NCBI GenBank assembly: GCA_963766625.1
Contig: CAVYBF010000013.1
Coordinates: forward strand, 89,987 to 153,986
Length of the DNA stretch: 64,000 nt
DNA from: an uncultured Acidobacteriaceae bacterium
GTDB lineage: Bacteria; Acidobacteriota; Terriglobia; Terriglobales; Acidobacteriaceae
Direction: 5' to 3'
Part shown: positions 1 through 64,000 of the stretch, piece after piece
How the letters are laid out: each line of letters opens with the position of its first letter
Position numbering within the stretch: position 1 is the first letter of the stretch
Notes under the pieces: model-generated
Told to the model about the DNA's origin: nothing
Database searches by the model: none
Seen by the model: the letters and a program-made list of their open reading frames with translations, nothing else
Translations under genes and position numbers: made by a program

Positions 1-1839
1 GCCGCCCTGGATGGTCAGCGAGGCCAGACGAGGTAGCGGCTGCAGGTTGAAAACGAGTTTGGCTCGTTCGCCCTTGCGAATGCGGATTGTTTGCTGGGGA
101 GAATCCTGAAAGCCGCTCTTAGAGACTTGAACAACGTAGTCCTTGAGCTCGAGATCGGGTAGCCGCAACTGACCGGCCCGAGTGAGTTGTGGTTGGAGTT
201 GTCCGTCGAGAAAAACGCTTGCGTTATCTTGACCTGCAACGACAAGGAGCGCGCCCACGTTGTGACCGGAATCGATGTTGTGACCGGATTCAATGAACTT
301 GCTCGGCTGAGATGGTTCGGGAGTTGTTTGTGCGGGAACGGAAACTGGGGGAGCGGCGACGGCCGGAGCAGCAGTCGAGTTGGCGACCGCGGGGGCAGAG
401 ACGGTGGGAGCGGAGGCGGCAGGAGTAGTGACCACCGGAGTCGAGACTGTGGAAGCAGAAAGGCTGGGGGCAGAGACGGTGGGAGCAACTGCGGGCGTCT
501 TTGCGGCTGGCAGAGCGTGATGTTTTTGCGCGAAGAATACAATCGCTGCGATCAGAATGATCGCAGCGGCCGACACAACGATCAGCGTGGTGGAGTTCGA
601 CTTCGTGGGCTTTTTGGACTGGCGTGATGGAGATACGACTTTGCCCACAGGTCCGGAAGGCTCGGTAGCAGGAACGCTGCCAGCTAGCGCCTCGGGAAGT
701 AGCGATTCTGCCGGAGTGGTCGGGAGTTTGCCCGTGGGCACAATGCTGGGCGGAACTTTTTCGGATTGAGTTGGGCTCGCGAGGACGTTGATCGGCGGAG
801 TGTTTCCCTTTTGAATCGGGCTGGGCGCAATCTCGTTCGGCAAAAGCGGGCTGGCAGCGGCTTGGTGATTCCCACCCAAGCCAAAAGAGGGCTTGGATGG
901 GGCACCCGATTTTGAAGACTCCGGAGCGCCGGGAAGCGCGGCGTGATCAATGACGTTCGCGTCTTCGCTCTCCCGCAGCGCGGTTAAACTGTTCTGAGGG
1001 ACTTCGACCAATCCCAGGCGGTGCAGAAGGCCATTGGCGACGGACAAGAATTCTCCATCCGTCGAATACCTGGCGGTCACCGCTTGTATGCGCCCGGCTA
1101 ATGCGCTTTTTGAAGCAACGTCCGCGATGGCGTCGACTTCACTCTCCATGCGCCGCAGGTCTTCCAAATCGCGCCGGCGAGCCTGGCGGCGCTGAGCATC
1201 GTGGTCACGCCGGATTGCATCCTGAATCTGAAGCAACCTGGGGTTGTGAGGATAAACGGTGAATCCCTCTGCGATCTGGGACAAGGCGGCGGATAAATTG
1301 CCGGAGGACTGAAGCTTGCGGGTTTGCGAAACCCATTCCTCGACAGAGCCTGCAGTTTTCTGGTCGAGGATACGGCTGTGGATGGCCTTGGCGGTGGGAT
1401 GGGCAGGGTTCAAGGCGAGCGCCTCGTTAGCCAGCGTTTCGGCCTCCCACCAATTGGTTTCTACAATGGAATACGCGTGCTCGACCAGGGCATTGGCCAG
1501 AATGGAGCGGGCGAGAGAATTGTTTTTGTCCAGTTCGTAGGCTTCGCGCAACAACTGAATCGCCTTGGCGAACTTCTGCTGTGCGAACTGTTCCTGGCTT
1601 TCAGTGATAAGACGATCGGCTTCGGCTTTGCGCCGGGCGCGATCCTGCGCGAGCTTTTCCAGTTCAGACAGCTCCGGATCTTCGGGAAATTCGGCAGCTG
1701 TGCCGCGCAACAAATCCAAGGCACGGGGGTAGTCGCTCGAGTGCAGATAAATGTTGATTTGCTCAACGAGCCGCTTTTTGGATTCGGCGCGAGTTTGCTG
1801 GTCGAGTCTTTTCTCCAAGCGCTCTGCCTCGAAGGTCAA
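1..1839 (-). CDS. TPR-like / single-pass membrane / PEGA-domain protein (3' end leaves the window; start uncertain)
   Basis: My own translation of the minus strand is open from the in-frame stop at 1885-1887 to the window edge. It is absent from the ORF track because no stop lies in the window. It reads ...LEKRLDQQ..AIQLLREAYELDKNNSLARS.. (TPR-like helices), then a Pro/Ala/Ser/Thr-rich linker, then a TM helix TLIVVSAAAIILIAAIVFFA at about 540-600. The C-terminal part is PEGA-like (ASVFLDGQLQ..LELKDYVVQVSKSGF). The first possible start is TTG at 1839, and there is no in-frame ATG until about 1150. Confidence 0.55.
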   Translation of the reverse strand, partial: MTFEAERLEKRLDQQTRAESKKRLVEQINIYLHSSDYPRALDLLRGTAAEFPEDPELSELEKLAQDRARRKAEADRLITESQEQFAQQKFAKAIQLLREAYELDKNNSLARSILANALVEHAYSIVETNWWEAETLANEALALNPAHPTAKAIHSRILDQKTAGSVEEWVSQTRKLQSSGNLSAALSQIAEGFTVYPHNPRLLQIQDAIRRDHDAQRRQARRRDLEDLRRMESEVDAIADVASKSALAGRIQAVTARYSTDGEFLSVANGLLHRLGLVEVPQNSLTALRESEDANVIDHAALPGAPESSKSGAPSKPSFGLGGNHQAAASPLLPNEIAPSPIQKGNTPPINVLASPTQSEKVPPSIVPTGKLPTTPAESLLPEALAGSVPATEPSGPVGKVVSPSRQSKKPTKSNSTTLIVVSAAAIILIAAIVFFAQKHHALPAAKTPAVAPTVSAPSLSASTVSTPVVTTPAASAPTVSAPAVANSTAAPAVAAPPVSVPAQTTPEPSQPSKFIESGHNIDSGHNVGALLVVAGQDNASVFLDGQLQPQLTRAGQLRLPDLELKDYVVQVSKSGFQDSPQQTIRIRKGERAKLVFNLQPLPRLASLTIQGG

Positions 1840-1953
1840 GCCTTGGATATCGATTGTAGATGGTGCGGCGGATTTCCCAGTCGTTCAGCGCATTTACGAT
1901 TCTTGTTCTCCATAGAGGTCACTCATTTGGATAGAATGATCGACTGCCATGAA

Positions 1954-3228
1954 TCAGGGCTGAACGCCCGCATAGACAGGAATCGCGCCACGCGGCGAAC
2001 TCTTGTAAACCACTCCCCCTTTCATCACGAACACCACTCGCCGGACAGCAGTAATGTCTTGCAGCGGATCACCATCGAGCGCAATGATATCCGCCTGCAT
2101 GCCGGGTGCGATCGAGCCAATCTGATCGCCCAATGCCATCGCTTCGGCTCCCAGCGAGTTCGCCGAGATCATTGCCGTCATCGGGTCCACGCCGCAATCG
2201 CGGACGCGATCGATGAACTCTTCGGCATTGCGCCCGTGCGCGCCAGCGACTGCATCGGTCCCGAAAACCACTTTCAACCCCGGGGTTTTAGCCGCGTGCT
2301 GGACGATTTCGTGATCAAGGGGGATGATCTTCTCCATAGCCGCGAATCCCTCTTCGGTATAACCTGAGGTGCCGAGATATTTGTCTTTATTCAGCATGTA
2401 GTTCTCGAGCACGAGCCCGCACTGCGGATCGAAATACGTCCCTTTCTCCGCCATCAGTTTGAGATCATCGTCGCCCGCCAAGGTTCCATGCTCGATTTCT
2501 GTGCACCCCGCCAGAGTCGCCGCGCGGACTGCGTCTTTGTAGGCGTGCACCAGTGTGCGCAGTCCTAACTTCTTCGCTTCGTCGCAAGCCGCATCTAATT
2601 GTTCCTGCGAAAGAGTCATGCCTCCGCCGAGACGAATCGACTTCGAGGCAAAAATCTTGATCAGGTCCGCCCCAGCAGCTTTTTGCTTGCGAATGAAGGC
2701 ACGAATTTCGTCGGGGGTTCCCGTGGCCTGGCCTTTGCCTTCGAGTGGCTCAACCGCTGTGAGAATGCGCGGCCCCGGCAGGATTCCATTGGCGATGGCA
2801 TCGCGCAACGGAACATCATTTGGCGCCCCGACGCTTTGCACCGTAGTGAAACCGGCCATCAGCGTGAGCCAGGCGTTCGAAGCGGCCTTATAGGCATCGC
2901 CCTGCGATGTGCCATCGGTTCCCGCATTCTTGCCATCTTTACCAAAGATCCACGTGATGTGCACGTGCGCGTCGATCCAGCCAGGCAGAAGCGTAAGCCC
3001 GCGCAGATCGTAATCGAAGGGCGCCTGGCTGTTGGGAGTTATGGAAGCAATCCTCGATCCCTCGACCGCTATGCGGACGTCATGCAAAGTGCCGCCTCTG
3101 CCATCGAGTACGGTGCTGGCGGCGATAACAATCCGCCGGCTGGCTGCCGCAGTCTGCGCGGAGAGCGTTGGCTCGGGCGCACAGATAACAAGAACAATGA
3201 CGACGCTCGCTATCATGTTCAATCGCAT
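1954..3228 (-). CDS. secreted metal-dependent amidohydrolase (amidohydrolase superfamily)
   Basis: The ORF is 1954..3273. It carries the motifs GWIDAHVHITW (HxH metal site), VHAYKD, IEHGT and FGTDA. I prefer the ATG at 3228 (MRLNMIASVVIVLVICA.., a signal peptide), which is preceded by AAGGAG. Confidence 0.85.
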   Translation of the reverse strand: MRLNMIASVVIVLVICAPEPTLSAQTAAASRRIVIAASTVLDGRGGTLHDVRIAVEGSRIASITPNSQAPFDYDLRGLTLLPGWIDAHVHITWIFGKDGKNAGTDGTSQGDAYKAASNAWLTLMAGFTTVQSVGAPNDVPLRDAIANGILPGPRILTAVEPLEGKGQATGTPDEIRAFIRKQKAAGADLIKIFASKSIRLGGGMTLSQEQLDAACDEAKKLGLRTLVHAYKDAVRAATLAGCTEIEHGTLAGDDDLKLMAEKGTYFDPQCGLVLENYMLNKDKYLGTSGYTEEGFAAMEKIIPLDHEIVQHAAKTPGLKVVFGTDAVAGAHGRNAEEFIDRVRDCGVDPMTAMISANSLGAEAMALGDQIGSIAPGMQADIIALDGDPLQDITAVRRVVFVMKGGVVYKSSPRGAIPVYAGVQP

Positions 3229-3311
3229 CTCTTTTCGCTCCTTTTCGCCCGCTCCCTTTTTCAGTCGATCCATGCTCTAACCAACGTCCTTGGCGGGACC
3301 CCTCACCCGAT

Positions 3312-3563
3312 CTACTTGTGAGGTTTCCCCACGCGGGCCGCAGTCGCAAACATTTTGGCCACCGTATCCAAATCCTTCGGCTGCACCTTTCCTGGCGGAA
3401 TGCGCATATGAGTGAGATCTTCGAGGGTCAGCAGCAAATCCCCGAGCGCCATTGAGTCGACCAGACCCGAAGAGACCAGTGGAGTGTTCTCGTCGATGAC
3501 CAGACTCGGTTTTCGGATTCGCCGAAGAATGTATTCAATCATCTGCTTCTCTTCTGCCGTCAC
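3312..3563 (-). CDS. acyl/peptidyl carrier protein (phosphopantetheine attachment site)
   Basis: It is 83 aa and has GLVDSMALGDLLL, a DSx serine motif typical of ACP/PCP/DltC-type carriers. It lies 25 nt downstream of the AMP-ligase gene. Confidence 0.75.
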   Translation of the reverse strand: MTAEEKQMIEYILRRIRKPSLVIDENTPLVSSGLVDSMALGDLLLTLEDLTHMRIPPGKVQPKDLDTVAKMFATAARVGKPHK

Positions 3564-3587
3564 GCCGATCCGCTCTCCTTTTTGAAT

Positions 3588-4766
3588 TTAAGATTCGAAG
3601 CTGAATTCGGGATGCTCTTTCTGTAATTTTTCGAGCGTCGCGGAACGCGCCGCTTTCCCGGCAGTGCTCTTCACGATCCACTTTGGCGGTTTTAAGAAGA
3701 TCATCGCTGGCGCCACTCCCACGCCTGCTACGATCTGTGCGCGAATCTCGCGCTCGATCTCGGCCGCGTTGCCGAGAAGAGCTTCACTCTCCATTTCAGC
3801 CACGACGAGAATCTCTTCGGTTCCGAGATCGGGATTGTACACCCCTATGGCAATCGCCCGGCCGTCATGAATGGCGGCATGGCTCGCGGCAATCTCCTCA
3901 ATATCCTGTGGGTAAATATTTTCGCCTCCTACAATAATGAGGTCCTTCTTGCGGCCGACCACATACACATCCCCATCCGTAATAAACCCGAGATCAGCGG
4001 TGCGGTACCAACCATCCGCGATGGCTTTAGCGGTAAGGTCGGGACGATTGTAGTAGCCCTCAAACAGGCAGTCGCTTTTGACGAGAATTTCGCCGACATG
4101 GCTGTCCGCGAGAACAGCACCGGAATCCGAGACAATACGAATCTCGTGATTGGGTAACAAACGACCTGACGATGTGAATGAGACGGAGCCCGGAACCGAC
4201 TCCGCAACTGGGATGATGCGATGCGAACTGCGAAATTGCCCGCCATCCGCGCAAATGCGTGGGGGACCACAAGGTCGGTTAATATCCGACTGAGTCACCG
4301 CGAAAACGTTCTCCGCCATTGCATAGGAGCTTTGTAGCGCGCCGGCTCTCAATCCATTGGGCGCGAACGCACTCTGAAACTCTTGCATGCTGCTGGAGCG
4401 GACTGGTTCGGAGCAATTGATAAGTGCGCGCACTGAGGCAAGATCATACTGCGCCCGCCGATTTGGCCGGGTGCGGCGGGGAACGAACTGAAAAGCGAAG
4501 TTTGGCAGCCACGCCAGGGTGCACTTGTGCTCGGTGATAACCTGCAACATAGTTTCAGGCTGCATCACCCAGTCGATCGGCGATTGCATCACAACCGGAA
4601 CGTGACAAGCCAAGGGCAGCATGAAGCAGGCGATCAGTCCCATGTCGTGGTATAGAGGGAGCCAGCTGTAAATCAGGTCCGTCGCGCCGTCAATCTCAAG
4701 TGCTTGCGCAAGATGCTGCAATTGACGCAAAACGGCGGCGTGAGTCAGGGCCACACCCTTCTGCAA
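3588..4766 (-). pseudogene. acyl/aminoacyl-AMP ligase (ANL superfamily), C-terminal fragment of a frameshifted gene
   Basis: The track ORF begins at an internal TTG. The same frame stays open upstream and reads ..DQIAFIQHSAGTTGLQKGVALTH (the ANL A3 core). Further motifs are YGxxE-like MAENVF, GWYRTADLG and GRKKDLIIVGGENIYP. Confidence 0.8.
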
Positions 4767-5383
4767 TCCAGTTGTGCCAGCCGAATGCTGAATGAAAGCA
4801 ATCTGATCGGCTTGACCTCTGGAATCCCGATTAGGATCTTGGCTCCGAATCGGGGGACTTCTTCTCGTCCCTCGTCGGACGCACTGCCATCGCCGGCACG
4901 AAGCAGTTTGATCTTTTCGTTTAGAGACACGTGGCCGAGCAGATCGTCAGGAAATTTATTGTCGATGACCACTAACTTAGGGTTGAGGTTTGCTGTGACT
5001 CCCGCCAGTCCGGACCGGTATTTGGAAGGGTCAACCTTGTCATTGGGGTAGGCGAGGAGAGCGGGCGCTGCGCCCAGCATCATTGCTCCGGCGAAAACTG
5101 TCATCGCGGCAATGCCCTGCGGCATGATGACGATCACTCGATCGTCAACCTTCACGCCTTGGGCCTTGAGCACTCCGCTTTGCAAACGAGCACGACGGCG
5201 GAACTCAGAAAACGTGACCGTCTCTTGTTCATCCTCATCGATCCAGAAGGTAACGAAGGGACGGTCGTCAGGAGCTGCATCCAGAGCATCGATGAGATTG
5301 CGATAGTAGAGCACTCGCCATTGTATTATTGTTCGCTGGTTGAAGGGCCGGGCCGCGTTGCCGGATGGTTTGTTCGCCCTCAA
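4745..5383 (-). pseudogene. acyl/aminoacyl-AMP ligase, N-terminal fragment of the same frameshifted gene
   Basis: This 212-aa ORF (..FVTFWIDEDEQETVTFSEFRRRARLQSGVLKAQGVKVDDRVIVIMPQG..) is a typical ANL N-terminus. It ends out of frame immediately before the A3 motif. The frames can be joined by adding 1 nt in the G5 run at 4852-4856. Confidence 0.8.
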
Positions 5384-5398
5384 TCGCGCGTGGGAGGA

Positions 5399-6886
5399 AT
5401 GTTGTTTCGCCTCATCCTGTACCCTCTGGCGTTAGTGCTGTGCTTATTGATCTTCGCGAAAATTCGCTCGCGACAGGTACGGCAATCAGTTCTTCTGATA
5501 GTCAGCTACGCGCTCTACATCAGCTGGGGTGTTTGGTTTGCGGCGGTGCTTCTCACTTCGACGGGAATGAACTACCTGGTGGGAAGATGGCTGCGGCGGA
5601 AGCAATCCGGGGTTATTCTTTCAGTCGGAATTTTCCTGAACCTGGCGTTGCTCTGCACTTTTAAGTATCTTCCTGAAGCCGCATTTCAGATTCCCCTGTC
5701 GTCGTTGCAAAAATTCTCGCAGCTGGCGCTGCCGCTTGGAATTTCGTTTTGGACATTCCAGGCGATGAGCTATTTATTCGACGCTTACCAGGGCACGGAG
5801 GTCGATCCATCGTTTTTTGAATTCGCGCTCTATATGGCTTTCTTTCCGGTCACTATCGCCGGACCGGTCTGCCGGCTGCCCGAAATGCTTCCGCAATTTC
5901 GTTCCGAGAGCGGGCTGCGCTGGGCCGATATTGGACGCGGGTTGCAGCGCATCGCGACCGGGGCGTTGATGATGCAAATGGCGAAACTTCTGGGACAGGG
6001 GATTCTAACTGGCGATGGAATTGTCGCTGGTTTCGATAATCTTACGCGGTGGAGCGGCGCGGACGTCTGGTGCCTGGCATTTGGGTACGGCTTACAGCTT
6101 TTTTTTGACTTCGCCGGTTACTCGCATATCGCCATTGGTGCCGCCCAAGTATTGGGGTTCACTTTGCCGGAGAATTTCGCGCGGCCATTTCAATCGACCA
6201 GCGCCTCGATGTTCTGGACGCGCTGGCATATGTCGTTATCCTTCTGGATTCGCGACTACGTTTTCTTTCCATTGATGCAGTTGCGCCGGGAGATGTGGTG
6301 GCGAAATTTGGCTCTGGTGATTTCGATGATCTTGTTCGGACTGTGGCACAAAGCCACTCTGCTGTTTCTCCTGTGGGGCTGCTATCACGGAGTGCTTCTT
6401 GTCTTACATCGTCAGATTGACGGACTGGAGCGCAGGTACGACTGGACGCCACCGGAAGGCCTATGGACCGCGCTCTCGTGGATAGCCACGATCAGCCTCA
6501 TAAGTTTGGGATGGATATTTTTTCGCGCCAATTCCCTGCCCCAGGCCGGCCACATGCTCTCGGCAGTCGTATCGCCGGCAAGCTATAGTTCGCACGTCCT
6601 GGGTGGCAGCCTCTACTTCCTCGTTCTGACGCTGGCCGCAGGATACGCGATCGCCTTATTCCTCATCGAGAAACTGAATCATTATTCGGTGCAAGTTGAA
6701 ACCTCCAGCGACGATGCAGGTGAAGCGCCACGAGGTCAAGTGGCCCAGTCGGGATTGCTTGTGGTGCTAGCTCGCTGGCGCTGGTTCTGGATCCCCTCTC
6801 TGTATGTAGTTGCAATGCTTTTCTTATTGACCGTTACATTGACCCAGGGTGCCAGCACGGCTCAGTTTATGTACCGCAGATTCTAG
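5399..6886 (+). CDS. MBOAT-family membrane O-acyltransferase (DltB/AlgI/PatA-like)
   Basis: It is polytopic and has FWTRWHMSLSFWIRDYVFFPL and the conserved His region LFGLWHKAT..GCYHG. The ATG at 5399 is preceded by GGGAGGA. The upstream part of the track ORF (5159-5398) overlaps the divergent ligase gene. Confidence 0.85.
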   Translation: MLFRLILYPLALVLCLLIFAKIRSRQVRQSVLLIVSYALYISWGVWFAAVLLTSTGMNYLVGRWLRRKQSGVILSVGIFLNLALLCTFKYLPEAAFQIPLSSLQKFSQLALPLGISFWTFQAMSYLFDAYQGTEVDPSFFEFALYMAFFPVTIAGPVCRLPEMLPQFRSESGLRWADIGRGLQRIATGALMMQMAKLLGQGILTGDGIVAGFDNLTRWSGADVWCLAFGYGLQLFFDFAGYSHIAIGAAQVLGFTLPENFARPFQSTSASMFWTRWHMSLSFWIRDYVFFPLMQLRREMWWRNLALVISMILFGLWHKATLLFLLWGCYHGVLLVLHRQIDGLERRYDWTPPEGLWTALSWIATISLISLGWIFFRANSLPQAGHMLSAVVSPASYSSHVLGGSLYFLVLTLAAGYAIALFLIEKLNHYSVQVETSSDDAGEAPRGQVAQSGLLVVLARWRWFWIPSLYVVAMLFLLTVTLTQGASTAQFMYRRF

Positions 6887-7019
6887 GTACTGCTGGCAAA
6901 GGGTGGTCTGACGTGCAACTGTGATGTCGATCACAAGATGCCGTGATAGTTGCCACTGTTCCCGCGGCAAGGGTCGTCAACACTGGATCAGCAGCTAGAT
7001 TGCATAACTGAGAACAGGG

Positions 7020-8723
7020 GTGACTGTGCCTGCAGGCGCGCAAATCACGGAGGGAGTACTGTCAATTCGCAGCCCCCACTGGCGGCGCTGGTTGTCCATG
7101 GCGGCGACTGCCATCCTGGCTCCGGTGTTACTGATCGTGGCCACCGAGGGGTTGCTCCGCGCTGGCGGAGTAGGCACCCCAACGGGAGTCATGCGTCCCT
7201 GCACCGACCAGGGGCACGCGGCTTATTGCGATAATCAATCTTTTGCCGCGCCTTTTTTCCCGCCGGACACTTTTCGGGAGCCGCGTCCATATGTAATTCC
7301 GGCAAGAAAAGCGCCGGGGACCTACAGGATTTTCGTACTCGGCGAGTCGGTCGCCTGGGGCGATCCCGACCCTAGCTACGGATTTGCCCGCTACCTCGAA
7401 GTCATGCTCCGCGAACGCTTCCCTGAAGTGAAGTTCGAAGTTGTCAACGCCAGCATCACGGCAATCAACTCGCATGTGTTGCTGCCCATGGTCAAGGATA
7501 TGGTGCAATACCAGCCGGATCTTTTCATTATTTATACCGGCAACACGGAAGTGGTCGGCCCATTCGGGCCGGGAACCGTGCTCACGCCGCTGGACCTGAG
7601 CCTGCCAGCCATTCATGCCAGAATTGCATTTAATTCCACCCGAATCGGCCAGCTTGTCGCGAAGGCCGCCGGCGGCAGCCAGAAAAACGCGTCCCAATGG
7701 CGCGGCATGGAAATGTTTCTCGATAAGCAACTGCGTGCGGATTCTCCGCAGATGCAGCCGGTGTATCAGAATTTCGCCGCCAACTTGCGCGATATCGCCG
7801 CCGTAGTCCATCGTTCCGGGGCTCATTTGCTGATCAGTACCGTAGCCACGAACCTGAAGGACTGTGCTCCGTTCGCTTCCCTGCATCGCGAAGAGATTCG
7901 AGCGGACGAATTGAATTCCTGGCAAAGTTTAGTCCAGCGCGGGGCAGCTCTCGAGAGCGCGGGATCTTACGCTGACGCGCTGAAACTGTATCTTTCGGCG
8001 GCAGAGATCGATCCGCAGTACGCCGAGCTTCAGTTTCGCATCGCTGGTTGCTTGTGGGCCTTGGGTGATTTTGCGGGGGCCAAAGAGCGCTTCGTGCGCG
8101 CCAGGGATCTCGATACCCTCCGCTTCCGCGCCGACAGCAAGCTGAATGAAGTGATTCGTACGGCCGTGGGATCCGGCGACGGCGTGGGTTTGGTCGACGC
8201 ATCCGCTATATTTGCCAGCGAAAGTGCGCATGGGATCCCTGGCGGCGAATTGTTCTACGAACACGTGCATATGAATCCGCGTGGAACCTACGTACTTGCG
8301 CGTTCCTTCTTCCACCAAGTCGTCAACCTGATGCCGTCCGAATTAACGCGAGGTACAACGCGCGAAGACGTCATCTCGGAAGAAGAGTGCGAGCGTCTGC
8401 TCGCCTTCACGGCCTATGACCGCGTGCGGGTCGCTCGCCTGGTTCTCAGTAAGCTGGAACGGCCGCCGTTCACCAACCAACTCAACCACGCGGAGGAGCT
8501 ACAGCGGCTGCAGGTTCAGGCCGAAGCATCAAATTTGAATTATGCGGAAATAGTCGCCGACTATCAGTGGGCCATCCAGCAAAGCCCGCAGGACCGGCTG
8601 TTACATCTCAATTACGGCTTTCTTCTGCATCGCTATGACCCTGCCGCCGCAGACCAGGAATTGCGGGCAGCGTTGCCCTACGATAATGCTCCCGTCCTGT
8701 GCAACTGGCGCAAATTCGATTGA
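7020..8723 (+). CDS. membrane-anchored SGNH/GDSL-like hydrolase fused to TPR repeats (DltD/AlgJ-analogue candidate)
   Basis: It has an N-terminal anchor (AATAILAPVLLIVA), SGNH block I (YRIFVLGESVAWG) and a block V-like motif (LFYEHVHMNPRG). The TPR-like region reads YADALKLYLSAAEIDPQYAELQFRIAGCLWALGDFAGAKERF. It lies directly downstream of the MBOAT gene. Confidence 0.65.
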   Translation: MTVPAGAQITEGVLSIRSPHWRRWLSMAATAILAPVLLIVATEGLLRAGGVGTPTGVMRPCTDQGHAAYCDNQSFAAPFFPPDTFREPRPYVIPARKAPGTYRIFVLGESVAWGDPDPSYGFARYLEVMLRERFPEVKFEVVNASITAINSHVLLPMVKDMVQYQPDLFIIYTGNTEVVGPFGPGTVLTPLDLSLPAIHARIAFNSTRIGQLVAKAAGGSQKNASQWRGMEMFLDKQLRADSPQMQPVYQNFAANLRDIAAVVHRSGAHLLISTVATNLKDCAPFASLHREEIRADELNSWQSLVQRGAALESAGSYADALKLYLSAAEIDPQYAELQFRIAGCLWALGDFAGAKERFVRARDLDTLRFRADSKLNEVIRTAVGSGDGVGLVDASAIFASESAHGIPGGELFYEHVHMNPRGTYVLARSFFHQVVNLMPSELTRGTTREDVISEEECERLLAFTAYDRVRVARLVLSKLERPPFTNQLNHAEELQRLQVQAEASNLNYAEIVADYQWAIQQSPQDRLLHLNYGFLLHRYDPAAADQELRAALPYDNAPVLCNWRKFD

Positions 8724-8839
8724 GAGCACAATCGGTTCCGCCGCTTAGTGTGATCGCCGTCACATTAGCGAGTGACGTGGAATGCTGCCCGCCTTTTTCC
8801 TGTGCGATTAAGGTGAATTAATAATGAGGTGGGGGTTCT

Positions 8840-9286
8840 ATGAATTACGACAACCTTCAGCGGGGAAAGTGGGCGCTGGTAATGGCTGCACTGTTTGCGC
8901 TGAGCGTCCAGGTTACGTTAGCCAGCGACACTCTTATGATTTCCGGCTCTTATCAGGTCCTGAAAAGCAGGAATATCGGTTCCCAGTCACTGCTACAACT
9001 GCAGATCCATTTGGTGAACCGCGGAACCTCCGACTTCTCGATTCAGCGAATGACGCTCTGGGACTTCTCTCACGCTGATAAAGGTGGAACGAGAGCCTGC
9101 GCGGTCGCGCTTCGCGCCCACGCCTCGGCAGACACGACTCAGGAATTCACCATTCGGCGCTCGGACTATCAGTTGTGGCAAAAGGGATTCCGGCCTCGGC
9201 TGGTCCTGCAGATCGCAGGTCGGGGCCGCGCAAAGGGCAAAGCAGTGGTGCGACTTGACCGGATTTCCGGCCCGGAGGCAAAGTAA
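8840..9286 (+). CDS. hypothetical secreted protein
   Basis: It is 148 aa with a signal peptide (KWALVMAALFALSVQVTLA). A good RBS (GAGGTGGGGG) precedes it, and its stop is 2 nt before the NHL gene start. Confidence 0.55.
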   Translation: MNYDNLQRGKWALVMAALFALSVQVTLASDTLMISGSYQVLKSRNIGSQSLLQLQIHLVNRGTSDFSIQRMTLWDFSHADKGGTRACAVALRAHASADTTQEFTIRRSDYQLWQKGFRPRLVLQIAGRGRAKGKAVVRLDRISGPEAK

Positions 9287-9288
9287 TC

Positions 9289-12200
9289 ATGCGCTCCCGG
9301 AATTCACTCACCCTGATTTCTGCTCTTGCGTTTGTCCTGCTCTTGCCCCAATTTTTGTTCGCCCAGTACGCCATCAGCAGCGTTGCCGGCGGCGGTCCAA
9401 ATAATCTAACGGAACTTAGCGCGAGCATCGGCTATCCAGGCAGCATCGCATTCGATACGGCAGGCAACGCCTACATCGCAGATTCTTACTCCAGCCACAT
9501 TTTCAAAGTGGATACGAGCGGCAATCTCACCTTGGTCGCGGGCAACGGCACGCGCGGCTACTCCGGCGACGGCGGACCTGCAACCAATGCGGCGCTTAAC
9601 GGTCCTGAAGGTGTGTTCGTAGATGGCTCGGGAGACATCTTCATCGCCGACACTGAGAATTCTGTGATTCGCGAGATCACAGCTTCGAATGGCAACATCA
9701 CCACGGTCGCCGGTAATGGCATTGCCGGCTACTCTGGCGATGGCGGCGATGCGACTCGTGCGCAGCTCGACAGTCCTTACGGCGTTTTTGTCGATGGCTC
9801 GGGAAACATCTTTATTGCCGACACATTCAATTCCGCGATTCGCAAGGTTGTGGCGGGTACGATTCAGACGGTGGCCGGGAACGGCATGACCTGTGCCGAC
9901 CCCACGACGCCCTGCGGCGACGGCGGCGCCGCAACCAGCGCACAACTCGACCTTCCAGAAGGCGTATTTGTCGACGGCACCGGAAACATTTTCATCGCGG
10001 ATACAGACAGCAGCCGCATCCGCGTTGTGAATACCAGTAGCGCGCAGATTACGATTGCCAATATTCCGATTCCGGCAGGCGACATTCAAACCGTGGCCGG
10101 AGCCTACTACGATTCGTCCGAGGGTAGCGCATGTCAGGACAGCGGGGATAACGGGGCCGCAACCACCGCATATCTATGCGAGCCGTCGGGAGTGTTCGTC
10201 GACAACTCGGAGAATATTTACATCGCCGACACATCCAACTTTGCGATCCGCGAGGTTGTAACCAGCGGCAACATTTCAACCATCGCGGGCACGCTGGGAA
10301 CGGCTGGTTATAGCGGAGACGGCGGACCTGCGACGAGCGCAGAACTGAACTATCCGAACGCCGTTTGGGTCGATGCTTCGGCCGACATTTTCATTGCCGA
10401 CACAGATAACTTCGTGATTCGCGAAGTCACGGCGGGCAACATTAATACCGCCATGGGAAACAATACCCCGTCCTACTCCGGCGATGGCGCGACGGCGGTG
10501 AATGCAGAATTGAATTCTCCGGCAGGCGTCGTCATTGACGGCGCAGGCAACATCTTCATCGCCGATTCGGCTAACTCTGCGATTCGCGAAGTGGTGGCGA
10601 CTTCTGGCCAGATACAAACCGTGGCTGGGAGCACTACGATCTGCGCTTCTTCAACTGCTCTGTGCGGAGATGGTGGGCTCGCCACCAGCGCGCAGCTCAA
10701 CACTCCTCAAGGCGTGTTCCTGGATGCTTCCGGAAACATTTACATCGCAGACACTGAGGACAATCGAATCCGTGTGGTCAATACCAGCGCCGCCTCAGCC
10801 ATCATTGCTGGTGTAACGATCGCGCAGGGCTACATCGCAACCGTCGCCGGGACTGGAACGGGCGGCTATAGCGGCGACTCTGGACCTGCAATCAGTGCGG
10901 AGCTTGGCAATCCTTACGGAGTATTCGTAGATGGCGCGGGGAACATCTTTATTGCCGATACCGGCAACAATGTAATTCGCGAGGTATCCACGAGCGGCAC
11001 CATTACTACCGTGGCCGGCAACAACACGGAGTGCACTCCAGCAACCTCAACTTGCGGCGATGGCGGCGCTGCCACCAGCGCGCAGCTTAGTTTTCCCGCC
11101 GGAGTGTTCGTCGATGCGGCGGAAGATATCTTCATCGCCGATACGTTTGACAATCGCATTCGCGAAGTCACAGCTTCGAACAGCGTCATTAATACGGTGG
11201 CCGGCAACGGTACTCGGGGCTACGCGGGCGACGGCGCCGCGGCCACCCAGGCAAACCTGGATAGTCCTTACGGAGTGTTCGTCGATCTCTCGGGAGATAT
11301 TTTCATCGCGGACACCGAAAATTCTGTGATTCGCGAAGTCGTCGCAGCCAACGGAAACATTGAGACTGTAGCGGGCAACAATACGCCCGGCTTCTCGGGC
11401 GATGGACTGCAGGCAACCAGCGCGGAACTCAATTCGCCCTCGGGCGTTTTTGGCACACCGGCCGGCAATCTGTTTGTAGCCGATACAGAAAACCAACGCA
11501 TCCGTGAACTGGTACCGGCGATCTTTGTCACAATTACACCGAATCCGATCAATGTGGTGGTTGGCGCTCAACAGCAATTTACGGCGGCCGTCACTGGAAC
11601 GAGTAATACTGCGGTCACCTGGCAAGTGAATGGAGCGGCCGGCGGCAACTCTACGGTGGGAACAATCTCCACTTCCGGACTGTATCAGGCGCCAGCGACG
11701 GTCCCGGCGCCAGCCACAATCACCATCACCGCAATTTCAGCGGCTGATGGCACGACCTCAGGATTGGCTCAGATAACCATTGTCACCGCCAACAACAATA
11801 TTACCGTCGCGGTAAGTTCCGGCGGCGCAAGTCAGGTCTACACCACCACTACTCAACAATTCACTGCGACCGTAACCGGAACCAGCAACCAGGCAGTCAA
11901 TTGGTATGTGGAAGGATCAGCAGGCGGCAACGCGACATTCGGAACTATCGATGGTTCGGGACTCTATACTGCACCGGCTGGAGTACCCACATCGGCAAGC
12001 ATCACCATTACGGCATTCTCGCAGCAAGCGTCGAACGCCTTCGGCACGGCGGCAATCACAATCATCACTGTTCCCTCTGCGGCGCAGCCTGCGCCGCAAA
12101 CCATTTCTCCTGGAGGAACGGCAACCTATTCGCTTCTGCTCAATGAAAATACGGGCGCCCCGGGTAAGCCGATTACGCTTTCCTGTTCACAAACCACGTT

Positions 12201-12588
12201 ACCGCAAAACGCCACCTGCACGTTTAGTCCCGCGAAGATTACGCCAGGACCGCAGGCGGTTGCTTTCTCGCTGACCATCGCCGTCCCTGCGAGTTCTGCG
12301 TCACTGGAAAATCTCAACAAGTCGCGGCTCCAGTTCTACGTTGCTTTCTTCCCGCTGGCGGGCATTGTATTTGCTGGTTTCGGACGCAGAAAAAAACAAC
12401 CACGCTGTATTGGAATATTGGCACTGTGCGTGTTTCTGATGCTGCTGGTTGGTTGCGGCGGAGTGAGTTCTCCTCATTCGACTCCCACGAATCCAGACCT
12501 TGGCACTTACAACGTCAAAGTTCAAGGAGTAACCTTAGCCCAGCCGAATCCCGTGACCATCACGATTGTCGGTCTGACAGTGCAATAA
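9289..12588 (+). CDS. large surface protein: 12 NHL repeats (two six-bladed propellers) plus Ig-like domains and a C-terminal membrane segment
   Basis: It has a signal peptide. There are twelve units of about 45-60 aa of the form GYSGDGGPAT.AQLN.P.GVFVD..GNIFIADT.N..IREV. Two Ig-like domains follow (..QQFTAAVTGTSNTAVTWQVNG..). The hydrophobic C-terminus reads FFPLAGIVFAGFGRRKK. Confidence 0.85.
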   Translation: MRSRNSLTLISALAFVLLLPQFLFAQYAISSVAGGGPNNLTELSASIGYPGSIAFDTAGNAYIADSYSSHIFKVDTSGNLTLVAGNGTRGYSGDGGPATNAALNGPEGVFVDGSGDIFIADTENSVIREITASNGNITTVAGNGIAGYSGDGGDATRAQLDSPYGVFVDGSGNIFIADTFNSAIRKVVAGTIQTVAGNGMTCADPTTPCGDGGAATSAQLDLPEGVFVDGTGNIFIADTDSSRIRVVNTSSAQITIANIPIPAGDIQTVAGAYYDSSEGSACQDSGDNGAATTAYLCEPSGVFVDNSENIYIADTSNFAIREVVTSGNISTIAGTLGTAGYSGDGGPATSAELNYPNAVWVDASADIFIADTDNFVIREVTAGNINTAMGNNTPSYSGDGATAVNAELNSPAGVVIDGAGNIFIADSANSAIREVVATSGQIQTVAGSTTICASSTALCGDGGLATSAQLNTPQGVFLDASGNIYIADTEDNRIRVVNTSAASAIIAGVTIAQGYIATVAGTGTGGYSGDSGPAISAELGNPYGVFVDGAGNIFIADTGNNVIREVSTSGTITTVAGNNTECTPATSTCGDGGAATSAQLSFPAGVFVDAAEDIFIADTFDNRIREVTASNSVINTVAGNGTRGYAGDGAAATQANLDSPYGVFVDLSGDIFIADTENSVIREVVAANGNIETVAGNNTPGFSGDGLQATSAELNSPSGVFGTPAGNLFVADTENQRIRELVPAIFVTITPNPINVVVGAQQQFTAAVTGTSNTAVTWQVNGAAGGNSTVGTISTSGLYQAPATVPAPATITITAISAADGTTSGLAQITIVTANNNITVAVSSGGASQVYTTTTQQFTATVTGTSNQAVNWYVEGSAGGNATFGTIDGSGLYTAPAGVPTSASITITAFSQQASNAFGTAAITIITVPSAAQPAPQTISPGGTATYSLLLNENTGAPGKPITLSCSQTTLPQNATCTFSPAKITPGPQAVAFSLTIAVPASSASLENLNKSRLQFYVAFFPLAGIVFAGFGRRKKQPRCIGILALCVFLMLLVGCGGVSSPHSTPTNPDLGTYNVKVQGVTLAQPNPVTITIVGLTVQ

Positions 12589-12590
12589 CA

Positions 12591-14189
12591 ATGACGACGA
12601 CAACGACAGCGGCGGACGAAAAACATTTTGCCCACCTCGACAGACTCCAGAGGACAACTTCCACGGAGGGAGTCGAGACTTTGAGCTTAGCGCAGGAGTT
12701 GCGGGGATTATTGCAGCGACGCTTCATCCGGATGATGGTTTTGACCGGCTTGCTGACCGGCGTGGCGGCGCGCGCCATGTACCTGAAGTTCTCGGTTCTC
12801 GATCTCGATATCTGGTGGCATATAAAGGTTGGCGACTGGATCATCGAGCACCACGCTTTCCCTCACACCGGAATCCTTTCACGAACGGCGGCCGACCGCC
12901 CATGGGCGGCTTACAGTTGGGGTTATGAGCTGCTACTGTCGCGCGCCTATGCGTGGTTCGGATTAGTCGGCGTCGGAATTTTTGGGACCCTGCTGACGGT
13001 CGGCGTTGCATACGCCGTTTACTGGATGGTACGCACCCTTTCCGGGAAGTTCTGGGTTGCGTGCATTCTGGCCACGATCACTTGCTCGGCCTTCCTGTTC
13101 AGCCTGATGCCGCGTCCGGTTTTTCTATCGATGGTCTTCTACGCGGTGACGCTGGCTCTGATTCTGGAGGCGCAGCGCGATGGCCGTGCGCACGGACTGT
13201 ACTGGCTGCCGTTGGTATTTCTGGTATGGGCGAACTGCCACATTCAGTTTGTTTACGGCCTCTTCGTCGTCGGACTCTTTGCCGCAGTCCATGTGCTTCA
13301 ACAATTCGGCGGCCACATCGGCATCAGACTGGATTTCGCGTCGCCCTCAATGCTGCCTGCCAGTAGATTGTTGATCATCTTCGCTGCGTGCGCGCTCGCT
13401 ACCTGCGCGGGACCCTACACCTATCACCTTTATCCCATAGTTTTTTCGTACGCGGGTTCGACATTTCCTTACGCTTTCATCCGCGAATTTCGCCCTCTTA
13501 GCTTTCGCGCGGTCAGTCACTATGTGGAACTATTGCTCGCCGGCGCAGCATTCTTCGCTCTTGGACGACAGAAACGTGTCGATCTTTTCAAACTCGCGCT
13601 GCTGGCTGTAACCAGTGTCGTCGCCTTCCGCACCATGCGCGACTCCTGGTTCCTCTGCATCGCTGCCGCTGCCTGTATTGCGGACTCCCGGGGTAAGGAA
13701 GATCCCAGGCAGGACGATGAACGCGAACCCAACGAAACTTTTTTCGAGAAAGCGGGCTTGGCGGTAGCACTTGCCCTGCTCATCTATCTGATCGCCCTAA
13801 ACACCGATTTCAACACTCGCGGCCTGGACGACGCCATGAGCAGTGTGTTCCCCGTGAGAGCCGTGAACTTTCTTCGGCAACATCCGCAGCCCGGGCCGCT
13901 CTACAACAATTTCGACTGGGGCGGATTTCTCACCTGGTACATGCCGGACTATCCGGTCGCAATCGACGGACGCACCGATCTCTACGGCGACCAACTCGAC
14001 TTTCTATTTTTCAATTCGGAAAAGGGTAACCCTTCCTACGTCACCGACCCTTACTTGAATGAGGCGGGCGTAATTCTTCTGGATAAAAGTAAATCGCTGG
14101 CCGCCATTTTGAACTCGGATCAGCGGTTTCAGAAGATCTACGAAGATCGCCTTGCAGTGGTATTTGTGCGGAGTCCATCCCAGCCTTAA
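12591..14189 (+). CDS. polytopic membrane protein, GT-C-fold glycosyltransferase-like (function uncertain)
   Basis: The ATG at 12591 lies 2 nt after the NHL stop; the upstream part of the track ORF overlaps the NHL gene. It has more than 10 predicted TM helices, an early loop with LDLDIWWHIKVGDW, and a C-terminal soluble domain. Confidence 0.6.
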   Translation: MTTTTTAADEKHFAHLDRLQRTTSTEGVETLSLAQELRGLLQRRFIRMMVLTGLLTGVAARAMYLKFSVLDLDIWWHIKVGDWIIEHHAFPHTGILSRTAADRPWAAYSWGYELLLSRAYAWFGLVGVGIFGTLLTVGVAYAVYWMVRTLSGKFWVACILATITCSAFLFSLMPRPVFLSMVFYAVTLALILEAQRDGRAHGLYWLPLVFLVWANCHIQFVYGLFVVGLFAAVHVLQQFGGHIGIRLDFASPSMLPASRLLIIFAACALATCAGPYTYHLYPIVFSYAGSTFPYAFIREFRPLSFRAVSHYVELLLAGAAFFALGRQKRVDLFKLALLAVTSVVAFRTMRDSWFLCIAAAACIADSRGKEDPRQDDEREPNETFFEKAGLAVALALLIYLIALNTDFNTRGLDDAMSSVFPVRAVNFLRQHPQPGPLYNNFDWGGFLTWYMPDYPVAIDGRTDLYGDQLDFLFFNSEKGNPSYVTDPYLNEAGVILLDKSKSLAAILNSDQRFQKIYEDRLAVVFVRSPSQP

Positions 14190-14379
14190 GCGAGCCGCCT
14201 ATCTGCAGTCTGTCTGCAGCGAATCACGCATTTCCTCGCGCTACCAGGGAAATGTAAATAACTCACCGCGAGTGGTGTCTGCGGTCACTGACAAGCAAAA
14301 TCGAAAGGTGAAAAACTTTCCTTGATCTTCGTGGACGTGCTCCCTATGTACGATCCGGTCTCAATGATCTGTCCTTTCG

Positions 14380-14402
14380 AGCGCCGCTAGCGGCGCTTTT
14401 TT
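14380..14402 (+). terminator. rho-independent terminator-like hairpin
   Basis: There is a perfect 18-nt palindrome AGCGCCGCTAGCGGCGCT followed by a T6 run. Confidence 0.55.
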
Positions 14403-14659
14403 ACTTTTCTCCTCCCCCCGGACCTTTTCGAAGGCCGTCATGAACGCCTCTTCCGGAAATTATCTGGTGCGATGTCCGTGGTTCGAAGGCAAAGGGCAGA
14501 TCCGTTGTCCTCGGATAAGGCGTCAGACTGGCCAACCGCTAAATCGAGTACCCGCTCAACCCTTAGCGCGCAGATTCGCTCGCCCTGCCACTCGACACAA
14601 AAGCCTAAAAACCAAGCGTTGAATTGATAAGCCCATTGTTTATGGGCGGGAGATCATTT

Positions 14660-17600
14660 ATGCACAAACGATTCGGCAGTCTCTCGTCATCTGTCCTGAT
14701 TCCGCATGTTTCGTTCATTTTCCTGTTTTCGGCGTTACTGGCCGTGCTCGGCATGGTCCTGCCAATCTCGCTATGCGCACAGACGGTCGACACAACGATC
14801 AGCCTGCCGGCAGAGATTCCGCGCGGAGTGGCGGTCAACCCCGTAACCAATAAGATCTACGTTGCCAACTCTCAAACCGACAATGTGACTGTAATCGACG
14901 GGGCCAGCGACAACAGCACAACCGTTGCGGTCGGATCCACCCCGTTCGCGATCGCCGTCAATGCGGAAACCAACCAAATCTATGCGGCCAACTACAATAG
15001 CAACAACGTGAGCGTGATCGACGGGCCGAGTAACACCGTCGTCGCGACCGTCAGCACAGGAGTAAATCCCAGCGCAGTAGCAGTTAACCCGATCACCAAC
15101 ACAATCTATGTTGCGGACTCTGGTGACAACACTGTGACCGTCATCCACGGCACCAGCAACATACCCCAGGTTGTTTCGGTCGGAGCGTATCCCTACGCCA
15201 TAGCGGTGAATCCCGTGAGCAACAAGATTTACGTTGCCAATCTGGTGGGGATCACGCTCTCCGTGATCGACGGAAACAGCAACCTGGTGGTCGCCACGGT
15301 CCCCACCGGATTTTTCCCCAGGGAGGTCGCGGTCAATCCAGTGACCAACACAATTTACGTCATCAATGATAGCGATAACACTGTGTCCGTGATCGCCGGA
15401 AGCAGCAATACCGCCGTCGCTACGGTCCCAACCGGGGTTGAGCCTTATGCCATCGCCTTGAACCCGGTAACCAACAAAATCTATGTCGCCAATAATATTG
15501 GCGGCTACGCCACTGTCATCGACGGAGCCACCAATGTTGCAAGCAGCATTCCCACGGGCGCTAACAGTTATGGGGTGGCGGTCAACCCAGTCACGAACCA
15601 GATTTATGTCAATAATCAGTTCACTGTGACTGCGATCGATGGGGGTACGAACAACACCACAGCAATCAGTACCAGTGCAATGCTTCCTGACATGATAGCC
15701 GTGAACCCCGTAACCAATAAGATCTATGCCGTCACAGTCGGTGGCACCGTAGCGGTAATCGACGGCTCGGTCAACAACACTGCCACCGTCTCCGCCGGGT
15801 ATTATCCCTTTGTGGCAGCGGTGAACCCCGTCACCAACAAAATCTATATTGGCTACGACAGCACGGCCGCTACGGGCGTTCTGGTAATCGATGGCGCGAC
15901 CGGCAACACCAGCACCATTAACACTGGCTCATTTCCTGCTTCCTTGGCGGTGAACCCGGTGACCAACAAGATTTACGTCGCTAATTGTGGTCAGGGCGGC
16001 ACCGTAACTGTGATTGACGGGGTCACTACCAACACAACCACGTTAAACGCCGGAGCCGGCGCTTGCGGGCTTGCAGTCAACCCGGCGACCGACAAGATTT
16101 ATGTTCCTCACGGTGGCGGCAACACCGTGACTGTAATCGACGGAGCCACCAACAATATGACCACGGTTCCAGGCGGGTCCGGCACCAGCGTCTTCGGGTT
16201 CAACGAGACAGCGGTCAATCCGGTGACCAATAAAATCTACGTTCCCAACTGGGCGAACGCTAATGTCACCGTGATCGACGGCGTCAGCAATACGAGCTCT
16301 ACAATCGGCGTCGGAAACAACCCCTATATGGCTGCCGTTAACGCGGTAACAAACAAAATATACGTCACGAATGACGGCGATAACACAGTAACGGTGATCG
16401 ACGGCGCCACTAACAACACCACGACCGTAAACGTTGGAAATCAGCCACTGGGGATTGCGGTTAACCCGATTACAAACAAGATCTACGTAGCAAACGTGTA
16501 CAGCAACAGCGTGACCGTCATCGACGGCTTAACTACAAACACCATCAATGTTCCGGTGGGCACATATCCCGAAACGGTTGCCGTCAACTCGGTGACCAAC
16601 CAAATATATGTGCCGAGTGTGTCCAATGACACCGTGACGGTGATCAATGGCGCCACCAATACCACCAGCACAGTGCCCGCTGGATTATTCGCCTATGGTT
16701 TGGCCATCAATCCGGTGACGAACCAAGTCTTTGTCCCAAATATGAACAGCTACAGCGTGACCATAATCACGCCCAATGCGCCGCAGAATATTCCGTTCAG
16801 CGTGCAGATGCAGGGAGTCACCGACTCGCTGACCATCAGCGGGCTGGCCATTTTCAGCACCTATAACAACAGTCCATCGTTCACGGCTACGGCAAACAGC
16901 AATTATGCTCCTACCGCTCCGGCGCCCAGCGCGCTGTACTACCAGCTCGACACTACGCAGGGCCCATGGCAGCCGGCGGTAAGCACTGGCCCAGGCGGAT
17001 ACAGCTTCTCTCTCGCCACTGTTCCGCAGGGCGTGCACATCGTGTATGCCTACTCCGTGTATGGCGATGAAGGAACGGCGGAGAGCAGTGGATACAGCAC
17101 TGGCAATTCGCCGGAGAGCAGTACCACTGCCGCCTATACATTTGCGGTTTTCTCACTGCCTACTGCAACTACGGTGACCGCAGATGTAAACCCACAAGTT
17201 CAGGGGCAGAACGTAACCTTCACCGCCGATGTCCAGCCGACATCGGGAACGGGAATACCCACAGGGGCGGTAACATTCTTCGACGGCTCAACCAAGCTTG
17301 ACGTGGCGAGCTTGGATGGCAGCGGGCATGCGGTATTCGCTACCACCGCTCTGGCAGAGGGCTGGCATTCGATTACCGCGGCGTACAATGGCGACACCAA
17401 CTTCGCTGGCAGCGCGTCCGTACTCACCGAGCAAATCACTCCGATTCTGGTCTACATCGCCGTCAGTCCGGCAAGCCCGACTCTCTCGCTTCCCGGGACA
17501 GTGCAGCTCATCGCAAGTGGCTACTACACTAATAACAATTCTCAGAACCTAACGACGACAGCGACCTGGATCTCCTCGAATCCAGGCGTGGCTACCGTCG

Positions 17601-18694
17601 CCTCGGGGTTGGTAACTGCCGTGGCTTCTGGCACCACGAACATCACTGCCATTTTCTCCGGCATCACCAGCAACTCTGCGGTTGTAACAGTCCCAGTGCA
17701 GAATCCCGCTGCAGCTCCAATCTTCTCGCCATTCCCGTCTAACTACACCGCGCCGCAGACCGTGAAACTCACGGACACCAGCGCGGGTGTGACGATCTAT
17801 TACACTACGGACGGCTCGATGCCGTCGGCTACTCACGGGACCGCCGTTGCGTCAGGGTCGTCGATTACGCTCACTGGAACGACTACCATTAACGCAATGG
17901 CTGCGGGTGGCAATTACGGTCCAGGTGCGGTCAGCAGCGGAACTTATACGCTGCAGTCCGCGACTCCGGGCTTCTCGCCGTTCCCCTCCAGCTACAATCC
18001 ACCACAAACCGTGAAGCTGACGGATTCCACGCCGAATGCGAGCATTTACTACACCACGGATGGCTCTACGCCATCTGCTAACAATGGGATCCTCTATTCG
18101 GCTCCGATTACGCTCACGACAAGCATGACCATCAAGGCCATCGCAATCGGGACCGGTTTGAGTTCGAGTGGCGTGGCCACGGGGATCTACACCCTGCAGG
18201 CCATGACCCCGGGCTTCTCGCCGTTCCCCTCCAGCTACAACCCACCGCAAACCGTGAAGCTGTCAGATTCCACTCCGAATACGAGCATCTACTACACCGT
18301 AGATGGCTCCACGCCATCTGCTACGAACGGGAGTCTCTATTCGGGGCCGATTACGCTCACGGCGGCAAGCACTCCCATCAAAGCTGTTGCAATCGGGACT
18401 GGTTTGAGTTCGAGTAACGTGGCTAGTGGGACCTACACCCTGCAGGCCATGACTCCGGGCTTCTCGCCGTTCCCATCGAGCTACAGCACTCCACAAACTG
18501 TGAAGGTTTCAGATTCCACGTCGGGTGCGGCCATCTACTACACCACGGATGGCTCGACGCCGTCTGCCACAAACGGAACTCTCTATTCGGGGCCGATTGC
18601 GGTCACGACAACCACCACCATCAAAGCCGTCGCAGTTGGGACGGCGGGCTATAACTCAAGCGCGGTAGCCAGTGGAACCTATAGTATCCAGTGA
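14660..18694 (+). CDS. giant surface protein: about 16 YVTN-family beta-propeller repeats, Ig-like domains and 4 chitobiase/hexosaminidase-C-like domains
   Basis: The ATG at 14660 follows GGGAG, and a signal peptide is present (FLFSALLAVLGMVLPISLCAQ). The repeats have the form P.AVAVNPVTNKIYVAN...NTVTVIDG.TN. An Ig-like region follows (VTFTADVQP..GAVTFFDG). The protein ends with four units of about 81 aa, FSPFPS.Y..PQTVKL.D......IYYTTDGSTPS. Confidence 0.85.
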   Translation: MHKRFGSLSSSVLIPHVSFIFLFSALLAVLGMVLPISLCAQTVDTTISLPAEIPRGVAVNPVTNKIYVANSQTDNVTVIDGASDNSTTVAVGSTPFAIAVNAETNQIYAANYNSNNVSVIDGPSNTVVATVSTGVNPSAVAVNPITNTIYVADSGDNTVTVIHGTSNIPQVVSVGAYPYAIAVNPVSNKIYVANLVGITLSVIDGNSNLVVATVPTGFFPREVAVNPVTNTIYVINDSDNTVSVIAGSSNTAVATVPTGVEPYAIALNPVTNKIYVANNIGGYATVIDGATNVASSIPTGANSYGVAVNPVTNQIYVNNQFTVTAIDGGTNNTTAISTSAMLPDMIAVNPVTNKIYAVTVGGTVAVIDGSVNNTATVSAGYYPFVAAVNPVTNKIYIGYDSTAATGVLVIDGATGNTSTINTGSFPASLAVNPVTNKIYVANCGQGGTVTVIDGVTTNTTTLNAGAGACGLAVNPATDKIYVPHGGGNTVTVIDGATNNMTTVPGGSGTSVFGFNETAVNPVTNKIYVPNWANANVTVIDGVSNTSSTIGVGNNPYMAAVNAVTNKIYVTNDGDNTVTVIDGATNNTTTVNVGNQPLGIAVNPITNKIYVANVYSNSVTVIDGLTTNTINVPVGTYPETVAVNSVTNQIYVPSVSNDTVTVINGATNTTSTVPAGLFAYGLAINPVTNQVFVPNMNSYSVTIITPNAPQNIPFSVQMQGVTDSLTISGLAIFSTYNNSPSFTATANSNYAPTAPAPSALYYQLDTTQGPWQPAVSTGPGGYSFSLATVPQGVHIVYAYSVYGDEGTAESSGYSTGNSPESSTTAAYTFAVFSLPTATTVTADVNPQVQGQNVTFTADVQPTSGTGIPTGAVTFFDGSTKLDVASLDGSGHAVFATTALAEGWHSITAAYNGDTNFAGSASVLTEQITPILVYIAVSPASPTLSLPGTVQLIASGYYTNNNSQNLTTTATWISSNPGVATVASGLVTAVASGTTNITAIFSGITSNSAVVTVPVQNPAAAPIFSPFPSNYTAPQTVKLTDTSAGVTIYYTTDGSMPSATHGTAVASGSSITLTGTTTINAMAAGGNYGPGAVSSGTYTLQSATPGFSPFPSSYNPPQTVKLTDSTPNASIYYTTDGSTPSANNGILYSAPITLTTSMTIKAIAIGTGLSSSGVATGIYTLQAMTPGFSPFPSSYNPPQTVKLSDSTPNTSIYYTVDGSTPSATNGSLYSGPITLTAASTPIKAVAIGTGLSSSNVASGTYTLQAMTPGFSPFPSSYSTPQTVKVSDSTSGAAIYYTTDGSTPSATNGTLYSGPIAVTTTTTIKAVAVGTAGYNSSAVASGTYSIQ

Positions 18695-18705
18695 GCAGTG
18701 AATGC

Positions 18706-18747
18706 AGCCCGAGGCTGGCGCATAAGCCAGCCTCGGGCTTCTGTTCT
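18706..18747 (+). terminator. rho-independent terminator
   Basis: A 13-bp perfect stem GCCCGAGGCTGGC / GCCAGCCTCGGGC with a 6-nt loop is followed by a T-rich tract. It starts 12 nt after the stop of the YVTN gene. Confidence 0.75.
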
Positions 18748-18954
18748 TCGCCACAGAACTTCCTGAAATTCCGCCGCAGAATCCACCATCACTGAGAGAT
18801 TCGTCACAAACGAATGTGAACCGCGTCACGGCGCTCGATGCTCGAAGACTCTACCTTGAGCCTTTATTTGTCTTGTGGTGATCGCCTGGGCGTATCTGGC
18901 GCCAGCGAATCGCATCTGTAGATCAGCTCCGGAACGATCCACTCTGATAGCGAG

Positions 18955-20649
18955 ATGACGGAAGACAGGGAAACAATCTGCGAAGTTGGCGAGAGGGCGC
19001 ACGAGCCACCCGACCCCGTCACCCAACCGCACGCTCGCACGGCTGATGCCTCGAGGTCCGAATCCGCGGGCAGACCGAAAGGTCCTCGATTGGATGTTGT
19101 CACTCTGATTCTGGTGATCCTGCTGCTTGCCGCTATTCGCTGGCGCCTGCGCGATATGCCGCTCGAGCGCGACGAAGGCGAGTACGGATACGCCGGACAG
19201 CTCATTCTGCAGGGAGTCCCACCATACCAGATTGCCTACAACATGAAGCTGCCGGGAACGTATGTGGCCTATGCCGTGATTATGGCGATCTTCGGGCAGA
19301 CTCCTGCCGGCATTCATGTCGGATTGTTGTTCGTGAACGCGCTCACGATTTTACTGGTATACGCCTTGGGCAAGCGGCTGTTTCGACCTCTTGCCGGTGT
19401 GGTTGCGGCAGCCAGTTACGGTCTACTCTCGGTGGGGCCGTGGGTCAACGGATTCGCCGGGCACGCCACCCACTTTGTTGTGGTCGCGGCAATAGCCGGG
19501 CTTTGGCTGCTGCTGAAGGCTATTGACGAGCAGAGTGATTGGAAAATCTTCTGCGCCGGATTGCTCCTCGGAGTGGCATTCCTGATGAAACAGCCGGGGG
19601 CAGCGTTTACGCTGTTCGGCGCTTTATACCTCCTGAAGTCTGGAGGTTGGACCAAAGAGAAATTGCGGAGTTCGGCTCGTCATCTGCTCTGGTTCGGCGC
19701 AGGCGCAGCATTGCCGTTCGCAATCACTTGCCTCGTGCTTTGGCGTGCGGGAGTGTTCGCGAAGTTCTGGTTCTGGACTTTTTCCTACGCCTATCAGTAC
19801 GGAACCAGTGTTGGCACGGTCGAAGGATGGCATTCCCTTGTGAAGAACTTTACGCCGGCATTACGGTCTGCCCTCGCAGTGTGGCTTTTGTCTGCCGTGG
19901 GCCTTAGCTGTTTTGTATGGAGTCGGAAGGCGCGAGCTCACGTCGACTTTGTTATAGGGCTTTTATTCTTTTCAGGTCTAGCCGTGTCCGCTGGTCTTTA
20001 TTTCCGCAGGCACTATTTCATCATGCTGCTGCCTGTCGTTTCGCTGCTTGTGGGACTTGCAGTCAGTTCCGTCGTCGATTTGGCGGAACATCGGAAAAGT
20101 AGCGTCCTGCGTTACGTCGCGATGGCAGCCTTCGTGATTGCATTTGCGAGTGCCATGCTTGAGGAAATGCGGTTTTACTTCCAGGCAGATCCCATTTCAG
20201 CTAGTCGCCACGTCTATCCCGAAGACCCTTTTCCGGAAGCCGCTGTAGTTGGCAGGTATATACAGCAGCATTCTGCGGCATCGGCATCAATCGCCGTGCT
20301 CGGCTCCGAGCCGCAAATTATGTTTTATGCACGACGCCGATCAGCAACGGGCTATCTCTACGCCTATCCCCTGACAGAAGAACAAGAGTACGCATCGACT
20401 ATGCAGCAGGAAGTAATCTCAGAAATCGAGGCAGCTAATCCCGAATATCTGGTATTTGCTTGGGATTGGGAGATTCGACCTCAATCTGAAAGGGCGATCT
20501 TTACCTGGGCCGATCAATACATCGCAAACAATTATGGGTTGGCAGGCGTAATGAGGGTACGCGACGGCTTACAGTTCCGATCGGAGAATGAGGTCCGCAG
20601 GACACCTGGACATCTGTGGGCGGCATTGTTCCTATTTCGGCGGAAGTAG
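18955..20649 (+). CDS. GT-C membrane glycosyltransferase, family 39 / ArnT-PMT-like
   Basis: It is polytopic. The first-loop motif LERDEGEYGYAGQLILQG.PPY is characteristic of ArnT/PMT_2-type enzymes. It has a C-terminal soluble domain. Confidence 0.7.
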   Translation: MTEDRETICEVGERAHEPPDPVTQPHARTADASRSESAGRPKGPRLDVVTLILVILLLAAIRWRLRDMPLERDEGEYGYAGQLILQGVPPYQIAYNMKLPGTYVAYAVIMAIFGQTPAGIHVGLLFVNALTILLVYALGKRLFRPLAGVVAAASYGLLSVGPWVNGFAGHATHFVVVAAIAGLWLLLKAIDEQSDWKIFCAGLLLGVAFLMKQPGAAFTLFGALYLLKSGGWTKEKLRSSARHLLWFGAGAALPFAITCLVLWRAGVFAKFWFWTFSYAYQYGTSVGTVEGWHSLVKNFTPALRSALAVWLLSAVGLSCFVWSRKARAHVDFVIGLLFFSGLAVSAGLYFRRHYFIMLLPVVSLLVGLAVSSVVDLAEHRKSSVLRYVAMAAFVIAFASAMLEEMRFYFQADPISASRHVYPEDPFPEAAVVGRYIQQHSAASASIAVLGSEPQIMFYARRRSATGYLYAYPLTEEQEYASTMQQEVISEIEAANPEYLVFAWDWEIRPQSERAIFTWADQYIANNYGLAGVMRVRDGLQFRSENEVRRTPGHLWAALFLFRRK

Positions 20650-20654
20650 TGGCG

Positions 20655-22181
20655 CTAATCCCCTCCTGCAATCGGACGGAACTCCACCACCACAATTTCT
20701 TGGTCGAAATCTTTAAGCACCTGAGATGTAAACGCCCCGCGTGAGTAGTTGTCGAACCACTGCAAAGTTGGGTAGGAAGATGGGGGCACGACAAAGAGAA
20801 ATTTCTGGTGCCGTTGTGCCGCAGCCAAAATGACTTGGCTGCCGATGCGGATTGTCTCATCATTCAGATCCATTGGAAGCAATACGACGGGTGCGTTGAT
20901 CGGATAATAAAACAATTGCGAGAACAGTGGATTTTCGCCGTTGCGATCGGTCGGCATGACCTCATAGTCGGACTCGATGAACGCGCTGCAAGTCAGCACC
21001 GGCACTGGATCGCCATCGTCGGCAAGATTGGCATTCACGAATGCATGGGCTTCCTTGAAATTGAGTTCATGCTTTCGAGAAAGCGGGGAGCTGTAAGATT
21101 CATACACCGCAACCGCTACCAGGCCGACGCAGAAGATCTGCCTTAACGCGCGGGAATCGATCTGACGAGTCAGCAGGGCCCAGGTTAACGCGCTGCCCGG
21201 AGCTACGACGGTGAGATAGCGGGGGATGAGCAGATGCACCGAACTGAGGGCGCCGGCGGAGAAGAAAACGGCGATCGGAACCAGTGCGAGCAGAGGTCCG
21301 AATAGGATTGCCGGCAAGCTCTCTCGATCGGGAAGGTTCAGTTTCCGAATCAGTGCAGCCATACAAGCCGCAATTACAAAACCGATCAGCAACTGCAGTG
21401 GCGCGAGCGTGTTGAGCGCGACCAAGACCGGGTGATGCATCTCTTGCACGACATGCATCGCTTTGGTGTGGTAAAGGCTTGCAATCCGGTAAATGAGTGG
21501 AACCGAGCAGAGAGTAAAAGCAGCTATTACCGCCGCTAGCTGCCGTAGATCTTCTTTGACAAAACCACGCCGCGCGATCAGATAGTAAATTGCAAACACG
21601 GGCAGGATCGCGCCGAACAAATAATGAAAGTAGAGAATTCCGGCTGCTGCGGCCCCGAACGCGATCGCTTGCCGCATTTCGCGTTTCGCCATCCAGCGGA
21701 TGAACGCGAAGGTGGCAAGGTTCGAAGCCAACAAGGCGAAAGCATACGGGCGTGCATCGGTCGCGGCAAATACCACGTTATTGGTCAGGGCGAAGAAGAT
21801 GCACGCGAGAAATGCGGTCTCATGATCGTAAAGCTCGTGGGCGCTGCGAAAAAGAAAGTAAACTGCGCCCAGCATGGCTAGCGTAGACGGAATTTTAAGG
21901 GCGATCTCGCTGCTTCCGAGAATCGATTTCACAAACCATAGCGTGTAGAGATAGCCGATCGACGAAGGCATAAGCGCCGACCGACTCCAAACCTTGGCGA
22001 AACCGCTGCTGACCTGCCAGTAAGCAAGCGTCTCGTCTAACCAGAGAGGAGCACGGATTGCTAAGAACCATATCGACACTGCGGCCAACAACGCCAAGGG
22101 ATAAATAAGTTTGGCGATGATGGAGACAGGTTTTTCAACTTCGGTTGTCCCCGCCGGTGTTGTTGTGATTACGGTCGCCAT
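20655..22181 (-). CDS. GT-C membrane glycosyltransferase, family 39 / PMT_2-like
   Basis: It is polytopic and has the motifs PLWLDETLAYW and DARPYAFALL. I prefer the ATG at 22181 (MATVITT..), which lies 10 nt downstream of the cytochrome stop. The longer track ORF would overlap the cytochrome gene. Confidence 0.7.
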   Translation of the reverse strand: MATVITTTPAGTTEVEKPVSIIAKLIYPLALLAAVSIWFLAIRAPLWLDETLAYWQVSSGFAKVWSRSALMPSSIGYLYTLWFVKSILGSSEIALKIPSTLAMLGAVYFLFRSAHELYDHETAFLACIFFALTNNVVFAATDARPYAFALLASNLATFAFIRWMAKREMRQAIAFGAAAAGILYFHYLFGAILPVFAIYYLIARRGFVKEDLRQLAAVIAAFTLCSVPLIYRIASLYHTKAMHVVQEMHHPVLVALNTLAPLQLLIGFVIAACMAALIRKLNLPDRESLPAILFGPLLALVPIAVFFSAGALSSVHLLIPRYLTVVAPGSALTWALLTRQIDSRALRQIFCVGLVAVAVYESYSSPLSRKHELNFKEAHAFVNANLADDGDPVPVLTCSAFIESDYEVMPTDRNGENPLFSQLFYYPINAPVVLLPMDLNDETIRIGSQVILAAAQRHQKFLFVVPPSSYPTLQWFDNYSRGAFTSQVLKDFDQEIVVVEFRPIAGGD

Positions 22182-22191
22182 TTCGAAGCTC

Positions 22192-24075
22192 TTACTTCTT
22201 CTGCACGGTTCCCGCACGTACCGCCGCGATGCTGCCATTTGGATTGTGCACAGTGTTATGGCACACCAGCGAACAAGTATTCGTAGAGCGGTTGTAGGAG
22301 ATAGGAAACGCCCCGTTCGGGCCCACCACGTTCACGTCAAAATTTACCAGCCGTTGGCCGCTCATGTTCGGGTTGATGCCGCCCATGCCGTGCGCGGTGT
22401 GACATACCGAACAGCTAAAGCCGGCGGCGATATGGCTCTGGTGCTGAGTGAAGCTGGCGTTGGTCATGATATTGCTGAGGCTGTGGCACTTTCCGCAGAG
22501 GGCGTAAGGCCCGTTCACGCTGAGATCGGGATTCTGAAATAAATTTGTAATCAGTTGGCCCGGCACCACCGCCTGGCTAAATTCATACCGGCGTTCGAGA
22601 ATGTGGGTCCACTTGGAACCATGCGGCCCATTCGGACCCGTGCCGCCGAACTCGCGATTGTCGTCGCTGTTGTGGCAATCGGTGCAGAGTATCTGCGTTC
22701 CCATGGCGCGACCTTGTGTGACGCCGTTGAGATTCCACATGTTACTCAGCAAGCTCGGCTGCGGCAGAGCGCTGTTGCTGACGTGAGTTACGGGATGACT
22801 CGAGGTAGCCGTAGTACTGAATTGCGGGATGATATTCAGAGGATCGCCGGCTGAAGCGGCGCGGACTGGAAGATATCCGTAAACCGGGCGAACGGCCTTT
22901 CCCGCGCTGGTTCCGTGACAACGGAAACAGTTCTCATATTGATTGACGACAGGCGCAACCACGGTCATGCCATCGGTCGCGCTGATTCCCGCCGAGTCCT
23001 TCTGCGAAACCCGCACCAGCGGAGGAGGTGGAAATACTCCCACCTGGGCTGAACCATGTCCATTGTGACAATCCACGCAGGTAGCGTGCCGGTTGTTATT
23101 CAGCAGCGCACTCTCGCCCGCATCGTGAGGATTGGTTGTAGTCGGAAACGGGTGACCGATCTTCGGCGCAGCATACTCGGAGAAGACATCGGGAGGGGTT
23201 GGCGTGATATTGGCGCCGCCATTGTGGCAGGCAATGCAATCCTGCTCATTGGCTCCGCGCAGCAGTCGCGCCGGGCCCTGGGCATTATGCGGGGCATGAC
23301 AGGCGATGCAGGCGTCCTGCGCCACGGTGGTGTAGCTGCCGACATTGGCTTGCGGCGAGATCTTGTTCTGCACGAGGGCGTGGGAGCTGGTGGCCCAATC
23401 GGCAAGCGGGTTCACTTTCCCGGCCATCTGGCGGTTCGGATCGTGGCAAGCCAGGCACATCTGTCCGTTCGAACTATCGCGCACCAGAAAATTCTGCGAG
23501 ATCGGATCCTTCGCCTGCACATGGGCGCTATGACATGAGGTGCATTCAATGTTGCCATTAACCAGGCGAATGGCTCCCGTGGGATCTCCGGTTTTGCCCT
23601 TAGCGGCCAAGGAAGCAAGCAAGTCGATGTTATCTTTCAACGGCAAGGCAAAGGCCAAGGGATGTGAGGGCTGCAGATTGGTGCCAAACACATCGTAGTT
23701 GTACATCGATCCGAACATCGTGATCTGGCCGTAGGCGGCGGTGGTTCCGGGCGCCACTGTTCCATCGTGACACGACAGGCAGAGATTGCTGTCGGCGCCC
23801 ATCGTGGGCTGGACTGCGCGATTCTTTTCCGTGTTGCTGGTGTACAAGCTATAGCTTTGCACCGTGAGCTTCTGATTCCACAGCGGTGTTCGACCGCCCA
23901 CGCCATTGTGCGGCTCGTGGCAATACATACAGAAATCGGGGCGTGCGCCGGTGATCGGCGATTTGCTGCCAGGGCCGAGATCGTGCATGCCAATCACGTC
24001 GCCTGTGGTCTGAGCCAGCAGAGTCCCTGCCATCAGAACCACGATCAGGCACCCGAATAAAAATTTACCTCGCAC
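22192..24075 (-). CDS. secreted multihaem c-type cytochrome (11 CxxCH + 1 CxxxCH)
   Basis: It has a signal peptide (FGCLIVVLMAGTLLAQ). The haem motifs are CMYCH, CLSCH, CTSCH, CLACH, CIACH x2, CVDCH, CFRCH, CTDCH, CGKCH and CSVCH, plus CSLVCH. Its GTG start overlaps the upstream stop (TAGTG). Confidence 0.9.
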   Translation of the reverse strand: MRGKFLFGCLIVVLMAGTLLAQTTGDVIGMHDLGPGSKSPITGARPDFCMYCHEPHNGVGGRTPLWNQKLTVQSYSLYTSNTEKNRAVQPTMGADSNLCLSCHDGTVAPGTTAAYGQITMFGSMYNYDVFGTNLQPSHPLAFALPLKDNIDLLASLAAKGKTGDPTGAIRLVNGNIECTSCHSAHVQAKDPISQNFLVRDSSNGQMCLACHDPNRQMAGKVNPLADWATSSHALVQNKISPQANVGSYTTVAQDACIACHAPHNAQGPARLLRGANEQDCIACHNGGANITPTPPDVFSEYAAPKIGHPFPTTTNPHDAGESALLNNNRHATCVDCHNGHGSAQVGVFPPPPLVRVSQKDSAGISATDGMTVVAPVVNQYENCFRCHGTSAGKAVRPVYGYLPVRAASAGDPLNIIPQFSTTATSSHPVTHVSNSALPQPSLLSNMWNLNGVTQGRAMGTQILCTDCHNSDDNREFGGTGPNGPHGSKWTHILERRYEFSQAVVPGQLITNLFQNPDLSVNGPYALCGKCHSLSNIMTNASFTQHQSHIAAGFSCSVCHTAHGMGGINPNMSGQRLVNFDVNVVGPNGAFPISYNRSTNTCSLVCHNTVHNPNGSIAAVRAGTVQKK

Positions 24076-25142
24076 TACATTCCTTCCTTAGGCTTCTTCA
24101 AGCCGAAATAGTGAAATACCTGAATGCGGTGATTGAACGAGTCCACCACGAAGATCCGGTCGTCGCGGTTGATGAATAAGCCGGCGGGCAACTGAAACTC
24201 GCCCGCGCCTGTGCCTCTTCCTCCAAAGTAATAGAGCAGATCTCCCTGAGGATTAAATACCTGCACCACTCCCCACAGGCCATCCACAATGTACAGATCA
24301 CCTTCCGAGTCGACTCCGACGCCTTTCGGCCGGAAAACGCTACCACTCGTGTCACCGACTTTGCCGATGGAGTAGCGGAAGTTGCCCGCGCGATCGAGCA
24401 CCTGTATGCGGAAATTCATGGCATCGACCACGATCAGGTTGTCGCCATCGAGACGCAGCTCAGTGGGCAAATTGAATTCGAGGTTGCCATCGCCTTTTTT
24501 GCCGATGGTTCCGAGGATGTTGCCCTGCATATCCAGCACGAAAATTTTGTCGCGCAGCGTGTCGGTCACGTAAATGCGTTGCGTGGCCGAGTCCACGGCG
24601 ATTCCCGTGGGACGCTTGTAATATCCCTCGCCGCCTTTAATGCTGCCGATCACGCGCTCATACTTTCCGCCGGAGTTGAAGACGAAAATTTTTCCGGTCT
24701 GCGAATCGGTCACGTAAATATTGTCCTGAGCATCGACCGCAACGCACTGCGGCGCCAGCATGGCATCCTTGTCTTTGTCGCGGCGCTCGATGAACTTGTA
24801 TTTCTGTTGTACGAAATCGAAGATGTGAACCCCACTCGCGCCCGGGTCCGTCACGATAATCCGCCCGCGCGAATCCACAGCAATGCTGTACGGCCGCACC
24901 AGATTCTTGAAGTCGGGCTCGCCCGCGATCACGTCGAGCACCCGGTTCCAGAAGCCGCGCTTCGGCTTCACTTCGCGTTCCGAGCCGAAGCTGCGTTCCC
25001 AGGTCAGCTTGCGGCCTCCCTCGAGTTCCAGGACCGGAGGCCCGGGTTCGGGATCGACGGCCTTGGGCCGCGAGCCGGCCCATGAAATACCCGGTGCGAG
25101 TAGCAGAGTCACAACCAACAGAAGCCGGCGCGGAACCCTCAT
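24075..25142 (-). CDS. secreted NHL-repeat beta-propeller protein
   Basis: The ATG is at 25142 (MRVPRRLLLVVTLLLAPGISWA). It has six NHL-like blades, for example PYSIAVDSRGRIIVTD, PQCVAVDAQDNIYVTD, PTGIAVDSATQRIYVTD and PKGVGVDSEGDLYIVD. Confidence 0.85.
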   Translation of the reverse strand: MRVPRRLLLVVTLLLAPGISWAGSRPKAVDPEPGPPVLELEGGRKLTWERSFGSEREVKPKRGFWNRVLDVIAGEPDFKNLVRPYSIAVDSRGRIIVTDPGASGVHIFDFVQQKYKFIERRDKDKDAMLAPQCVAVDAQDNIYVTDSQTGKIFVFNSGGKYERVIGSIKGGEGYYKRPTGIAVDSATQRIYVTDTLRDKIFVLDMQGNILGTIGKKGDGNLEFNLPTELRLDGDNLIVVDAMNFRIQVLDRAGNFRYSIGKVGDTSGSVFRPKGVGVDSEGDLYIVDGLWGVVQVFNPQGDLLYYFGGRGTGAGEFQLPAGLFINRDDRIFVVDSFNHRIQVFHYFGLKKPKEGM

Positions 25143-25185
25143 CTCACGCTCGCTTTTCTGCTTCTGTTTCGCACGCTGGCGAAGG

Positions 25186-27045
25186 CTAGAAGAAGTTGAA
25201 CCATCTGGATATCCCCACATAAAAAGCCGAGATCTTCGCCGGCGGCGCGTTTGAAATACTGAAGCTTTGATCCAGTCTACTGTACCCCCCAGTGAAGTAC
25301 ATTTTCCGGAATTGATATTGAATCAGCGTATTGATCTGCTCCATGTTGTTTTCGGAGGTGATTCCCAGCACGTTGCTGTTCCCGATTGCTTTTGCGAAGG
25401 TCGCGGCCACGGTCAGCCTGCGCTTGGGATTGCTGCTCAGGCCGGCCGAATAACTCTTGCCGCCGAAAAGAATAAGATCAGTTGGATTCAGCACCGGCTG
25501 TGGCGTAGGCGTCGCAGCTAACCCAGCGCCGGTCTCGATTCCATTCCCATCCGATTTCGAGTACGTGCCGTTCAGCGCAAACCAGTTCGAATAGTTGAGG
25601 GATGTGTTGTAACTCTCGCCACTGCTTGTCGTCCCGGCTTGTCCCGTCAGGCCGGTCTTGTTGACGCTGGCACCGGCCGTCCATCCAAACTTTCCCCAGC
25701 GGCGCCGGATGTTGGCGCCATATCCGTAAAATGAGGCCATATAGGTGACCAGCAAAGTTTGCACATTTTGCGAGTAGTTTCCGAAAACTCCCGCGGTCCA
25801 GCCATCGCTGAATCTCTTGTTGTAGTTGACCGTGGCACTAAGGCCAAGTTCGTTTGCACTCGAAGTGCTGACGGTGTTCTCGGTCACGGTAAGAGCTGTA
25901 TTAAAGTTGCCGCCAAACAAAACGTGCCCGTAAGTAAAGCCGCCGCCGTAGGAATCGGCGGAATAGTTCTTTCCCAGGAAATATTGCTGGCGATGGTCGG
26001 CAGAGGCCAGCGCTTGCATATTCGCCATCACCGAGTAGCTGGCCTGGCCCTGCAGGTCGAGAGAGTTCGATGACTGCCCTTGGGTCGGTGGAACCACGAT
26101 GCCTCCGGCGCTGGTGAGTGCCTGGTATAAACTGCCGGTGAGATTGTCGGAGTAATTGCTGCTGACGGAAAAGTGGAATTTGTTAGTCGGCTGAAAAGAT
26201 GCGCTCCCGATATAGGTATCGATGTTGCCATTGTAGCTGTAGCCATCGAAATTCGAATCGACATCGGAACGGTTGATGGCTGCTGAAAATCCGCCGTGCA
26301 GCGGTAGTTGATGCCCTACCGCAAAGCCATAGGCGTGGTTACTGGAAGTTGAATTCAGTGGCTGCGACGTGCCTTCAAGAATTTGCGGGATATTCGCGTG
26401 CGAGTCTCCACCCGTAAAATACCCACTCATGTTGAATCCCCTCAGGAGATAGCCCGACCGCAAACTGAATGATTTTGAATTCGTGCTTCCATTGTCGTTC
26501 GAACCGTAGATAGAATACTGGCTGTTCCCATCCTGAAAGTTGGCGGAGAGACTGGGCAATCCTGGCAGGATCTCAGACCAGGCGATGCCGAAGGTGTCGC
26601 TGTTGCCCTTGGTCGTATAGTTGGCTACCCCGGGAATCGCGTAATTGCCTTCGCTGTTGAGCGCCTTGGCGTATGTGATGGACCCCGGGAATTTGCTGCC
26701 GGCAAAAATCGAGCTGTCGAAATTCACTCCGCTGGCGTCGGAAATCGATTGGAAGGAGGAGTTGTCCCTTGCCTGATTGAGGTAAGGCGAAACCGTGTAA
26801 GAGAGAAAATTGGGATTGTAGTAATAACCGGACAGTGTTCCCGTTCCCCCGAACGCAAGACTGTGATCGGAGGGAATCCCCTGGTTTCCAAAATCTCCGT
26901 TGTACCCGGCGGAGAGAGTGCCGCTCAGATTGTTGCTGGTTTCGCCCAGCCTGAGCTGCGCCACAGCCGGCGGTATCAGCAGGAAGCTCCCCGCGAGAAC
27001 CAGAACGATATTTTGGAAAGCACCCTTCACGTTTACCCACTTCAT
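25186..27045 (-). CDS. outer-membrane beta-barrel (porin-like) protein
   Basis: The ATG is at 27045 (MKWVNVKGAFQNIVLVLAGSFLLIPPAVAQ, a signal peptide). It is about 620 aa, rich in G/S/N/Y/T with alternating beta-strand patterns. It ends ..ISRWFNFF, an aromatic C-terminal residue as in BAM substrates. Confidence 0.75.
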   Translation of the reverse strand: MKWVNVKGAFQNIVLVLAGSFLLIPPAVAQLRLGETSNNLSGTLSAGYNGDFGNQGIPSDHSLAFGGTGTLSGYYYNPNFLSYTVSPYLNQARDNSSFQSISDASGVNFDSSIFAGSKFPGSITYAKALNSEGNYAIPGVANYTTKGNSDTFGIAWSEILPGLPSLSANFQDGNSQYSIYGSNDNGSTNSKSFSLRSGYLLRGFNMSGYFTGGDSHANIPQILEGTSQPLNSTSSNHAYGFAVGHQLPLHGGFSAAINRSDVDSNFDGYSYNGNIDTYIGSASFQPTNKFHFSVSSNYSDNLTGSLYQALTSAGGIVVPPTQGQSSNSLDLQGQASYSVMANMQALASADHRQQYFLGKNYSADSYGGGFTYGHVLFGGNFNTALTVTENTVSTSSANELGLSATVNYNKRFSDGWTAGVFGNYSQNVQTLLVTYMASFYGYGANIRRRWGKFGWTAGASVNKTGLTGQAGTTSSGESYNTSLNYSNWFALNGTYSKSDGNGIETGAGLAATPTPQPVLNPTDLILFGGKSYSAGLSSNPKRRLTVAATFAKAIGNSNVLGITSENNMEQINTLIQYQFRKMYFTGGYSRLDQSFSISNAPPAKISAFYVGISRWFNFF

Positions 27046-27502
27046 GCCGCCCACGGCAGCATCCCTGCTTATGCGTTGTTTTCTGGCTACCCCACAGCGG
27101 CCAGCCTGCGGTTTGTGGTTGCCACGTCCGATCCCTTCAGGGTGGGTTTGCCTCTTCCCAACTGAAAGGCGACCGGCCATTGGTTTCCTCTAATCAAGGA
27201 AAAGCACGTTCCACGCCAGACCGAGCCGACAAGTAGGCCTTTGGAATCTATGAGATAGTGGGGTATGCGAGGGGAATTCTGGGGCATATAACCCAGCTAA
27301 AGCCAAGAGCACAAGGCATTTGGCGCAAATGGGCCACGCGATGTAGGGACACCCCCGCCCTCGGCTGTACCGGGAGCGAAGCGGCGCAGCTTTCGATTGT
27401 GATTTTGCGAACTATTGTCGTGATGGCTTCTTTTTCCAGAGGATAAAAAACACGTCCGATTTGGGATCGTGGAGATAGTAAGGAGCGCTCTAAAGCCCGC
27501 AT

Positions 27503-27548
27503 GGACAGGCGAGGGCGGCTGTCCCTACCCCGCCGAGGGCGGCTGTCT
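27503..27548. repeat. REP-like element: two direct copies of CGAGGGCGGCTGTC(C/T) with a hairpin (GGACAG..CTGTCC)
   Basis: The direct repeats are at 27510-27524 and 27533-27547. The element lies immediately 3' of the PPIase stop on the minus strand and may act as a terminator or RNA-stabilising element. Confidence 0.6.
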
Positions 27549-28595
27549 TTACAACACTTCTACTTTGGCGCCCTTATGCAGGCGCTGATCCAGGGCCGCG
27601 CGCACCGCATTCAGCTTCTTCTGCTGGAGTTCCTTCTGCAGTGAATCCTTCACCTCTTCAAATTTCATCTTCCCCGCGGGGATGTGCTGGTTCAGCCGCA
27701 CGATGGTATACGCCTGCTCGATCTGGATAACGCCGGTAATCTCGCCTGGCTTGAGCGCGAGGAGCGCCTGTACCACCTGCGGCGCGAGCTTGTCGCGATC
27801 CACTTTCTTGTGGTCCCCCATCATCACGCGGTAATCATCTTCGGAGATCCTTTCTGCCAGCACCCCGAATTGTTCGTAGCTGGTGGCCGCTTTGGCCTGC
27901 TTCAATCCGTCCTCGGCGCGCTTGCGCAGTTCTTTCAAATTGGCAGCCGTGGGCTGCGCCGGAGGCAAAAAGGAAATGGTCTGGAAGGCAAAACCTTCGG
28001 GATATTCGAAGCGCGTCGGATTTTTATCGTAATAGGCGCGAGCCTCGGCGGCCGACACAGTGGACTTGGCATCCACTTCCACCTTCAGGTAGGCATCGAT
28101 CAGCAGCGAGCGCTTGATCTTCTCATCTACAGCCTTTTGCGATCCGTTGAATTGTGAAACCAGAAATTGTTGATACTCTTCCGGACTTTTAAATTGCCCG
28201 CGAAAATCCTCTTCCGCCTTCTTCAGCTTCGCCGGCGAGATCGTCATCTTGCGCCGCAGCGCTTCCTGGTAAGCCAGTTCCTCGAAGACAATCATCTGCA
28301 GCGCTCCTCTGCGGATCTGCGGCTCCATCTCAGGAGGGACCTGACCGTTGTGCTGCGCTGCATAGGGAAACAGCGTGTACTCTTCGCGCAGCAGATCACG
28401 ATCGGTCAATACCGACCCGTTCACGCGAGCGACCGGCTTTCCCGTCGGTTCTGTCATTGCGCTTTGCGTCGCCACCGCGCTCCGGCTATGCGATACCGCG
28501 AGCTGTTGCGCCGCCATCGGCGTGTGCGCTGCCGCAACCAGCCCCACCAGAACCAGCCCCAGAATCAGGATGCGTCGGGAGAATTTGTTTTTCAT
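27549..28595 (-). CDS. periplasmic SurA/PpiD-like chaperone with parvulin-type PPIase domain
   Basis: The ATG at 28595 follows AAGGATGGAG, and a signal peptide is present. It has a SurA_N-like helical region and a rotamase-like part (ARAYYDKNPTRFEYPEGFAFQTISF, LKPGEITGVIQIEQAYTIVRL). Confidence 0.7.
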   Translation of the reverse strand: MKNKFSRRILILGLVLVGLVAAAHTPMAAQQLAVSHSRSAVATQSAMTEPTGKPVARVNGSVLTDRDLLREEYTLFPYAAQHNGQVPPEMEPQIRRGALQMIVFEELAYQEALRRKMTISPAKLKKAEEDFRGQFKSPEEYQQFLVSQFNGSQKAVDEKIKRSLLIDAYLKVEVDAKSTVSAAEARAYYDKNPTRFEYPEGFAFQTISFLPPAQPTAANLKELRKRAEDGLKQAKAATSYEQFGVLAERISEDDYRVMMGDHKKVDRDKLAPQVVQALLALKPGEITGVIQIEQAYTIVRLNQHIPAGKMKFEEVKDSLQKELQQKKLNAVRAALDQRLHKGAKVEVL

Positions 28596-28661
28596 AACTC
28601 CATCCTTGCCCACAACTTCATTTACTCACAATTTCTCATGCTCTCAGATTATTTTGCTCAC

Positions 28662-28691
28662 AAAAAGAGGGGAGAGGTTCGCTCTCCCCTC
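28662..28691 (-). terminator. rho-independent terminator after the tetrahaem cytochrome gene
   Basis: On the minus strand a 10-bp stem GAGGGGAGAG / CTCTCCCCTC with a 6-nt loop is followed by TTTTTG. It starts 19 nt after the stop at 28710. Confidence 0.75.
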
Positions 28692-28709
28692 GTGGTTACG
28701 ACGGACAGC

Positions 28710-29591
28710 TTAGAAGGTCGTCGGAATCAGGTAGCTTCCGTTCGACTCGTTTGCCTCTCCACCGTGGCACTCACGGCAGAACTGTGCGGTCTGGTTCGAT
28801 CCCGCAGTGCCGCTGGCCGGGTTGTAGGGGCCGATCACAAAGAACATCGTCGCATAGGGGCCACTCGGTAAGCCGCTCTTTGGGCCATTGGTAACCTTTA
28901 CGACGTTCATCACGTGCTGGTTGTGGCAAGTCGTGCACTGCACTGTCGGCTCGTTGTTGTAAGCCGCAGGGCTCACGAAGAAACCGTAATTGGTGACGAA
29001 GGCGGAGGAATTCGGGCCATTCATACTGATCGCCCCGCTTCCGTTGATACTGCAATCCCAATTCCACTGTCCGCCGCAGCCAATAATGGCGTTCAAGCCC
29101 ACCGGGTGGGTTGACAGGTAGCCTTCCGAGTTCCCTCCGCCGCCCAACAGGGTTGGAATCTTGTTGAAGGTTCCGTATGTGTTCGGCAGGGTCTCATATA
29201 CCTGATCCTTCATCATTGCACCTTGGGCATAGTTGCCGTCATGGCAGCTAAGACAGGTCAGCAGGCCGTTAACATCGGGGGTTCCGGCGGCCATGGTGGC
29301 CGGCAGAACTTCGGTGTAACCAGTCGTGCCGTTGGTGCTGCCCGTGATGATGGTCTTGCCAAACAGAGCGCCTACGTCTTGGCCCCACAGAATCGAGGTG
29401 CCGCCGGTGAGGTTGCCGGACTTGTTAGCGCCGTTGCCGGACGCGCCGTTGTGTGGCGCGTGGCAGCCTGCGCAGCCACGGCCGTAGTTGAGGTGGGCGC
29501 CCAATACGTCGGACGTCGGTGCCTGGATCTGGGCCAAGGCGAAACTCGCCATCGCCAGAACCATCAGCATGACTAAAAAGCTCTTTTTCAT
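28710..29591 (-). CDS. secreted tetrahaem c-type cytochrome
   Basis: The ATG at 29591 follows AAAGGAGC, and a signal peptide is present (MKKSFLVMLMVLAMASFALAQ). The four haem motifs are CAGCH, CLSCH, CTTCH and CRECH. Its N-terminal CxxCHxPHNG..LW / CLSCHDG pattern matches the start of the 12-haem protein. Confidence 0.85.
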   Translation of the reverse strand: MKKSFLVMLMVLAMASFALAQIQAPTSDVLGAHLNYGRGCAGCHAPHNGASGNGANKSGNLTGGTSILWGQDVGALFGKTIITGSTNGTTGYTEVLPATMAAGTPDVNGLLTCLSCHDGNYAQGAMMKDQVYETLPNTYGTFNKIPTLLGGGGNSEGYLSTHPVGLNAIIGCGGQWNWDCSINGSGAISMNGPNSSAFVTNYGFFVSPAAYNNEPTVQCTTCHNQHVMNVVKVTNGPKSGLPSGPYATMFFVIGPYNPASGTAGSNQTAQFCRECHGGEANESNGSYLIPTTF

Positions 29592-29992
29592 ATTAGCTCC
29601 TTTATGAAGTGTTGCAACACAGCCACATCTACCATTTACGGATTGCTGAACCGCTTTGGAACTCTCAAGGTCCATAATGTTGCGGGAGGTCTTGCGACAC
29701 TTCCCGATGACCATATGTGCACGATGGCCACCGCAGCCTGGTTACCTGTGGTTTGAATCTGACAATTTTCTAAACAATTGTCACAAAAGGATTTACTAAT
29801 GATCTTTGGTAACCGGGCAGATTTGGGAAGGCACAGGCCTTAATGGAGTTGAGGGTTATTCCACAGCGGTTCGGTGAAATAACACAAATAATTCCAATGA
29901 TTCGTGCTGCATTTTTCAACGAACCACCCGGCGCAGGGGCCCTGCCTGTGGCCGGATTAAACCATTCGAAGAAGCACAATTCAGCGGGGACC

Positions 29993-30160
29993 AACGGTTT
30001 GGGGAGGGGCACGACTTTAGTCGTGCCATAAAGCGCCAACAAAGATGCGGGGCTTTAGCCCCTGAGGGAAAGCTCGGCGAGCAGCACAGCGGCTGAAGCC
30101 GCTGTCGGTTCGGATGGGACCTTACGGCACGACTAAAGTCGTGCCCTACCCAAAACCGTT
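29993..30160. repeat. composite REP/BIME-like element (four hairpins; outer two are inverted copies of one ~35-bp unit)
   Basis: The left arm is AACGGTTTGGGGAGGGGCACGACTTTAGTCGTGCC (29993-30027). The right arm is its near-identical reverse complement (30126-30160). Between them lie the hairpins GGGGCTTTAGCCCC (30049-30062) and ACAGCGGCTGAAGCCGCTGT (30086-30105). Confidence 0.75.
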
Positions 30161-30177
30161 CGCGACTCTCGGCGCGG

Positions 30178-31521
30178 CTACTTTGGCGGTGCCGCAGGAG
30201 CTATCGGCGCGGCTGCGTCCGCCGGTTTCCGTGCCGGAGCGGGTGCCGTGGTCGCCGGAGCAGGTGTCTGCGCAGTGCTGCTTGCTCCCTTGCGCGCTGC
30301 GGCGGCATTGGCCAACTCGGTCTGGCGCCGGTCTTTCTCGGCGTTCGCCTCGGACTCGGTTATATAGCGAAACATCTGCATGCGTCCGGGATACTGTTCG
30401 GTGGTGAAGACACGATTCTGTTTGTCAATGGCAATCCCCACCAGCGCTTTGAATTGGCCGGGACCGTTGGCGTGAGTGTCACCAATGTAAGTCAGCAGTT
30501 GGCCTTCGCGGTTATACACCTGAACGCGATCCTGGTATTGATCCGCAACCCAGATGTGACCGTCGGAATCAATGGCGATGCCCTTGGGACGGAAGAAGTA
30601 TCCCGGACCATCGCCGGCTTTGCCGAAGGTGCTGATAAAGTTGCCGTCGGAATCGAACATTTCCACGCGGCTGTTGAGGGTATCAGTAACGTAGACGTTG
30701 CCGTCGGAATCGACCGCAACATTGGTCGGCGCGGAAAACTCGCCCGGGCCGGTCATCGTGTGCTTCTTGGCCGGAGGCACCACAGGGCCAAGCTTTCTCA
30801 GCTGCTTGAGGCTGTCGGCGTCGTATACGAAGACCTGATCCTGTTGCTCATCGACTACATAGAGAAAACGGTTTTCGTTGTCGATGGCCAGCCCCACGGG
30901 ATCAACTAATCCTTCGACGATCTGACCCTCGATTTCATGTTTGGAATTAAAGATCAAAACGTGGCGCAGTTTGCCATCGGAGACGAAAAGGCGATCGGCA
31001 TCGTCGATGGCGAGCCCGTTAATCCATCCAAAATGCGCATCGCTGCCATTCTTGATAAGGGTGGCGTCGTGGGCCTCAGTATTGAAGATGAAGATGGCTC
31101 CCACTTTTTGATCGGCCACATACACCAGACCTTTGGAGTCGATGGCGATGCCGTAAGGTCCGATCAACTGCCAGGGGAAGGTCTTGAGCTTGTCGAGGTT
31201 GTCTTCCTGCTTGGCGCCGGCCACGCGATCCATCCAACTCTGCTTTTTCTTGGTGGCAGCAACGGGAGTGCGGTCGATCTTCATGCCCGTGTATTGATCC
31301 AGCCAGCGGACGCGAGCAATGTTCGGCGGGTTCGGCCAGACCAGCTTCGAGGTATCGATGTCGAGCTTGGGAGTCTCGGCTGGCGGAGGCGCGTCAGCTT
31401 TCTTTTTTTTCTTATCGCCGCCGTACATTGCAGCCGGCGAAGCCAGGCCTAGAATAAGCAGAATCACAAGCGCGGCCAGCGCTTTGCCATTGCGATTTAA
31501 TTTGTGAAGGTGCGCGTACAT
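30178..31521 (-). CDS. secreted NHL-repeat beta-propeller protein with Ala/Pro-rich C-terminal tail
   Basis: It has a signal/anchor sequence (ALAALVILLILGLASPAAMYG). NHL blades include PYGIAIDSKGLVYVAD, INGLAIDDADRLFVSD, PVGLAIDNENRFLYVVD, PTNVAVDSDGNVYVTD and PKGIAIDSDGHIWVAD. It lies 16 nt downstream of the 16-haem cytochrome gene. Confidence 0.85.
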   Translation of the reverse strand: MYAHLHKLNRNGKALAALVILLILGLASPAAMYGGDKKKKKADAPPPAETPKLDIDTSKLVWPNPPNIARVRWLDQYTGMKIDRTPVAATKKKQSWMDRVAGAKQEDNLDKLKTFPWQLIGPYGIAIDSKGLVYVADQKVGAIFIFNTEAHDATLIKNGSDAHFGWINGLAIDDADRLFVSDGKLRHVLIFNSKHEIEGQIVEGLVDPVGLAIDNENRFLYVVDEQQDQVFVYDADSLKQLRKLGPVVPPAKKHTMTGPGEFSAPTNVAVDSDGNVYVTDTLNSRVEMFDSDGNFISTFGKAGDGPGYFFRPKGIAIDSDGHIWVADQYQDRVQVYNREGQLLTYIGDTHANGPGQFKALVGIAIDKQNRVFTTEQYPGRMQMFRYITESEANAEKDRRQTELANAAAARKGASSTAQTPAPATTAPAPARKPADAAAPIAPAAPPK

Positions 31522-31537
31522 GTTCTGATCTCCTGTG

Positions 31538-33019
31538 CTAATTCCCCGGTATTGTCGTATCTCGCATGTTGATTCGGTTCTTATGGCAGTTATCGCAGAA
31601 GGCCATGTTGTTCTGCTGATCTTTCACCAGCAGATCGGGCTGCGCCGAAGAATGCGGCTGATGGCAGCTCATGCATGTCATATGAGTCTTGACTTTGGCT
31701 ATGTTCGTCGGATCCATCACATCACCAACGGGATGGCCTTCCACAGGATGCCCCAGCCCATACCGCAGCGGCAGGATCGGCACCTGATTCTTCTTGTAAT
31801 AATCCTCGGGCAACTTCACCTGTCCATTGAAGATGGTCAGCACGTGTTCGGCTTCGAGCTTCTGCGGAGCTGAATCCGGGCCGTGGCACTCGAGGCAGAG
31901 GCCATTTCCCTTTACGCGCAGCAGATGATCGTTCTCGCCACCATGGGGCTCGTGGCAAGTCGCGCAGCCCTGTTTGAAGGCAGGCTGATGCAGATAGTGC
32001 TTCTTACCCTGATCGGCCTGATCGCTGTGGCAGCCCAGGCAAATGTCGACAGCGTTTGTCTTGGGAAGCCCGGGCTGTGAGCTGGCATGAGGACTGTGGC
32101 AGTCGGTGCAATCCCCAGCGGCGCCGGGATGCGGAACTTTCGCCTTCTCAATCAGCTCCGCTTTATCCGAATGGCAAGTGACGCAGAGCGATTTCGCGTC
32201 GGGCTGTGTGAGCACCACTTTCCCGTCCTTGGCCGGCGCATGGCAAACGTCACATTGCTTTTCGGCGAAAGGCGGGTGCATGAATTTGGCCATCAGCTTT
32301 GGAGCCGCTGACTGGTGCGGATCATGGCAGCCCAGGCAATCGGCTTTATCGAACGGCTGGTTCTGATGAGCTTTTTGCAGGTTCGCATCTTTGGCATCGT
32401 GGCAGTCGAGACACAGGGCCGGCGATCCTTTAGTGAGATGGAAGTCGAACTCGGCTTTGCCCACTTCGCCGGTCTTATGCGTGGTATGGCAGGTTTCGCA
32501 GCCCATGTCGAGAGCGGCGTGCCGGCTGCCTTTTTCCGGAACATTTACTCCGGTGTTGTGGCAACTCAGGCAGAGATTCTCTTTCTGATCTCCCGAGGTG
32601 GGCTTCAGGAGCTGGAATTTGTTGTCGGATTCATGCGGATCGTGGCATTTCAAGCAGTCGCGCACTGCCGGGGGATGTACCGTTCCTTTTATGTCCGCCG
32701 CATTTTTATCCGCATGGCAGGTGATGCAAAGAGCACGAGGGGTGGTGGTAATGAGCTTCACGTGAGTCACGTCGCGGTTGACGCGAACCTCGTGACAGCT
32801 CATACAGCCCATCGCCATCGCCGAATGAACCGATTTTCCTTTGGTTTTATCTTCGTGACATGCCAGGCAGGTGGAAGGGTCGGCTTTAGGATCCAGCGGA
32901 ACCGGGTGCTCAACTGCGAAAACCCGGCAAATGGAAAGGATGAAAAAAAAGAGTAAATACCCTAGCTCGCGAATCGGGCGGCTACTCCCGAGCCTCAATT
33001 TGTATGATGACAGTGCCAC
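31538..33019 (-). CDS. multihaem c-type cytochrome, 16 CxxCH motifs
   Basis: I counted 16 canonical CxxCH motifs in 493 aa, many in the CxxCH(D/E/S)PH form typical of c3/c7-type modules. It has an N-terminal hydrophobic signal (LGYLLFFFILSICRVFA). Confidence 0.9.
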   Translation of the reverse strand: MALSSYKLRLGSSRPIRELGYLLFFFILSICRVFAVEHPVPLDPKADPSTCLACHEDKTKGKSVHSAMAMGCMSCHEVRVNRDVTHVKLITTTPRALCITCHADKNAADIKGTVHPPAVRDCLKCHDPHESDNKFQLLKPTSGDQKENLCLSCHNTGVNVPEKGSRHAALDMGCETCHTTHKTGEVGKAEFDFHLTKGSPALCLDCHDAKDANLQKAHQNQPFDKADCLGCHDPHQSAAPKLMAKFMHPPFAEKQCDVCHAPAKDGKVVLTQPDAKSLCVTCHSDKAELIEKAKVPHPGAAGDCTDCHSPHASSQPGLPKTNAVDICLGCHSDQADQGKKHYLHQPAFKQGCATCHEPHGGENDHLLRVKGNGLCLECHGPDSAPQKLEAEHVLTIFNGQVKLPEDYYKKNQVPILPLRYGLGHPVEGHPVGDVMDPTNIAKVKTHMTCMSCHQPHSSAQPDLLVKDQQNNMAFCDNCHKNRINMRDTTIPGN

Positions 33020-33396
33020 AAGCCGACTCCTGTATCACTGGCATTTGCACGCGCTTCGCCTAAATCGGTGAAGCCAGCGACCTTCTTAACAGGAGCGGTA
33101 ACTTATTGCAACACAATAGTTTGCACTCACTTGGGGTCACATCCCAACCTCATGCTGTTGCAAGATTCATCAGTTTGGGGGCTTATCCCACAGTGAAATG
33201 GTCTAAATGACGCAAGTAACTCAGGCCTGCGCCAAAGCCGACTTACCCGAACCCGTAACAAGGCAATTTCCTGCGTGCCTTCCGGCACATCTAAGCATCT
33301 AGAAAATGTCTGGCTTCGTGAAACGAAATCTTTTTGAACAAATCGAATTCAGAAGCAGCAGATTTTTTTGAAGAGCAACCTGCAAGGAGCAAGTGT

Positions 33397-34341
33397 ATGA
33401 ACATTCGCAGTGTTTTGTCTAACACAGTCTTCGCCGCGGCGCTTTGCCTGTACGGAGCGCCGGTTCTCTCAGCACAAGCGCAGCCGGGCAACGGAATTCC
33501 CGTTCACACGGTTGTGACGATCGAAGCCCACAAGGGCTCGAACCCTCCATCCATCGGTCAGCAGGATGTCCTCGTAACCGAGAACAAAAAAGAGCGCGAC
33601 CCTGTAACGGAATGGATCCCCGCGCAGGGCGATCACGCCGATCTCGAGTTCTTCATTCTGATCGATGACGGAGCCAACATGACTCTGGGCACCGAACTGG
33701 AAACGCTTCGCAAGTTCATCCTTGACCAGCCTCCGACCACAAAAATCGGCCTCGCCTACATGCAGAACGGCATTGCCAGGGTCGCCCAGAATCTCACCCC
33801 CGACCATGAGGCCGCGGCCAAGGCTCTGCGCCTGCCCACTGGGATCAGGGGTATCAACGGCAGTCCCTATTTTTCTGTCAGCGATCTGGTGAAGCGCTGG
33901 CCGGCCGGAGCGCCGCGCCGCGAAGTGCTCATGATTTCCGACGGCATTGACCGCTACTACGGCGAGGCCGATTTTTTGGATCCTTATCTCGACGCCACCA
34001 TCGATGATTGTCAGCGCGGCGGCATCGTTGTCTCTGCCATCTATACCCCCGGCATGGGCCACTTCGGCCACGATTTCTACATGAGCTACTGGGGCCAGCT
34101 TTATATGGCACGACTAGCCGACGAGACCGGAGGCGAAGCCTATTACGTTGGCATGATGGGTCCGCCGGTATCGTTTACTCCGTATTTGGACCAACTTTCG
34201 AATCGCCTCCTGCACCAGTACCTGCTCACCTTCCTGGCTAAGCCACCGAAGAAAGCAGGATTGCAGCCGGTGCGAATCGCAACCGAAGTTCCGAATGCGG
34301 ATTTGGTCGCGCCCAGGAAAGTCTGGGTTCCGGCGATGTAG
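33397..34341 (+). CDS. secreted protein, possibly vWA-like fold (function uncertain)
   Basis: The ATG at 33397 follows AAGGAG, and a signal peptide is present (VFAAALCLYGAPVLSAQA). It has a Rossmann-like beta-alpha pattern (LEFFILIDDGAN.., REVLMISDGIDRYY) but no clear MIDAS DxSxS motif. Confidence 0.45.
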   Translation: MNIRSVLSNTVFAAALCLYGAPVLSAQAQPGNGIPVHTVVTIEAHKGSNPPSIGQQDVLVTENKKERDPVTEWIPAQGDHADLEFFILIDDGANMTLGTELETLRKFILDQPPTTKIGLAYMQNGIARVAQNLTPDHEAAAKALRLPTGIRGINGSPYFSVSDLVKRWPAGAPRREVLMISDGIDRYYGEADFLDPYLDATIDDCQRGGIVVSAIYTPGMGHFGHDFYMSYWGQLYMARLADETGGEAYYVGMMGPPVSFTPYLDQLSNRLLHQYLLTFLAKPPKKAGLQPVRIATEVPNADLVAPRKVWVPAM

Positions 34342-34593
34342 GAGGAAAGTTCAAAAAGCGGAGCCTGTGACGGGGAAAAATATCCCCAGTATGGGCTCCG
34401 CGGTTTTTTGCGCCTGGATAATTACCTGCGGGTCCGCTTAGGTTCCTGTCAAGTAATCGCAAGGCGGCTTCATGGCGGGCAGTGGCGCGCCGAGCAACCC
34501 CAACGTCGTGTTCACCGATTCCCAGCTGCGCCAGCTTCGAGCGAACTGCCTCGGCTGGCCCTCTTTGCAGCGGACTTGGGCATCATCAGCCGC

Positions 34594-35469
34594 CTAGTTC
34601 CCGCCCGCGGCCGCTCCTGGCGAGCCTTGGGCCACCATGTGCAAGTGAACCAGAATTGCTAAATGATTTCCGACCAGCGCATTAAAATTCGTGGCTACGC
34701 CGACATCCTCGCCGTTGGCCGCGTGCGGCTCTGCGGGCAGCCCAGGAGCCATCAGAAGCTTTCCAGTGCACTCGGCCCCAGCATAGCTTTCATTCACGGT
34801 TGGAGGTTCCTGACAGCTTTTATCCTGAACTACCGGCGGCCAGTAGGTTGCGAGTACAGCCGTTACTAGCGGCGGATAATCTTCACGGAACATGCTCGTC
34901 GACCCCGTCGCCAGGAGCCCACCATCTTTCTGGCCCTTTCCAACGGCGGGAAGGTCAAAAACGAAAGTGGCCTCGCGCGAAACGCGATGGATCATGGGAG
35001 GCCCGTACACTGGCCCGGAATACCCTTCGCTTGGAGTAGCCTCCAGGTTGCGGTCTACGCGAGTCAAGACCAGATCCCCTGTAGCCTGCAGCCGGCCGTC
35101 CGATGTCCGGACAAGCTTCTTGGAATGGAAACATACCAATGTGTGATTCGATAGATTTGACAGCCAGCTCCTCAGAAATTTTCCATCCTCATTAATATCG
35201 GGCGTCATCGCAGTGGCGGGATAAATCGTCATGTCCACGCGCGATTTGGTCGGATCGGCGTCGTCGAGAGTCATTCTTCCCCTGACTCTGGCGAAACCGA
35301 GTGTGACATCGACTTTTGTTTTTCCGTAATCCGTGGTCGCGTCAGTTTTTAACTGGGCGTCGGAGTGGGGGGTGTCAACCTGCCACGAACCGGCTGTCGA
35401 AGTAGGCAGACTGGGAGCACTCAAAGCGAGGGCTGCCGCTGCTGCGACCAGAGCTGTGAATTTAAACAT
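34594..35469 (-). CDS. secreted YceI-like domain protein (tentative)
   Basis: It has a signal peptide (MFKFTALVAAAAALALSAPS). The N-terminal region WQVDTPHSDAQLKTD..VTLGFARVRGRMTLDDADPTKSRVDMTIYPA resembles the YceI lipid-binding pattern. Confidence 0.5.
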   Translation of the reverse strand: MFKFTALVAAAAALALSAPSLPTSTAGSWQVDTPHSDAQLKTDATTDYGKTKVDVTLGFARVRGRMTLDDADPTKSRVDMTIYPATAMTPDINEDGKFLRSWLSNLSNHTLVCFHSKKLVRTSDGRLQATGDLVLTRVDRNLEATPSEGYSGPVYGPPMIHRVSREATFVFDLPAVGKGQKDGGLLATGSTSMFREDYPPLVTAVLATYWPPVVQDKSCQEPPTVNESYAGAECTGKLLMAPGLPAEPHAANGEDVGVATNFNALVGNHLAILVHLHMVAQGSPGAAAGGN

Positions 35470-35820
35470 TTTGTTCTCCTCCTATTTGGTCCGCTGAATG
35501 ATTCCTGATTTGCTCGGATAAAGCTGCAGGTTCATCTTGAACACGTAGTCGGACAACCGCTCACAGAGGAGAATCTCTTTTCAGCGTTCAGGTCTGAGCC
35601 CTGCCATGATGTCGACCGACGAACTCGCACATCGCCTAATCCAGAGAGTGGATCCGAGACCCCAAAACGTACCGCGCGATCGTAGGCACTGCGCGATTTC
35701 TGTGTCAAGAAGTTTGATTCTGGAAAAGGAATTGGGTTGCACGAGTTTTGCTGGCACATTAATCCCAAAGCCCCATTGACGACTCGAACCCCATGCTATC
35801 CTGCTTTTAGCAGCGTTCCC

Positions 35821-38151
35821 ATGCGGATTCTCACCCGCTACATACTGCGTGAAGTCAGTTCCCACGCCGTGATCGGCGCCGCAATTTTTACGTTCGTACT
35901 CTTCACCCGCGACCTGGGACGCATTCTCGAACTCGTGGTCCGCGCCAGCGCGCCGCTGCCCAGCGTTGCGGAAATTTTCTTCTACACCGTCCCGATGGCG
36001 CTCACTTACACGATACCGATGGCGGTGCTGGTGGGAATTCTCATCGGCCTCAGCCGCCTCGCCGCCGACAGCGAAATTACCGCCATGCGGGCCAGCGGCA
36101 TGGGCGTGTGGGATTTCGGCCGCGTGCTTTCAATCTTTGTCGGCGCGGCTTGGGTCATTGCTCTGGTGAACAGTCTCTACATCGCGCCCTGGTCTTTGGC
36201 TTCGTTGGGGCATCTTGAGGATCAGCTGAAAGGCTCACAGGTGTCTTATGAAGTGCAGCCTCGGGTTTTCTATGAAGGCTTCCCCAAGCTCGTGCTCTAC
36301 GTGCAAGACGTGCATAATGCGCAGGGCGGCGAGATTTGGAAAGGCGTGTTTCTGGCCGATATCTCCGACCCCGCCAATCCTCGCATCACGCTGGCGCGCG
36401 AAGGCATTCTTGTTCCTCAAGGCCGGGACTTGTTGCGCCTGCACCTGAAAGACGGTTCCACTCACGAAACCGATCCCGCGGCACCCGACAAATATCAGAT
36501 CTCCACCTTTGAGCAGACGGATATTCCGATTGATCTGCCATCCTCCGAAAGCAAGGCGGAACAGATTCCCGTAAAAGCGATTGGCACCTGGCAGCTGCGT
36601 GCTCGCGCTGCAAGCGTCGATGCGGTTTCGGTTCGGTGGTATCTTATCGAGTTTTATAACCGATTCGCTCTGCCCACTGCCTGTCTGGTGCTGGCCATGG
36701 TCGGGATTCCCCTTGGACTTTCTTCGAAGAAGAGCGGCAAATCCGGGGGATTCGTGCTCACCATTGTGCTGGTCTTCGCGTATTATTTTGTTTCTCTGAT
36801 TGGCGTTTCACTGGCGAAGCAGGGAAAGCTGAGTCCGGCATTGGGAGCGTGGCTTGCGAATATCGTATTTTTCGCCGCGGCTCTGTTTCTTTTATGGCAG
36901 GCGGAGCGGCGTCCGTTTGCGCTTTCGGCCATCAAGTTGTCGTGGAAACGTGAACAGCCCCCGGCCCGTGCTCCCCTGATCGAACGCCGGCGCCAGCGCA
37001 GAGAGCGCGCCGATGCTTTTGAGCGGGCATCCACCCGTCACCGGGTTTTCAGCGCCAGTTTCCCTACGCTGCTTGACGATTACATACTGCGGGATTTCTT
37101 TGTTTATCTGGGAATGATCGTCGCAACCTTCCTCGTCCTTTTACTGGTCTTCACCTTGTTTGAGCTGCTGGGCGACATTCTGCGCAATCAGACGCCCGCA
37201 TTCGTAGTTGCGGAATACCTGCTCAACGTCGCTCCTTACCTGCTTTACAACGTCGCGCCGCTGATGATGCTGTTGGCGGTGCTGATCACTTTCGGATTGA
37301 TGAACCGGTCGAACGAGATTACTGCAATCAAGGCGACGGGAACCAGCATCTATCGCATCTTCACGCCCGTGCTCGCCGCGGCTGCAGTTCTGGCGGGTGG
37401 CTTGTTTTTAGCCGATCAGTTCTATCTTCCCCATACAAACAAGCGCCAGGAAGCCCTGCACAACGAGATCAAAGGCAAGCCGCCGCAAACCTATTTGCGT
37501 CCTGACCGGCGCTGGATTTTTGGCCAGCACCATGACATTTACTACTACCAATTCTTCGACGCCGATCGCAATCAATTCGCCAACCTGTCAATTTTTCAAA
37601 TTGATCCGGCTGATTTCACGATCGCACAGCAGATCCATGCTGATCGCGCCCACTGGGCCGACAACCTGAACCGGTGGATCTATGAGCAAGGCTGGCAGCG
37701 CTCTCTGCACGGCGCAGCAATTACCAGTTACCGCACGTTTGATGTCTCGACCTTCCCGCAAGTCAGCGAACCGCCTTCGTATTTTAAAAAAGAAGTGAAA
37801 CAGTACTCCGAAATGAACTACGAAGAACTGCACCGCTACATCCGTGATTTGCAGCAGAGCGGATTCGACGTGGTACGGCTGCGCGTGCAGTTGAACAAGA
37901 AGCTCTCGTATCCGCTGATCACCTTCATTATGGCGGTGCTGGCGATTCCGTTTTCCATGTCCGCAGCGAAAAAGGGGGCGGTTACCGGTGTCGCGGTGGC
38001 GGTAGGAATCGCAGTGGTTTACACGGTGGTATCGCGATTGTTTGAAGCGATGGGAGACATCAGCCAATTACCGCCAGCGCTGGCAGCATGGTCGCCGGAC
38101 CTGATCTTCGCACTTTTAGGTTCGTACCTGGTTCTAAAGATCCCGACCTAA
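35821..38151 (+). CDS. fused LptF-LptG-type LPS export permease (two YjgP/YjgQ domains in one polypeptide)
   Basis: The ATG is at 35821 (MRILTRYILREV.., the canonical LptF/G N-terminus). A second module starts about residue 400 (FPTLLDDYILRDFFVYLGMIV..). Each module has TM helices flanking a periplasmic beta-jellyroll-like insert. Total length is 776 aa. Confidence 0.8.
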   Translation: MRILTRYILREVSSHAVIGAAIFTFVLFTRDLGRILELVVRASAPLPSVAEIFFYTVPMALTYTIPMAVLVGILIGLSRLAADSEITAMRASGMGVWDFGRVLSIFVGAAWVIALVNSLYIAPWSLASLGHLEDQLKGSQVSYEVQPRVFYEGFPKLVLYVQDVHNAQGGEIWKGVFLADISDPANPRITLAREGILVPQGRDLLRLHLKDGSTHETDPAAPDKYQISTFEQTDIPIDLPSSESKAEQIPVKAIGTWQLRARAASVDAVSVRWYLIEFYNRFALPTACLVLAMVGIPLGLSSKKSGKSGGFVLTIVLVFAYYFVSLIGVSLAKQGKLSPALGAWLANIVFFAAALFLLWQAERRPFALSAIKLSWKREQPPARAPLIERRRQRRERADAFERASTRHRVFSASFPTLLDDYILRDFFVYLGMIVATFLVLLLVFTLFELLGDILRNQTPAFVVAEYLLNVAPYLLYNVAPLMMLLAVLITFGLMNRSNEITAIKATGTSIYRIFTPVLAAAAVLAGGLFLADQFYLPHTNKRQEALHNEIKGKPPQTYLRPDRRWIFGQHHDIYYYQFFDADRNQFANLSIFQIDPADFTIAQQIHADRAHWADNLNRWIYEQGWQRSLHGAAITSYRTFDVSTFPQVSEPPSYFKKEVKQYSEMNYEELHRYIRDLQQSGFDVVRLRVQLNKKLSYPLITFIMAVLAIPFSMSAAKKGAVTGVAVAVGIAVVYTVVSRLFEAMGDISQLPPALAAWSPDLIFALLGSYLVLKIPT

Positions 38152-38192
38152 CGTCAATTTTGCATCAGGCGAAATCGAACCGTGGGTTCGCG

Positions 38193-39401
38193 CTACTTCA
38201 CCGCCACTCCTGAGGGATAGTTGAAGCTTGTAATGGGAGGCTGAGGGCTCAGGGTTCCAGTCGCCGGGTTGACGGCGTATTCCGAAATGTTGGCGGAATT
38301 GAGATTGGAAACAAATAGCCAACTATCGTCTTTCCGGATAGCCATCGAAACCGGCTCCAGGTTAGTCGCGATGGGCGCACCGGTGAACGCAGTTAAAGTT
38401 CCGTTAGCCGAACTGATGCCGTAGCCTGAAATCTGATTTGAACCGGTATCTAAAACGTAGAGCCATCTCCCGTAGGGATCCACCAGTAGTGGCCCTGGAT
38501 TGTCTCCAGCCGGATAAGGCGAACCCACGATCGGTTGCAGGCTGAAATCGGCGTTCGGGCAGCTTTTTGCAAGAGAAGCCGCATAGCAGATGGTATACGC
38601 GCTGACGTTGTTATTTGGAGACCCATTGGACACGTAAAGGAATCGATTGCACGGATCAACCGCCACCCCTGAGGGAACTGTCCCGGTGGGAGTGCCGCTG
38701 GCAACGGAGTTAAACGGAGTCAACCGCAAGCTGCCCGTCGACAGAACCCGATAGTTCAGCACTGCATAGTTTACTGAGTCCGTGACATAGAGATTTTCCG
38801 TGCTCGGAGGCGTACCCCCCGAACAGTAGGCAAATTGTGCGGGATAAACCGTGGGCGTCACAGCCAGAGCCGATGCCACGGGAGCCTGTCCGCCAGGTTG
38901 CACGACCAGAGGGGTAGGCGTGCCGACTTGCGTTAGGGCAGCATTCGGACCGATGGAATATACATAGACCGACCCACCGACGGCAACGAACAAGAACTTG
39001 CCGGTAGAATCCATCACCAGAGCCTTCGGGGGCGTAGGAAGAGTAACGTGACCGATATTGGCAAGCTTGCCGTCCGAAAGAATATTGAAGGTTTCGATGC
39101 CGTTGATGCTACCCCCCGGCACCGCCGGATTCTCCTGCAAAATCAAGTAGGCGTGCTCGCCTTCCGGGTCAAGAACCACTTGGGTCGGAATTCCCAAAGT
39201 CGGCGGGCCGTTGTCATTGTAAATCTGCGCTACGTGTCCATTTTGCAGATCGACACTGAAGCTCTGCATCACTGCCAGACCCTGACTGGGAGAAACTAAC
39301 AGAGCGTCATTGTTAGGCGCGTACTTAACGGTGCAAGCCATCAGCAACCCGAACGCAACCAGAACCAGAATTGCCAACAACCAGGTAAATCGTTTCCCCA
39401 T
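38193..39401 (-). CDS. lipoprotein, lactonase-type 7-bladed beta-propeller family
   Basis: It has a lipobox (AFGLLMAC). Repeated blades read P..(V/L)(V/A)(V/L)DP.G(K/R)(F/W)LYV.., for example VVLDPEGEHAYL, LVMDSTGKFLFVA, VAVDPCNRFLYVSN, LLVDPYGRWLYVLD and MAIRKDDSWLFVSN. Confidence 0.6.
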   Translation of the reverse strand: MGKRFTWLLAILVLVAFGLLMACTVKYAPNNDALLVSPSQGLAVMQSFSVDLQNGHVAQIYNDNGPPTLGIPTQVVLDPEGEHAYLILQENPAVPGGSINGIETFNILSDGKLANIGHVTLPTPPKALVMDSTGKFLFVAVGGSVYVYSIGPNAALTQVGTPTPLVVQPGGQAPVASALAVTPTVYPAQFAYCSGGTPPSTENLYVTDSVNYAVLNYRVLSTGSLRLTPFNSVASGTPTGTVPSGVAVDPCNRFLYVSNGSPNNNVSAYTICYAASLAKSCPNADFSLQPIVGSPYPAGDNPGPLLVDPYGRWLYVLDTGSNQISGYGISSANGTLTAFTGAPIATNLEPVSMAIRKDDSWLFVSNLNSANISEYAVNPATGTLSPQPPITSFNYPSGVAVK

Positions 39402-39619
39402 TCTTCCTATTTATCTCCCTGTGAACGTGCAGACGGGCTCCCCGGTTCCTAGCACCGGGCACAGATTTATGCTCTTGAGACGAGAATTGCCAATCACTTG
39501 TGTATCAGGAATGCGCGGGAAGAGCAAACTCGTACAGCAATGATTGGAACCGCAGAAGCCCCCGAGAGTTGCCCGAAGTCGATTGGATTAAAGCGAAGCA
39601 CGCGGTCGCGCAAAACTGG

Positions 39620-41029
39620 TCACGCCTCCCGTTCCGCGGGAACTACCTCGAGAATCTTTTCCACGACGGCACTCTCCGTCATCAGTGGAAGGTGGATCTC
39701 AACTGCGAGTCCGCCTTGGGCACGATTCGATGCCTTGACGCGTCCACCATGAGAGCGCACTGCGCGTTCCGTAATCGCCAGGCCAAGGCCTACTCCACCG
39801 GTCTGGCGGCCACGCGCATCGTCGAGGCGGTAGAACGGCTGAAATAGCTTTTCCAGAGCGTCAGGTGGAACACCGTCGCCGCAGTCCGTGACTCGAATCA
39901 CCGCCTCGGCAGGCCGGCTGGTTTCGCTCTTCTCGAGGTGAATCTCAACCGTAGAACCGTCGCGAGTGTAGCGAATAGCGTTGCGCACAACATTCTCAAT
40001 CGCACTGTGCAAAAGGGAAACATCTCCGCGCACGGCCCAATTTCCCTCAGGAATGTCGCTGTGCACGTGGCAATGTCGCGCCTGCGCTTCGAATTCCGCA
40101 TCTTCGGCCACGCTGAGCACCACTTCATCCAACAACACAGGGGTCGAAGGCACGCGCTGTTCTCCATCTTCCATGCGCGCCAGAGTCAACAAACGGCCGA
40201 TGAGTTCGTTCAAACGCCCGGCTTCGAGTTCGATGCGTTCCAGCATCGCTGCACTTTCGGGACCGGATCGCTGCCGCGCCAGTCCCAGCGCCACATTCAA
40301 TCGCGCCAGCGGCGATCTCAGTTCATGAGAAATATCATTCAGCAGCCGGGATTGCGCTTTGACTAACGTCTCCAGGCGTTCCGCCATGGCATCGAAATCG
40401 CGAACCAGCCCCGCAATCTCGTCATGTCCTTTCGGATTTCCAGCACGGGCCGTGAGGTCGCCCGCGGCGAGTTGCTGGGTTGCCGCCCTCAACCGCGAAA
40501 CGGGCTTGGTCATATATCGGGCGAGAACATAACAAACGATTCCCGAAGAGAGCACTGCGATGATCAAACCCGGCATTGGTATGCCCCAGGGCCCAAAGAA
40601 GACTCGCGGTCCTGGCGGCAATTCCATGGCTATGGTGTAAAGATGCCGGCCATCGTCCGAAGCTTTCGATTCAGTGAGAATCTGCGGCCGCGGAAAAACC
40701 AGCCCGGGACGCGCAGGTAACGGACGGCCAGCGGCCACGTGTTCAGCCCATCCTGGACTCGACCGGCCCGAAATCTCATTTCCCTGACCGTCGAAAACAT
40801 AGGCCCGTACGTGCTGCTTCATTTGCAGATTTTCCAGGTAATCGCGGGCTTTTTGCGTACCGCCGTGCTCGTAAGCGTCGACTGCTTCGGTGAGAGCAGT
40901 AGATCGCAGCGCCTCCCATGTAGCGTTACGCTGCGGGCGCAAGGCGAGCATCACAAGAATCGCCAGCACAAGAAAAAGAGCTTGCGCCACCCAGAAGGAA
41001 ATAAAAATTTTTAGGAACAAGCTCTTCAT
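39620..41029 (-). CDS. sensor histidine kinase (periplasmic sensor - HAMP - HisKA - HATPase_c), CpxA-like architecture
   Basis: It has two TM segments. The kinase boxes are the H-box DISHELRSPLARL, the N-box VVRNAIRYT, G1 DCGDGVP and G2 GGVGLGLAI. Confidence 0.9.
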   Translation of the reverse strand: MKSLFLKIFISFWVAQALFLVLAILVMLALRPQRNATWEALRSTALTEAVDAYEHGGTQKARDYLENLQMKQHVRAYVFDGQGNEISGRSSPGWAEHVAAGRPLPARPGLVFPRPQILTESKASDDGRHLYTIAMELPPGPRVFFGPWGIPMPGLIIAVLSSGIVCYVLARYMTKPVSRLRAATQQLAAGDLTARAGNPKGHDEIAGLVRDFDAMAERLETLVKAQSRLLNDISHELRSPLARLNVALGLARQRSGPESAAMLERIELEAGRLNELIGRLLTLARMEDGEQRVPSTPVLLDEVVLSVAEDAEFEAQARHCHVHSDIPEGNWAVRGDVSLLHSAIENVVRNAIRYTRDGSTVEIHLEKSETSRPAEAVIRVTDCGDGVPPDALEKLFQPFYRLDDARGRQTGGVGLGLAITERAVRSHGGRVKASNRAQGGLAVEIHLPLMTESAVVEKILEVVPAEREA

Positions 41030-41064
41030 GGTTCGTTGTCGTCCGCACTTAGGGCTGGCTAATT

Positions 41065-41814
41065 TTAACTCTGCGCGGTGCTTTTCACCGCGTCCGTCTT
41101 ATCGTTGGCCCTTTCGCGCGGACGCGCAAAAATGTAGCCTACGCCCCGAATCGTCTTGATGTGCTCATCGGCATCGGTGTCGCCCAATTTTTTTCGTACT
41201 TTACTGACGTGCATATCGATGCTGCGATCGAAGGGCGAGAATTTGCGGCTGAGCACGGCATTCACCAGGCGCTCGCGGGGCACGACGCGTCCGGCTTCGC
41301 GCAGCAATACTTCGAGCAGATTAAATTCTACCGAAGTGAGATCGACGGGCTGTCCGTCGCGACGCACGCTGCGCGTAGCGGGATCGAGTTCAATGTCGCC
41401 CACGCGAACGATTTCCGGTGCCGCCGCTGCCGATTTATCTCCGCGAGTTCGCCGCAGAATCGCTCGAATGCGCGCCACCAACTCGCGCGGGTTGAAGGGT
41501 TTCGGCAGATAATCGTCGGCACCAATCTCCAAACCGACAATGCGATCCACATCTTCTCCGCGAGCCGTGAGCAATAAGACGGGCAGCCGCGAAGTGGCGC
41601 GGATTCTGCGCAGCACTTCGAAGCCATTGATGCCGGGCAGCATCACGTCCAGGACAACCAGCAAATAGCCGCCGCTGGCAGCGCGCTGCAGGCCGCTCTC
41701 GCCGTCATGCACCGACTCCACGGTGAACCCCTCCGCCTGCAAGTACTCACCCACCAGGGTGCAGAGTTCAACATCGTCGTCAATAATCAGAATGCGTTCC
41801 ATCTTATCTTTCAT
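41065..41814 (-). CDS. OmpR-family response regulator (CpxR-like)
   Basis: The receiver domain has ILIIDDD..LVVLDVMLPGINGFEVL..LLTARG. The C-terminal winged helix reads LTSVEFNLLEVLL..IKTIRGVGYIF. Confidence 0.9.
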   Translation of the reverse strand: MKDKMERILIIDDDVELCTLVGEYLQAEGFTVESVHDGESGLQRAASGGYLLVVLDVMLPGINGFEVLRRIRATSRLPVLLLTARGEDVDRIVGLEIGADDYLPKPFNPRELVARIRAILRRTRGDKSAAAAPEIVRVGDIELDPATRSVRRDGQPVDLTSVEFNLLEVLLREAGRVVPRERLVNAVLSRKFSPFDRSIDMHVSKVRKKLGDTDADEHIKTIRGVGYIFARPRERANDKTDAVKSTAQS

Positions 41815-42033
41815 TGTGCCTCACACTGCCTGCGGCAGGGGTAAAGAATTGTCAAACTGTTAAAACCAAATGGTCAGCCGGTGTTCTCCTGTTTGACAAA
41901 ACTTTACTCGGGTTTACCGTCTTTTTACTACTTCGAAGAGAAATTTGGTGTTTTCATAAGCGTACGGAAATAAGTCCAAGGTTCCGGAAAAAGAACCGGT
42001 CTTTCGGGCGAAAATCAGGAGATTAACCAGCTT

Positions 42034-42534
42034 ATGAAATCGATTCGTTTTCGGTTCCTCGTAGCAGCGCTGGCAGTGATGCTGGGTGCTGCAATTGCCA
42101 ATTCGCAAACTGCGGATTCAACTCCGCCGCCTCAACACATGCACGGTCCGGGAATGTTCGGCATGGACCATCACATGATTCAGTTTTACGTCAAGGCTCT
42201 GGGCATAACGGATGAGCAGCAAACTCAGATGAAGACGGCCCTGCATCAAGAGCGCGTGACGATGAAGCCGTTGATGCAGCAAATGCACCAACTGGATCAG
42301 CAGCTGAAGCCCTATGTGCAAGGCACATACGATGCAACCAAGGTGCAAGCCCTGGTTTCAGCGCAGGCGCAGACCCTGGTGCAGTTGAGGGTGGAACAGG
42401 CACGCATTCACAACGAGCTCTACCAGATGCTCACGCCAGATCAGCAGGCCAAGCTGAATGAGATTCAGGCGGAACGCCAGGCGCGCATGCAGCAACGCAT
42501 GCAGAGCGCTCCATCCAGCGACTCGCAACAATAA
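42034..42534 (+). CDS. periplasmic Spy/CpxP-family (LTXXQ motif) protein
   Basis: It has a signal peptide (FLVAALAVMLGAAIANSQ) and the motifs ITDEQQTQM and LTPDQQAKL (LTXXQ). It is helical and Q-rich, and is divergent from the RR/HK pair. Confidence 0.75.
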   Translation: MKSIRFRFLVAALAVMLGAAIANSQTADSTPPPQHMHGPGMFGMDHHMIQFYVKALGITDEQQTQMKTALHQERVTMKPLMQQMHQLDQQLKPYVQGTYDATKVQALVSAQAQTLVQLRVEQARIHNELYQMLTPDQQAKLNEIQAERQARMQQRMQSAPSSDSQQ

Positions 42535-42611
42535 CTGCCCGCGCGGGGTTGAGTTTTGGCTCGACCCCGCGACATTGACCCGGCACGTCTTCGCCCCCAA
42601 GGAGCGATGCC

Positions 42612-42779
42612 ATGGAACTGTTGCAATCGTTTGTATTTGACTTGATGTGGCTTTTTTTCGCGGTATGGGGCACAGCCCTCATCACGCTGGCCGTAATCAC
42701 CTTTAAGCCAGACATTCTGACGACGGCCGATCAGTCGAACCCATCGGCAGAGTTGGGCACTCGCGCAGTTTCCAAGTAG
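42612..42779 (+). CDS. candidate small membrane protein (55 aa)
   Basis: This is my own translation, MELLQSFVFDLMWLFFAVWGTALITLAVITFKPD.., with one TM helix. AAGGAG lies 8 nt upstream of the ATG. It is below the size cutoff of the ORF track. Confidence 0.3.
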   Translation: MELLQSFVFDLMWLFFAVWGTALITLAVITFKPDILTTADQSNPSAELGTRAVSK

Positions 42780-42881
42780 GTGACTTGTCATTCCGAGCGA
42801 AGCGAGGAATCTGGTTTTTGCTGCCGACTCCGCCGTTTCGACTTGCGACCTGCCTGTTAAAATTTCATCTACAGAACTTGC

Positions 42882-44630
42882 ATGTTTCCCAAACGCCTGC
42901 GACCGCTGCTCCCTTACCTCAAGCAATACCGTTGGGGACTGCTGGTCGGCGCTCTCTGTGTCGTATTCAGCAATGGCGCGTTGGTTTTGCAACCCAAGCT
43001 GATCGGCAATGCGGTGCAAGACCTCAACACGAGTGTAACCTCGGCGAAGCTGCTGCGCTTCGCATGGGAGATGCTCGGACTGGCCGCTATTCGCGGCATC
43101 TTTCTCTTTCTGACCCGCTGGGTTGTCATCGGCATTTCGCGTGATATTGAATTCGACTTGCGCAACGATCTTTTTGCCCACCTGGAAACGCTTTCTTATT
43201 CCTACTACCAGCGCACTCGCACCGGCGACATTATGGCTCGCATGACGAACGACTTGAATGCCGTCCGCATGTTGATGGGACCGGCGATTATGTACTCGGC
43301 GAACACGCTGGTGTTCACTGCCGCCGCCTTGTCGTTCATGGTGCATATCAGTCCCAGGCTCACCTTCTATGCATTTCTTCCTCTGCCCGTGGTGAGTGTT
43401 GTCGTTCAATATTTTGGCCGGCAGATTCACGAACGCTTCGAAAAAATTCAGGCAATGTTCTCGGAAATTTCGGCGCGGGCACAGGAGAATTTTTCAGGAG
43501 CGCGCGTCATTCGCGCCTACGTCCAGGAGGAAGCCGAGATTAAATCTTTTGAAGCAGCGAACCAGGAATATGTCTCTCGCAGCCTGAAACTAGTTCGTCT
43601 CATGGGCATGCTGTGGCCGACGCTGGAGTTCATGCTGGGCCTCGCGATGGTGCTGGTGCTCTGGATCGGCGGCCGCGAAGTCTTGGCAGGACGCATGGAG
43701 ATCGGGGGTTTCACGGCCTTCACCATTTACATGATGCAGTTGACATTTCCCGTGATCGCGCTGGGCTGGGTGGTCAATATTTTTCAGCGGGGTACGGCCT
43801 CTCTGGTGCGCCTGAACGAGATCTTGCAGGAGCAACCCGAGATCAAAGACGAAGCAAAAGCTGAGACCGCTCCCGTCGAAGAAGTTGAGGGTGAAATCGA
43901 ATTCCGTGGACTGAATTTCTCCTACGATGGAAAACCCGTGCTGCAGGACGTGAACCTGCTGATCCCGGCAGGTACCAGCATCGCGATCGTAGGTCCAACC
44001 GGCTCAGGCAAGACTACGCTGATGAGTCTGATTCCTCGCATTTACGACGCAGCACCCGGCACCGTTTTGATCGACGGCCGGCCTATTCGAGACTTCTCCA
44101 TTACGTCGTTGCGCAAGCATATCGGCTTCGTGCCCCAGGAAACATTTCTGTTCAGCGATCGCATCCGTGACAACATCGCTCTCGGTGTGGAATCCGCCAG
44201 CGATCAGGAGATTCACGATGCGGCCGAAGCCGCCAGTATCGCCAATGAAATTGAAAGCTTTCCCGAGAATTATCAAACGATGGTTGGCGAGCGCGGCATC
44301 ACGCTTTCGGGGGGACAGAAGCAGCGCACAGCGATTGCCCGGGCTCTGATTCGTAACCCGCGGATCCTCATTCTGGATGATGCGCTCTCCAGCGTCGACA
44401 CTCATACGGAAGACAAAATTCTCAACCACCTGCGCGAGGTGATGCAGGGGCGGACCACTATCTTTATCTCCCATCGCGTCTCGACAGTTCGCAATGCCGA
44501 TCGCATCGCGGTGCTGCACGACGGCCGCATTGTGGAAGCCGGCACCCATGACGAACTGCTGGCGCTTAACGGATATTACAGCGATCTCTACAACAAGCAA
44601 CTGCTGGAGGAGGAATTGGCCGAAGTTTAG
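42882..44630 (+). CDS. ABC exporter, fused TMD-NBD (MsbA/lipid-A-flippase-like type)
   Basis: It has a six-TM ABC_membrane domain. The NBD motifs are Walker A GPTGSGKTT, signature LSGGQKQR, Walker B ILILDDALS and an H-loop SHR. Confidence 0.9.
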   Translation: MFPKRLRPLLPYLKQYRWGLLVGALCVVFSNGALVLQPKLIGNAVQDLNTSVTSAKLLRFAWEMLGLAAIRGIFLFLTRWVVIGISRDIEFDLRNDLFAHLETLSYSYYQRTRTGDIMARMTNDLNAVRMLMGPAIMYSANTLVFTAAALSFMVHISPRLTFYAFLPLPVVSVVVQYFGRQIHERFEKIQAMFSEISARAQENFSGARVIRAYVQEEAEIKSFEAANQEYVSRSLKLVRLMGMLWPTLEFMLGLAMVLVLWIGGREVLAGRMEIGGFTAFTIYMMQLTFPVIALGWVVNIFQRGTASLVRLNEILQEQPEIKDEAKAETAPVEEVEGEIEFRGLNFSYDGKPVLQDVNLLIPAGTSIAIVGPTGSGKTTLMSLIPRIYDAAPGTVLIDGRPIRDFSITSLRKHIGFVPQETFLFSDRIRDNIALGVESASDQEIHDAAEAASIANEIESFPENYQTMVGERGITLSGGQKQRTAIARALIRNPRILILDDALSSVDTHTEDKILNHLREVMQGRTTIFISHRVSTVRNADRIAVLHDGRIVEAGTHDELLALNGYYSDLYNKQLLEEELAEV

Positions 44631-44824
44631 CTGGCGAACTCTATCAGGGCCTCATAAATGATTTTGGGAGGGAATCAATGACTTGGGGTGCCGCTAGAGT
44701 TCACGGAGTGCGTGGGCTTTGGCCCCTGAGGGAACCCTGCTTAGCCCCTTTTCCATTTATCATTGTGCGGCACGCTGGCTTGCCGAAAATAGTGTAGTAG
44801 TCTTTGTTCTGTAGCACCTCTTCC

Positions 44825-45679
44825 ATGCAGCGAGTCGACGCGCCTGAGATTCTCGATTCCGACACCTGCTCTGCCGCGGAAGTTCAAGCTGTTCTGAAAA
44901 CACTGGGCCGGATCAATCGCTGGTTCGGCGGCGTGGCAACCACACAAAGCTTGGTTGAACGCGTAGCTGACGTCGCCGATAGAAAAACCCTCTCGCTCTT
45001 AGAAGTCGCATCCGGCGCGGGCGAAGTGCCGCTGTTGGTCCGTGACGGAGTCGCGCAGCATGGAATTTCATTGACCGTGACGTTGCTCGATCGTGCTCGT
45101 TCTCACCTGGTTCAGACTCACCTGGGTGAGACTCATTTGGTTCAAACTCACTTGGCCCAGAGCGGCACTTCAAAAAAAGACGAAGCACTGGGAACGTCCG
45201 CGGTGGCCGCCCACGCGCTCGCTCTCCCTTTCAGTGACGGAGCTTTTGACCTGGTAAGTTGTAGCCTTTTTGCCCATCACCTTCCGCCTGAACAGTTAAC
45301 AACATTCGTGGGAGAAGCATTGCGCGTCAGCCGCCTGGGACTGCTAATTAATGACCTGGTGCGCCATCCAATGCATTTAACCTTGGTTTATGCCAGTTTC
45401 CCCATCATGGGGAGCCGCATCGCGTGGCTCGATGGACTTACCTCTGTGCGCCGCGCTTATCGACCCAGCGAAATGCGCGCGATGCTTTCTTCGTGCGCGC
45501 CGGCGCTGGCGAAAATAGAAATCTCGCGCCATTATCTTTTCCGCATGGGCGTGATTGTGTGGAAGAAGAGCCCCGGTCGTGACCGGTCTTATGGCAGCGC
45601 GCTAACGGACAACCAGCACTTCCCGGATGCTGTCTCGCGCCAAAAAGAATTTGATCGAAGCGAAATCCCGAAACAGTGA
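44825..45679 (+). CDS. class I SAM-dependent methyltransferase
   Basis: I prefer the ATG at 44825 (MQRVDAPEILD..). Motif I is LLEVASGAGE, and the post-motif region is FDLVSCSLFAHHL. It contains an in-frame 4 x 15-bp tandem repeat. Confidence 0.75.
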   Translation: MQRVDAPEILDSDTCSAAEVQAVLKTLGRINRWFGGVATTQSLVERVADVADRKTLSLLEVASGAGEVPLLVRDGVAQHGISLTVTLLDRARSHLVQTHLGETHLVQTHLAQSGTSKKDEALGTSAVAAHALALPFSDGAFDLVSCSLFAHHLPPEQLTTFVGEALRVSRLGLLINDLVRHPMHLTLVYASFPIMGSRIAWLDGLTSVRRAYRPSEMRAMLSSCAPALAKIEISRHYLFRMGVIVWKKSPGRDRSYGSALTDNQHFPDAVSRQKEFDRSEIPKQ

Positions 45680-46315
45680 CTCGATGTGGCGATTGTTGAA
45701 GACGCGCTGCAACTGAAACCCGTCCGACACCGCCGTGTGCACGGCGCCGGTCGGACCACGGCGGGTTTCACGCCGAAGTTCAATCTTCTGCATTTCCAGA
45801 ATGTCGGCTCCGACGATATGGAAACGATGACACGGTGCATCCGGGCCGGCGTCCCGTGTATGAAAGAATGCCAGCAGCATCCCGCCCGGCTTCAGCACCG
45901 ACCATAATCTTCCCACTACCGGTTTCACCAAACCCTCATCGAGATAGTCGGCCAGGTTCCAACACAAAATAGCGTCAAACTGGGCAGCAGGATACACCAG
46001 ATTCTCGGCAAGAAATTTGCGGCTATCCAGAATGGAAGTACCATTTTCATCTTTGGTGATAAGCCCAGGATCCGTAGAAGCTGTCAGCAAATCTTCGCTG
46101 TAAATTTTGTGTCCGCGCTCGGTGAAGTGCAAAATGTTGGTGGCCGAAGTTGATCCCAAATCAAGAACGCATAGGTTTTCGGAGGTTTCCCAGTGGCGCC
46201 ACAACTCTCCCAAACCGCTGGAGCGGCGGGTCATTTTTTGCGCTTGTGCCGGAGCGGTCTCCGGTGCCGATGAACCGCGAAAGAATTTCATGAGGCTCTG
46301 CGAGGCTGACACCAT
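45602..46315 (-). CDS. class I SAM-dependent methyltransferase
   Basis: Motif I-like VLDLGSTSATN is present, followed by FDAILCWNLADYL and LKPGGMLLAFFH. It is convergent with the previous gene and overlaps it by 78 nt. Confidence 0.7.
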   Translation of the reverse strand: MVSASQSLMKFFRGSSAPETAPAQAQKMTRRSSGLGELWRHWETSENLCVLDLGSTSATNILHFTERGHKIYSEDLLTASTDPGLITKDENGTSILDSRKFLAENLVYPAAQFDAILCWNLADYLDEGLVKPVVGRLWSVLKPGGMLLAFFHTRDAGPDAPCHRFHIVGADILEMQKIELRRETRRGPTGAVHTAVSDGFQLQRVFNNRHIESLFRDFASIKFFLARDSIREVLVVR

Positions 46316-46435
46316 ATTATCTGCATGGAACTGTTGACATCAAAAATTGGAGGAGTTTTCAGGATCTTTTGTTCGTCGGACGCGCAACTTTCGCTCGCAG
46401 GACCAGACAGGCTATCGCCACACCCTCTCACTTCG

Positions 46436-46780
46436 TCACTTGATATCGGTGCGGTGAATATCAACTTTCCCCTTCAAAAAAGCACCTTCTTCAATGGAGA
46501 TTCGCTGCGTGGCAATGTCTCCCGTTACGCTGGCAGACTTACGTAATTCGACGCGATCGCTGGCTTGTATGTTGCCCTCAAGTTTACCCTGCACGACGAC
46601 GCCCTTGGCGTCTATGCTGGCTTTGACCTGACCGTTAGGACCTACCGTCAAACTATTGCCTTTTAAAGCGATTGTGCCTTCCACCAGGCCATCGAGGTAC
46701 AAATCTTCGCTGCCGGAAAGTTCACCTTTTATTACCACCGACTTGCCGATTTGCGCTAAACCACTACTGGCTGTACTCAT
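46436..46780 (-). CDS. bactofilin (DUF583 polymer-forming cytoskeletal protein)
   Basis: It is 114 aa with a beta-helix repeat pattern, VIKGELSGSEDLYLDGLVEGTI..VVVQGKLEGNIQASDRVELRKSASVTGDI..ISIEEGAFLKGKV. Confidence 0.85.
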   Translation of the reverse strand: MSTASSGLAQIGKSVVIKGELSGSEDLYLDGLVEGTIALKGNSLTVGPNGQVKASIDAKGVVVQGKLEGNIQASDRVELRKSASVTGDIATQRISIEEGAFLKGKVDIHRTDIK

Positions 46781-46922
46781 GGAAAACTCCTGAAACCCGG
46801 AAAGTCATTGCGCCGCTCGCCCGGAAGGAAAACCTGGGATACAACCGGAATACGGCCCACTGCAACGACTATACGCAAGGCAAGACTATGCGGCAAGCCA
46901 GGATGACGGTCTTAGTTCTACA

Positions 46923-47900
46923 ATGAGTGCTGTAGAGAACATATCCAGCTCTATTGCTAGACTCGAAGCTGCCGAAGCGTCGCTGCTGAAAATGATTTTT
47001 AGAATTCTCGCCGTCTTATCGCTGCTGTCCTGTCTCCCAGGCATAGGGAGCGTCCCTCTATTGGCCGAAGAACAACCGCTTTCTGCCATTCAGTTGGTGC
47101 GAGTAACGGTCGCGAACGAAGTCGCTGCCGGGGACGTCAATGGCATTAAGCACATGTTTCGGGACCGCAAGAAGACTCCGCAAGGCTCCCAGACCAGAAT
47201 CTATGTGGAAACCCGCGATGGTATGGCTGGGATGACCGTTGCTTACAATGACAAGCCACTCAATCCTCAGCAAATGGAAAACGAAAAAGGACGTCTGGCC
47301 GGACTGGCTGGCAATCCGGAGCAACTGAAACGTAAACAGCGGGAGCAGAAGGAAGATGGCGACCGCAGCCTTCGCATCGTGAAGGCGCTACCGGACGCAT
47401 TTGTTTTTCAGTATGACGGAACCGTTCCCGGCGCAGCCGCGATCGGCCATGAAGGCGTGGATCTCATCCGCCTGAAATTTCGTCCCAATCCTTCGTTCCG
47501 TCCACCCTCCCACGTGGAGCAGGTGCTGGTGGGGATGAGTGGAATTCTCCTCATTGACCCGGTGCAGCATAGAATCGCGGAAATCGACGGCACCCTGTTT
47601 CAGCCGGTGGGTTTCGGATGGGGGATTCTGGGCCGCCTTGACCGAGGTGGACACTTCCTGGTTGACCAGGCAGACGTAGGCGAGGGCTGCTGGGAACTCT
47701 CGCATATGGCTTTGAATTTTACCGGCAAGATCTTGTTTTTCAAGAACATCTCTATCAAATCGGAGGAAGTGTTCAGTAATTTCCGGCGTGTGCCCGACGG
47801 CACGACTTTTGCCCAAGGTGTGAAACTGCTGGAGACGGAGAGCACCAGGCTGGCGCAAGGCGGAGCTGAAACTGAGGACGCAAAGAGTACGTCAGAATAG
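46923..47900 (+). CDS. hypothetical secreted/anchored protein
   Basis: It is 325 aa with a hydrophobic N-terminal segment (MIFRILAVLSLLSCLPG). I recognised no motif. An alternative start lies at about 46992. Confidence 0.5.
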   Translation: MSAVENISSSIARLEAAEASLLKMIFRILAVLSLLSCLPGIGSVPLLAEEQPLSAIQLVRVTVANEVAAGDVNGIKHMFRDRKKTPQGSQTRIYVETRDGMAGMTVAYNDKPLNPQQMENEKGRLAGLAGNPEQLKRKQREQKEDGDRSLRIVKALPDAFVFQYDGTVPGAAAIGHEGVDLIRLKFRPNPSFRPPSHVEQVLVGMSGILLIDPVQHRIAEIDGTLFQPVGFGWGILGRLDRGGHFLVDQADVGEGCWELSHMALNFTGKILFFKNISIKSEEVFSNFRRVPDGTTFAQGVKLLETESTRLAQGGAETEDAKSTSE

Positions 47901-47963
47901 CGGGTTTTCGCTAGCGCTACTTTCAGAGAAAACCCCTGTCAAGGTTGCTTGCTTCCGCTCGGA

Positions 47964-49079
47964 TTATTTCGCCGCACGAACGGTTTCTTTGCGAACCGTT
48001 AAGCTCTCGATGAAATCTTCTTTCACTCTGTAGCCGGTGCCGGGTTCGTTGCGGATCGCAATGGTTCCTTGTGGCGACACTTTAACTTCCGGTTCTATGA
48101 CATCTTCTTTCCAGTAACGTCTGGAAGCCGAGACATCGCCGGGCAAGGTGAAATTTTCCAATGTGGATAAAGCGATATTGTGCGCGCGGCCAATGCCCGA
48201 CTCCAGCATACCGCCGCACCAGACCGGAATTTTTTGCAATTGGCATATATCGTGGATCTTCTTGGCTTCGCTAAATCCCCCCACACGTCCGACTTTGATA
48301 TTGATAATCCGGCATGCCCCGAGTTCAAGTGCTATCGCAGCTTTTCGGGCGCTAATGATTGACTCGTCAAGACAAATGGCAGTTCTCAATTCCTTCTGCA
48401 GCCGGGCGTGGTAAAAAATGTCGTCATCCCAGAGCGGTTGCTCGATCATCAGCAGATTGAACTGATCGAATGAGCGCAAGTGTTCCACTTGATCGAGCGT
48501 GTACGCGGAGTTGGCATCGCAGCTCAAGGTAATATCGGCCCAGCGGGATCGAATCCGTTCCAGCACATTCACATCCCAACTGGGCTTAACTTTTACCTTG
48601 ATGCGGCGGTAACCGGCGGCCAACTCAATTTGAATTTTCTCGAGCAATTGCTCGACTGAATCTTGAATTCCGATCGATACTCCGCAAGGAATCTCGCTCC
48701 GCGCGCCGCCCAGCAACTTCCAGAGCGGAATCTTTTTCTGTTTTGCTTCTGCATCCCACAGCGCATTTTCCACGGCCGCTTTTGCCATGCGGTGCCCGCG
48801 CACTCTCGAAAATAGAACCATACAATCTCGTGCTGATTCAAGAGTGCGTCCCAGGAGCGCGGGCGCAAGATAATGAATAATCGTGGGCCACGCAGTTTCC
48901 GCCCATTCGCTGCTGTAGAACGGATCTTCGCCGGCAACACATTCCGCCCAGCCGTTGACTCCCTCGCAATGAGCGGTGAGCAGCAGAATGCGGCGGCTGT
49001 AGGTGCGTCCGAAACTCGTCTCGAAAAAATGGACGAGCGGCATCTGGATCTCACGGATGGTGATGGCTTCAATCTTCAT
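47964..49079 (-). CDS. enolase-superfamily o-succinylbenzoate synthase / N-succinylamino-acid racemase (OSBS/NSAR subgroup)
   Basis: The N-terminus IREIQMPLVHFFETSFGRTYSRRILLL..GWAECVAGEDPFYSSEW closely resembles NAAAR/OSBS proteins. The catalytic pattern KVK.. (KxK), MIEQPL and CLDES is present. Confidence 0.85.
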   Translation of the reverse strand: MKIEAITIREIQMPLVHFFETSFGRTYSRRILLLTAHCEGVNGWAECVAGEDPFYSSEWAETAWPTIIHYLAPALLGRTLESARDCMVLFSRVRGHRMAKAAVENALWDAEAKQKKIPLWKLLGGARSEIPCGVSIGIQDSVEQLLEKIQIELAAGYRRIKVKVKPSWDVNVLERIRSRWADITLSCDANSAYTLDQVEHLRSFDQFNLLMIEQPLWDDDIFYHARLQKELRTAICLDESIISARKAAIALELGACRIINIKVGRVGGFSEAKKIHDICQLQKIPVWCGGMLESGIGRAHNIALSTLENFTLPGDVSASRRYWKEDVIEPEVKVSPQGTIAIRNEPGTGYRVKEDFIESLTVRKETVRAAK

Positions 49080-49184
49080 AGTAGTTCGGAAAACAAAATC
49101 GATTCACCGGAGAGACACAGAATCACAGCACAAACTTGCTGCCTCCTTACATCTTTACTTTATCCTTGCGCCTCTGTTTTGAAA

Positions 49185-49958
49185 TCACTCTCGGGATGCA
49201 TACGACCACTGCTCATCCCAATTTCCCAGCAGGAACGCCCCGTTGCCTTCGGCATCGCGTTTGTAGCCGAGCACGGTGAGGCCGTTTTCGAACGCCCGCA
49301 AGAATTGCTCCCGATTGCGCTCCTGAATCTGCTGTGCCTTTCCTCTGGTTTCAGAGGCGGCTTTCCACTGATAAATCTGTGCCGGGACCTCAATCGCTGC
49401 TTTTTGCTCGAAGGCCGGATTCTTGCCGCTCGCCAGCAGCGTCTCAACCCGCTTCGACTTCAGCCACCACTCGGCGATGAGACGGTCGCTGGGAAGCCCG
49501 CCCTGCAGCGGCGACGAGGTGATTCCGTACTGGTTAATGTTGTAGCGCCGCGAGATTGCTCCCAGCTTCTCGATATTCAGGTAAGCATTTTTAATTTCGA
49601 GCGGATCGTACGTCCATTCGATCAACTCGATGCCCCGCGCCAGCGCGTCTTCGCGCTGCAGCAGCTTCAGGCGGCGCCCCAGGCCGGAGTTGCGATGCTC
49701 CTTGCGCACTGCCAGCATGTGTGAGTGCAGATAAAGATGGCCCGATCGTGTCCCCGGAACGGAAAGAGCGAAGCCAACCATGTCTTTCCCCTCGAAGGCC
49801 CCCATCACCTGTCCCCCGACTTTTTCTGCCACGACGAACATGCGCAAAGGCACCAGTTCGTCGTCAGTGAAATTCCAGATTTCTTTCTGCAATGCGACGC
49901 AGGTTCTCAACTCCTCCAGTCCCTGGCACCGTCGGATCACAACCGAGTCCGTGCTCAA
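49185..49958 (-). CDS. GNAT-family N-acyltransferase
   Basis: It is 257 aa with the GNAT core HMLAVRKEHRNSGLGRRLKLLQREDALARG. Its start overlaps the mazG stop (ATGA). Confidence 0.7.
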   Translation of the reverse strand: MSTDSVVIRRCQGLEELRTCVALQKEIWNFTDDELVPLRMFVVAEKVGGQVMGAFEGKDMVGFALSVPGTRSGHLYLHSHMLAVRKEHRNSGLGRRLKLLQREDALARGIELIEWTYDPLEIKNAYLNIEKLGAISRRYNINQYGITSSPLQGGLPSDRLIAEWWLKSKRVETLLASGKNPAFEQKAAIEVPAQIYQWKAASETRGKAQQIQERNREQFLRAFENGLTVLGYKRDAEGNGAFLLGNWDEQWSYASRE

Positions 49959-50875
49959 GAGTTTTCTTCCTCCCGCTTTGCTTGCTGCCAGAGGGATTCG
50001 AGTTCCTCCGTAGAAGAGCTTTGAGGAGTTATGCCGCGTTCATGCAGGCGCTGCTCCATCCATTGAAAGCGCCTTCGGAACTTGCGATTGGTTTTGCGTA
50101 TCGCAGATTCGGGATCGACCGAAAGATAGCGGGCAATATTCACCAGCACAAAAAACAGGTCCCCTACCTCTTCTTCCAGGCGCTGGCGGAGACCTTCAGA
50201 AATAACCTGGCGCCCCGAACCTGCCAAACCGCGCGCCTCCGGATGCGGTCCGGGAGCCGGGAAGTCCTGCAGGTGCTGTCGCAGTTCCGCTACTTCCTCT
50301 TGAAGCTTCTCGAACAGTCCCTCGATGTTCGGCCAGTCGAAACCGACCTGCGCTGCTCGTGAACTCAGCTTATGAGCTTCGAGCAAAGAAGGCATCGCTG
50401 ACGAAATTCCGGCAAGAATCGATTTTGCAGCCGCCCCTTCGTTCTGAGGCCCGGTCTGACTTCTGTCCGCTGTTTCTCGCTCCCGCTTTTTTCGCTCTTC
50501 GACTTTCAGCGCTTCCCAATTTCGTTTGACGTCGCTGGAAGTCTCAGCTTTCACATCCCCGAATACATGCGGATGCCTGTCCACGAGCTTGCGCGAAAGC
50601 CGGTCGAGAACGTCGTCGATCGAAAATGTTCCCTGCTCCTTGGCCATTTCCGAATAGAAAAGCACTTGCAGCAGGAGATCGCCAAGTTCGCCCGGCAGTT
50701 CTTCCCAATCGCGATTATCGATCGCTTCCAGAACTTCGTAGGTCTCCTCGAGGGTATACGGCTTGATGGAATCGAAAGTCTGCTCGCGATCCCAGGGACA
50801 GCCTCCGGGCGCTCGCAGGCGCTCCATGATCTCGACCGCCCGCTCGAAACGTTCTCCAGTTGTGGACATTGGCAA
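49955..50875 (-). CDS. mazG: nucleoside triphosphate pyrophosphohydrolase MazG
   Basis: It has CPWDREQTFDSIKPYTLEETYEVLEAI and EELGDLLLQV, and a second MazG domain with EEVGDLFFVLVN. The start is TTG at 50875 or ATG at 50869. Confidence 0.9.
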   Translation of the reverse strand: MPMSTTGERFERAVEIMERLRAPGGCPWDREQTFDSIKPYTLEETYEVLEAIDNRDWEELPGELGDLLLQVLFYSEMAKEQGTFSIDDVLDRLSRKLVDRHPHVFGDVKAETSSDVKRNWEALKVEERKKRERETADRSQTGPQNEGAAAKSILAGISSAMPSLLEAHKLSSRAAQVGFDWPNIEGLFEKLQEEVAELRQHLQDFPAPGPHPEARGLAGSGRQVISEGLRQRLEEEVGDLFFVLVNIARYLSVDPESAIRKTNRKFRRRFQWMEQRLHERGITPQSSSTEELESLWQQAKREEENS

Positions 50876-50955
50876 AGAAAACCTAACCTGTTGATAACGA
50901 AAGACTAAACTTTAGTGCTATTGCATGTGGGTTGCATGTTGCTTACACTGGCAGC

Positions 50956-52041
50956 ATGAGCAACCGACATCAACGCGGTTACGTCTACAAAGCATCGGGC
51001 GCTTGGCACGTTCGCTACTATGACACAGACGGTAGGCAAAAATCACACCGGCTGTGCAATGGGGTGAAACCAAAGTCAGATGCGAAGCGGGCCGCTGAAG
51101 ACTTCCTTCGTGATCTCAACAGCAAGGCCGCGCTGCACGACGAAAGCACCGTTGCCGGATTTTGGGAAACCACCTACCTGCCTTTCATCAAAGAAAACCT
51201 GAAAGCGTCCACGGTTGAAGCCTATCAACAGTTGTGGCGCAACCATCTGAAGGATCACTTTGCCGATACCAAACTGCGTGAGTACCGCAAGGGTCAAGCA
51301 ACCCAATTCCTCACTACAGTATCAAAGACGCACGCTGCATACACGGTGCAAGGTATTAGGAGTCTCGCCAGCGGTATCTTTTCCCATGCGGCTTCAATTG
51401 ACCTTGTAGATGCAAACCCCATCAAATTTGCAAAGGTGTTGGGCCGCACACTGCCCCGCGCTGAAGGCAAATTCTATTCACTTGAAGAGATCGAAAACGT
51501 TATCACCGCGTTGGTGGATCATGTTGATTGTCAGTTAATCATGGCCCTTGCCTTCTTCCTTGGTCTTCGCAAGGGTGAGATCGCAGGGTTGCAATGGGGT
51601 GATGTTGATAACGACTTCATCCACATTCGCCGCTCTGTGTATCGCGGCATCGAAGGCACCCCAAAAACCAAAAAGTCTATCCGCTCGCTTCCCATTATTC
51701 AACCTGTTCGCGGTTTGCTGGTGTTATGGCGCAAGAAGGCCGGTGATGGGGTTTGGGTCTTCAGCACCAAGGAAGGTGGGCCGCGCAATCTTCAAGCGAC
51801 GGCAAACCGCGTCATCCGACCGGCTCTCACCAAAAACAAACTTGAGTGGAAAGGGTTTCACGCGGGAAGGCGCGGATTGGGAACCACGCTTCGCAAGCTT
51901 ACCGGTAATTCAACAGCGGGCCGCGATGTGCTTGGACACGAAGATGAGCAAATGACGAAGGATCATTACGAAGGCAAATTGCCGGAGATCGCACTTGCAG
52001 GTTTGAAGTTGCTTGAAGAGAAGGTTGTCGAACAGAAGTAA
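50956..52041 (+). CDS. tyrosine recombinase / phage-type integrase
   Basis: The N-terminal SAM-like core binding region is WETTYLPFIKENLKASTVEAYQQLW. The catalytic residues are LRKGEI (R), FHAGRRGLGT (HxxR) and LGHEDEQMTKDHY (H..Y). Confidence 0.9.
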   Translation: MSNRHQRGYVYKASGAWHVRYYDTDGRQKSHRLCNGVKPKSDAKRAAEDFLRDLNSKAALHDESTVAGFWETTYLPFIKENLKASTVEAYQQLWRNHLKDHFADTKLREYRKGQATQFLTTVSKTHAAYTVQGIRSLASGIFSHAASIDLVDANPIKFAKVLGRTLPRAEGKFYSLEEIENVITALVDHVDCQLIMALAFFLGLRKGEIAGLQWGDVDNDFIHIRRSVYRGIEGTPKTKKSIRSLPIIQPVRGLLVLWRKKAGDGVWVFSTKEGGPRNLQATANRVIRPALTKNKLEWKGFHAGRRGLGTTLRKLTGNSTAGRDVLGHEDEQMTKDHYEGKLPEIALAGLKLLEEKVVEQK

Positions 52042-52045
52042 CCGC

Positions 52046-52522
52046 CTAGTGGTGAGCATGGTACGTTGCAACAAGGCCGGTGATCGCACCAACAAGGCCG
52101 GTCGCTAGTGCCAGAAAAGAACCACCAATCTTGATCCACCATTCCAACAATTCACGACGCTCACGTTTTTCTTTGCGAATCGCAGTGACTAATTCCAACC
52201 GCGCCCGTGGTGTGAGAATTCGCCAATGGAATTGAGGTGTAAGCATATCGCTTTCATCAACCCAAACGTCTACATCGTTAGCACCAACCTGAGGAATAGG
52301 AAGATGAAGCTTATCAGCTTGATCTATCACCATTCGCGTGTCGTTGTGTTGCAGTTCTTCGTCAATTGAATTAATTTCCCAACCACGTTCGGCCCACCAA
52401 TCATCGGCGATGGTTGTGCTCTTTTTCTGCCGTGCTTCTTTCATCGCGGTACTTAACTCCCGCATAAGTGCCCATCTGTCCTTTTTGAGTTTTGCATTCC
52501 TGTAGCGCAACCGCAGCGACAT
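52046..52522 (-). CDS. hypothetical protein with C-terminal TM helix
   Basis: It is 158 aa and charged, with a hydrophobic tail IGGSFLALATGLVGAITGLVA. It is convergent with the integrase. Confidence 0.5.
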   Translation of the reverse strand: MSLRLRYRNAKLKKDRWALMRELSTAMKEARQKKSTTIADDWWAERGWEINSIDEELQHNDTRMVIDQADKLHLPIPQVGANDVDVWVDESDMLTPQFHWRILTPRARLELVTAIRKEKRERRELLEWWIKIGGSFLALATGLVGAITGLVATYHAHH

Positions 52523-52959
52523 GAAGAACCTCTTTTTCGTGGTTGGTCAGTCTCATCATTTGTAGAAGTTTGCTAACCAAATTTCAACATCAGCGGGGTT
52601 GTATGCGCGACCGGCCCGGAGATCGCCTCAGCACCGGGCGCTAATGCGCGGCTGTAGCGCGAGAATCGCGGTGATGGGTTAATCCGGGCGACCGCCGACC
52701 GGCTCACCCGGTTGCCAATGTATCTGATTAATTCAGCATTTTGGTGATTGATTCTAAACGACTTATGAAGCCGTTGCATACAGAATCGCATGTTCGCACC
52801 GGCTTGCACGATCTTCCTTCGGCTTCAATATACCTGTTTTCAACTACTTAGCGATGGGTTTATCGTTCTGAATTTGAAGGCCCGTGTGTGTGGGTCGGCG
52901 GTCGTTTCAGACATTTCTGTACAGACAGCAATTAAGCACTTTCATCAATGGGGTATCAC

Positions 52960-53515
52960 ATATGGGTACTGACATATGAATATAACCCCATTATTATTAT
53001 ATATATACTCATATGACAATGGGTGTCAGGTGAACCCATCTGTCAGGTGAACCCCCATTCTCACCTGTCACATGACACACCTGACATGTATAAGGGGGTG
53101 CTGTCGTTTGACGTGTGATCTCGCGCCCCGGCCTTGGTCAACTCACCTTGGTCATTCCAGCTTGACATGGTATGAATGGAAGCTGTAGAAACGAAGCTGA
53201 GGCGGATAGGTCCGCTGGTACTCGAAAATTGGCGTGAATTTGGCGCGAATAAGTGTCAGGGTACACCAAAAGTTGCGACCGCTTGACGTGTTAGATAACA
53301 ACAAAGTTGGGATGCCTTACAGGTGTGTGGTAACAACAAAGTTGGCGCGAAAGTAGTGTGCCGGGGTACTCAAAATGTTAGGCACTTGATGTGTGTTAGT
53401 GTACTGACAATTACCCCTACCCTGTTGGTACACTGAAAATCACGGATGTCAAAAGTGTGTCGGGGTACTGAAAATGTCACTCACTTCGATGTGTGCAGTA
53501 ACAACAAAGTTGAGG
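52960..53515. repeat. origin-like region: AT-rich tract, operator-like TGTCAGGTG repeats and an array of GGTAC-core iterons / TAACAACAAAGTTG repeats
   Basis: The AT-rich tract is at 52988-53018 (CATTATTATTATATATATACTCATATG). TGTCAGGTGAACCC occurs twice (53024, 53041), with an inverted CACCTGACA at 53078. The G(G/T)TAC(A/T)(C/G)N0-1AAAA core occurs at about 53260, 53364, 53427 and 53463, with the variant G(G/T)TACTGACA at about 52964 and 53399. TAACAACAAAGTTG occurs three times (53296, 53331, 53499). Confidence 0.7.
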
Positions 53516-53570
53516 CGGTTCTGATACCAAGCTTTAACTAGCAATCATCCAACAATTCGCACAGTTTGAA

Positions 53571-53602
53571 AGGCTCACACCATTGTGGGCCTTTTGTATT
53601 TT
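53571..53602 (+). terminator. terminator-like hairpin between the iteron array and the repA-like gene
   Basis: The stem AGGCTCACA / TGTGGGCCT has one G-U pair and a 4-nt loop, and is followed by TTTTGTATTTT. Confidence 0.45.
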
Positions 53603-53652
53603 AACAACAAACCCGCACTTCCTACCACGGAAGATGCAGAACAAGAGGAAGC

Positions 53653-55380
53653 ATGACAAACAACGACAGTTATAAAGAGTTAACAACGCAATGGGGTAAG
53701 TTGCAAGGGCCGGGGCTTTATCAGGCCGAAGGAGTCTATGGTTATGACTATGTTGCGAGCCGCATAGAGACACATGTTGATGATCTATCCGACCCGCACA
53801 CCGTGTTGATTATTGGGAACGAGAAGAACACGGTTAAGTTCTTGGACAAAATGACGAAGCGTGGGGTGATTGATGGCCCTGTCTTTTGTGAACCGAAATT
53901 CTTTTGGTTCTCAGATTATGAGGCTGAGGATTACGACCCGGAAGACGAAGACTGTACGTTAGATCACCGCAACCTGAACAACGAACTAGATGCGGAGAAG
54001 TTCAGGAACTTCATAGCAACAAGCGTTGACAAAAGGTATCGCCCCATCAAGTCTGTGTTGGTTCTCACTGAGAATTGGGAATATGACGGCAAGCTGAAAT
54101 ACCTTGACCGCATCTTAGAAGTGCCGGTGTGGAAGGAGAAACACAAAGACAAGACGATTCGCCCTGAAGTATATCAGTTGTTCGTTGATGAACAGGATGA
54201 GTCATCTTTCACAAAAGTAAGCAACGATTCACGTAATGGGGTTGTTAAACGATCAATTGAGTTGGTGCGCGGCGACCAAGTAAAGCCGGAAGAGATTAGA
54301 TTTTTGGTGCCTAACTTCGTGCCATTACATCAGCCGGTTGTGTTTTCGGGTGAGATGGACACACGCAAGAGCACGCTTGCTCTTGATATTGCCGCTGCCG
54401 GGTCGTGTTGGCGACCGTGGTTTATGGGAGAAGAGAACGAATGCACACCATTTCTCACGTTGGTTGCGGCGGCTGAAGACAATTTTGCAACCACGACGTT
54501 GCCGCGATTCATGGCAGCGGGCGGGGTTCGTGATTGCCTGTATGGTGTCAAGCTGGATGTGCAGACCGAACAACAAACCAACGATGGATTGAAGGTTTAC
54601 AGCACACCGCTGTCATTCGATGAGCATTTGAATTTGTTGGGTGAGAAGATCGTGGAACTTAATTCAACGCGAGAATGGCGAGTCGGCATGTTGATTAATG
54701 ACCCCATCATTGCGTTGTTCGGCAACAAGAATTACAACAACCCGCAAGATTCGCGTGACATCATGCGCGGCTTGACGAAGCTTTGTGAAGAACTACACAT
54801 CACCATTGCAAACATTGCCCACTTCAACAAGACGTTGGGGTTGACGGCGAAGCAAAAGACGGCGGGCAGCAAAGCGTTGGTTGAAGCCCACCGGCAAGCG
54901 TGGGCATTCGATCTGATGGAAGACGATAAAAAGATAACACTCATCGCACCCATCAAGCACAACCTGTTGAAAGATGCGCGGTCCTACAAGATCACCACGG
55001 TTGGTAAAGATATTGAATGGGAGATTGGTGAAGGGTATTACCAGAAAGCGAATGTTGGTGTCATCAAGTTTGTTGGTTATTCCAACATGACCGCCGATGA
55101 ACGCATTGAGGAACGGGAAGACAAAGGCCGGGGTAGTCGGAAAGAGATCAAGAAAGCCATTCTTGATTTGTTGAAGAATGGGCCGCTACCAGCGGGTCAG
55201 GTTTGCAACGCGCTTCAAGACTTAGGCTCAATGCGAACCATCCAACGGGCCGCTGGCATGTTGGAAGAAGAAGGCAAGCTATCGCGTGTTGGCAACAACA
55301 ACAAGAATCTGGTTTGGCAGTTAGCGACGGAACCACGGCAAGCAAGCTTTGATGATGCAGAGGCGGTGCGAAATGAATAA
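53653..55380 (+). CDS. RepA/AAA_25-like (RecA-fold) replication ATPase with C-terminal winged-helix domain
   Basis: It is 575 aa. The central region LVPNFVPLHQPVVFSGEMDTRKSTLALDIAAAGS resembles the AAA_25/RepA P-loop but with GxxxxRKS. A Walker-B-like motif (GMLINDPI) and IAHFNK are present. The C-terminus KAILDLLKNGPLPAGQVCNAL..RTIQRAAGMLEEEGKL is wHTH-like. Confidence 0.6.
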   Translation: MTNNDSYKELTTQWGKLQGPGLYQAEGVYGYDYVASRIETHVDDLSDPHTVLIIGNEKNTVKFLDKMTKRGVIDGPVFCEPKFFWFSDYEAEDYDPEDEDCTLDHRNLNNELDAEKFRNFIATSVDKRYRPIKSVLVLTENWEYDGKLKYLDRILEVPVWKEKHKDKTIRPEVYQLFVDEQDESSFTKVSNDSRNGVVKRSIELVRGDQVKPEEIRFLVPNFVPLHQPVVFSGEMDTRKSTLALDIAAAGSCWRPWFMGEENECTPFLTLVAAAEDNFATTTLPRFMAAGGVRDCLYGVKLDVQTEQQTNDGLKVYSTPLSFDEHLNLLGEKIVELNSTREWRVGMLINDPIIALFGNKNYNNPQDSRDIMRGLTKLCEELHITIANIAHFNKTLGLTAKQKTAGSKALVEAHRQAWAFDLMEDDKKITLIAPIKHNLLKDARSYKITTVGKDIEWEIGEGYYQKANVGVIKFVGYSNMTADERIEEREDKGRGSRKEIKKAILDLLKNGPLPAGQVCNALQDLGSMRTIQRAAGMLEEEGKLSRVGNNNKNLVWQLATEPRQASFDDAEAVRNE

Positions 55381-55627
55381 CAACAATCCAAGGCATCCCG
55401 CACAAAGACCTTCAGGGCCGAACGCTTATTTGCAAATTTGCTTGCTCACGAAGGTGCCGTTAACCATTCACTTCACCGATGGTGAGATCGTGAAAGAGTG
55501 CCTATTGGTGCAGATGGACACATTGAACCTGTTGCTAAAGGTAGTGGCGACCGGGCAAGAGTTTGTAGTTACACGGTCAAACATTAAGAAGATTGAAAGC
55601 ACCCACCAAGGAGCACACAACCAATGA
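55373..55627 (+). CDS. small Sm/Hfq-like fold protein (tentative)
   Basis: The ATG at 55373 overlaps the repA-like stop. AYLQICLLTKVPLTIHFTDGEIVKECLLVQMDTLNLLLK..FVVTRSNIKKI parallels the Hfq pattern FLN.LR..RVPVSIYL.NG..L.G.I..FD.F.ILLK...QMVYKHAIST. Confidence 0.4.
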   Translation: MNNNNPRHPAQRPSGPNAYLQICLLTKVPLTIHFTDGEIVKECLLVQMDTLNLLLKVVATGQEFVVTRSNIKKIESTHQGAHNQ

Positions 55628-55872
55628 CTAACTTACTCAGTGATGACACCTTTCTCCGCATCAAGACGGCCCGCCGCATTCGCACGTTGCTATCGCGGGA
55701 AAAGCAACTATACATGAAAGAGTTGCACCAACGCAGCGGAGTTGGTCTTGACACAGCATCCTTTCAGGATGTCGTGAAGGGGTTGGCCGATGGTGGGTTG
55801 GTAACACTCAAAGCGGGTAAGTTGGGTGCGGTGATGGTTGTTTTCAATGAAACCCCATCACAACAAGTTTAG
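55624..55872 (+). CDS. hypothetical protein, possible winged-helix DNA-binding
   Basis: It is 82 aa with a 4-nt overlap with the upstream gene. It reads LYMKELHQRSGVGLDTASFQDVVKGLADGGLVTLK. Confidence 0.45.
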   Translation: MTNLLSDDTFLRIKTARRIRTLLSREKQLYMKELHQRSGVGLDTASFQDVVKGLADGGLVTLKAGKLGAVMVVFNETPSQQV

Positions 55873-55918
55873 AGGCGACCAAACTTAAGCAACACCGCGC
55901 TACAGGAGAGCGCAAAAT

Positions 55919-56530
55919 ATGATTAGTGTAGAAGAGAAATTCAACGCAGTCCTTGAGGCGCTCAAGAGCAAAGGCAACTTTGATTTGTTCACCGAGCGCA
56001 GCAAAACATTAACCGGTATCGAAGCGAAGCTCAACTGTGCTCTTGCGGTCTTGAAAGAGTCGGCGGACATCGTTGAGTCTATCAACGAGTCGGGCCGGTG
56101 GGATTTGACTTTCAAAGTCAATCAACCCATCAAAGAAACCGTTCGCAAAAACAACGGTGCAGAGATGGTCACCATTTTTGAGTCTGGTGAGCGTGATGCC
56201 CTTGAGGGTCAGGGAAGCACCAGCTACTCTTACCAGAGTATTGATGAAGCCGGTGATGCTGATGCTTACCAACTTGAAACGGCCCGGATTATGAAAGGGT
56301 CTTCCGCGTTGGAGTCGAAAAACGGTTTCATCACCGAATCCAACCGCGAAGAAGCCGCCAACATGTTTGCCGGTATTCCTTCAAAATGGAACATGCCTGA
56401 AGGTTTGAGCGAAGGTCAGCGTGAGGAATACAAATTTGCCCGGTCCATTGGTATCTCGGAAAGCGATGCATTGCGACTCGTTAAACTGACAGGCGGTTAT
56501 AACGGGCGCTCTGCTTACGGCGCTCTGTAA
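55919..56530 (+). CDS. hypothetical island protein
   Basis: It is 203 aa and acidic, in the same orientation as its neighbours. I recognised no motif. Confidence 0.5.
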   Translation: MISVEEKFNAVLEALKSKGNFDLFTERSKTLTGIEAKLNCALAVLKESADIVESINESGRWDLTFKVNQPIKETVRKNNGAEMVTIFESGERDALEGQGSTSYSYQSIDEAGDADAYQLETARIMKGSSALESKNGFITESNREEAANMFAGIPSKWNMPEGLSEGQREEYKFARSIGISESDALRLVKLTGGYNGRSAYGAL

Positions 56531-56603
56531 ACAACACGAACTATCAACATGGCGATGGGTCAACACCCATCGCCGCTTTTTATTTACGAAGGAGAAAACA
56601 CGA

Positions 56604-57209
56604 ATGACGACTTATCCCGGCAGTTATGTTGGCATGATGTTCAAAGCAAATCTTGAAAAAGATCCAAACCTTTTAACCTTGGATCATTCACAAATCAACG
56701 CGAAGGCTCAACAGGTTCGCATAAACAACGCACTCAATGATGCGACCCGTGCAGAAGCGACAGATGCTAACACGCTTGAACGCGAGTTGAACAGTTACCG
56801 GCTTGAACTCTTTAATATCGAACAGAGCCTTCGGAGTTCTGAAACCCGCATCAATACGAGTGCCGCAAAGGTGCATCAGCTTCAAGACCGCATTAAAAAG
56901 TTGAAGGCACTCGCGGAACAGTACAGAGCGGCTAACAACGTCTTTGCAGAGCGCGGTTGCAAACATCAAATCGGTTTGGTGGAAGGCGAGTTGTTGTTGG
57001 CTCTAGACGAACTGGCAATGCACCGCCGCGATAACAAAGCTTGCATCAGAGCCTTGCATCTCTTCCATCGCAACAACGATGATGCGATTGAACAATTGCG
57101 ACAGAAGATTGAGGCGAAATATACACCGAAGCCTGTTGCTTCTGATAAGGGCTTTGACCCTCACGCTTGGGATTCAAAGCATTCAAAGCCCGATGGGGTG
57201 AGCAAATGA
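56604..57209 (+). CDS. hypothetical coiled-coil protein
   Basis: It is 201 aa. An RBS (GAAGGAGAA) precedes it, and it has a heptad-rich central region. Confidence 0.5.
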   Translation: MTTYPGSYVGMMFKANLEKDPNLLTLDHSQINAKAQQVRINNALNDATRAEATDANTLERELNSYRLELFNIEQSLRSSETRINTSAAKVHQLQDRIKKLKALAEQYRAANNVFAERGCKHQIGLVEGELLLALDELAMHRRDNKACIRALHLFHRNNDDAIEQLRQKIEAKYTPKPVASDKGFDPHAWDSKHSKPDGVSK

Positions 57210-57370
57210 GTTGCCCTTGTAAAGCGTGCAAAAAGGCGCAACGCGAAGAACGACAGGCCCGCAGTGCGTTGCTAAGAGCAGATGCGAAGCGGGCCTTGGA
57301 TTGGTTGAAAACTGAAAGCGCACTCAAGGCGCAAAAGAAGTCAACCACAACCGGCACCATAAAGGATTAA
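57206..57370 (+). CDS. hypothetical small basic protein (CxCxxC N-terminus)
   Basis: The ATG at 57206 overlaps the previous stop (ATGA). It reads MSCPCKACKKAQREERQARS... Confidence 0.4.
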   Translation: MSCPCKACKKAQREERQARSALLRADAKRALDWLKTESALKAQKKSTTTGTIKD

Positions 57371-57374
57371 CAAC

Positions 57375-57638
57375 ATGCAATCTCTAGAACTCCGACTCAA
57401 TGAGGCTCTTGCTGGCATTGAGGAACGAAACAAACTCATCACCACGCTCAAGCGGCTTCTTCACAAAAAGACACTCGCCTATGCCGAATTACAACGTGAC
57501 TGGCAACTGAAATCTGCCGGTCTTTCACCAGACTCTATCGCCCGGTTGCATCAAGCGTTTGCGACATCAACCAACAATGCCGGTTTGAAAGAGGCAATCA
57601 ATGTTGAACGAAAACGAACTGCTGCAAGCCAAAGATAG
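57375..57638 (+). CDS. hypothetical coiled-coil protein
   Basis: It is 87 aa and tightly packed with its neighbours. Confidence 0.45.
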   Translation: MQSLELRLNEALAGIEERNKLITTLKRLLHKKTLAYAELQRDWQLKSAGLSPDSIARLHQAFATSTNNAGLKEAINVERKRTAASQR

Positions 57639-57834
57639 GCTCATCGAACAGTTAGAAGAAAATGCCAAACTCATGCGGGAACTTATCAACACTCAACGCG
57701 AGCACCTAGCCCGTTTGAGTTACGAGCAACACCGTTTTGAAACGGCCCGCAGTGAGCCGGTGCGCTTCCTTGCGTGGATTTTCTTGCGTGACATTTGGCC
57801 GTTCTCTTTGTTTTGGAATAAAGTTTGCCGCTAA
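57601..57834 (+). CDS. hypothetical protein with C-terminal hydrophobic segment
   Basis: It is 77 aa and overlaps the previous ORF by 38 nt. It ends ..FLAWIFLRDIWPFSLFW. Confidence 0.4.
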   Translation: MLNENELLQAKDRLIEQLEENAKLMRELINTQREHLARLSYEQHRFETARSEPVRFLAWIFLRDIWPFSLFWNKVCR

Positions 57835-57976
57835 CAACTTCAACAGCGTGCGGGGCGCAAATGCGGCAAGATTCCCCGATGGGTCTTGTTTGTACCCACC
57901 ATAAAAAGCAACACCGTTCGGGCCGGTCGGCAACCGGCTCACTTAATTTTTGAGCGACCAAGAAAAAAGGTGATGT

Positions 57977-60091
57977 ATGGCAATATCAGTCGGTGACGCA
58001 ACGTTAACGTTCCTTGGTGACACTACCAAGCTTGACACAACCTTAAATTCCATCGGCCCGAAGGCGAAGGCCGCAATGCAGCCCGCGCAAGACGCGGCAG
58101 ACGATCTAGGCGATTCGTTGAATTCAGCCGGTAAGCAAGGCGAACAGGCCTTCAACCGTGTTGGTAAGTCGGCCCGTGGTGCAACGGAGCAAGTGCGCTT
58201 CCTTGGTGAAGAAACAGGCGTTCGCTTACCCCGTGCGATGGCTGCACTTGTTGCCGATTTGCCGGGTGTAGGTGCCGCGCTCAACGCAGCCTTCACCATC
58301 ACCGCAATTATCTATGCGGTCAGAGAAATTAACGATCTAACCAACAAGCTTGCCGATTGGGTTTATGGCGTCAAAGACGCATCGAAGTTCAATGAGGAAT
58401 GGAATCAGAGCATCGGTGCAGCGAGCAAAGAAGCGAAAGACGCTTCAAGGGCTTTGGCTGATTACGGGAAGTCGGCAGACGATCTCGCACGGGAACATAT
58501 CACAGAGTTGGTTGCTGCCATCAACGATCACACGCGAGCGGCGGAAGAAGCCAAGTTTGAAATGTCTTACCTCACCAAAGGTACTGATGCTTACAATGAG
58601 GCATCGCGCCAATACGTTGAACAAACAAAGCTTGCCACAGCCGCAACTGATGAGCACACGCTTGCCGTGAAGAAGTTGCTTGATGCGGAAGCGGAAGAAG
58701 CCCGCGCCAAGAACCTTGAACAGTTGAAAACTGAACTTGCACTCCGCACAAAGCTTGCCAGTGTGCAAATTTCATATTTGGAGATTATGAATGGGTTGTC
58801 CAAAGACAATGCCGATGAACTCCGTTACCAACTTTCAATCAAGGCACTTCAGGAACAGGCTAGTGCTGAATCGAAGTACGGCAAAGACTCCGTTGCCAAG
58901 GTGAAGGAGATCAACGCACAGATCGAAGAATTGCAGGTTGAGCATACAAAGAAGATGCTCGCTGAACTCAACCAAGAGAAAGAACAAACAACTAAATTGC
59001 TTGATGACATGAGCAAGAGCCTGAAGGTGCAAGGCCCGGTTGATATTGTGCAACCGGCTGTGATGCAGAAGTTGCTTGCTTTCCGCAAAGAGGTATCGGA
59101 GTTGGGTGTCACACTCGACACCGATTTGGCGCAGAAGATTGCGTTGGTAAAGAAAGCGTTGGCGGATTACGCGGAACAAGGCGGGAAGGATGTTTTCGTA
59201 ACCAATCAACTCAAGGAAAAGTTGACAGAGTTGGAACGGCAATACGCTGATTTTCCTAATCAGGAAAAATATCTAAGGAATCAGCTTGAACAGGCGAAAG
59301 CGGCCCATCAAAACACCAAAGCCATTGAACAACAGATCGCGGCTTTGAATCGGCAGGAAAAGGCACTCGGTGTTGAGCCGGGGTTGATTAGCAACATCGT
59401 TACCCAAATACAGCAACTCAAGACCACATCAACCTCAGCGTTTATGACGATGGAAAGTTCCTTCTCATCGGCAATGCAGGGAATGATTCAAGGTCAAGAA
59501 TCCTTTGGTGCTGCAATGGAAAAGAGCACCTTCAAAATGTTGGGTAGCATGGCCCAACAGTGGGCGCTGTATTACCTTGCGTTGGCTGTTGGCAACATGT
59601 TCACAGACCCGGCAGCGGCGGCTGAAGAACTCGCCGCTGGTACGGCTCTTGAAGCGTTGGCCGGTGTGCTCAATGGGATGAGAAGCGGCGGGTCTGGTGG
59701 TAGTGGAGTGAGTGCTGCGAACGGTAACTCACGTGGACAATTTTTTCAGTATGGTTCATCCGTCTCAAACACCGGATCACAGGCAGGAAGCGGGCGCACA
59801 ACGAATGTGCAGGGCTTCGCTACTGGTGCGCTCATCACACGTCCAACACTTGCGACGTTTGCAGAAAGCGGGCCGGAAGTTGCTATTCCGTTGAATGATC
59901 CACGGGCGAAGAAAGCTGTTAATGAAGCTTTTGGTGTTGCCGGTGGTGGTGATATACACAATCACTTTCACATCAAAGGCATGGTGAGTGATGACACCAT
60001 CGCCGGGGTAGTTGCCAAGATCAACAAGAAAGTTAGACGTGGACAACTGACCCTGAAGGCAAGCGACTCACAAAGGATCACCAAGAGGTAG
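57977..60091 (+). CDS. phage tail tape-measure-like protein
   Basis: It is 704 aa with a long coiled-coil core and hydrophobic segments (LPGVGAALNAAFTITAIIYAV; QQWALYYLALAVGNMF). It has a Gly-rich tract and the C-terminal motif TRPTLATFAESGPEVAIPL, which resembles the (GE)AGPEA(V/I)IPL motif of tape-measure proteins. Confidence 0.65.
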   Translation: MAISVGDATLTFLGDTTKLDTTLNSIGPKAKAAMQPAQDAADDLGDSLNSAGKQGEQAFNRVGKSARGATEQVRFLGEETGVRLPRAMAALVADLPGVGAALNAAFTITAIIYAVREINDLTNKLADWVYGVKDASKFNEEWNQSIGAASKEAKDASRALADYGKSADDLAREHITELVAAINDHTRAAEEAKFEMSYLTKGTDAYNEASRQYVEQTKLATAATDEHTLAVKKLLDAEAEEARAKNLEQLKTELALRTKLASVQISYLEIMNGLSKDNADELRYQLSIKALQEQASAESKYGKDSVAKVKEINAQIEELQVEHTKKMLAELNQEKEQTTKLLDDMSKSLKVQGPVDIVQPAVMQKLLAFRKEVSELGVTLDTDLAQKIALVKKALADYAEQGGKDVFVTNQLKEKLTELERQYADFPNQEKYLRNQLEQAKAAHQNTKAIEQQIAALNRQEKALGVEPGLISNIVTQIQQLKTTSTSAFMTMESSFSSAMQGMIQGQESFGAAMEKSTFKMLGSMAQQWALYYLALAVGNMFTDPAAAAEELAAGTALEALAGVLNGMRSGGSGGSGVSAANGNSRGQFFQYGSSVSNTGSQAGSGRTTNVQGFATGALITRPTLATFAESGPEVAIPLNDPRAKKAVNEAFGVAGGGDIHNHFHIKGMVSDDTIAGVVAKINKKVRRGQLTLKASDSQRITKR

Positions 60092-60096
60092 GACAC

Positions 60097-60321
60097 ATGA
60101 CACGTACACGCGGTGAATTTTGGGCAAAGAAGATTTTGTTGGCGTGCGAGTTGAAGAACGACAACACAATTGAGACGGTTGCAAATGCCATTAGCGCCGA
60201 GTGTGTACGCTTCGATGGTGACGGTGAAAGTAATTTTTGCGCTCACTTCTCCGATGGGTCGTGGGTAAAAGGCGTCAAACTCAACCAACATTCTTGGGAA
60301 GTGGGATGGGATGAAAAATGA
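60097..60321 (+). CDS. hypothetical island protein
   Basis: It is 74 aa and starts 5 nt after the tape-measure stop. Confidence 0.4.
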   Translation: MTRTRGEFWAKKILLACELKNDNTIETVANAISAECVRFDGDGESNFCAHFSDGSWVKGVKLNQHSWEVGWDEK

Positions 60322-60503
60322 TGGAAAATCAAATTCAAGTTCAGTATCAGGGCGGTTGGTATCGTGCGCGGTTCGCGGGCCGTTCACAATCTACGTTTGG
60401 TGAAAGCGAATGCGAAGCCAAAGAGCGATTGGAGTATTGGCAAGGTTGTCACGGTGGAACCACCAAGACCCTTTTAAGCAAGAAGTTTTCAGACGAAGGC
60501 TAA
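60318..60503 (+). CDS. hypothetical island protein
   Basis: It is 61 aa with a 4-nt overlap with the upstream ORF. Confidence 0.4.
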   Translation: MMENQIQVQYQGGWYRARFAGRSQSTFGESECEAKERLEYWQGCHGGTTKTLLSKKFSDEG

Positions 60504-60522
60504 ACAACAACGGGGTGCAATC

Positions 60523-60687
60523 ATGGAAAAGATCGAACCTTACGGAAGTGAACCCATCGCAACGTATGATCCGGGCCGCTCGCTCTGCCAACAGATCGCA
60601 GATTTGAAAGAGCGCGTCACAATCTTAACCGATGTGATTTACCAACTCACGCAAAAGCTTGGCGACCAACAACCCCATCGAACCTGA
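60523..60687 (+). CDS. hypothetical small protein (54 aa)
   Basis: This is my own translation, MEKIEPYGSEPIATYDPGRSLCQQIADLKERVTILTDVIYQLTQKLGDQQPHRT. A strong terminator overlaps its stop codon. Confidence 0.35.
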   Translation: MEKIEPYGSEPIATYDPGRSLCQQIADLKERVTILTDVIYQLTQKLGDQQPHRT

Positions 60688-60699
60688 TGGGGTTGTTTT
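60669..60699 (+). terminator. rho-independent terminator ending the rightward island operon
   Basis: A 10-bp perfect stem CAACCCCATC / GATGGGGTTG with a 6-nt loop is followed by TTTTC. Confidence 0.75.
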
Positions 60700-60707
60700 C
60701 ATCTCAC

Positions 60708-60953
60708 TTAATCCAGTATCGAAGTTTCGGGAACAAATCCCCCTGACGGTTGACTCTGATCCACTTTTTTGAGCGAAGTCAGCCTGAACCAGTCTGTCTT
60801 TCTTTCGTTCCTGCTTTTGCTTCGCTCGAACCATGAGCAGATAGCCTCATTGTCGGTTCCACCTTGAACACGTGGGCCAATGTGGTCAATCGTCATCCAC
60901 GGCCCGCCACTCTTTAACTGCACAGTCTCACCAACCTCAAAATCGTTTACCAT
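60708..60953 (-). CDS. DUF2158 / YodC-like small protein
   Basis: FEVGETVQLKSGGPWMTIDHIG...AICSWFE matches the characteristic (V)GD.V.LKSGGP.MTV....C.WF pattern. Confidence 0.7.
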   Translation of the reverse strand: MVNDFEVGETVQLKSGGPWMTIDHIGPRVQGGTDNEAICSWFERSKSRNERKTDWFRLTSLKKVDQSQPSGGFVPETSILD

Positions 60954-61221
60954 TTCACACCCCTTCTCTTCGCAACATAACTAATCAACATTCGGAAGTG
61001 AAGAACCAAAAGGAGCAACGTAGTTACTTCTAAGGTTCCCACCAAACAGCCACCATCAACCCGGCCCTTCCTTACCAAAAAATAACAAACGATAATTTGC
61101 ACGTTGTTAAACTTTAAGTACCGTGAGCCGTAACGCCACTTCGGCCCCATTGCCAGCTTCGCGGCTTCGGGCGAGACTGCGGAAAGTTCGGCAGTCAAAT
61201 TCGATTCACGGAGCAAACAAC

Positions 61222-61368
61222 ATGACGATCACTTGGAAGCAATACCGCAAGGCGTGCGAGCAGTCCAACGTTGAGCCGGTCAGGGCCGACTTCAAGGAAC
61301 AGCAACCGGCTTTCATCTTTCGGCAGATCGCAGCGGAGCAACCAAAGGCGATGGCCGCAAATGCGTGA
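61222..61368 (+). CDS. hypothetical small protein
   Basis: The ATG at 61222 follows GGAG (MTITWKQYRKACEQSNVEPV..). The longer track ORF has an implausible Arg/Ser-rich N-terminus. Confidence 0.3.
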   Translation: MTITWKQYRKACEQSNVEPVRADFKEQQPAFIFRQIAAEQPKAMAANA

Positions 61369-61720
61369 TGGGTGTTGGTTCTGTGGTAGGAACTCAACCC
61401 GGCAGATTGCCAATCCTTCCCATTAGCAACCTTGAGCAAATCAAGCGACAGAAAAGCGAAACAACACCGTTGCACTTTCGTCGCATGTTCACTCTTGAAC
61501 AGTCTGCAAGTAGCTGCAAAATCACGCAAGTTCCCGCATCAGTCTGCAACGCTATTCAACTGAAAACAAAGGCTTTCTGCAAGTGTGGACATTCGGAACC
61601 ACTTTAAATGAGGCGGCTGACTGCGGGCAATCCGGCACTGGCTTCGACGATTGAGGATCAACCGTGACCCACGCCATGGCATCGAACTTGGTAAGTGATC
61701 AATCTGCTGGAGGAAATTAC

Positions 61721-62290
61721 GTGGCAAACACCCTACAAGGCAAGAGAATTGCAATCTTAGCGACCGATGGCTTCGAACAATCCGAACTGATTAAACCGAG
61801 ACAAGCGCTGGACGAAGCGGGCGCGCGCACGCAAGTCGTCTCCCCAAAGGAAGACAAAATCAAAGGCTGGGACATCAAAGACTGGGGCAAAAACGTTCCC
61901 GTCGATGTCCCATTGAAATCGGCGAACCCATCCGAATACGACGCCTTGCTGCTCCCAGGCGGGGTTCAAAATCCAGATCAGCTGCGGATGATTCCTGAGG
62001 CCGTCGAATTCGTGAAGCATTTCGTGGATCAGGGCAAACCGATTGCGGCAATCTGCCACGGTCCATGGATGCTGGTGGAAGCCGATGCCGTCCGTGGCCG
62101 CACCCTGACCTCGTGGCCTTCGCTCAAAACCGATATTCGCAATGCGGGAGGCGTCTGGGTGGATGAACAAGTCATTTTGAGTAACGGAGTGGTTACGAGT
62201 CGGAAGCCGGATGACATTCCCGCGTTCAATCGGGAAATGATCGATTTGTTCTCGAAAGGGCGCAGCAAGGGCGAGCGCAAGGCCGCTTAA
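61721..62290 (+). CDS. DJ-1/PfpI-family protein (YhbO/PfpI-type intracellular protease/deglycase)
   Basis: GTG at 61721 follows GGAGGA. It reads KRIAILATDGFEQSEL and has the nucleophile elbow AAICHGPWML, followed by LTSWPS and VVTSRKPDDIPAF. Confidence 0.85.
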   Translation: MANTLQGKRIAILATDGFEQSELIKPRQALDEAGARTQVVSPKEDKIKGWDIKDWGKNVPVDVPLKSANPSEYDALLLPGGVQNPDQLRMIPEAVEFVKHFVDQGKPIAAICHGPWMLVEADAVRGRTLTSWPSLKTDIRNAGGVWVDEQVILSNGVVTSRKPDDIPAFNREMIDLFSKGRSKGERKAA

Positions 62291-62535
62291 TCTTTTCTTT
62301 TCTTTTAGGGCCTGCCTGGCGGCACTGCGCTTGACCGGCTTTTTGCTCTATCCCTGGGAGGGCTGAACCGTAACCTTTGGGCAACATTTGGATATTTAGT
62401 CATCTCTTGCGGGGTACCAAGGTTACCTTCTCCCGATCTGAAACGGGGTGCAAACTCTAATGATAGAGGATTAGCTCTTTCCGAAGATCGCCTGGAAATG
62501 CTTGCAGTTCCGAGATCTGCATCTGATTGAGGTAT

Positions 62536-64000
62536 ATGGCCTTAACCACAAATCCCCGGGCGCCACTGGAATCTCAGCACTTTCACGTCATCGTGATCGG
62601 GGGCGGGATTAACGGCGTTGCCGTGACACGCGAATGCGCTCGTGCAGGCAAGCGAGTGCTTCTGATTGAGCAGAACGATTTCGCCTCCGGAGTGACCAGC
62701 CGTTCCACCCGCATTATCCACGGCGGGTTGCGCTATCTTGAGCACGGCGAATTGGGGCTGGTTCGCGAATCGCTGCGAGAACGGGAGAGGCTGTTGCGCG
62801 AGCGATCGCACCTCGTGCATCCCATGCACTTCCTTCTGTTGCTCAATGAAAAAAGTCAGCACAGTGCATTGAAGGTGCGGACCGGATTGTGGCTCTACCA
62901 GCGCATGGCTGGAAAACATTCCGGCCGAAAAGCCGGCGAAATGGAATTGAAGCAGTTGGAGCGGGCGCTGGATGCGGGCCATCGATGGTCATTTTTCGAT
63001 TATGAAGACGCGCAATGCGAATTCCCGGAGCGTCTGGTAGCGGAGTGGCTGACCGAGGCAATCGCAGCCGGAGCGGTGGTACGCAATCACGTGGAGGCCT
63101 TAGCCGTGGACGTAGCGCACGGCCGTGCGCACGGTGTCCTGGTGCGCGACCACATCAGTGGACGCGATGAGCGCGTGGACGCGAGCTGGATCATCAACTG
63201 CACCGGCCCCTGGGCAGATCGAGTGTGCCAGCGTTCCTCCATTCGCACCTCGAAGCCGATGCTGGGCGGGGTTCGCGGTTCGCACATTGTGCTGCCCCGG
63301 TTTCCGGGCTCGCCGAGCGCGGCGGTTTATGCCGAGGGCGAGGATGGCCGTCCTATCTTCATTATTCCGTGGAACGATCAGATTCTGGCTGGAACCACCG
63401 AAGTTCCCGACAACGGCGATCCCGCAAGAGCAGTTCCCTCGCCAGATGAAATCAATTATCTCGTGCGTTCGGTTGCACAATTATTTCCCAAGGCGAAAAT
63501 ATCGGCGCGAAATGTGAAGCACGCATTCGCCGGAATTCGACCGCTGCCTTACTCCACCGAGAAGGATCCATCGGCGGTAACGCGAAAACATATTTTGCAC
63601 GATCACTCCGATGATGGCGCAGCGCGCATGATTTCAGCCATTGGCGGCAAACTCACGACGGCCTCGGCGCTGGCTCGCGAATGCGCGCGGAAAATTGGGA
63701 TTAAGGTCAGTGAACCAGGCACAGTCGCAATGGGTCCCGGCCGAGCGCTCGACCCGCTGCTGGATGAAGCCGTGCTGGAAATCGCGCGCATGGGAGCGGT
63801 GAGCGAAGAAACCGCTCGCGGCATGCTGGAGTGGCACGGCAAGCGCGCCGCCGACATCGCTCGCATGGCTCTGGTCAGCGCCGAACTGCGCGCGCCGATC
63901 TGCCCGCACACTTCTCACGTGATCGCCGAAGTCGTCGAGGCGTATCGCAGAGAGTGCGCCATGACTTTAGGCGACGTGCTTCTGCGCCGTGTGCCGGTGG
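62536..64000 (+). CDS. glpD: FAD-dependent glycerol-3-phosphate dehydrogenase (3' end leaves the window)
   Basis: This is my own translation from the ATG at 62536, MALTTNPRAPLESQHFHVIVIGGGINGVAVTRECARAGKRVLLIEQNDFASGVTSRSTRIIHGGLRYLE. That is the GlpD dinucleotide-binding signature. The frame stays open to the window end and is absent from the ORF track because no stop lies in the window. Confidence 0.85.
   Translation, partial: MALTTNPRAPLESQHFHVIVIGGGINGVAVTRECARAGKRVLLIEQNDFASGVTSRSTRIIHGGLRYLEHGELGLVRESLRERERLLRERSHLVHPMHFLLLLNEKSQHSALKVRTGLWLYQRMAGKHSGRKAGEMELKQLERALDAGHRWSFFDYEDAQCEFPERLVAEWLTEAIAAGAVVRNHVEALAVDVAHGRAHGVLVRDHISGRDERVDASWIINCTGPWADRVCQRSSIRTSKPMLGGVRGSHIVLPRFPGSPSAAVYAEGEDGRPIFIIPWNDQILAGTTEVPDNGDPARAVPSPDEINYLVRSVAQLFPKAKISARNVKHAFAGIRPLPYSTEKDPSAVTRKHILHDHSDDGAARMISAIGGKLTTASALARECARKIGIKVSEPGTVAMGPGRALDPLLDEAVLEIARMGAVSEETARGMLEWHGKRAADIARMALVSAELRAPICPHTSHVIAEVVEAYRRECAMTLGDVLLRRVPV

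Follow-up and report, generated by a model that had tools for sequence, protein, structure and literature searches.

What kind of electron-transfer system is encoded where multihaem cytochromes, beta-propellers and a large outer-membrane barrel lie together in an acidobacterial genome: a porin-cytochrome conduit of the Mtr/Pcc type only, or a system that also displays OmcE-like cytochromes at the cell surface? We address this question for seven adjoining genes, A to G, at positions 22192-33019 on the minus strand of a 64,000-nucleotide window (the window being the whole stretch of DNA analysed). A sequence-only reading had placed the genes at these coordinates and proposed an electron-transfer module of unusual composition. 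Its gene list and haem counts hold, as do the 16-nt gap after which B follows A, the terminator after C, and the one-base overlap (TAGTG) that couples the GTG start of G to the stop codon of F, all on the minus strand. It had also assigned a signal peptide to every product, and a hydrophobic, signal-like segment is indeed discernible by eye at the N-terminus of all seven. CxxCH motifs in the 64-kb window are confined to three ORFs, A, C and G, so that chance is not an issue.

A to G make up an outer-membrane gene cluster for electron export that is strongly conserved among uncultured Acidobacteria of soil and peat. We further lean towards viewing the locus as what corresponds, in Terriglobales (Acidobacteriota), to the omcE cytochrome-filament cluster of Geobacter, a machinery for envelope-spanning electron export whose outermost part would be built from OmcE-family modules. 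Across the relatives compared, 80 species-level Terriglobales MAG loci, the order C-D-E-F-G is collinear in most. The barrel gene E could have been an ordinary porin with a conservation pattern of its own; instead, it accompanies the cytochromes in 65 of the 80 fetched loci, including most of those with enough flanking sequence. Adjacency of cytochrome and NHL propeller is likewise kept, not only in Terriglobales but also in Desulfuromonadia.

Table 1. Coordinates of the cluster genes and associated features within the window
Feature	Position	Strand	Details
A: 16-haem c-type cytochrome, MtrA/DmsE type (paired CxxCH)	31538..33019	-	493 aa, 16 CxxCH
B: NHL six-bladed beta-propeller 1, Pro/Ala-rich C-terminal tail	30178..31521	-	NHL E 4e-24, DUF5128
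Hairpin-rich spacer after B	29960..30177	-	two copies of GCACGACTWWAGTCGTGC; terminator-like hairpin 30062-30049
C: OmcE-family tetrahaem cytochrome (assigned by profile comparison)	28710..29594 (ORF 28710-29714)	-	4 CxxCH
Intrinsic terminator directly 3' of C	28667..28691	-	GAGGGGAGAG-CGAAC-CTCTCCCCTC then T5
D: periplasmic SurA-like chaperone, one parvulin PPIase domain	27549..28613	-	Rotamase_2 E 7e-18, SurA_N_3 E 7e-9
E: large outer-membrane beta-barrel, no plug	25186..27048 (ORF 25186-27180)	-	likely start 27048, 620 aa, C-terminal ..RWFNFF
F: NHL six-bladed beta-propeller 2	24075..25220, likely start 25142	-	NHL E 1e-25
G: 12-haem cytochrome	22192..24075	-	627 aa, 11 CxxCH + 1 CxxxCH
H: PMT_2 (GT-C, GT39-like) membrane glycosyltransferase	20655..22238	-	PMT_2 E 2e-14
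I: second PMT_2 glycosyltransferase	18955..20649	+	PMT_2 E 5e-13

Homologues of the three cytochromes

Translation of C probably begins at MKKSF (29594), which yields a 294-aa precursor matching the length of its orthologues. Four CxxCH motifs are found in all 81 members of the family (the window protein counted), and C contains exactly eight His, every one of them invariant among 29 orthologues, as is a Cys173/Cys181 pair. Gly, Asn, Ser and Thr are abundant in the protein, which has eight N-x-S/T sites; its AlphaFold2 model, computed with haems absent, has a pLDDT of 48 and is unusable for fold or haem stacking. Neither phmmer nor a profile search of PDB sequences matches C to OmcE. Profile-profile comparison, on the other hand, aligns the C family with the OmcE family over 186-190 columns (hhalign 98.7-98.8%, E 4e-16 to 7e-17), whereas in control comparisons with other cytochrome families just 15-17 columns align, covering the motif only. 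C also matches the N-terminus of G (BLASTP E 2e-8). Since C and OmcE are linked by profile-profile comparison and via G only, the relationship is remote: on sequence criteria, the C family is a distant OmcE homologue.

When C, the N-terminus of G and 39 OmcE homologues are compared, the four CxxCH motifs are all invariant, and so are three additional His, which in C lie outside the motifs and align with invariant His of OmcE (H48, H163, H227). A fourth, N-terminal His is invariant inside each of these families but offset between them, lying 7 residues ahead of the first haem motif in C as opposed to 20 in OmcE. C is in addition some 65 residues longer than OmcE and carries, beyond haem 4, a conserved tail of 17 residues. 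It occupies the position in its cluster that omcE holds in the Geobacter cluster, and its neighbours include a large barrel as well as a beta-propeller, a gene context that served as a criterion in earlier work (bioRxiv 10.1101/2025.10.22.684050). The same work finds tetrahaem OmcE-like proteins to be widespread, with filament formation not necessary for all, and lists five phyla with OmcE homologues, Acidobacteriota not among them. We regard C as a candidate for an abundant or polymerising extracellular subunit. The terminator that follows it (a 10-bp GC-rich hairpin plus T5, 19 nt past the stop codon) has a counterpart in 67 of 80 related loci, counting hairpins of -12 kcal/mol or stronger that carry a T-run and lie no more than 130 nt from the C stop, and a conserved terminator at this point fits a subunit produced in excess over the machinery.

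G joins an OmcE-like tetrahaem module (residues 1-212) to an eight-haem extension that includes a segment resembling domains II/IV of MtrC/MtrF. The match to OmcE structures spans their entire length (7tfs_A, E 2.5e-15; 9yuq_N, E 1e-8), and at family level hhalign aligns OmcE with G at 99.6% over 197 columns. Two cytochromes of the Geobacter omcE cluster are also related to G (98.1% and 96.0%, 129-143 columns). The pattern of 11 CxxCH plus one CxxxCH recurs in all 65 family members, the window protein again counted. We considered G as an OmcA/MtrC-family decahaem surface lipoprotein and ruled this out: the resemblance is limited to a domain-level match to Mtrc-MtrF_II-IV_dom (45.8 bits, cutoff 30), TIGR03507 gives no match at E <= 0.01, and G has no lipobox.

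A matches the family of paired haem motifs (Paired_CXXCH_1, E 2e-64), the MtrA chain 6r2q_A (E 9e-18) and the two cytochromes of the Geobacter omcE cluster (hhalign 99.8% and 99.5%). Sixteen haems are present in 56 of 57 family members, including the window protein. A is related to the MtrA/DmsE-family decahaems without being one of them, scoring slightly below the cutoff of the DmsE family (TIGR03508, 184.4 versus 192.2 bits) and having 16 haems rather than 10; we propose that it acts as a haem wire, either periplasmic or within the barrel. The cytochromes of the locus are thus MtrA/DmsE-like and OmcE-like and do not belong to the periplasmic NrfA, HAO or ONR enzymes, a possibility that the sequence-only reading had left standing.

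Judged from sequence relationships, the presence of OmcE homologues (C and G) among the cluster's cytochromes speaks for a filament system at the surface rather than for an Mtr/Pcc-type conduit alone. The OmcE homology of these two proteins had escaped the sequence-only reading.

Barrel, propellers and accessory genes

The barrel E has no match in Pfam or NCBIfam. Its AlphaFold2 model (pLDDT 64) has about 28 strands, and a Foldseek search with that model returns generic large barrels only, the best of which, MtrB (6r2q_B, TMq 0.42), scores close to other large barrels. On these grounds we rule out assignment of E to the 26-strand MtrB/PioB family. E belongs to a family of 620 representatives at 50% clustering; even with a diverse profile of 93 sequences, no homology to the barrel of the Geobacter omcE cluster (about 750 aa) is detected (hhalign probability <1%, hmmsearch E >0.2).

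The propellers are homologous to the Geobacter one. F shares 34% identity over 319 aa with the propeller of the Geobacter omcE cluster (E 7e-51) and B 26% (E 3e-35), and these two are the top matches of that propeller in the window, far above the window's other NHL proteins. B also matches the second propeller of the locus L086 (E 7e-46). Where a true orthologue is present, F is the best-conserved protein of the cluster (64-90% identity). A lipobox Cys is absent from both B and F and present in the Geobacter and L086 propellers.

In related loci, the chaperone gene D always adjoins C. The glycosyltransferase gene H lies directly downstream of G. It follows G in the related loci L001 and L002, too, as well as in a large proportion of the others. 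We assign I to the system only tentatively; it is convergent with H, and a convergent PMT_2 gene is likewise found in L001 and three related loci. The spacer between B and C had been described as a REP cluster, a label that finds no support here: it is rich in hairpins, and the 18-nt palindrome GCACGACTWWAGTCGTGC, of which it holds two copies, is found neither elsewhere in the window nor in 86 related loci.

Comparison with described clusters

In the omcE nanowire cluster as described (bioRxiv 10.1101/2025.10.22.684050), multihaem cytochromes occur with a pair of beta-propellers, a small tetrahaem cytochrome and a big barrel; glycosyltransferases, family 39 among them, come next in many genomes. 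Taking as references the GSU0615-0619 region of G. sulfurreducens, the D. soudanensis cluster and the structures 7TFS and 9YUQ, we find a gene-for-gene parallel between the acidobacterial cluster and the G. sulfurreducens locus, where cytochromes, NHL propeller, OmcE, barrel and glycosyltransferases follow one another. Common to both, in nearly the same order, are a pair of multihaem cytochromes, propellers of the NHL/DUF5128 kind, a tetrahaem gene of the OmcE family and a large barrel, with glycosyltransferases after them. There are also clear differences. The large cytochromes have 16 and 12 haems in the window but 9 and 8 in the omcE cluster, and fusion to an OmcE-like module distinguishes G from the cytochromes there. 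The small subunit C is a divergent, longer relative of OmcE; the barrels differ in size (620 versus about 750 aa) and show no detectable homology; B and F, unlike their Geobacter homologues, lack the lipoprotein signal; the SurA-like PPIase D has no Geobacter counterpart; and the glycosyltransferases H and I are of the PMT_2 (GT39-like) type, with no GT2/GT4 genes here, as opposed to GT2/GT4 in the omcE cluster.

The E-F-G core is already known. A May 2026 preprint (Fiorito et al., bioRxiv 10.64898/2026.05.27.727921) describes, from Terriglobales or UBA7540, an 'Acidobacteriota EET1: Porin-NHL-CytC cluster' with a three-gene core, interpreted as an Mtr-like conduit with the NHL protein as 'scaffold' and transcribed in peat. 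Independent structural modelling in that work yields OmcE as the match for the G-type protein (TM 0.70) and MtrB as that for the barrel (TM 0.48). The present locus is another member, sharing the order Terriglobales, the core and the structural matches (MtrB; OmcE 7TFS), and illustrates well a kind of cluster already known. In its accessible text, the EET1 description covers neither the tetrahaem gene C with its terminator nor the PPIase, and it leaves aside both the pairing of a second propeller with the 16-haem cytochrome and the gene order shared with the omcE cluster; it also reports 13 haem motifs, using looser patterns, where we count 12.

A further parallel is the osc (omcS companion) operon of G. 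sulfurreducens (Shen et al. 2025, Cell Chem Biol 32:239), which combines a filament cytochrome with the folding factor OscH, the secretion or channel proteins OscE, OscF and OscG, and OscD, a factor reported to affect filament morphology (PMC13194489). Functionally, and going by the available description, D, E and B/F are the counterparts of these accessory proteins; the OmcS-type hexahaem of that system has no counterpart among the window's genes. OscH reportedly contains a prolyl isomerase, and OscD is said to be propeller-like. With MtrCAB/Pcc the locus shares a periplasmic cytochrome of MtrA/DmsE type, a large barrel and, at the surface, a multihaem cytochrome that has an MtrC-like domain. 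Yet A has 16 haems and falls just below the DmsE cutoff, E lacks the MtrB/PioB signature, G is neither of the OmcA/MtrC family nor a lipoprotein, and nothing in Mtr or Pcc corresponds to the two propellers, the PPIase or the OmcE-family subunit.

Of the original proposal, then, the extracellular electron-transfer module stands, but its unusual composition does not, because the same make-up is described for omcE clusters (bioRxiv 10.1101/2025.10.22.684050), the corresponding parts, as far as they are described, for the osc operon (PMC13194489) and the triad for EET1 (bioRxiv 10.64898/2026.05.27.727921).

Proposed working and alternatives

Our best reading, held with modest confidence and drawing on analogy, is that the locus encodes an OmcE-type surface cytochrome or filament system. 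Going by its family, A would move electrons through the periplasm and then into the barrel or right through it. G, whose family the EET1 preprint predicts to be extracellular (bioRxiv 10.64898/2026.05.27.727921), would sit at the outer face, made together with E and F as the stop-start overlap with F suggests, and its OmcE-like module, being homologous, might dock OmcE-family subunits, making the 12-haem fusion an adaptor for C at the barrel or at the tip. C, an OmcE homologue with eight invariant His for four haems and an expression unit of its own ending in the conserved terminator, would be the abundant subunit and may stack into a haem wire through inter-subunit His ligation, as OmcE does. 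By analogy with OscH, D could chaperone largely unstructured cytochrome subunits in the periplasm; the propellers, homologous to those of the Geobacter cluster, may be assembly or shape factors common to both; and the PMT_2 enzymes might add glycans to the exported cytochrome, OmcE being glycosylated too. Given the habitat, the electrons probably end up on particulate or humic organic matter, or on metal oxides, of peat and soil. What cytochrome filaments do physiologically is itself a matter of dispute (PMC11077965).

The strongest alternative, which we nonetheless think less likely, is a conduit that forms no filaments: a cytochrome would be housed in E, G would be a monomeric surface reductase, the NHL proteins scaffolds, and C a soluble periplasmic shuttle feeding A, similar to CctA/STC or PpcA. 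Such a conduit is what the sequence-only reading and, in its accessible text, the EET1 preprint envisage. The kinship of A with MtrA/DmsE, the ranking of MtrB as the solved structure most like E, the MtrC/MtrF-like segment of G and the modelling of E-F-G as a complex (bioRxiv 10.64898/2026.05.27.727921) would all be expected under it, and C does have a weak match to CctA, confined to its N-terminus. Nor are the invariant His of C decisive, as a monomeric bis-His tetrahaem likewise needs eight for four haems. However, C and the N-terminus of G fall in the OmcE family, both solved members of which are filaments, the locus parallels an omcE filament cluster part for part, and C has a conserved terminator of its own, as expected of a product made in excess. 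Moreover, the periplasmic shuttle of Geobacter is a separate small trihaem protein, PpcA, whose gene lies beside the omcE cluster.

The hardware of the preferred OmcE-type system might also run in reverse, taking electrons from Fe(II) outside the cell, from reduced humics or from a partner cell and moving them inward. Mtr/Mto-type conduits run in both directions in other bacteria, nothing in the cluster fixes the direction, and no inner-membrane quinol/quinone partner is encoded nearby. We nevertheless consider uptake improbable: positive evidence for it is lacking, the homologous OmcE systems were studied in metal reducers, and EET1 carriers are organotrophic by metabolic reconstruction (bioRxiv 10.64898/2026.05.27.727921). 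Least credible is a periplasmic or surface redox enzyme system in which the propellers act on organics (as lactonase-, lyase- or oxidoreductase-like catalysts) and the cytochromes serve as electron chain, for although NHL/SGL/arylesterase-type propellers include enzymes, with sub-threshold matches to such families here, and although F is the cluster's most conserved protein, neither propeller reaches the curated cutoff of any enzyme family (ScyF, 148 versus 350 bits) or has an identified cofactor-binding motif, and the same propellers occur in nanowire clusters of Geobacter, in which OscD, a related protein, is reported to affect filament morphology (PMC13194489).

The relatives that carry the cluster are nearly all Terriglobales MAGs. 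In two of the related acidobacterial loci (L001 and L002), ResB/CcsA genes adjoin the cluster, as they do in Geobacter.

Gene order and conservation of the cluster

The ORF listing and translations bear out what the sequence-only reading had said of the genes themselves: seven minus-strand genes lie where it had placed them and carry the haem motifs that it had counted. Among all ORFs of the 64-kb window, CxxCH motifs are confined to three, the cytochromes A, C and G. According to both Pfam and NCBIfam, B and F are NHL/DUF5128 propellers and D combines a SurA-like N-domain with a parvulin PPIase domain; E, the large outer-membrane barrel, matches no family in either database. The proposed overlap of F and G is also there, with the GTG of G and the stop of F having one base in common (..ATG TAGTG CGA..), as is the terminator assigned to C, which takes the form of a 10-bp GC-rich hairpin followed by T5 just 3' of the gene. 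Judging from signal peptides and orthologue lengths, the true starts of C, E and F likely lie downstream of the longest-ORF starts. What had been called a REP cluster, on the other hand, is merely a hairpin-rich spacer: its palindrome occurs in only two copies, both in the spacer, and in none of the related loci, which rules out a repeated-element family.

Positions of the cluster genes and of other features in the window
Feature	Position	Strand	Details
A, 16-haem cytochrome	31538-33019	minus	493 aa; 16 CxxCH
B, NHL propeller	30178-31521	minus	start 16 nt past end of A
Leader of C	29595-29860	minus	5' of C
Inverted repeat	29760-29783		8+8, spacer N8; upstream of C
C, tetrahaem cytochrome	likely start 29594	minus	4 CxxCH
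Terminator of C	28691-28667
D, SurA-like PPIase		minus
E, barrel	likely start 27048	minus
F, NHL propeller	likely start 25142	minus
G, 12-haem cytochrome	22192-24075	minus	11 CxxCH + 1 CxxxCH
Surface-modification block (putative)	5159-20649	plus	convergent with cluster
Histidine kinase and response regulator	39620-41814	minus	about 6.6 kb upstream of cluster
Tyrosine integrase	50932-52041
Probable mobile element	50932-62000

The cluster is genuine, is strongly conserved and makes functional sense as a whole. For the barrel and for C, databases contain relatives in the hundreds to thousands each, of which hardly any has been named. Scanning one genome per GTDB species with C gave a match in 138 species, and nearly all of the best 80 of these 138 are MAGs of Terriglobales recovered from bogs, palsa and soils, with labels that include Acidobacteriaceae, Korobacteraceae, Sulfotelmatobacter and Terracidiphilus. 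The window is identical to none of them and thus comes from an uncultured member of this order. The order C-D-E-F-G is collinear in most of these 80 loci, including most of those with sufficient flank, and a PMT_2 glycosyltransferase gene (H) comes next in a large share of them. The A-B pair immediately precedes C or, in one subclade, comes after G, and thus behaves as a movable two-gene module; loci with A-B 3' of G rather than 5' of C are L051, L056, L058, L059, L061, L063, L065, L073, L079 and L082. Haem counts hardly vary (window proteins included, 16 in 56/57 A, 4 in 81/81 C and 11+1 in 65/65 G), and the terminator 3' of C is kept in 67/80 loci.

Two further observations concern the distribution of these genes. 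At L009 and L013, whose genomes also contain L025 and L019, a C-like tetrahaem gene occurs as a solitary extra copy away from the cluster, a situation reminiscent of the OmcS paralogues in Geobacter. Three loci (L040, L049 and L053; C identity 64-77%) are near-complete versions of the cluster in MAGs that bear the labels Verrucomicrobiia, Candidatus Cybelea and Candidatus Aquilonibacter, which reflects misbinning or else a horizontal transfer from Terriglobales to other lineages.

Relationship to EET1 and to the omcE clusters

The core of this cluster is already in the literature. A preprint of May 2026 (Fiorito et al., bioRxiv 10.64898/2026.05.27.727921) describes a system named EET1, composed of a porin resembling MtrB, an NHL 'scaffold' and a '13-heme OmcE-like MHC' (TM 0.70 against 7TFS), and reports transcripts of the core genes throughout the peat profile. 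The EET1 core is E-F-G of the window locus, so that the earlier proposal of an electron conduit made up of a porin, propellers and multihaem cytochromes had essentially been published. The available part of the same preprint does not treat the tetrahaem protein C and its terminator, the PPIase, the A-B pair or the synteny with omcE clusters; what we add is the connection with the omcE nanowire cluster and with the small tetrahaem subunit. The window locus therefore belongs to a described kind, EET1 and, more broadly, omcE-type clusters.

The G. sulfurreducens omcE locus, retrieved via an OmcE homologue, runs from purHDE through PpcA, ResB, CcsA, a 9-haem and an 8-haem cytochrome to an NHL/DUF5128 lipoprotein, OmcE, a 752-aa barrel and then glycosyltransferases; a second Desulfuromonadia locus has a second propeller as well. 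Many omcE clusters are followed by glycosyltransferases of families 2, 4 and 39, according to the OmcE preprint (bioRxiv 10.1101/2025.10.22.684050). Every described part of the omcE clusters has a counterpart in the window cluster. The propellers F and B are specific homologues of the Geobacter propeller (E 7e-51 and 3e-35): they score 164 and 125 bits and rank first and second among its matches in the window, where another NHL protein reaches 45 bits. The cytochrome A is homologous to both Geobacter cytochromes; it is an MtrA/DmsE-type paired-CxxCH protein with an E of 9e-18 for its match to 6r2q_A and a TIGR03508 score of 184 bits, slightly below the family cutoff of 192. As in Geobacter, ResB/CcsA adjoin the cluster in two related acidobacterial genomes (L001 and L002); there are none among the window ORFs examined.

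The two systems also differ. The window propellers have no lipoboxes, one of the two large cytochromes carries an OmcE-like module, and the SurA-like PPIase has no counterpart in the omcE cluster; the omcS companion operon, for its part, includes the folding factor OscH (PMC13194489). Acidobacteriota are absent from the five phyla given for OmcE homologues in the OmcE preprint (bioRxiv 10.1101/2025.10.22.684050).

A further difference is that the window barrel has no detectable homology to the Geobacter one. BLASTP, filters-off hmmsearch and hhalign (with 36, 68 or 94 sequences on the side of E against one or three barrel sequences) returned no match between them, and we therefore do not claim that they are homologous. 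In its structure model (pLDDT 64), E is a barrel with about 28 strands and no plug, for which Foldseek gives generic large-barrel matches only, the top TMq being that of MtrB at 0.42. In P0403, a distant member of the E family (1018 aa), two N-terminal AMIN domains are fused to the barrel. AMIN domains are also found on PilQ secretins and AmiC, and the fusion hints that the barrel family can be tethered at a fixed position in the envelope.

A small OmcE-like cytochrome and its possible partner

C has no direct match among PDB sequences, either by phmmer or by profile search, and its relationship to OmcE emerged only by profile-profile comparison. There, the C family profile aligns with the OmcE family profile over about 190 columns at 98.7% probability, whereas control comparisons with other multihaem families gave just 15-17 columns around a single motif. 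BLASTP, too, links C to the N-terminal part of G (E 2e-8). When 69 sequences from the C and OmcE families and from the N-terminus of G are aligned jointly, none departs from the four CxxCH motifs or from three further histidines, and a fourth, N-terminal histidine is invariant inside each family; C has exactly eight histidines in total. Gly, Asn, Ser and Thr are abundant in the protein, which has eight N-x-S/T sites. An AlphaFold2 model of C built from the 69-sequence alignment reached a pLDDT of only 48 and was rejected.

G matches OmcE along the whole OmcE length, from signal peptide to last haem (7tfs_A, E 2.5e-15; 9yuq_N, which we take to be the D. soudanensis OmcE bundle, E 1e-8). Beyond this part it has 8 further haems, including a segment like domain II/IV of MtrC/MtrF. 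Comparison with a Geobacter MHC370-like cytochrome gives 98% over 143 columns in a region that is rich in haem motifs, and is only suggestive of G as OmcE fused to such a cytochrome.

Very probably, then, the cluster is a homologue of the omcE-type cluster that works in extracellular electron transfer. Going further, we lean slightly towards a complete OmcE-type surface cytochrome system, whose topology, docking, polymerisation, glycosylation and direction of electron flow we infer alongside the observed homologies, synteny, conservation and terminator. A and E would form the trans-outer-membrane part and G a surface module whose OmcE-like domain could dock OmcE-family subunits; C, with its own transcription unit and conserved terminator, would be the abundant subunit, D a chaperone in the periplasm, B and F factors for assembly or shape, and H and I (a second PMT_2 protein) the glycosyltransferases of the system. 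Whether C forms filaments is close to an even bet. The main rival reading, unlikely in our judgement, is a non-filamentous conduit in which C would act as a periplasmic shuttle.

If OmcE-type filaments are indeed built from C, G might be their in-operon adaptor or cap, a tentative idea that we think rather doubtful. Its OmcE-like N-terminal module would join the polymer end via the same histidine-haem contact as ordinary subunits, and the extension with its 8 haems would connect the same end either with the 16-haem cytochrome embedded in the barrel (at the base) or with substrate (at the tip). The OmcE preprint raises the question of what initiates, tips or terminates filaments, and states that the Geobacter operons encode no candidate that is OmcE-like and has additional haems (bioRxiv 10.1101/2025.10.22.684050). 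If the idea is right, the acidobacterial G would be exactly the part absent from those operons.

Terriglobales are among the most abundant bacteria of acidic soils and peat, habitats for which biogeochemistry has yet to establish what serves as electron acceptor under anaerobic conditions. Filaments of C would give the first sign that Acidobacteriota, dominant in peat and soil, make cytochrome nanowires. Should the cluster produce surface wires of the OmcE type rather than just a short conduit, electron transfer over long distances to particulate organic matter would become plausible and testable as a trait of a dominant soil phylum, and the fusion cytochrome would offer a genetic handle on the anchoring or capping of such filaments. 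Both the possible role of G and the implication that this phylum makes cytochrome wires are worth following.

Leader of C and other features of the window

The leader 5' of C contains the blocks CGGTGGTTCTCGTGCA and TATGGACCTCGAGAGTTCC and, directly 5' of the ribosome-binding site, the palindrome GTGTTGCAACAC, all kept across many Terriglobales loci. An Rfam scan of window positions 20000-35000 gave zero matches; the leader could be a regulatory or stabilising 5' UTR. It also includes a perfect, operator-like inverted repeat, TGACAATT-N8-AATTGTCA, of which none would be expected by chance. This repeat is missing from all 86 related loci and is thus particular to the window genome.

A HAMP histidine kinase and an OmpR-type response regulator are encoded upstream of the cluster. 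The kinase may regulate it, since a similar one directly adjoins ResB/CcsA and the cluster in L001 and L002. The convergent plus-strand block encodes an MBOAT O-acyltransferase, a TPR and SGNH/GDSL protein, a 1099-aa NHL/Ig protein, a 1356-aa propeller/Ig/CHB_HEX_C protein and the glycosyltransferase I, and may be a linked module for surface-glycoprotein modification; in L001 and L002, too, the cluster is flanked by a giant TEN_NHL protein, a TPR-GDSL protein and a PMT_2 protein. Finally, the roughly 10 kb that follow the tyrosine integrase gene are lower in GC (0.475-0.50 versus 0.55-0.58), have a positive AT skew and encode an AAA_25 protein and several ORFs that match no family; this region is probably an integrated mobile element.

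Follow-up and report, generated by a model that had tools for sequence, protein, structure and literature searches.

We have characterised a 10,723-bp integrated element that is probably an intact, self-replicating representative of an undescribed family, and most likely a helper-dependent phage satellite in Acidobacteria with a tape measure of its own. It lies between mazG and a DJ-1/PfpI gene in a 64,000-nucleotide stretch of DNA (hereafter the window) from an uncultured Acidobacteriaceae bacterium. Two phage-derived particle genes are all that it appears to carry besides its own integrase and origin, and it would therefore most likely spread by borrowing the rest of a particle from a helper phage.

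Our data confirm both the element and its att sites. The 10-mer TGTGGACATT, proposed as attL and attR in a first-pass annotation of the sequence, occurs twice on the plus strand and nowhere else in the window (Table 1). For this one 10-mer none of 100 shuffles had two or more matches. By itself the repeat is nevertheless weak evidence, because the chance of any shared 10-mer between two boundary zones of 200–300 bp is 0.04–0.09 (200^2 to 300^2 / 4^10), close to the 5 percent first estimated. The repeat extends imperfectly to 24 nt (50852-50875 versus 61575-61598, 19/24 identical). What decides the matter is three sequences lacking the element, in which mazG and the DJ-1 side meet precisely at the core. 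The annotation had suggested looking for an empty site in related genomes, and in two congeneric genomes, G011 and G022, the junctions fall at the predicted coordinates: the flank matches overlap by 15 and 11 nt, respectively, leaving a single core copy. The third empty site is a contig from metagenome run X4 that runs straight from 50871 to 61595, omits 10,723 nt and differs at 8 of 758 nt; presence of the element is polymorphic among near-identical strains. All three lack the C at 61594, next to the attR core. Moreover, read depth is lower over the element than over its flanks in runs X4 and X5, and by our reading of the flank-match table 15 of 24 same-genus genomes have mazG-side and DJ-1-side matches that overlap or are separated by no more than 432 nt on a single contig. 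Contigs of four metagenome runs contained no back-joint (attP) or circle junction.

The tyrosine integrase recombined the core at the start of mazG. The core spans the first three mazG codons (ATG TCC ACA on the minus strand, 50870-50862), and the element separates the gene from its native upstream region while leaving the coding sequence intact. The three empty sites, together with the absence of tRNA genes from the window, bear out the earlier view that the integration target was the 5′ end of mazG and not a tRNA. GC content drops from about 0.55 to 0.47–0.52 inside the element, compared with 0.53–0.59 in the left flank and values rising to 0.62 in the right, as the AT-richness first judged by eye had implied.

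Table 1. Features of the element and its immediate flanks (window coordinates).
Feature	Position	Strand	Evidence or remark
Host mazG, target gene	49955..50870	-	Pfam MazG 1.9e-36; ATG at 50870-50868, within att core
attL core TGTGGACATT	50861..50870		Repeat search, empty-site comparison
Tyrosine integrase	50956..52041	+	Pfam Phage_integrase 4.4e-10, SAM_3; phrog_1 5.6e-51 (PHROG integrase)
o158, 158 aa, hydrophobic C-terminal segment, accessory gene	52046..52522	-	Weak phrog_19471, 5.6e-4
Origin-like region, ~1.1 kb without convincing ORF	52523..53652		Repeats, AT-rich stretch
RepA-like replication protein, 575 aa	53653..55380	+	Pfam AAA_25 2.3e-13
o92 and o82, two small proteins	55349..55872	+	ORFs; o82 conserved
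o203, family-specific protein	55919..56530	+	7 homologs in 5.8 billion clusters
o201, coiled-coil protein, family core	56604..57209	+	13 members
o87, 87 aa	57375..57638	+	Homologous to phage head protease/scaffold segment
o77, small helical protein	57601..57834	+	12 family members in element loci
Tape-measure-protein homolog, 704 aa	57977..60091	+	Synteny of homologs in siphovirus contigs
o74, o61, o54, small ORFs	60097..60687	+	Matches in L114, L115, L117, L118, L126
DUF2158 (YodC-like) small protein, cargo	60708..60953	-	Pfam DUF2158 1.6e-10; phrog_3261 2.5e-9
o81b, small ORF	61123..61368	+	Relatives in L114, L117
Candidate integrase arm sites	61500..61549	+	Two exact CAGTCTGCAA copies, at 61500 and 61540
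attR core TGTGGACATT	61584..61593		Repeat search, empty-site comparison
Host DJ-1/PfpI gene, right flank	61664..62290	+	Pfam DJ-1_PfpI 7.6e-52

Pfam and PHROG both recognise the integrase that had been placed at the left edge. The gene opens with the ATG at 50956 (a TTG at 50932 in the output of the ORF lister), and the motifs LRKGE, HAGRR, LGH and DHY, picked out by eye, are consistent with the R..HxxR..H..Y catalytic set. Near the other end, the two CAGTCTGCAA copies, with extra CTGCAA words between them and the attR core, are candidate arm sites for this enzyme; with one mismatch allowed, the window-wide count of the motif is no higher than chance (59/100 shuffles).

The origin-like region contains an AT-rich stretch near 52975-53010, two copies of GTCAGGTGAACCC (53025-53037 and 53042-53054), three iterons GTAACAACAAAGTTG at 53295, 53330 and 53498 (none of 100 shuffles had three or more) and a 33-nt repeat at 53355-53387 and 53454-53486. 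An Rfam search of the region gave no match. The protein adjoining the iterons has a central AAA_25 (RepA/DnaB-like) ATPase between an N-terminal 200 aa without a family assignment and a C-terminal tail that looks winged-helix-like by eye; the match and the iterons uphold the plasmid-like origin and RepA of the first reading. AAA_25 proteins occupy the equivalent position in four related loci (L023, L024, L025 and L117).

The single tail gene that had been annotated is, judged by synteny, a tape-measure homolog. Searches of Pfam, PHROG, NCBIfam and PDB sequences returned no tape-measure match for the 704-aa protein, and none of its 14 homologs in 5.8 billion clusters has a Pfam domain. Four siphovirus contigs (L028, L030, L031 and L033) encode homologs, two of which align end to end and two in segments, and the gene order is the same: tail tube, two small ORFs, the homolog, then distal tail genes. 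The contigs with full-length homologs measure 19–52 kb, and L030 is a complete 46,917-bp phage genome with terminal repeats. Feature neighbours of the protein in the atlas are viral clusters and tape-measure families (TMP_2, Tape_meas_lam_C) at 0.96–0.97. The tape measures of the elements are 625–715 aa long, close to the 724 aa of the L030 protein, and in a quick tree seven of eight separate from four phage tape measures (SH-aLRT 86). Ten related loci have the gene at the expected position and four lack it; in L117, L120 and L124 its place is taken by an unrelated protein of 209 aa, and L126 has none. The small ORFs o74, o61 and o54 are conserved 3′ of the tape measure in some relatives.

The other phage-derived gene points to the head. 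The o87 protein is homologous to about 70 residues from the C-terminal half of one gene in L030 and L033, the head protease/scaffold gene at the Mu gpI position. A 41-sequence o87 profile searched against 13,918 viral ORFs found L033 at 1.1e-10 and L030 at 9.4e-10, with the next best at 1.7, and hhalign gave a probability of 93.7 (reversed control, P 0.17). The family has 43 representatives (clusters), all 56–142 aa long, and is present in two of the five related loci originally found through the tape measure. Apart from these two, the late proteins have no phage homolog among the 13,918 viral ORFs.

Many of the remaining genes are orphans. We counted 12 members of the o203 family in element loci; in this protein a helical N-domain is followed by a disordered middle and two conserved helices at the C terminus, and its AF2 model (pLDDT 63.9, helical and disordered) matched nothing in BFVD at E <= 0.001. 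The o201 protein is homologous to a 219-aa protein of terminase-bearing variants (hhalign probability 99.4 to the L023_219 family), and its one lead in the atlas is structural, to a DUF3102 viral cluster. The o77 gene is a conserved neighbour of o87. Neither o92 nor o82 has a match in Pfam, PHROG or NCBIfam; read by eye they may be Sm-like and winged-helix, respectively, and o82 has four family members in related elements. No Pfam or PADLOC match was found for o158, nor any homolog among the related elements.

That the genes are mostly novel agrees with the library counts: among 21 candidate ORFs scanned, three have a Pfam family over the cut-off (integrase, AAA_25 and DUF2158) and four a PHROG match at E <= 0.001. 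Pfam, PHROGs and NCBIfam detected in the element no capsid, portal or terminase, as first reported, and no relaxase, coupling protein or T4SS gene. Of the tailed-phage set (major capsid, portal, terminase, tail tube, lysis) no gene was detected in the 10.7 kb, neither a tail assembly chaperone nor a small terminase or excisionase was identified there, and PADLOC found no known defence family. By these searches the gene set matches neither a complete prophage nor a classical ICE, as the annotation had held, nor an IME.

Elements related to this one, 10.4–11.3 kb long, are present in soil metagenomes and in further genomes of the same genus. Three of them (L023, L024 and L025; 10,442–11,279 bp) have the same gene order (int, rep, o82/o203/o201/o87, large protein) at 25–56% amino-acid identity, and are bounded by 39–43-bp repeats. 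The flanks of the related elements are duplicated 5′ halves of tRNA-Ser genes, and these relatives insert in the same geometry and bring replacement upstream sequence; the integrases of L023–L027 are 33–56% identical to that of the element. The module o203-o201-o77/o87-tape measure is repeated in 14 metagenome loci, and the compact architecture and size recur, at low identity and with intact ORFs, in at least four genomes and these 14 loci. Some family members (L023, L121 and L027) encode a large terminase, preceded in such variants by an o170 family that is absent from the window. L117 has an HTH_17 protein. L026 has clearly decayed: its integrase is frameshifted and its tape measure lies in pieces.

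These data speak for a satellite. The integrase, AAA_25 helicase and iterons would provide integration and replication without a full virion set, and the tape-measure homolog (by synteny) and o87 are predicted to derive from, or act on, helper morphogenesis. The first-pass annotation had left open a satellite, a decayed phage-plasmid or a new small integrative element. The first is best supported, and the second is unlikely because the 10.4–11.3-kb architecture recurs at 25–56% identity, each copy with its own att repeats.

We propose that the element, once excised, replicates from its iteron origin by means of the AAA_25 helicase. Infection by a siphovirus with a Mu-like head module (L030/L033 type) would be accompanied by expression of the late operon. 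The scaffold-derived 87-aa protein, perhaps with o203 and o201, would act on assembly of the helper capsid, and the tape measure would substitute for that of the helper in otherwise stolen tails (a chimeric-tail strategy). The 10.4–11.3-kb element DNA would then be packaged and transduced. A more ambitious version is possible, though we hold it only tentatively: a new satellite family that remodels the helper particle at both ends and whose 5′-end-inserting integrase clade supplies a replacement promoter. Here the free-standing copy of a scaffold segment would change the size of Mu-like heads or capture them, and the private tape measure would yield hybrid tails. The integrase clade would always target a 5′ end, be it the mazG start codon or the tRNA-Ser 5′ half, placing a nucleotide-pyrophosphohydrolase gene or a tRNA gene under element control, with expression changing on excision.

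The same genes could serve interference rather than transfer. The tape measure, as a decoy, and the scaffold fragment may be dominant-negative on siphovirus tail and head assembly, in an anti-phage island that spreads only vertically or by generalised transduction, without dedicated packaging. The phage-derived genes are indeed single parts of multi-protein assemblies, neither helper nor packaging signal was found in G000 or the contigs of four runs, and mobile elements that interfere with tail assembly are described (PMC11364771, available text), PLE11 with its Rta being a further case. Nevertheless we consider such an island rather unlikely: the narrow size range, the element's own origin and helicase, and the large terminase of some relatives fit packaging better, no known defence family was matched, and interference is compatible with satellite transfer. 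A decaying prophage remnant, reduced to its integrase, one replication gene and some pieces of late genes, is distinctly unlikely. It would accord with just two recognisable morphogenesis homologs among many orphan ORFs, and with the degraded state of L026, but not with a compact architecture that recurs with intact ORFs, with o87 as a stand-alone family rather than a random fragment, with tape measures that mostly group apart from those of phages, or with polymorphic presence in near-identical strains.

Iteron origin, RepA-like helicase and integrase would also suit an integrative plasmid, or a mobilisable element, that has nothing to do with phage particles, moves by conjugation or another route and uses its coiled-coil proteins for partition or transfer; a TrwC-relaxase element in the same genome is a possible mobiliser. 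We give this little weight, given that the libraries found no relaxase, coupling protein or T4SS gene, that the largest gene is by synteny a tape-measure homolog and that o87 matches a phage scaffold gene. It is hardly credible that the roughly ten conserved late genes without known function build the particle of a complete minimal virus from orphan helical proteins: the analysis turned up nothing capsid-like in fold or family, the model of o203 has no viral structural match, and the two late genes that can be recognised belong to tailed-phage particles and could not work alone.

A helper-dependent satellite of this kind has partial counterparts. P4-like satellites share its size (~11 kb), tyrosine integrase, own replication and missing capsid gene. 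They carry psu, delta, sid and the alpha primase-helicase; no PHROG or Pfam match here is attributable to a P4-type morphogenesis gene or primase-helicase, which argues against membership. SaPIs and PICIs have a similar layout of integrase, regulators, replication module with origin, and a late operon acting on helper morphogenesis, and SaPI CpmB is a small satellite protein that shares a segment with the helper scaffold. No AlpA/Stl-type regulator, primase-replicase or capsid-redirection gene was matched in the window by Pfam, PHROG or NCBIfam, and no small terminase was identified. For PICIs no tape measure has been reported (PMC12822802, available text). The same text describes EPIPs, small satellites of Mycolicibacterium aichiense that do carry one, together with a serine integrase, small terminase, head-tail adaptor, stopper, scaffold and major capsid protein. 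Except for the scaffold-derived fragment, nothing of that gene set was found here.

The PLEs of Vibrio cholerae, whose helper is ICP1, use a large serine recombinase. Like them the element is integrated and, judged from its genes, has its own replication initiator on an iteron origin, no capsid genes and its own tape measure; every PLE encodes a tape measure, which takes the place of the helper's in chimeric tails (bioRxiv 10.1101/2025.01.29.635557, available text). However, PLEs are ~18 kb long with a myovirus helper, compared with 10.7 kb and a seemingly siphoviral helper type, and they carry a TAC and baseplate hub beside the tape measure, which is found alone here. Integration and replication would rely here on a tyrosine integrase and AAA_25 helicase, with no sequence similarity to PLEs. 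With a tyrosine integrase, no tail assembly chaperone or baseplate hub found, and o87 matching a scaffold rather than a chaperone, the element does not qualify as a PLE.

Integration at the 5′ end of a protein gene is known from SXT at prfC. It also occurs, with the coding sequence restored, in dusA-associated islands (PMC4482086, available text), and the filters of Islander allow for insertion in tRNA 5′ halves (PMC4383910, available text). The present family differs from SXT and the dusA islands in target (mazG) and cargo, and in relatives that use the tRNA-Ser 5′ half; it is a clean example of 5′-end integration with an element-supplied target promoter. Proteobacteria and Firmicutes are well-known hosts of phage satellites; the literature available to us contained none from Acidobacteria. 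A satellite-encoded tape measure was first demonstrated in 2025, in PLEs. If our interpretation is correct, a second, unrelated tape-measure lineage would suggest that hybrid tails are a general satellite strategy, and this satellite of Acidobacteria would also carry a scaffold-derived protein.

No helper prophage was found in G000, which has no second tape-measure homolog and no Phage_capsid or Phage_portal match; its single Terminase_6C match (C28) lies outside any recognisable prophage. The L030-type capsid gene is present in one of 201 genomes of the genus (G096) and in none of those bearing the element. As for the helper type, L030 (46.9 kb) and related phages are concrete candidates, and the hypothesis is therefore testable in soil viromes. 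Separately, the TrwC-relaxase element in the same genome could mobilise other elements.

The element is certainly real, and so are its att sites. The core repeat TGTGGACATT occurs only twice in the window, once at each end of the element, and no shuffle gave two copies; similarity beyond the core is imperfect (24 nt, 19 identical). By calculation, the chance of a 10-mer common to two boundary zones is ∼4–9%, so that the repeat alone would be weak proof. We searched a 14.5 kb spanning region against 40 relatives. Both flanks were matched in every same-genus genome, and the element interior had no match in the 40 relatives except weak integrase matches at other places. The mazG-side and DJ-1-side matches overlap or lie ≤432 nt apart on one contig in 15 of 24 same-genus genomes. 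The flank alignments overlap by 15 nt in one relative (G011) and 11 nt in another (G022), and both loci hold a single core copy (AGTGGGCATT in G022) with the DJ-1-side sequence directly after it. Four public sequencing runs from soil or sediment supplied contigs that were also aligned to the region: one from run X4 (835 nt; 758 aligned, 8 differences) links 50871 to 61595 and omits 10,723 nt. Sequencing depth in X4 and in a further run, X5, is lower in the element than in its flanks. Taken together, the empty sites, the X4 contig and the depth therefore indicate an element that is present or absent among near-identical genomes.

These joins coincide with the junctions that the first-pass annotation had drawn from the sequence alone. 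It had also taken the 10-mer for the att repeat, which the single copy at empty sites bears out, and had proposed looking for relatives in which mazG adjoins the DJ-1 side, the arrangement found in G011, G022 and the X4 contig. Its by-eye impression of AT-richness agrees with the computed GC content, which is 0.47–0.52 inside the element, 0.53–0.59 in the left flank and climbs to 0.62 in the right flank.

A more divergent contig from X5 links window positions 50872 and 61639, omitting 10,766 nt, and its shorter side is 30 nt; it probably comes from a more distantly related genome in which the site is empty. The circle junction (attP) was not found among the contigs of the sequencing runs. At attR, a C right after the core is missing from all three empty sites (G011, G022, X4 contig), and the strictly common core is therefore 10 bp; the base is either an attB polymorphism or was gained at integration.

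Features of the element, in window coordinates, and of other loci discussed in the text
Feature	Position	Remarks
Left att copy, TGTGGACATT	50861-50870	contains the minus-strand mazG ATG TCC ACA
TTGCATGT, twice	50923-50941	3 nt between copies; just upstream of integrase start; possible operator or arm site
Tyrosine integrase	start 50956	divergent from mazG
Membrane-anchored orphan, 158 aa		strand opposite to integrase
Stretch of ∼1.1 kb without convincing ORF		includes an AT-rich part; GTCAGGTGAACCC twice, three GTAACAACAAAGTTG iterons, 33-nt repeat
575-aa protein		AAA_25 RepA-type ATPase domain
o92, o82, o203, o201, o67, o87, o77		small helical proteins, block on one strand
704-aa protein		followed by three small ORFs
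DUF2158 gene		after the three small ORFs, on the opposite strand
Right att copy, TGTGGACATT	61584-61593	
C after the core	61594	
Second mobile element in the source genome (L107)	G000:C2:1-11000	contig end
Terminase region in the source genome	L110:14693-17971 (G000:C28, ∼156.7-160 kb)	ParB-methyltransferase, 161-aa PHROG-family protein and large terminase in a row
209-aa protein in the tape-measure position of related elements	L117:9014-9643; L124:2237-2866; L120:522-1049	hydrophobic tail

The element lies at the 5′ end of mazG and not in a tRNA gene, as first proposed: the core covers the mazG start, and a search of the whole window found no tRNA gene. At attL the order is mazG coding sequence, core, element DNA; at attR it is element DNA, core, native mazG–DJ-1 intergenic region. 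The mazG reading frame is intact, and its own upstream region is now 10.7 kb off. We can only infer that the element carries a promoter for mazG, because a consensus scan found no sigma-70-like site in the 85 nt between mazG and the integrase start (two sites in 3 kb; shuffle mean 3.0).

The same topology recurs at tRNA genes. In three related elements (L023, G112:C11; L024, G078:C4; L025, G130:C57) the flanking repeats are 5′ halves of tRNA-Ser (GCT or TGA) genes, and the intact tRNA adjoins the integrase with its 5′ end towards it. The native upstream box seen in the source genome (TGGTAAACTGT) remains on the displaced tRNA-Ser 5′ fragment at the far end of the element, and the sequence upstream of the rebuilt gene is element-derived, with a TAAAC-like word. 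Since the tRNA-Ser and mazG insertions are identical in topology, this integrase group replaces the 5′ end of its targets together with the sequence upstream. The portion of tRNA-Ser duplicated is thus the 5′ half, as opposed to the usual 3′ part, and the displaced 5′ fragment is the less common configuration. It is already known: the Islander filters allow for displaced 5′ fragments (PMC4383910) and dusA-type islands integrate at the 5′ end of a protein gene (PMC4482086).

The first-pass description of the element listed a plasmid-like origin and RepA, one tail gene and no capsid, portal or terminase. Our searches agree. Three iterons (as many in none of 100 shuffles) and the AAA_25 domain were found, and no element gene matched a family for capsid, portal, terminase or relaxase, for lysis, or for any known defence system. 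A PADLOC defence search of 19 ORFs had no match, and Rfam gave no family at E≤0.1. The AF2 model of o203 (mean pLDDT 63.9) had no Foldseek match in BFVD at E≤0.001, and its only resemblance to a phage scaffold, a 10-column VKKNNG match (P 0.037), was not used. The protein atlas gave o201 feature scores ≤0.78 and, by structure, a single lead: a viral DUF3102 cluster whose TM by query, 0.67, falls short of the tool's threshold. A genome-collection scan with a single protein as query found no relative.

The 704-aa protein is a tape-measure protein (TMP) homolog by synteny. A search of 5.8 billion clusters found just 14 homologs, and no Pfam domain in any of them. The protein matched nothing in a tblastn search of 50,697 phage records or, alone, among PDB chains, and its profile drew only coiled-coil noise from the PDB (E≥0.026). 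A pattern scan of IMG/VR with the 15-sequence alignment gave 108 confirmed relatives in 366 candidate stretches, and homologs lie on four phage contigs of 19–52 kb (L028, L030, L031 and L033). The alignment with those of L028 and L030 covers the full length, at 27–33% identity, and that with those of L031 and L033 consists of N- and C-terminal segments. In L030 and L033 the head genes come first, in the order Mu F-like minor head protein, protease/scaffold, decoration protein and Mu-like capsid, with connectors, tail terminator and tail tube after them; next come two small ORFs, the TMP homolog and then large distal tail genes. In L028 and L031 gene order was read around the TMP homolog only. 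The protein atlas, as a lead only, places the 704-aa protein near viral clusters and TMP families (0.96–0.97). A quick tree sets seven of the eight TMPs found in elements, along with each of the 11 homologs of unknown context, apart from the four phage TMPs (SH-aLRT 86), and the TMP of L027, a further element of this family from IMG/VR, lies beside that of L030 (82).

A second gene, o87, is also derived from phage, in this case from a scaffold gene. A three-sequence profile weakly matched the protease/scaffold ORFs of L030 (E 0.003) and L033 (0.015). When 1.84 billion representatives were searched exhaustively, 43 proteins emerged, all of 56–142 aa, and the 41-sequence profile built from them, run against 13,918 viral ORFs, again picked out the ORFs of L033 (1.1e-10) and L030 (9.4e-10), with the next best hit at 1.7. 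Comparison by hhalign gave a probability of 93.7 and P 1.9e-7, against P 0.17 for the reversed control. Within the phage gene, the matching segment comes after the protease portion. The gene stands where Mu has gene I, which codes for protease as well as scaffold. In a scan of IMG/VR for o87, none of 42 candidate stretches proved to be a relative, and when 25 other element protein families were searched as profiles against the 13,918 ORFs, no phage ORF matched at E≤0.01. Matches of that search in L027 were discounted, L027 being another element.

The element belongs to a family. Searching with the TMP gave matches in 15 of 201 genus genomes and in two of 401 in a phylum sample, the source genome included in each count. 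The four strong ones besides the source genome (G112, G078, G130 and G207) share the integrase, AAA_25 protein, o82, o203, o201 and o87 families and TMP, in conserved order at 25–56% identity. The G207 element is degraded; the other three have exact 39–43-bp flanking repeats with host genes outside (lengths 11,279, 10,442 and 11,207 bp). Fourteen metagenome loci found through o87 keep the order o203, o201, o77/o87, a 62–88-aa ORF, TMP, o74, o54. Profile comparison links the variant types: o201 with a 219-aa protein (99.4), a 91-aa with a 100-aa protein (99.6) and a 192-aa with a 170-aa protein (87). A large terminase is encoded in variants L023, L027 and L121, flanked by a relative of the 170-aa protein and one of the 100-aa protein; that of L023 had no match in the four phage records. 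The TMP is common, not universal: it stands at its expected position in 10 loci, is absent from it in L126, and is replaced in three others by an unrelated 209-aa protein, for which we found no Pfam family or phage homolog.

Satellites that carry a TMP have precedents. A Seed-lab preprint shows that every PLE (a Vibrio cholerae satellite) has genes for a TMP and a chaperone, with a baseplate hub as well in PLE11; the PLE TMP substitutes for that of the helper ICP1, giving shorter chimeric tails, and tmp deletions lower transduction by 96–99.9% (bioRxiv 10.1101/2025.01.29.635557). EPIPs are TMP-bearing satellites in Mycobacteriaceae, and their preprint states that satellites otherwise lack TMPs (PMC12822802). 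The present family probably shares this strategy. Its type of integrase, its replication protein, its size and its other genes set it apart from PLEs and EPIPs. By the membership criteria of PLEs, P4-like satellites and EPIPs the element falls in none of these groups, and PICI features had no library match. We favour, with moderate confidence, a satellite lifestyle as the best-supported reading, on the basis of its genes, the conservation of the family and the precedents rather than packaging evidence.

A helper, if any, is not resident. In the source genome (96.7% complete) we found no further TMP homolog, no Phage_capsid or Phage_portal match and, except for a Mu F-like fragment inside a relaxase element, nothing that matched the head genes of L028–L033; an L030-type capsid gene occurs in one of 201 genus genomes. 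In this the element resembles PLE, whose helper is lytic. L030, recorded in IMG/VR as a complete siphovirus genome (46,917 bp, terminal repeats, Mu-like head module), holds in its TMP and protease/scaffold genes the counterparts of both phage-derived genes of the element, and is for that reason a candidate helper type.

Two regions of the source genome were considered as prophages and rejected. At the start of contig C2 lies a TrwC-relaxase element. Besides a tyrosine integrase and a ParA-like ATPase it has a 953-aa TrwC relaxase-helicase and a 157-aa ORF resembling the C terminus of Mu F-like minor head proteins. On C28, the genes downstream of the terminase change strand and none of them is recognisable as portal or capsid; this terminase, the only one found in the genome, stands beside the ParB-methyltransferase outside any recognisable prophage and matches phrog_38 at 1.7e-109.
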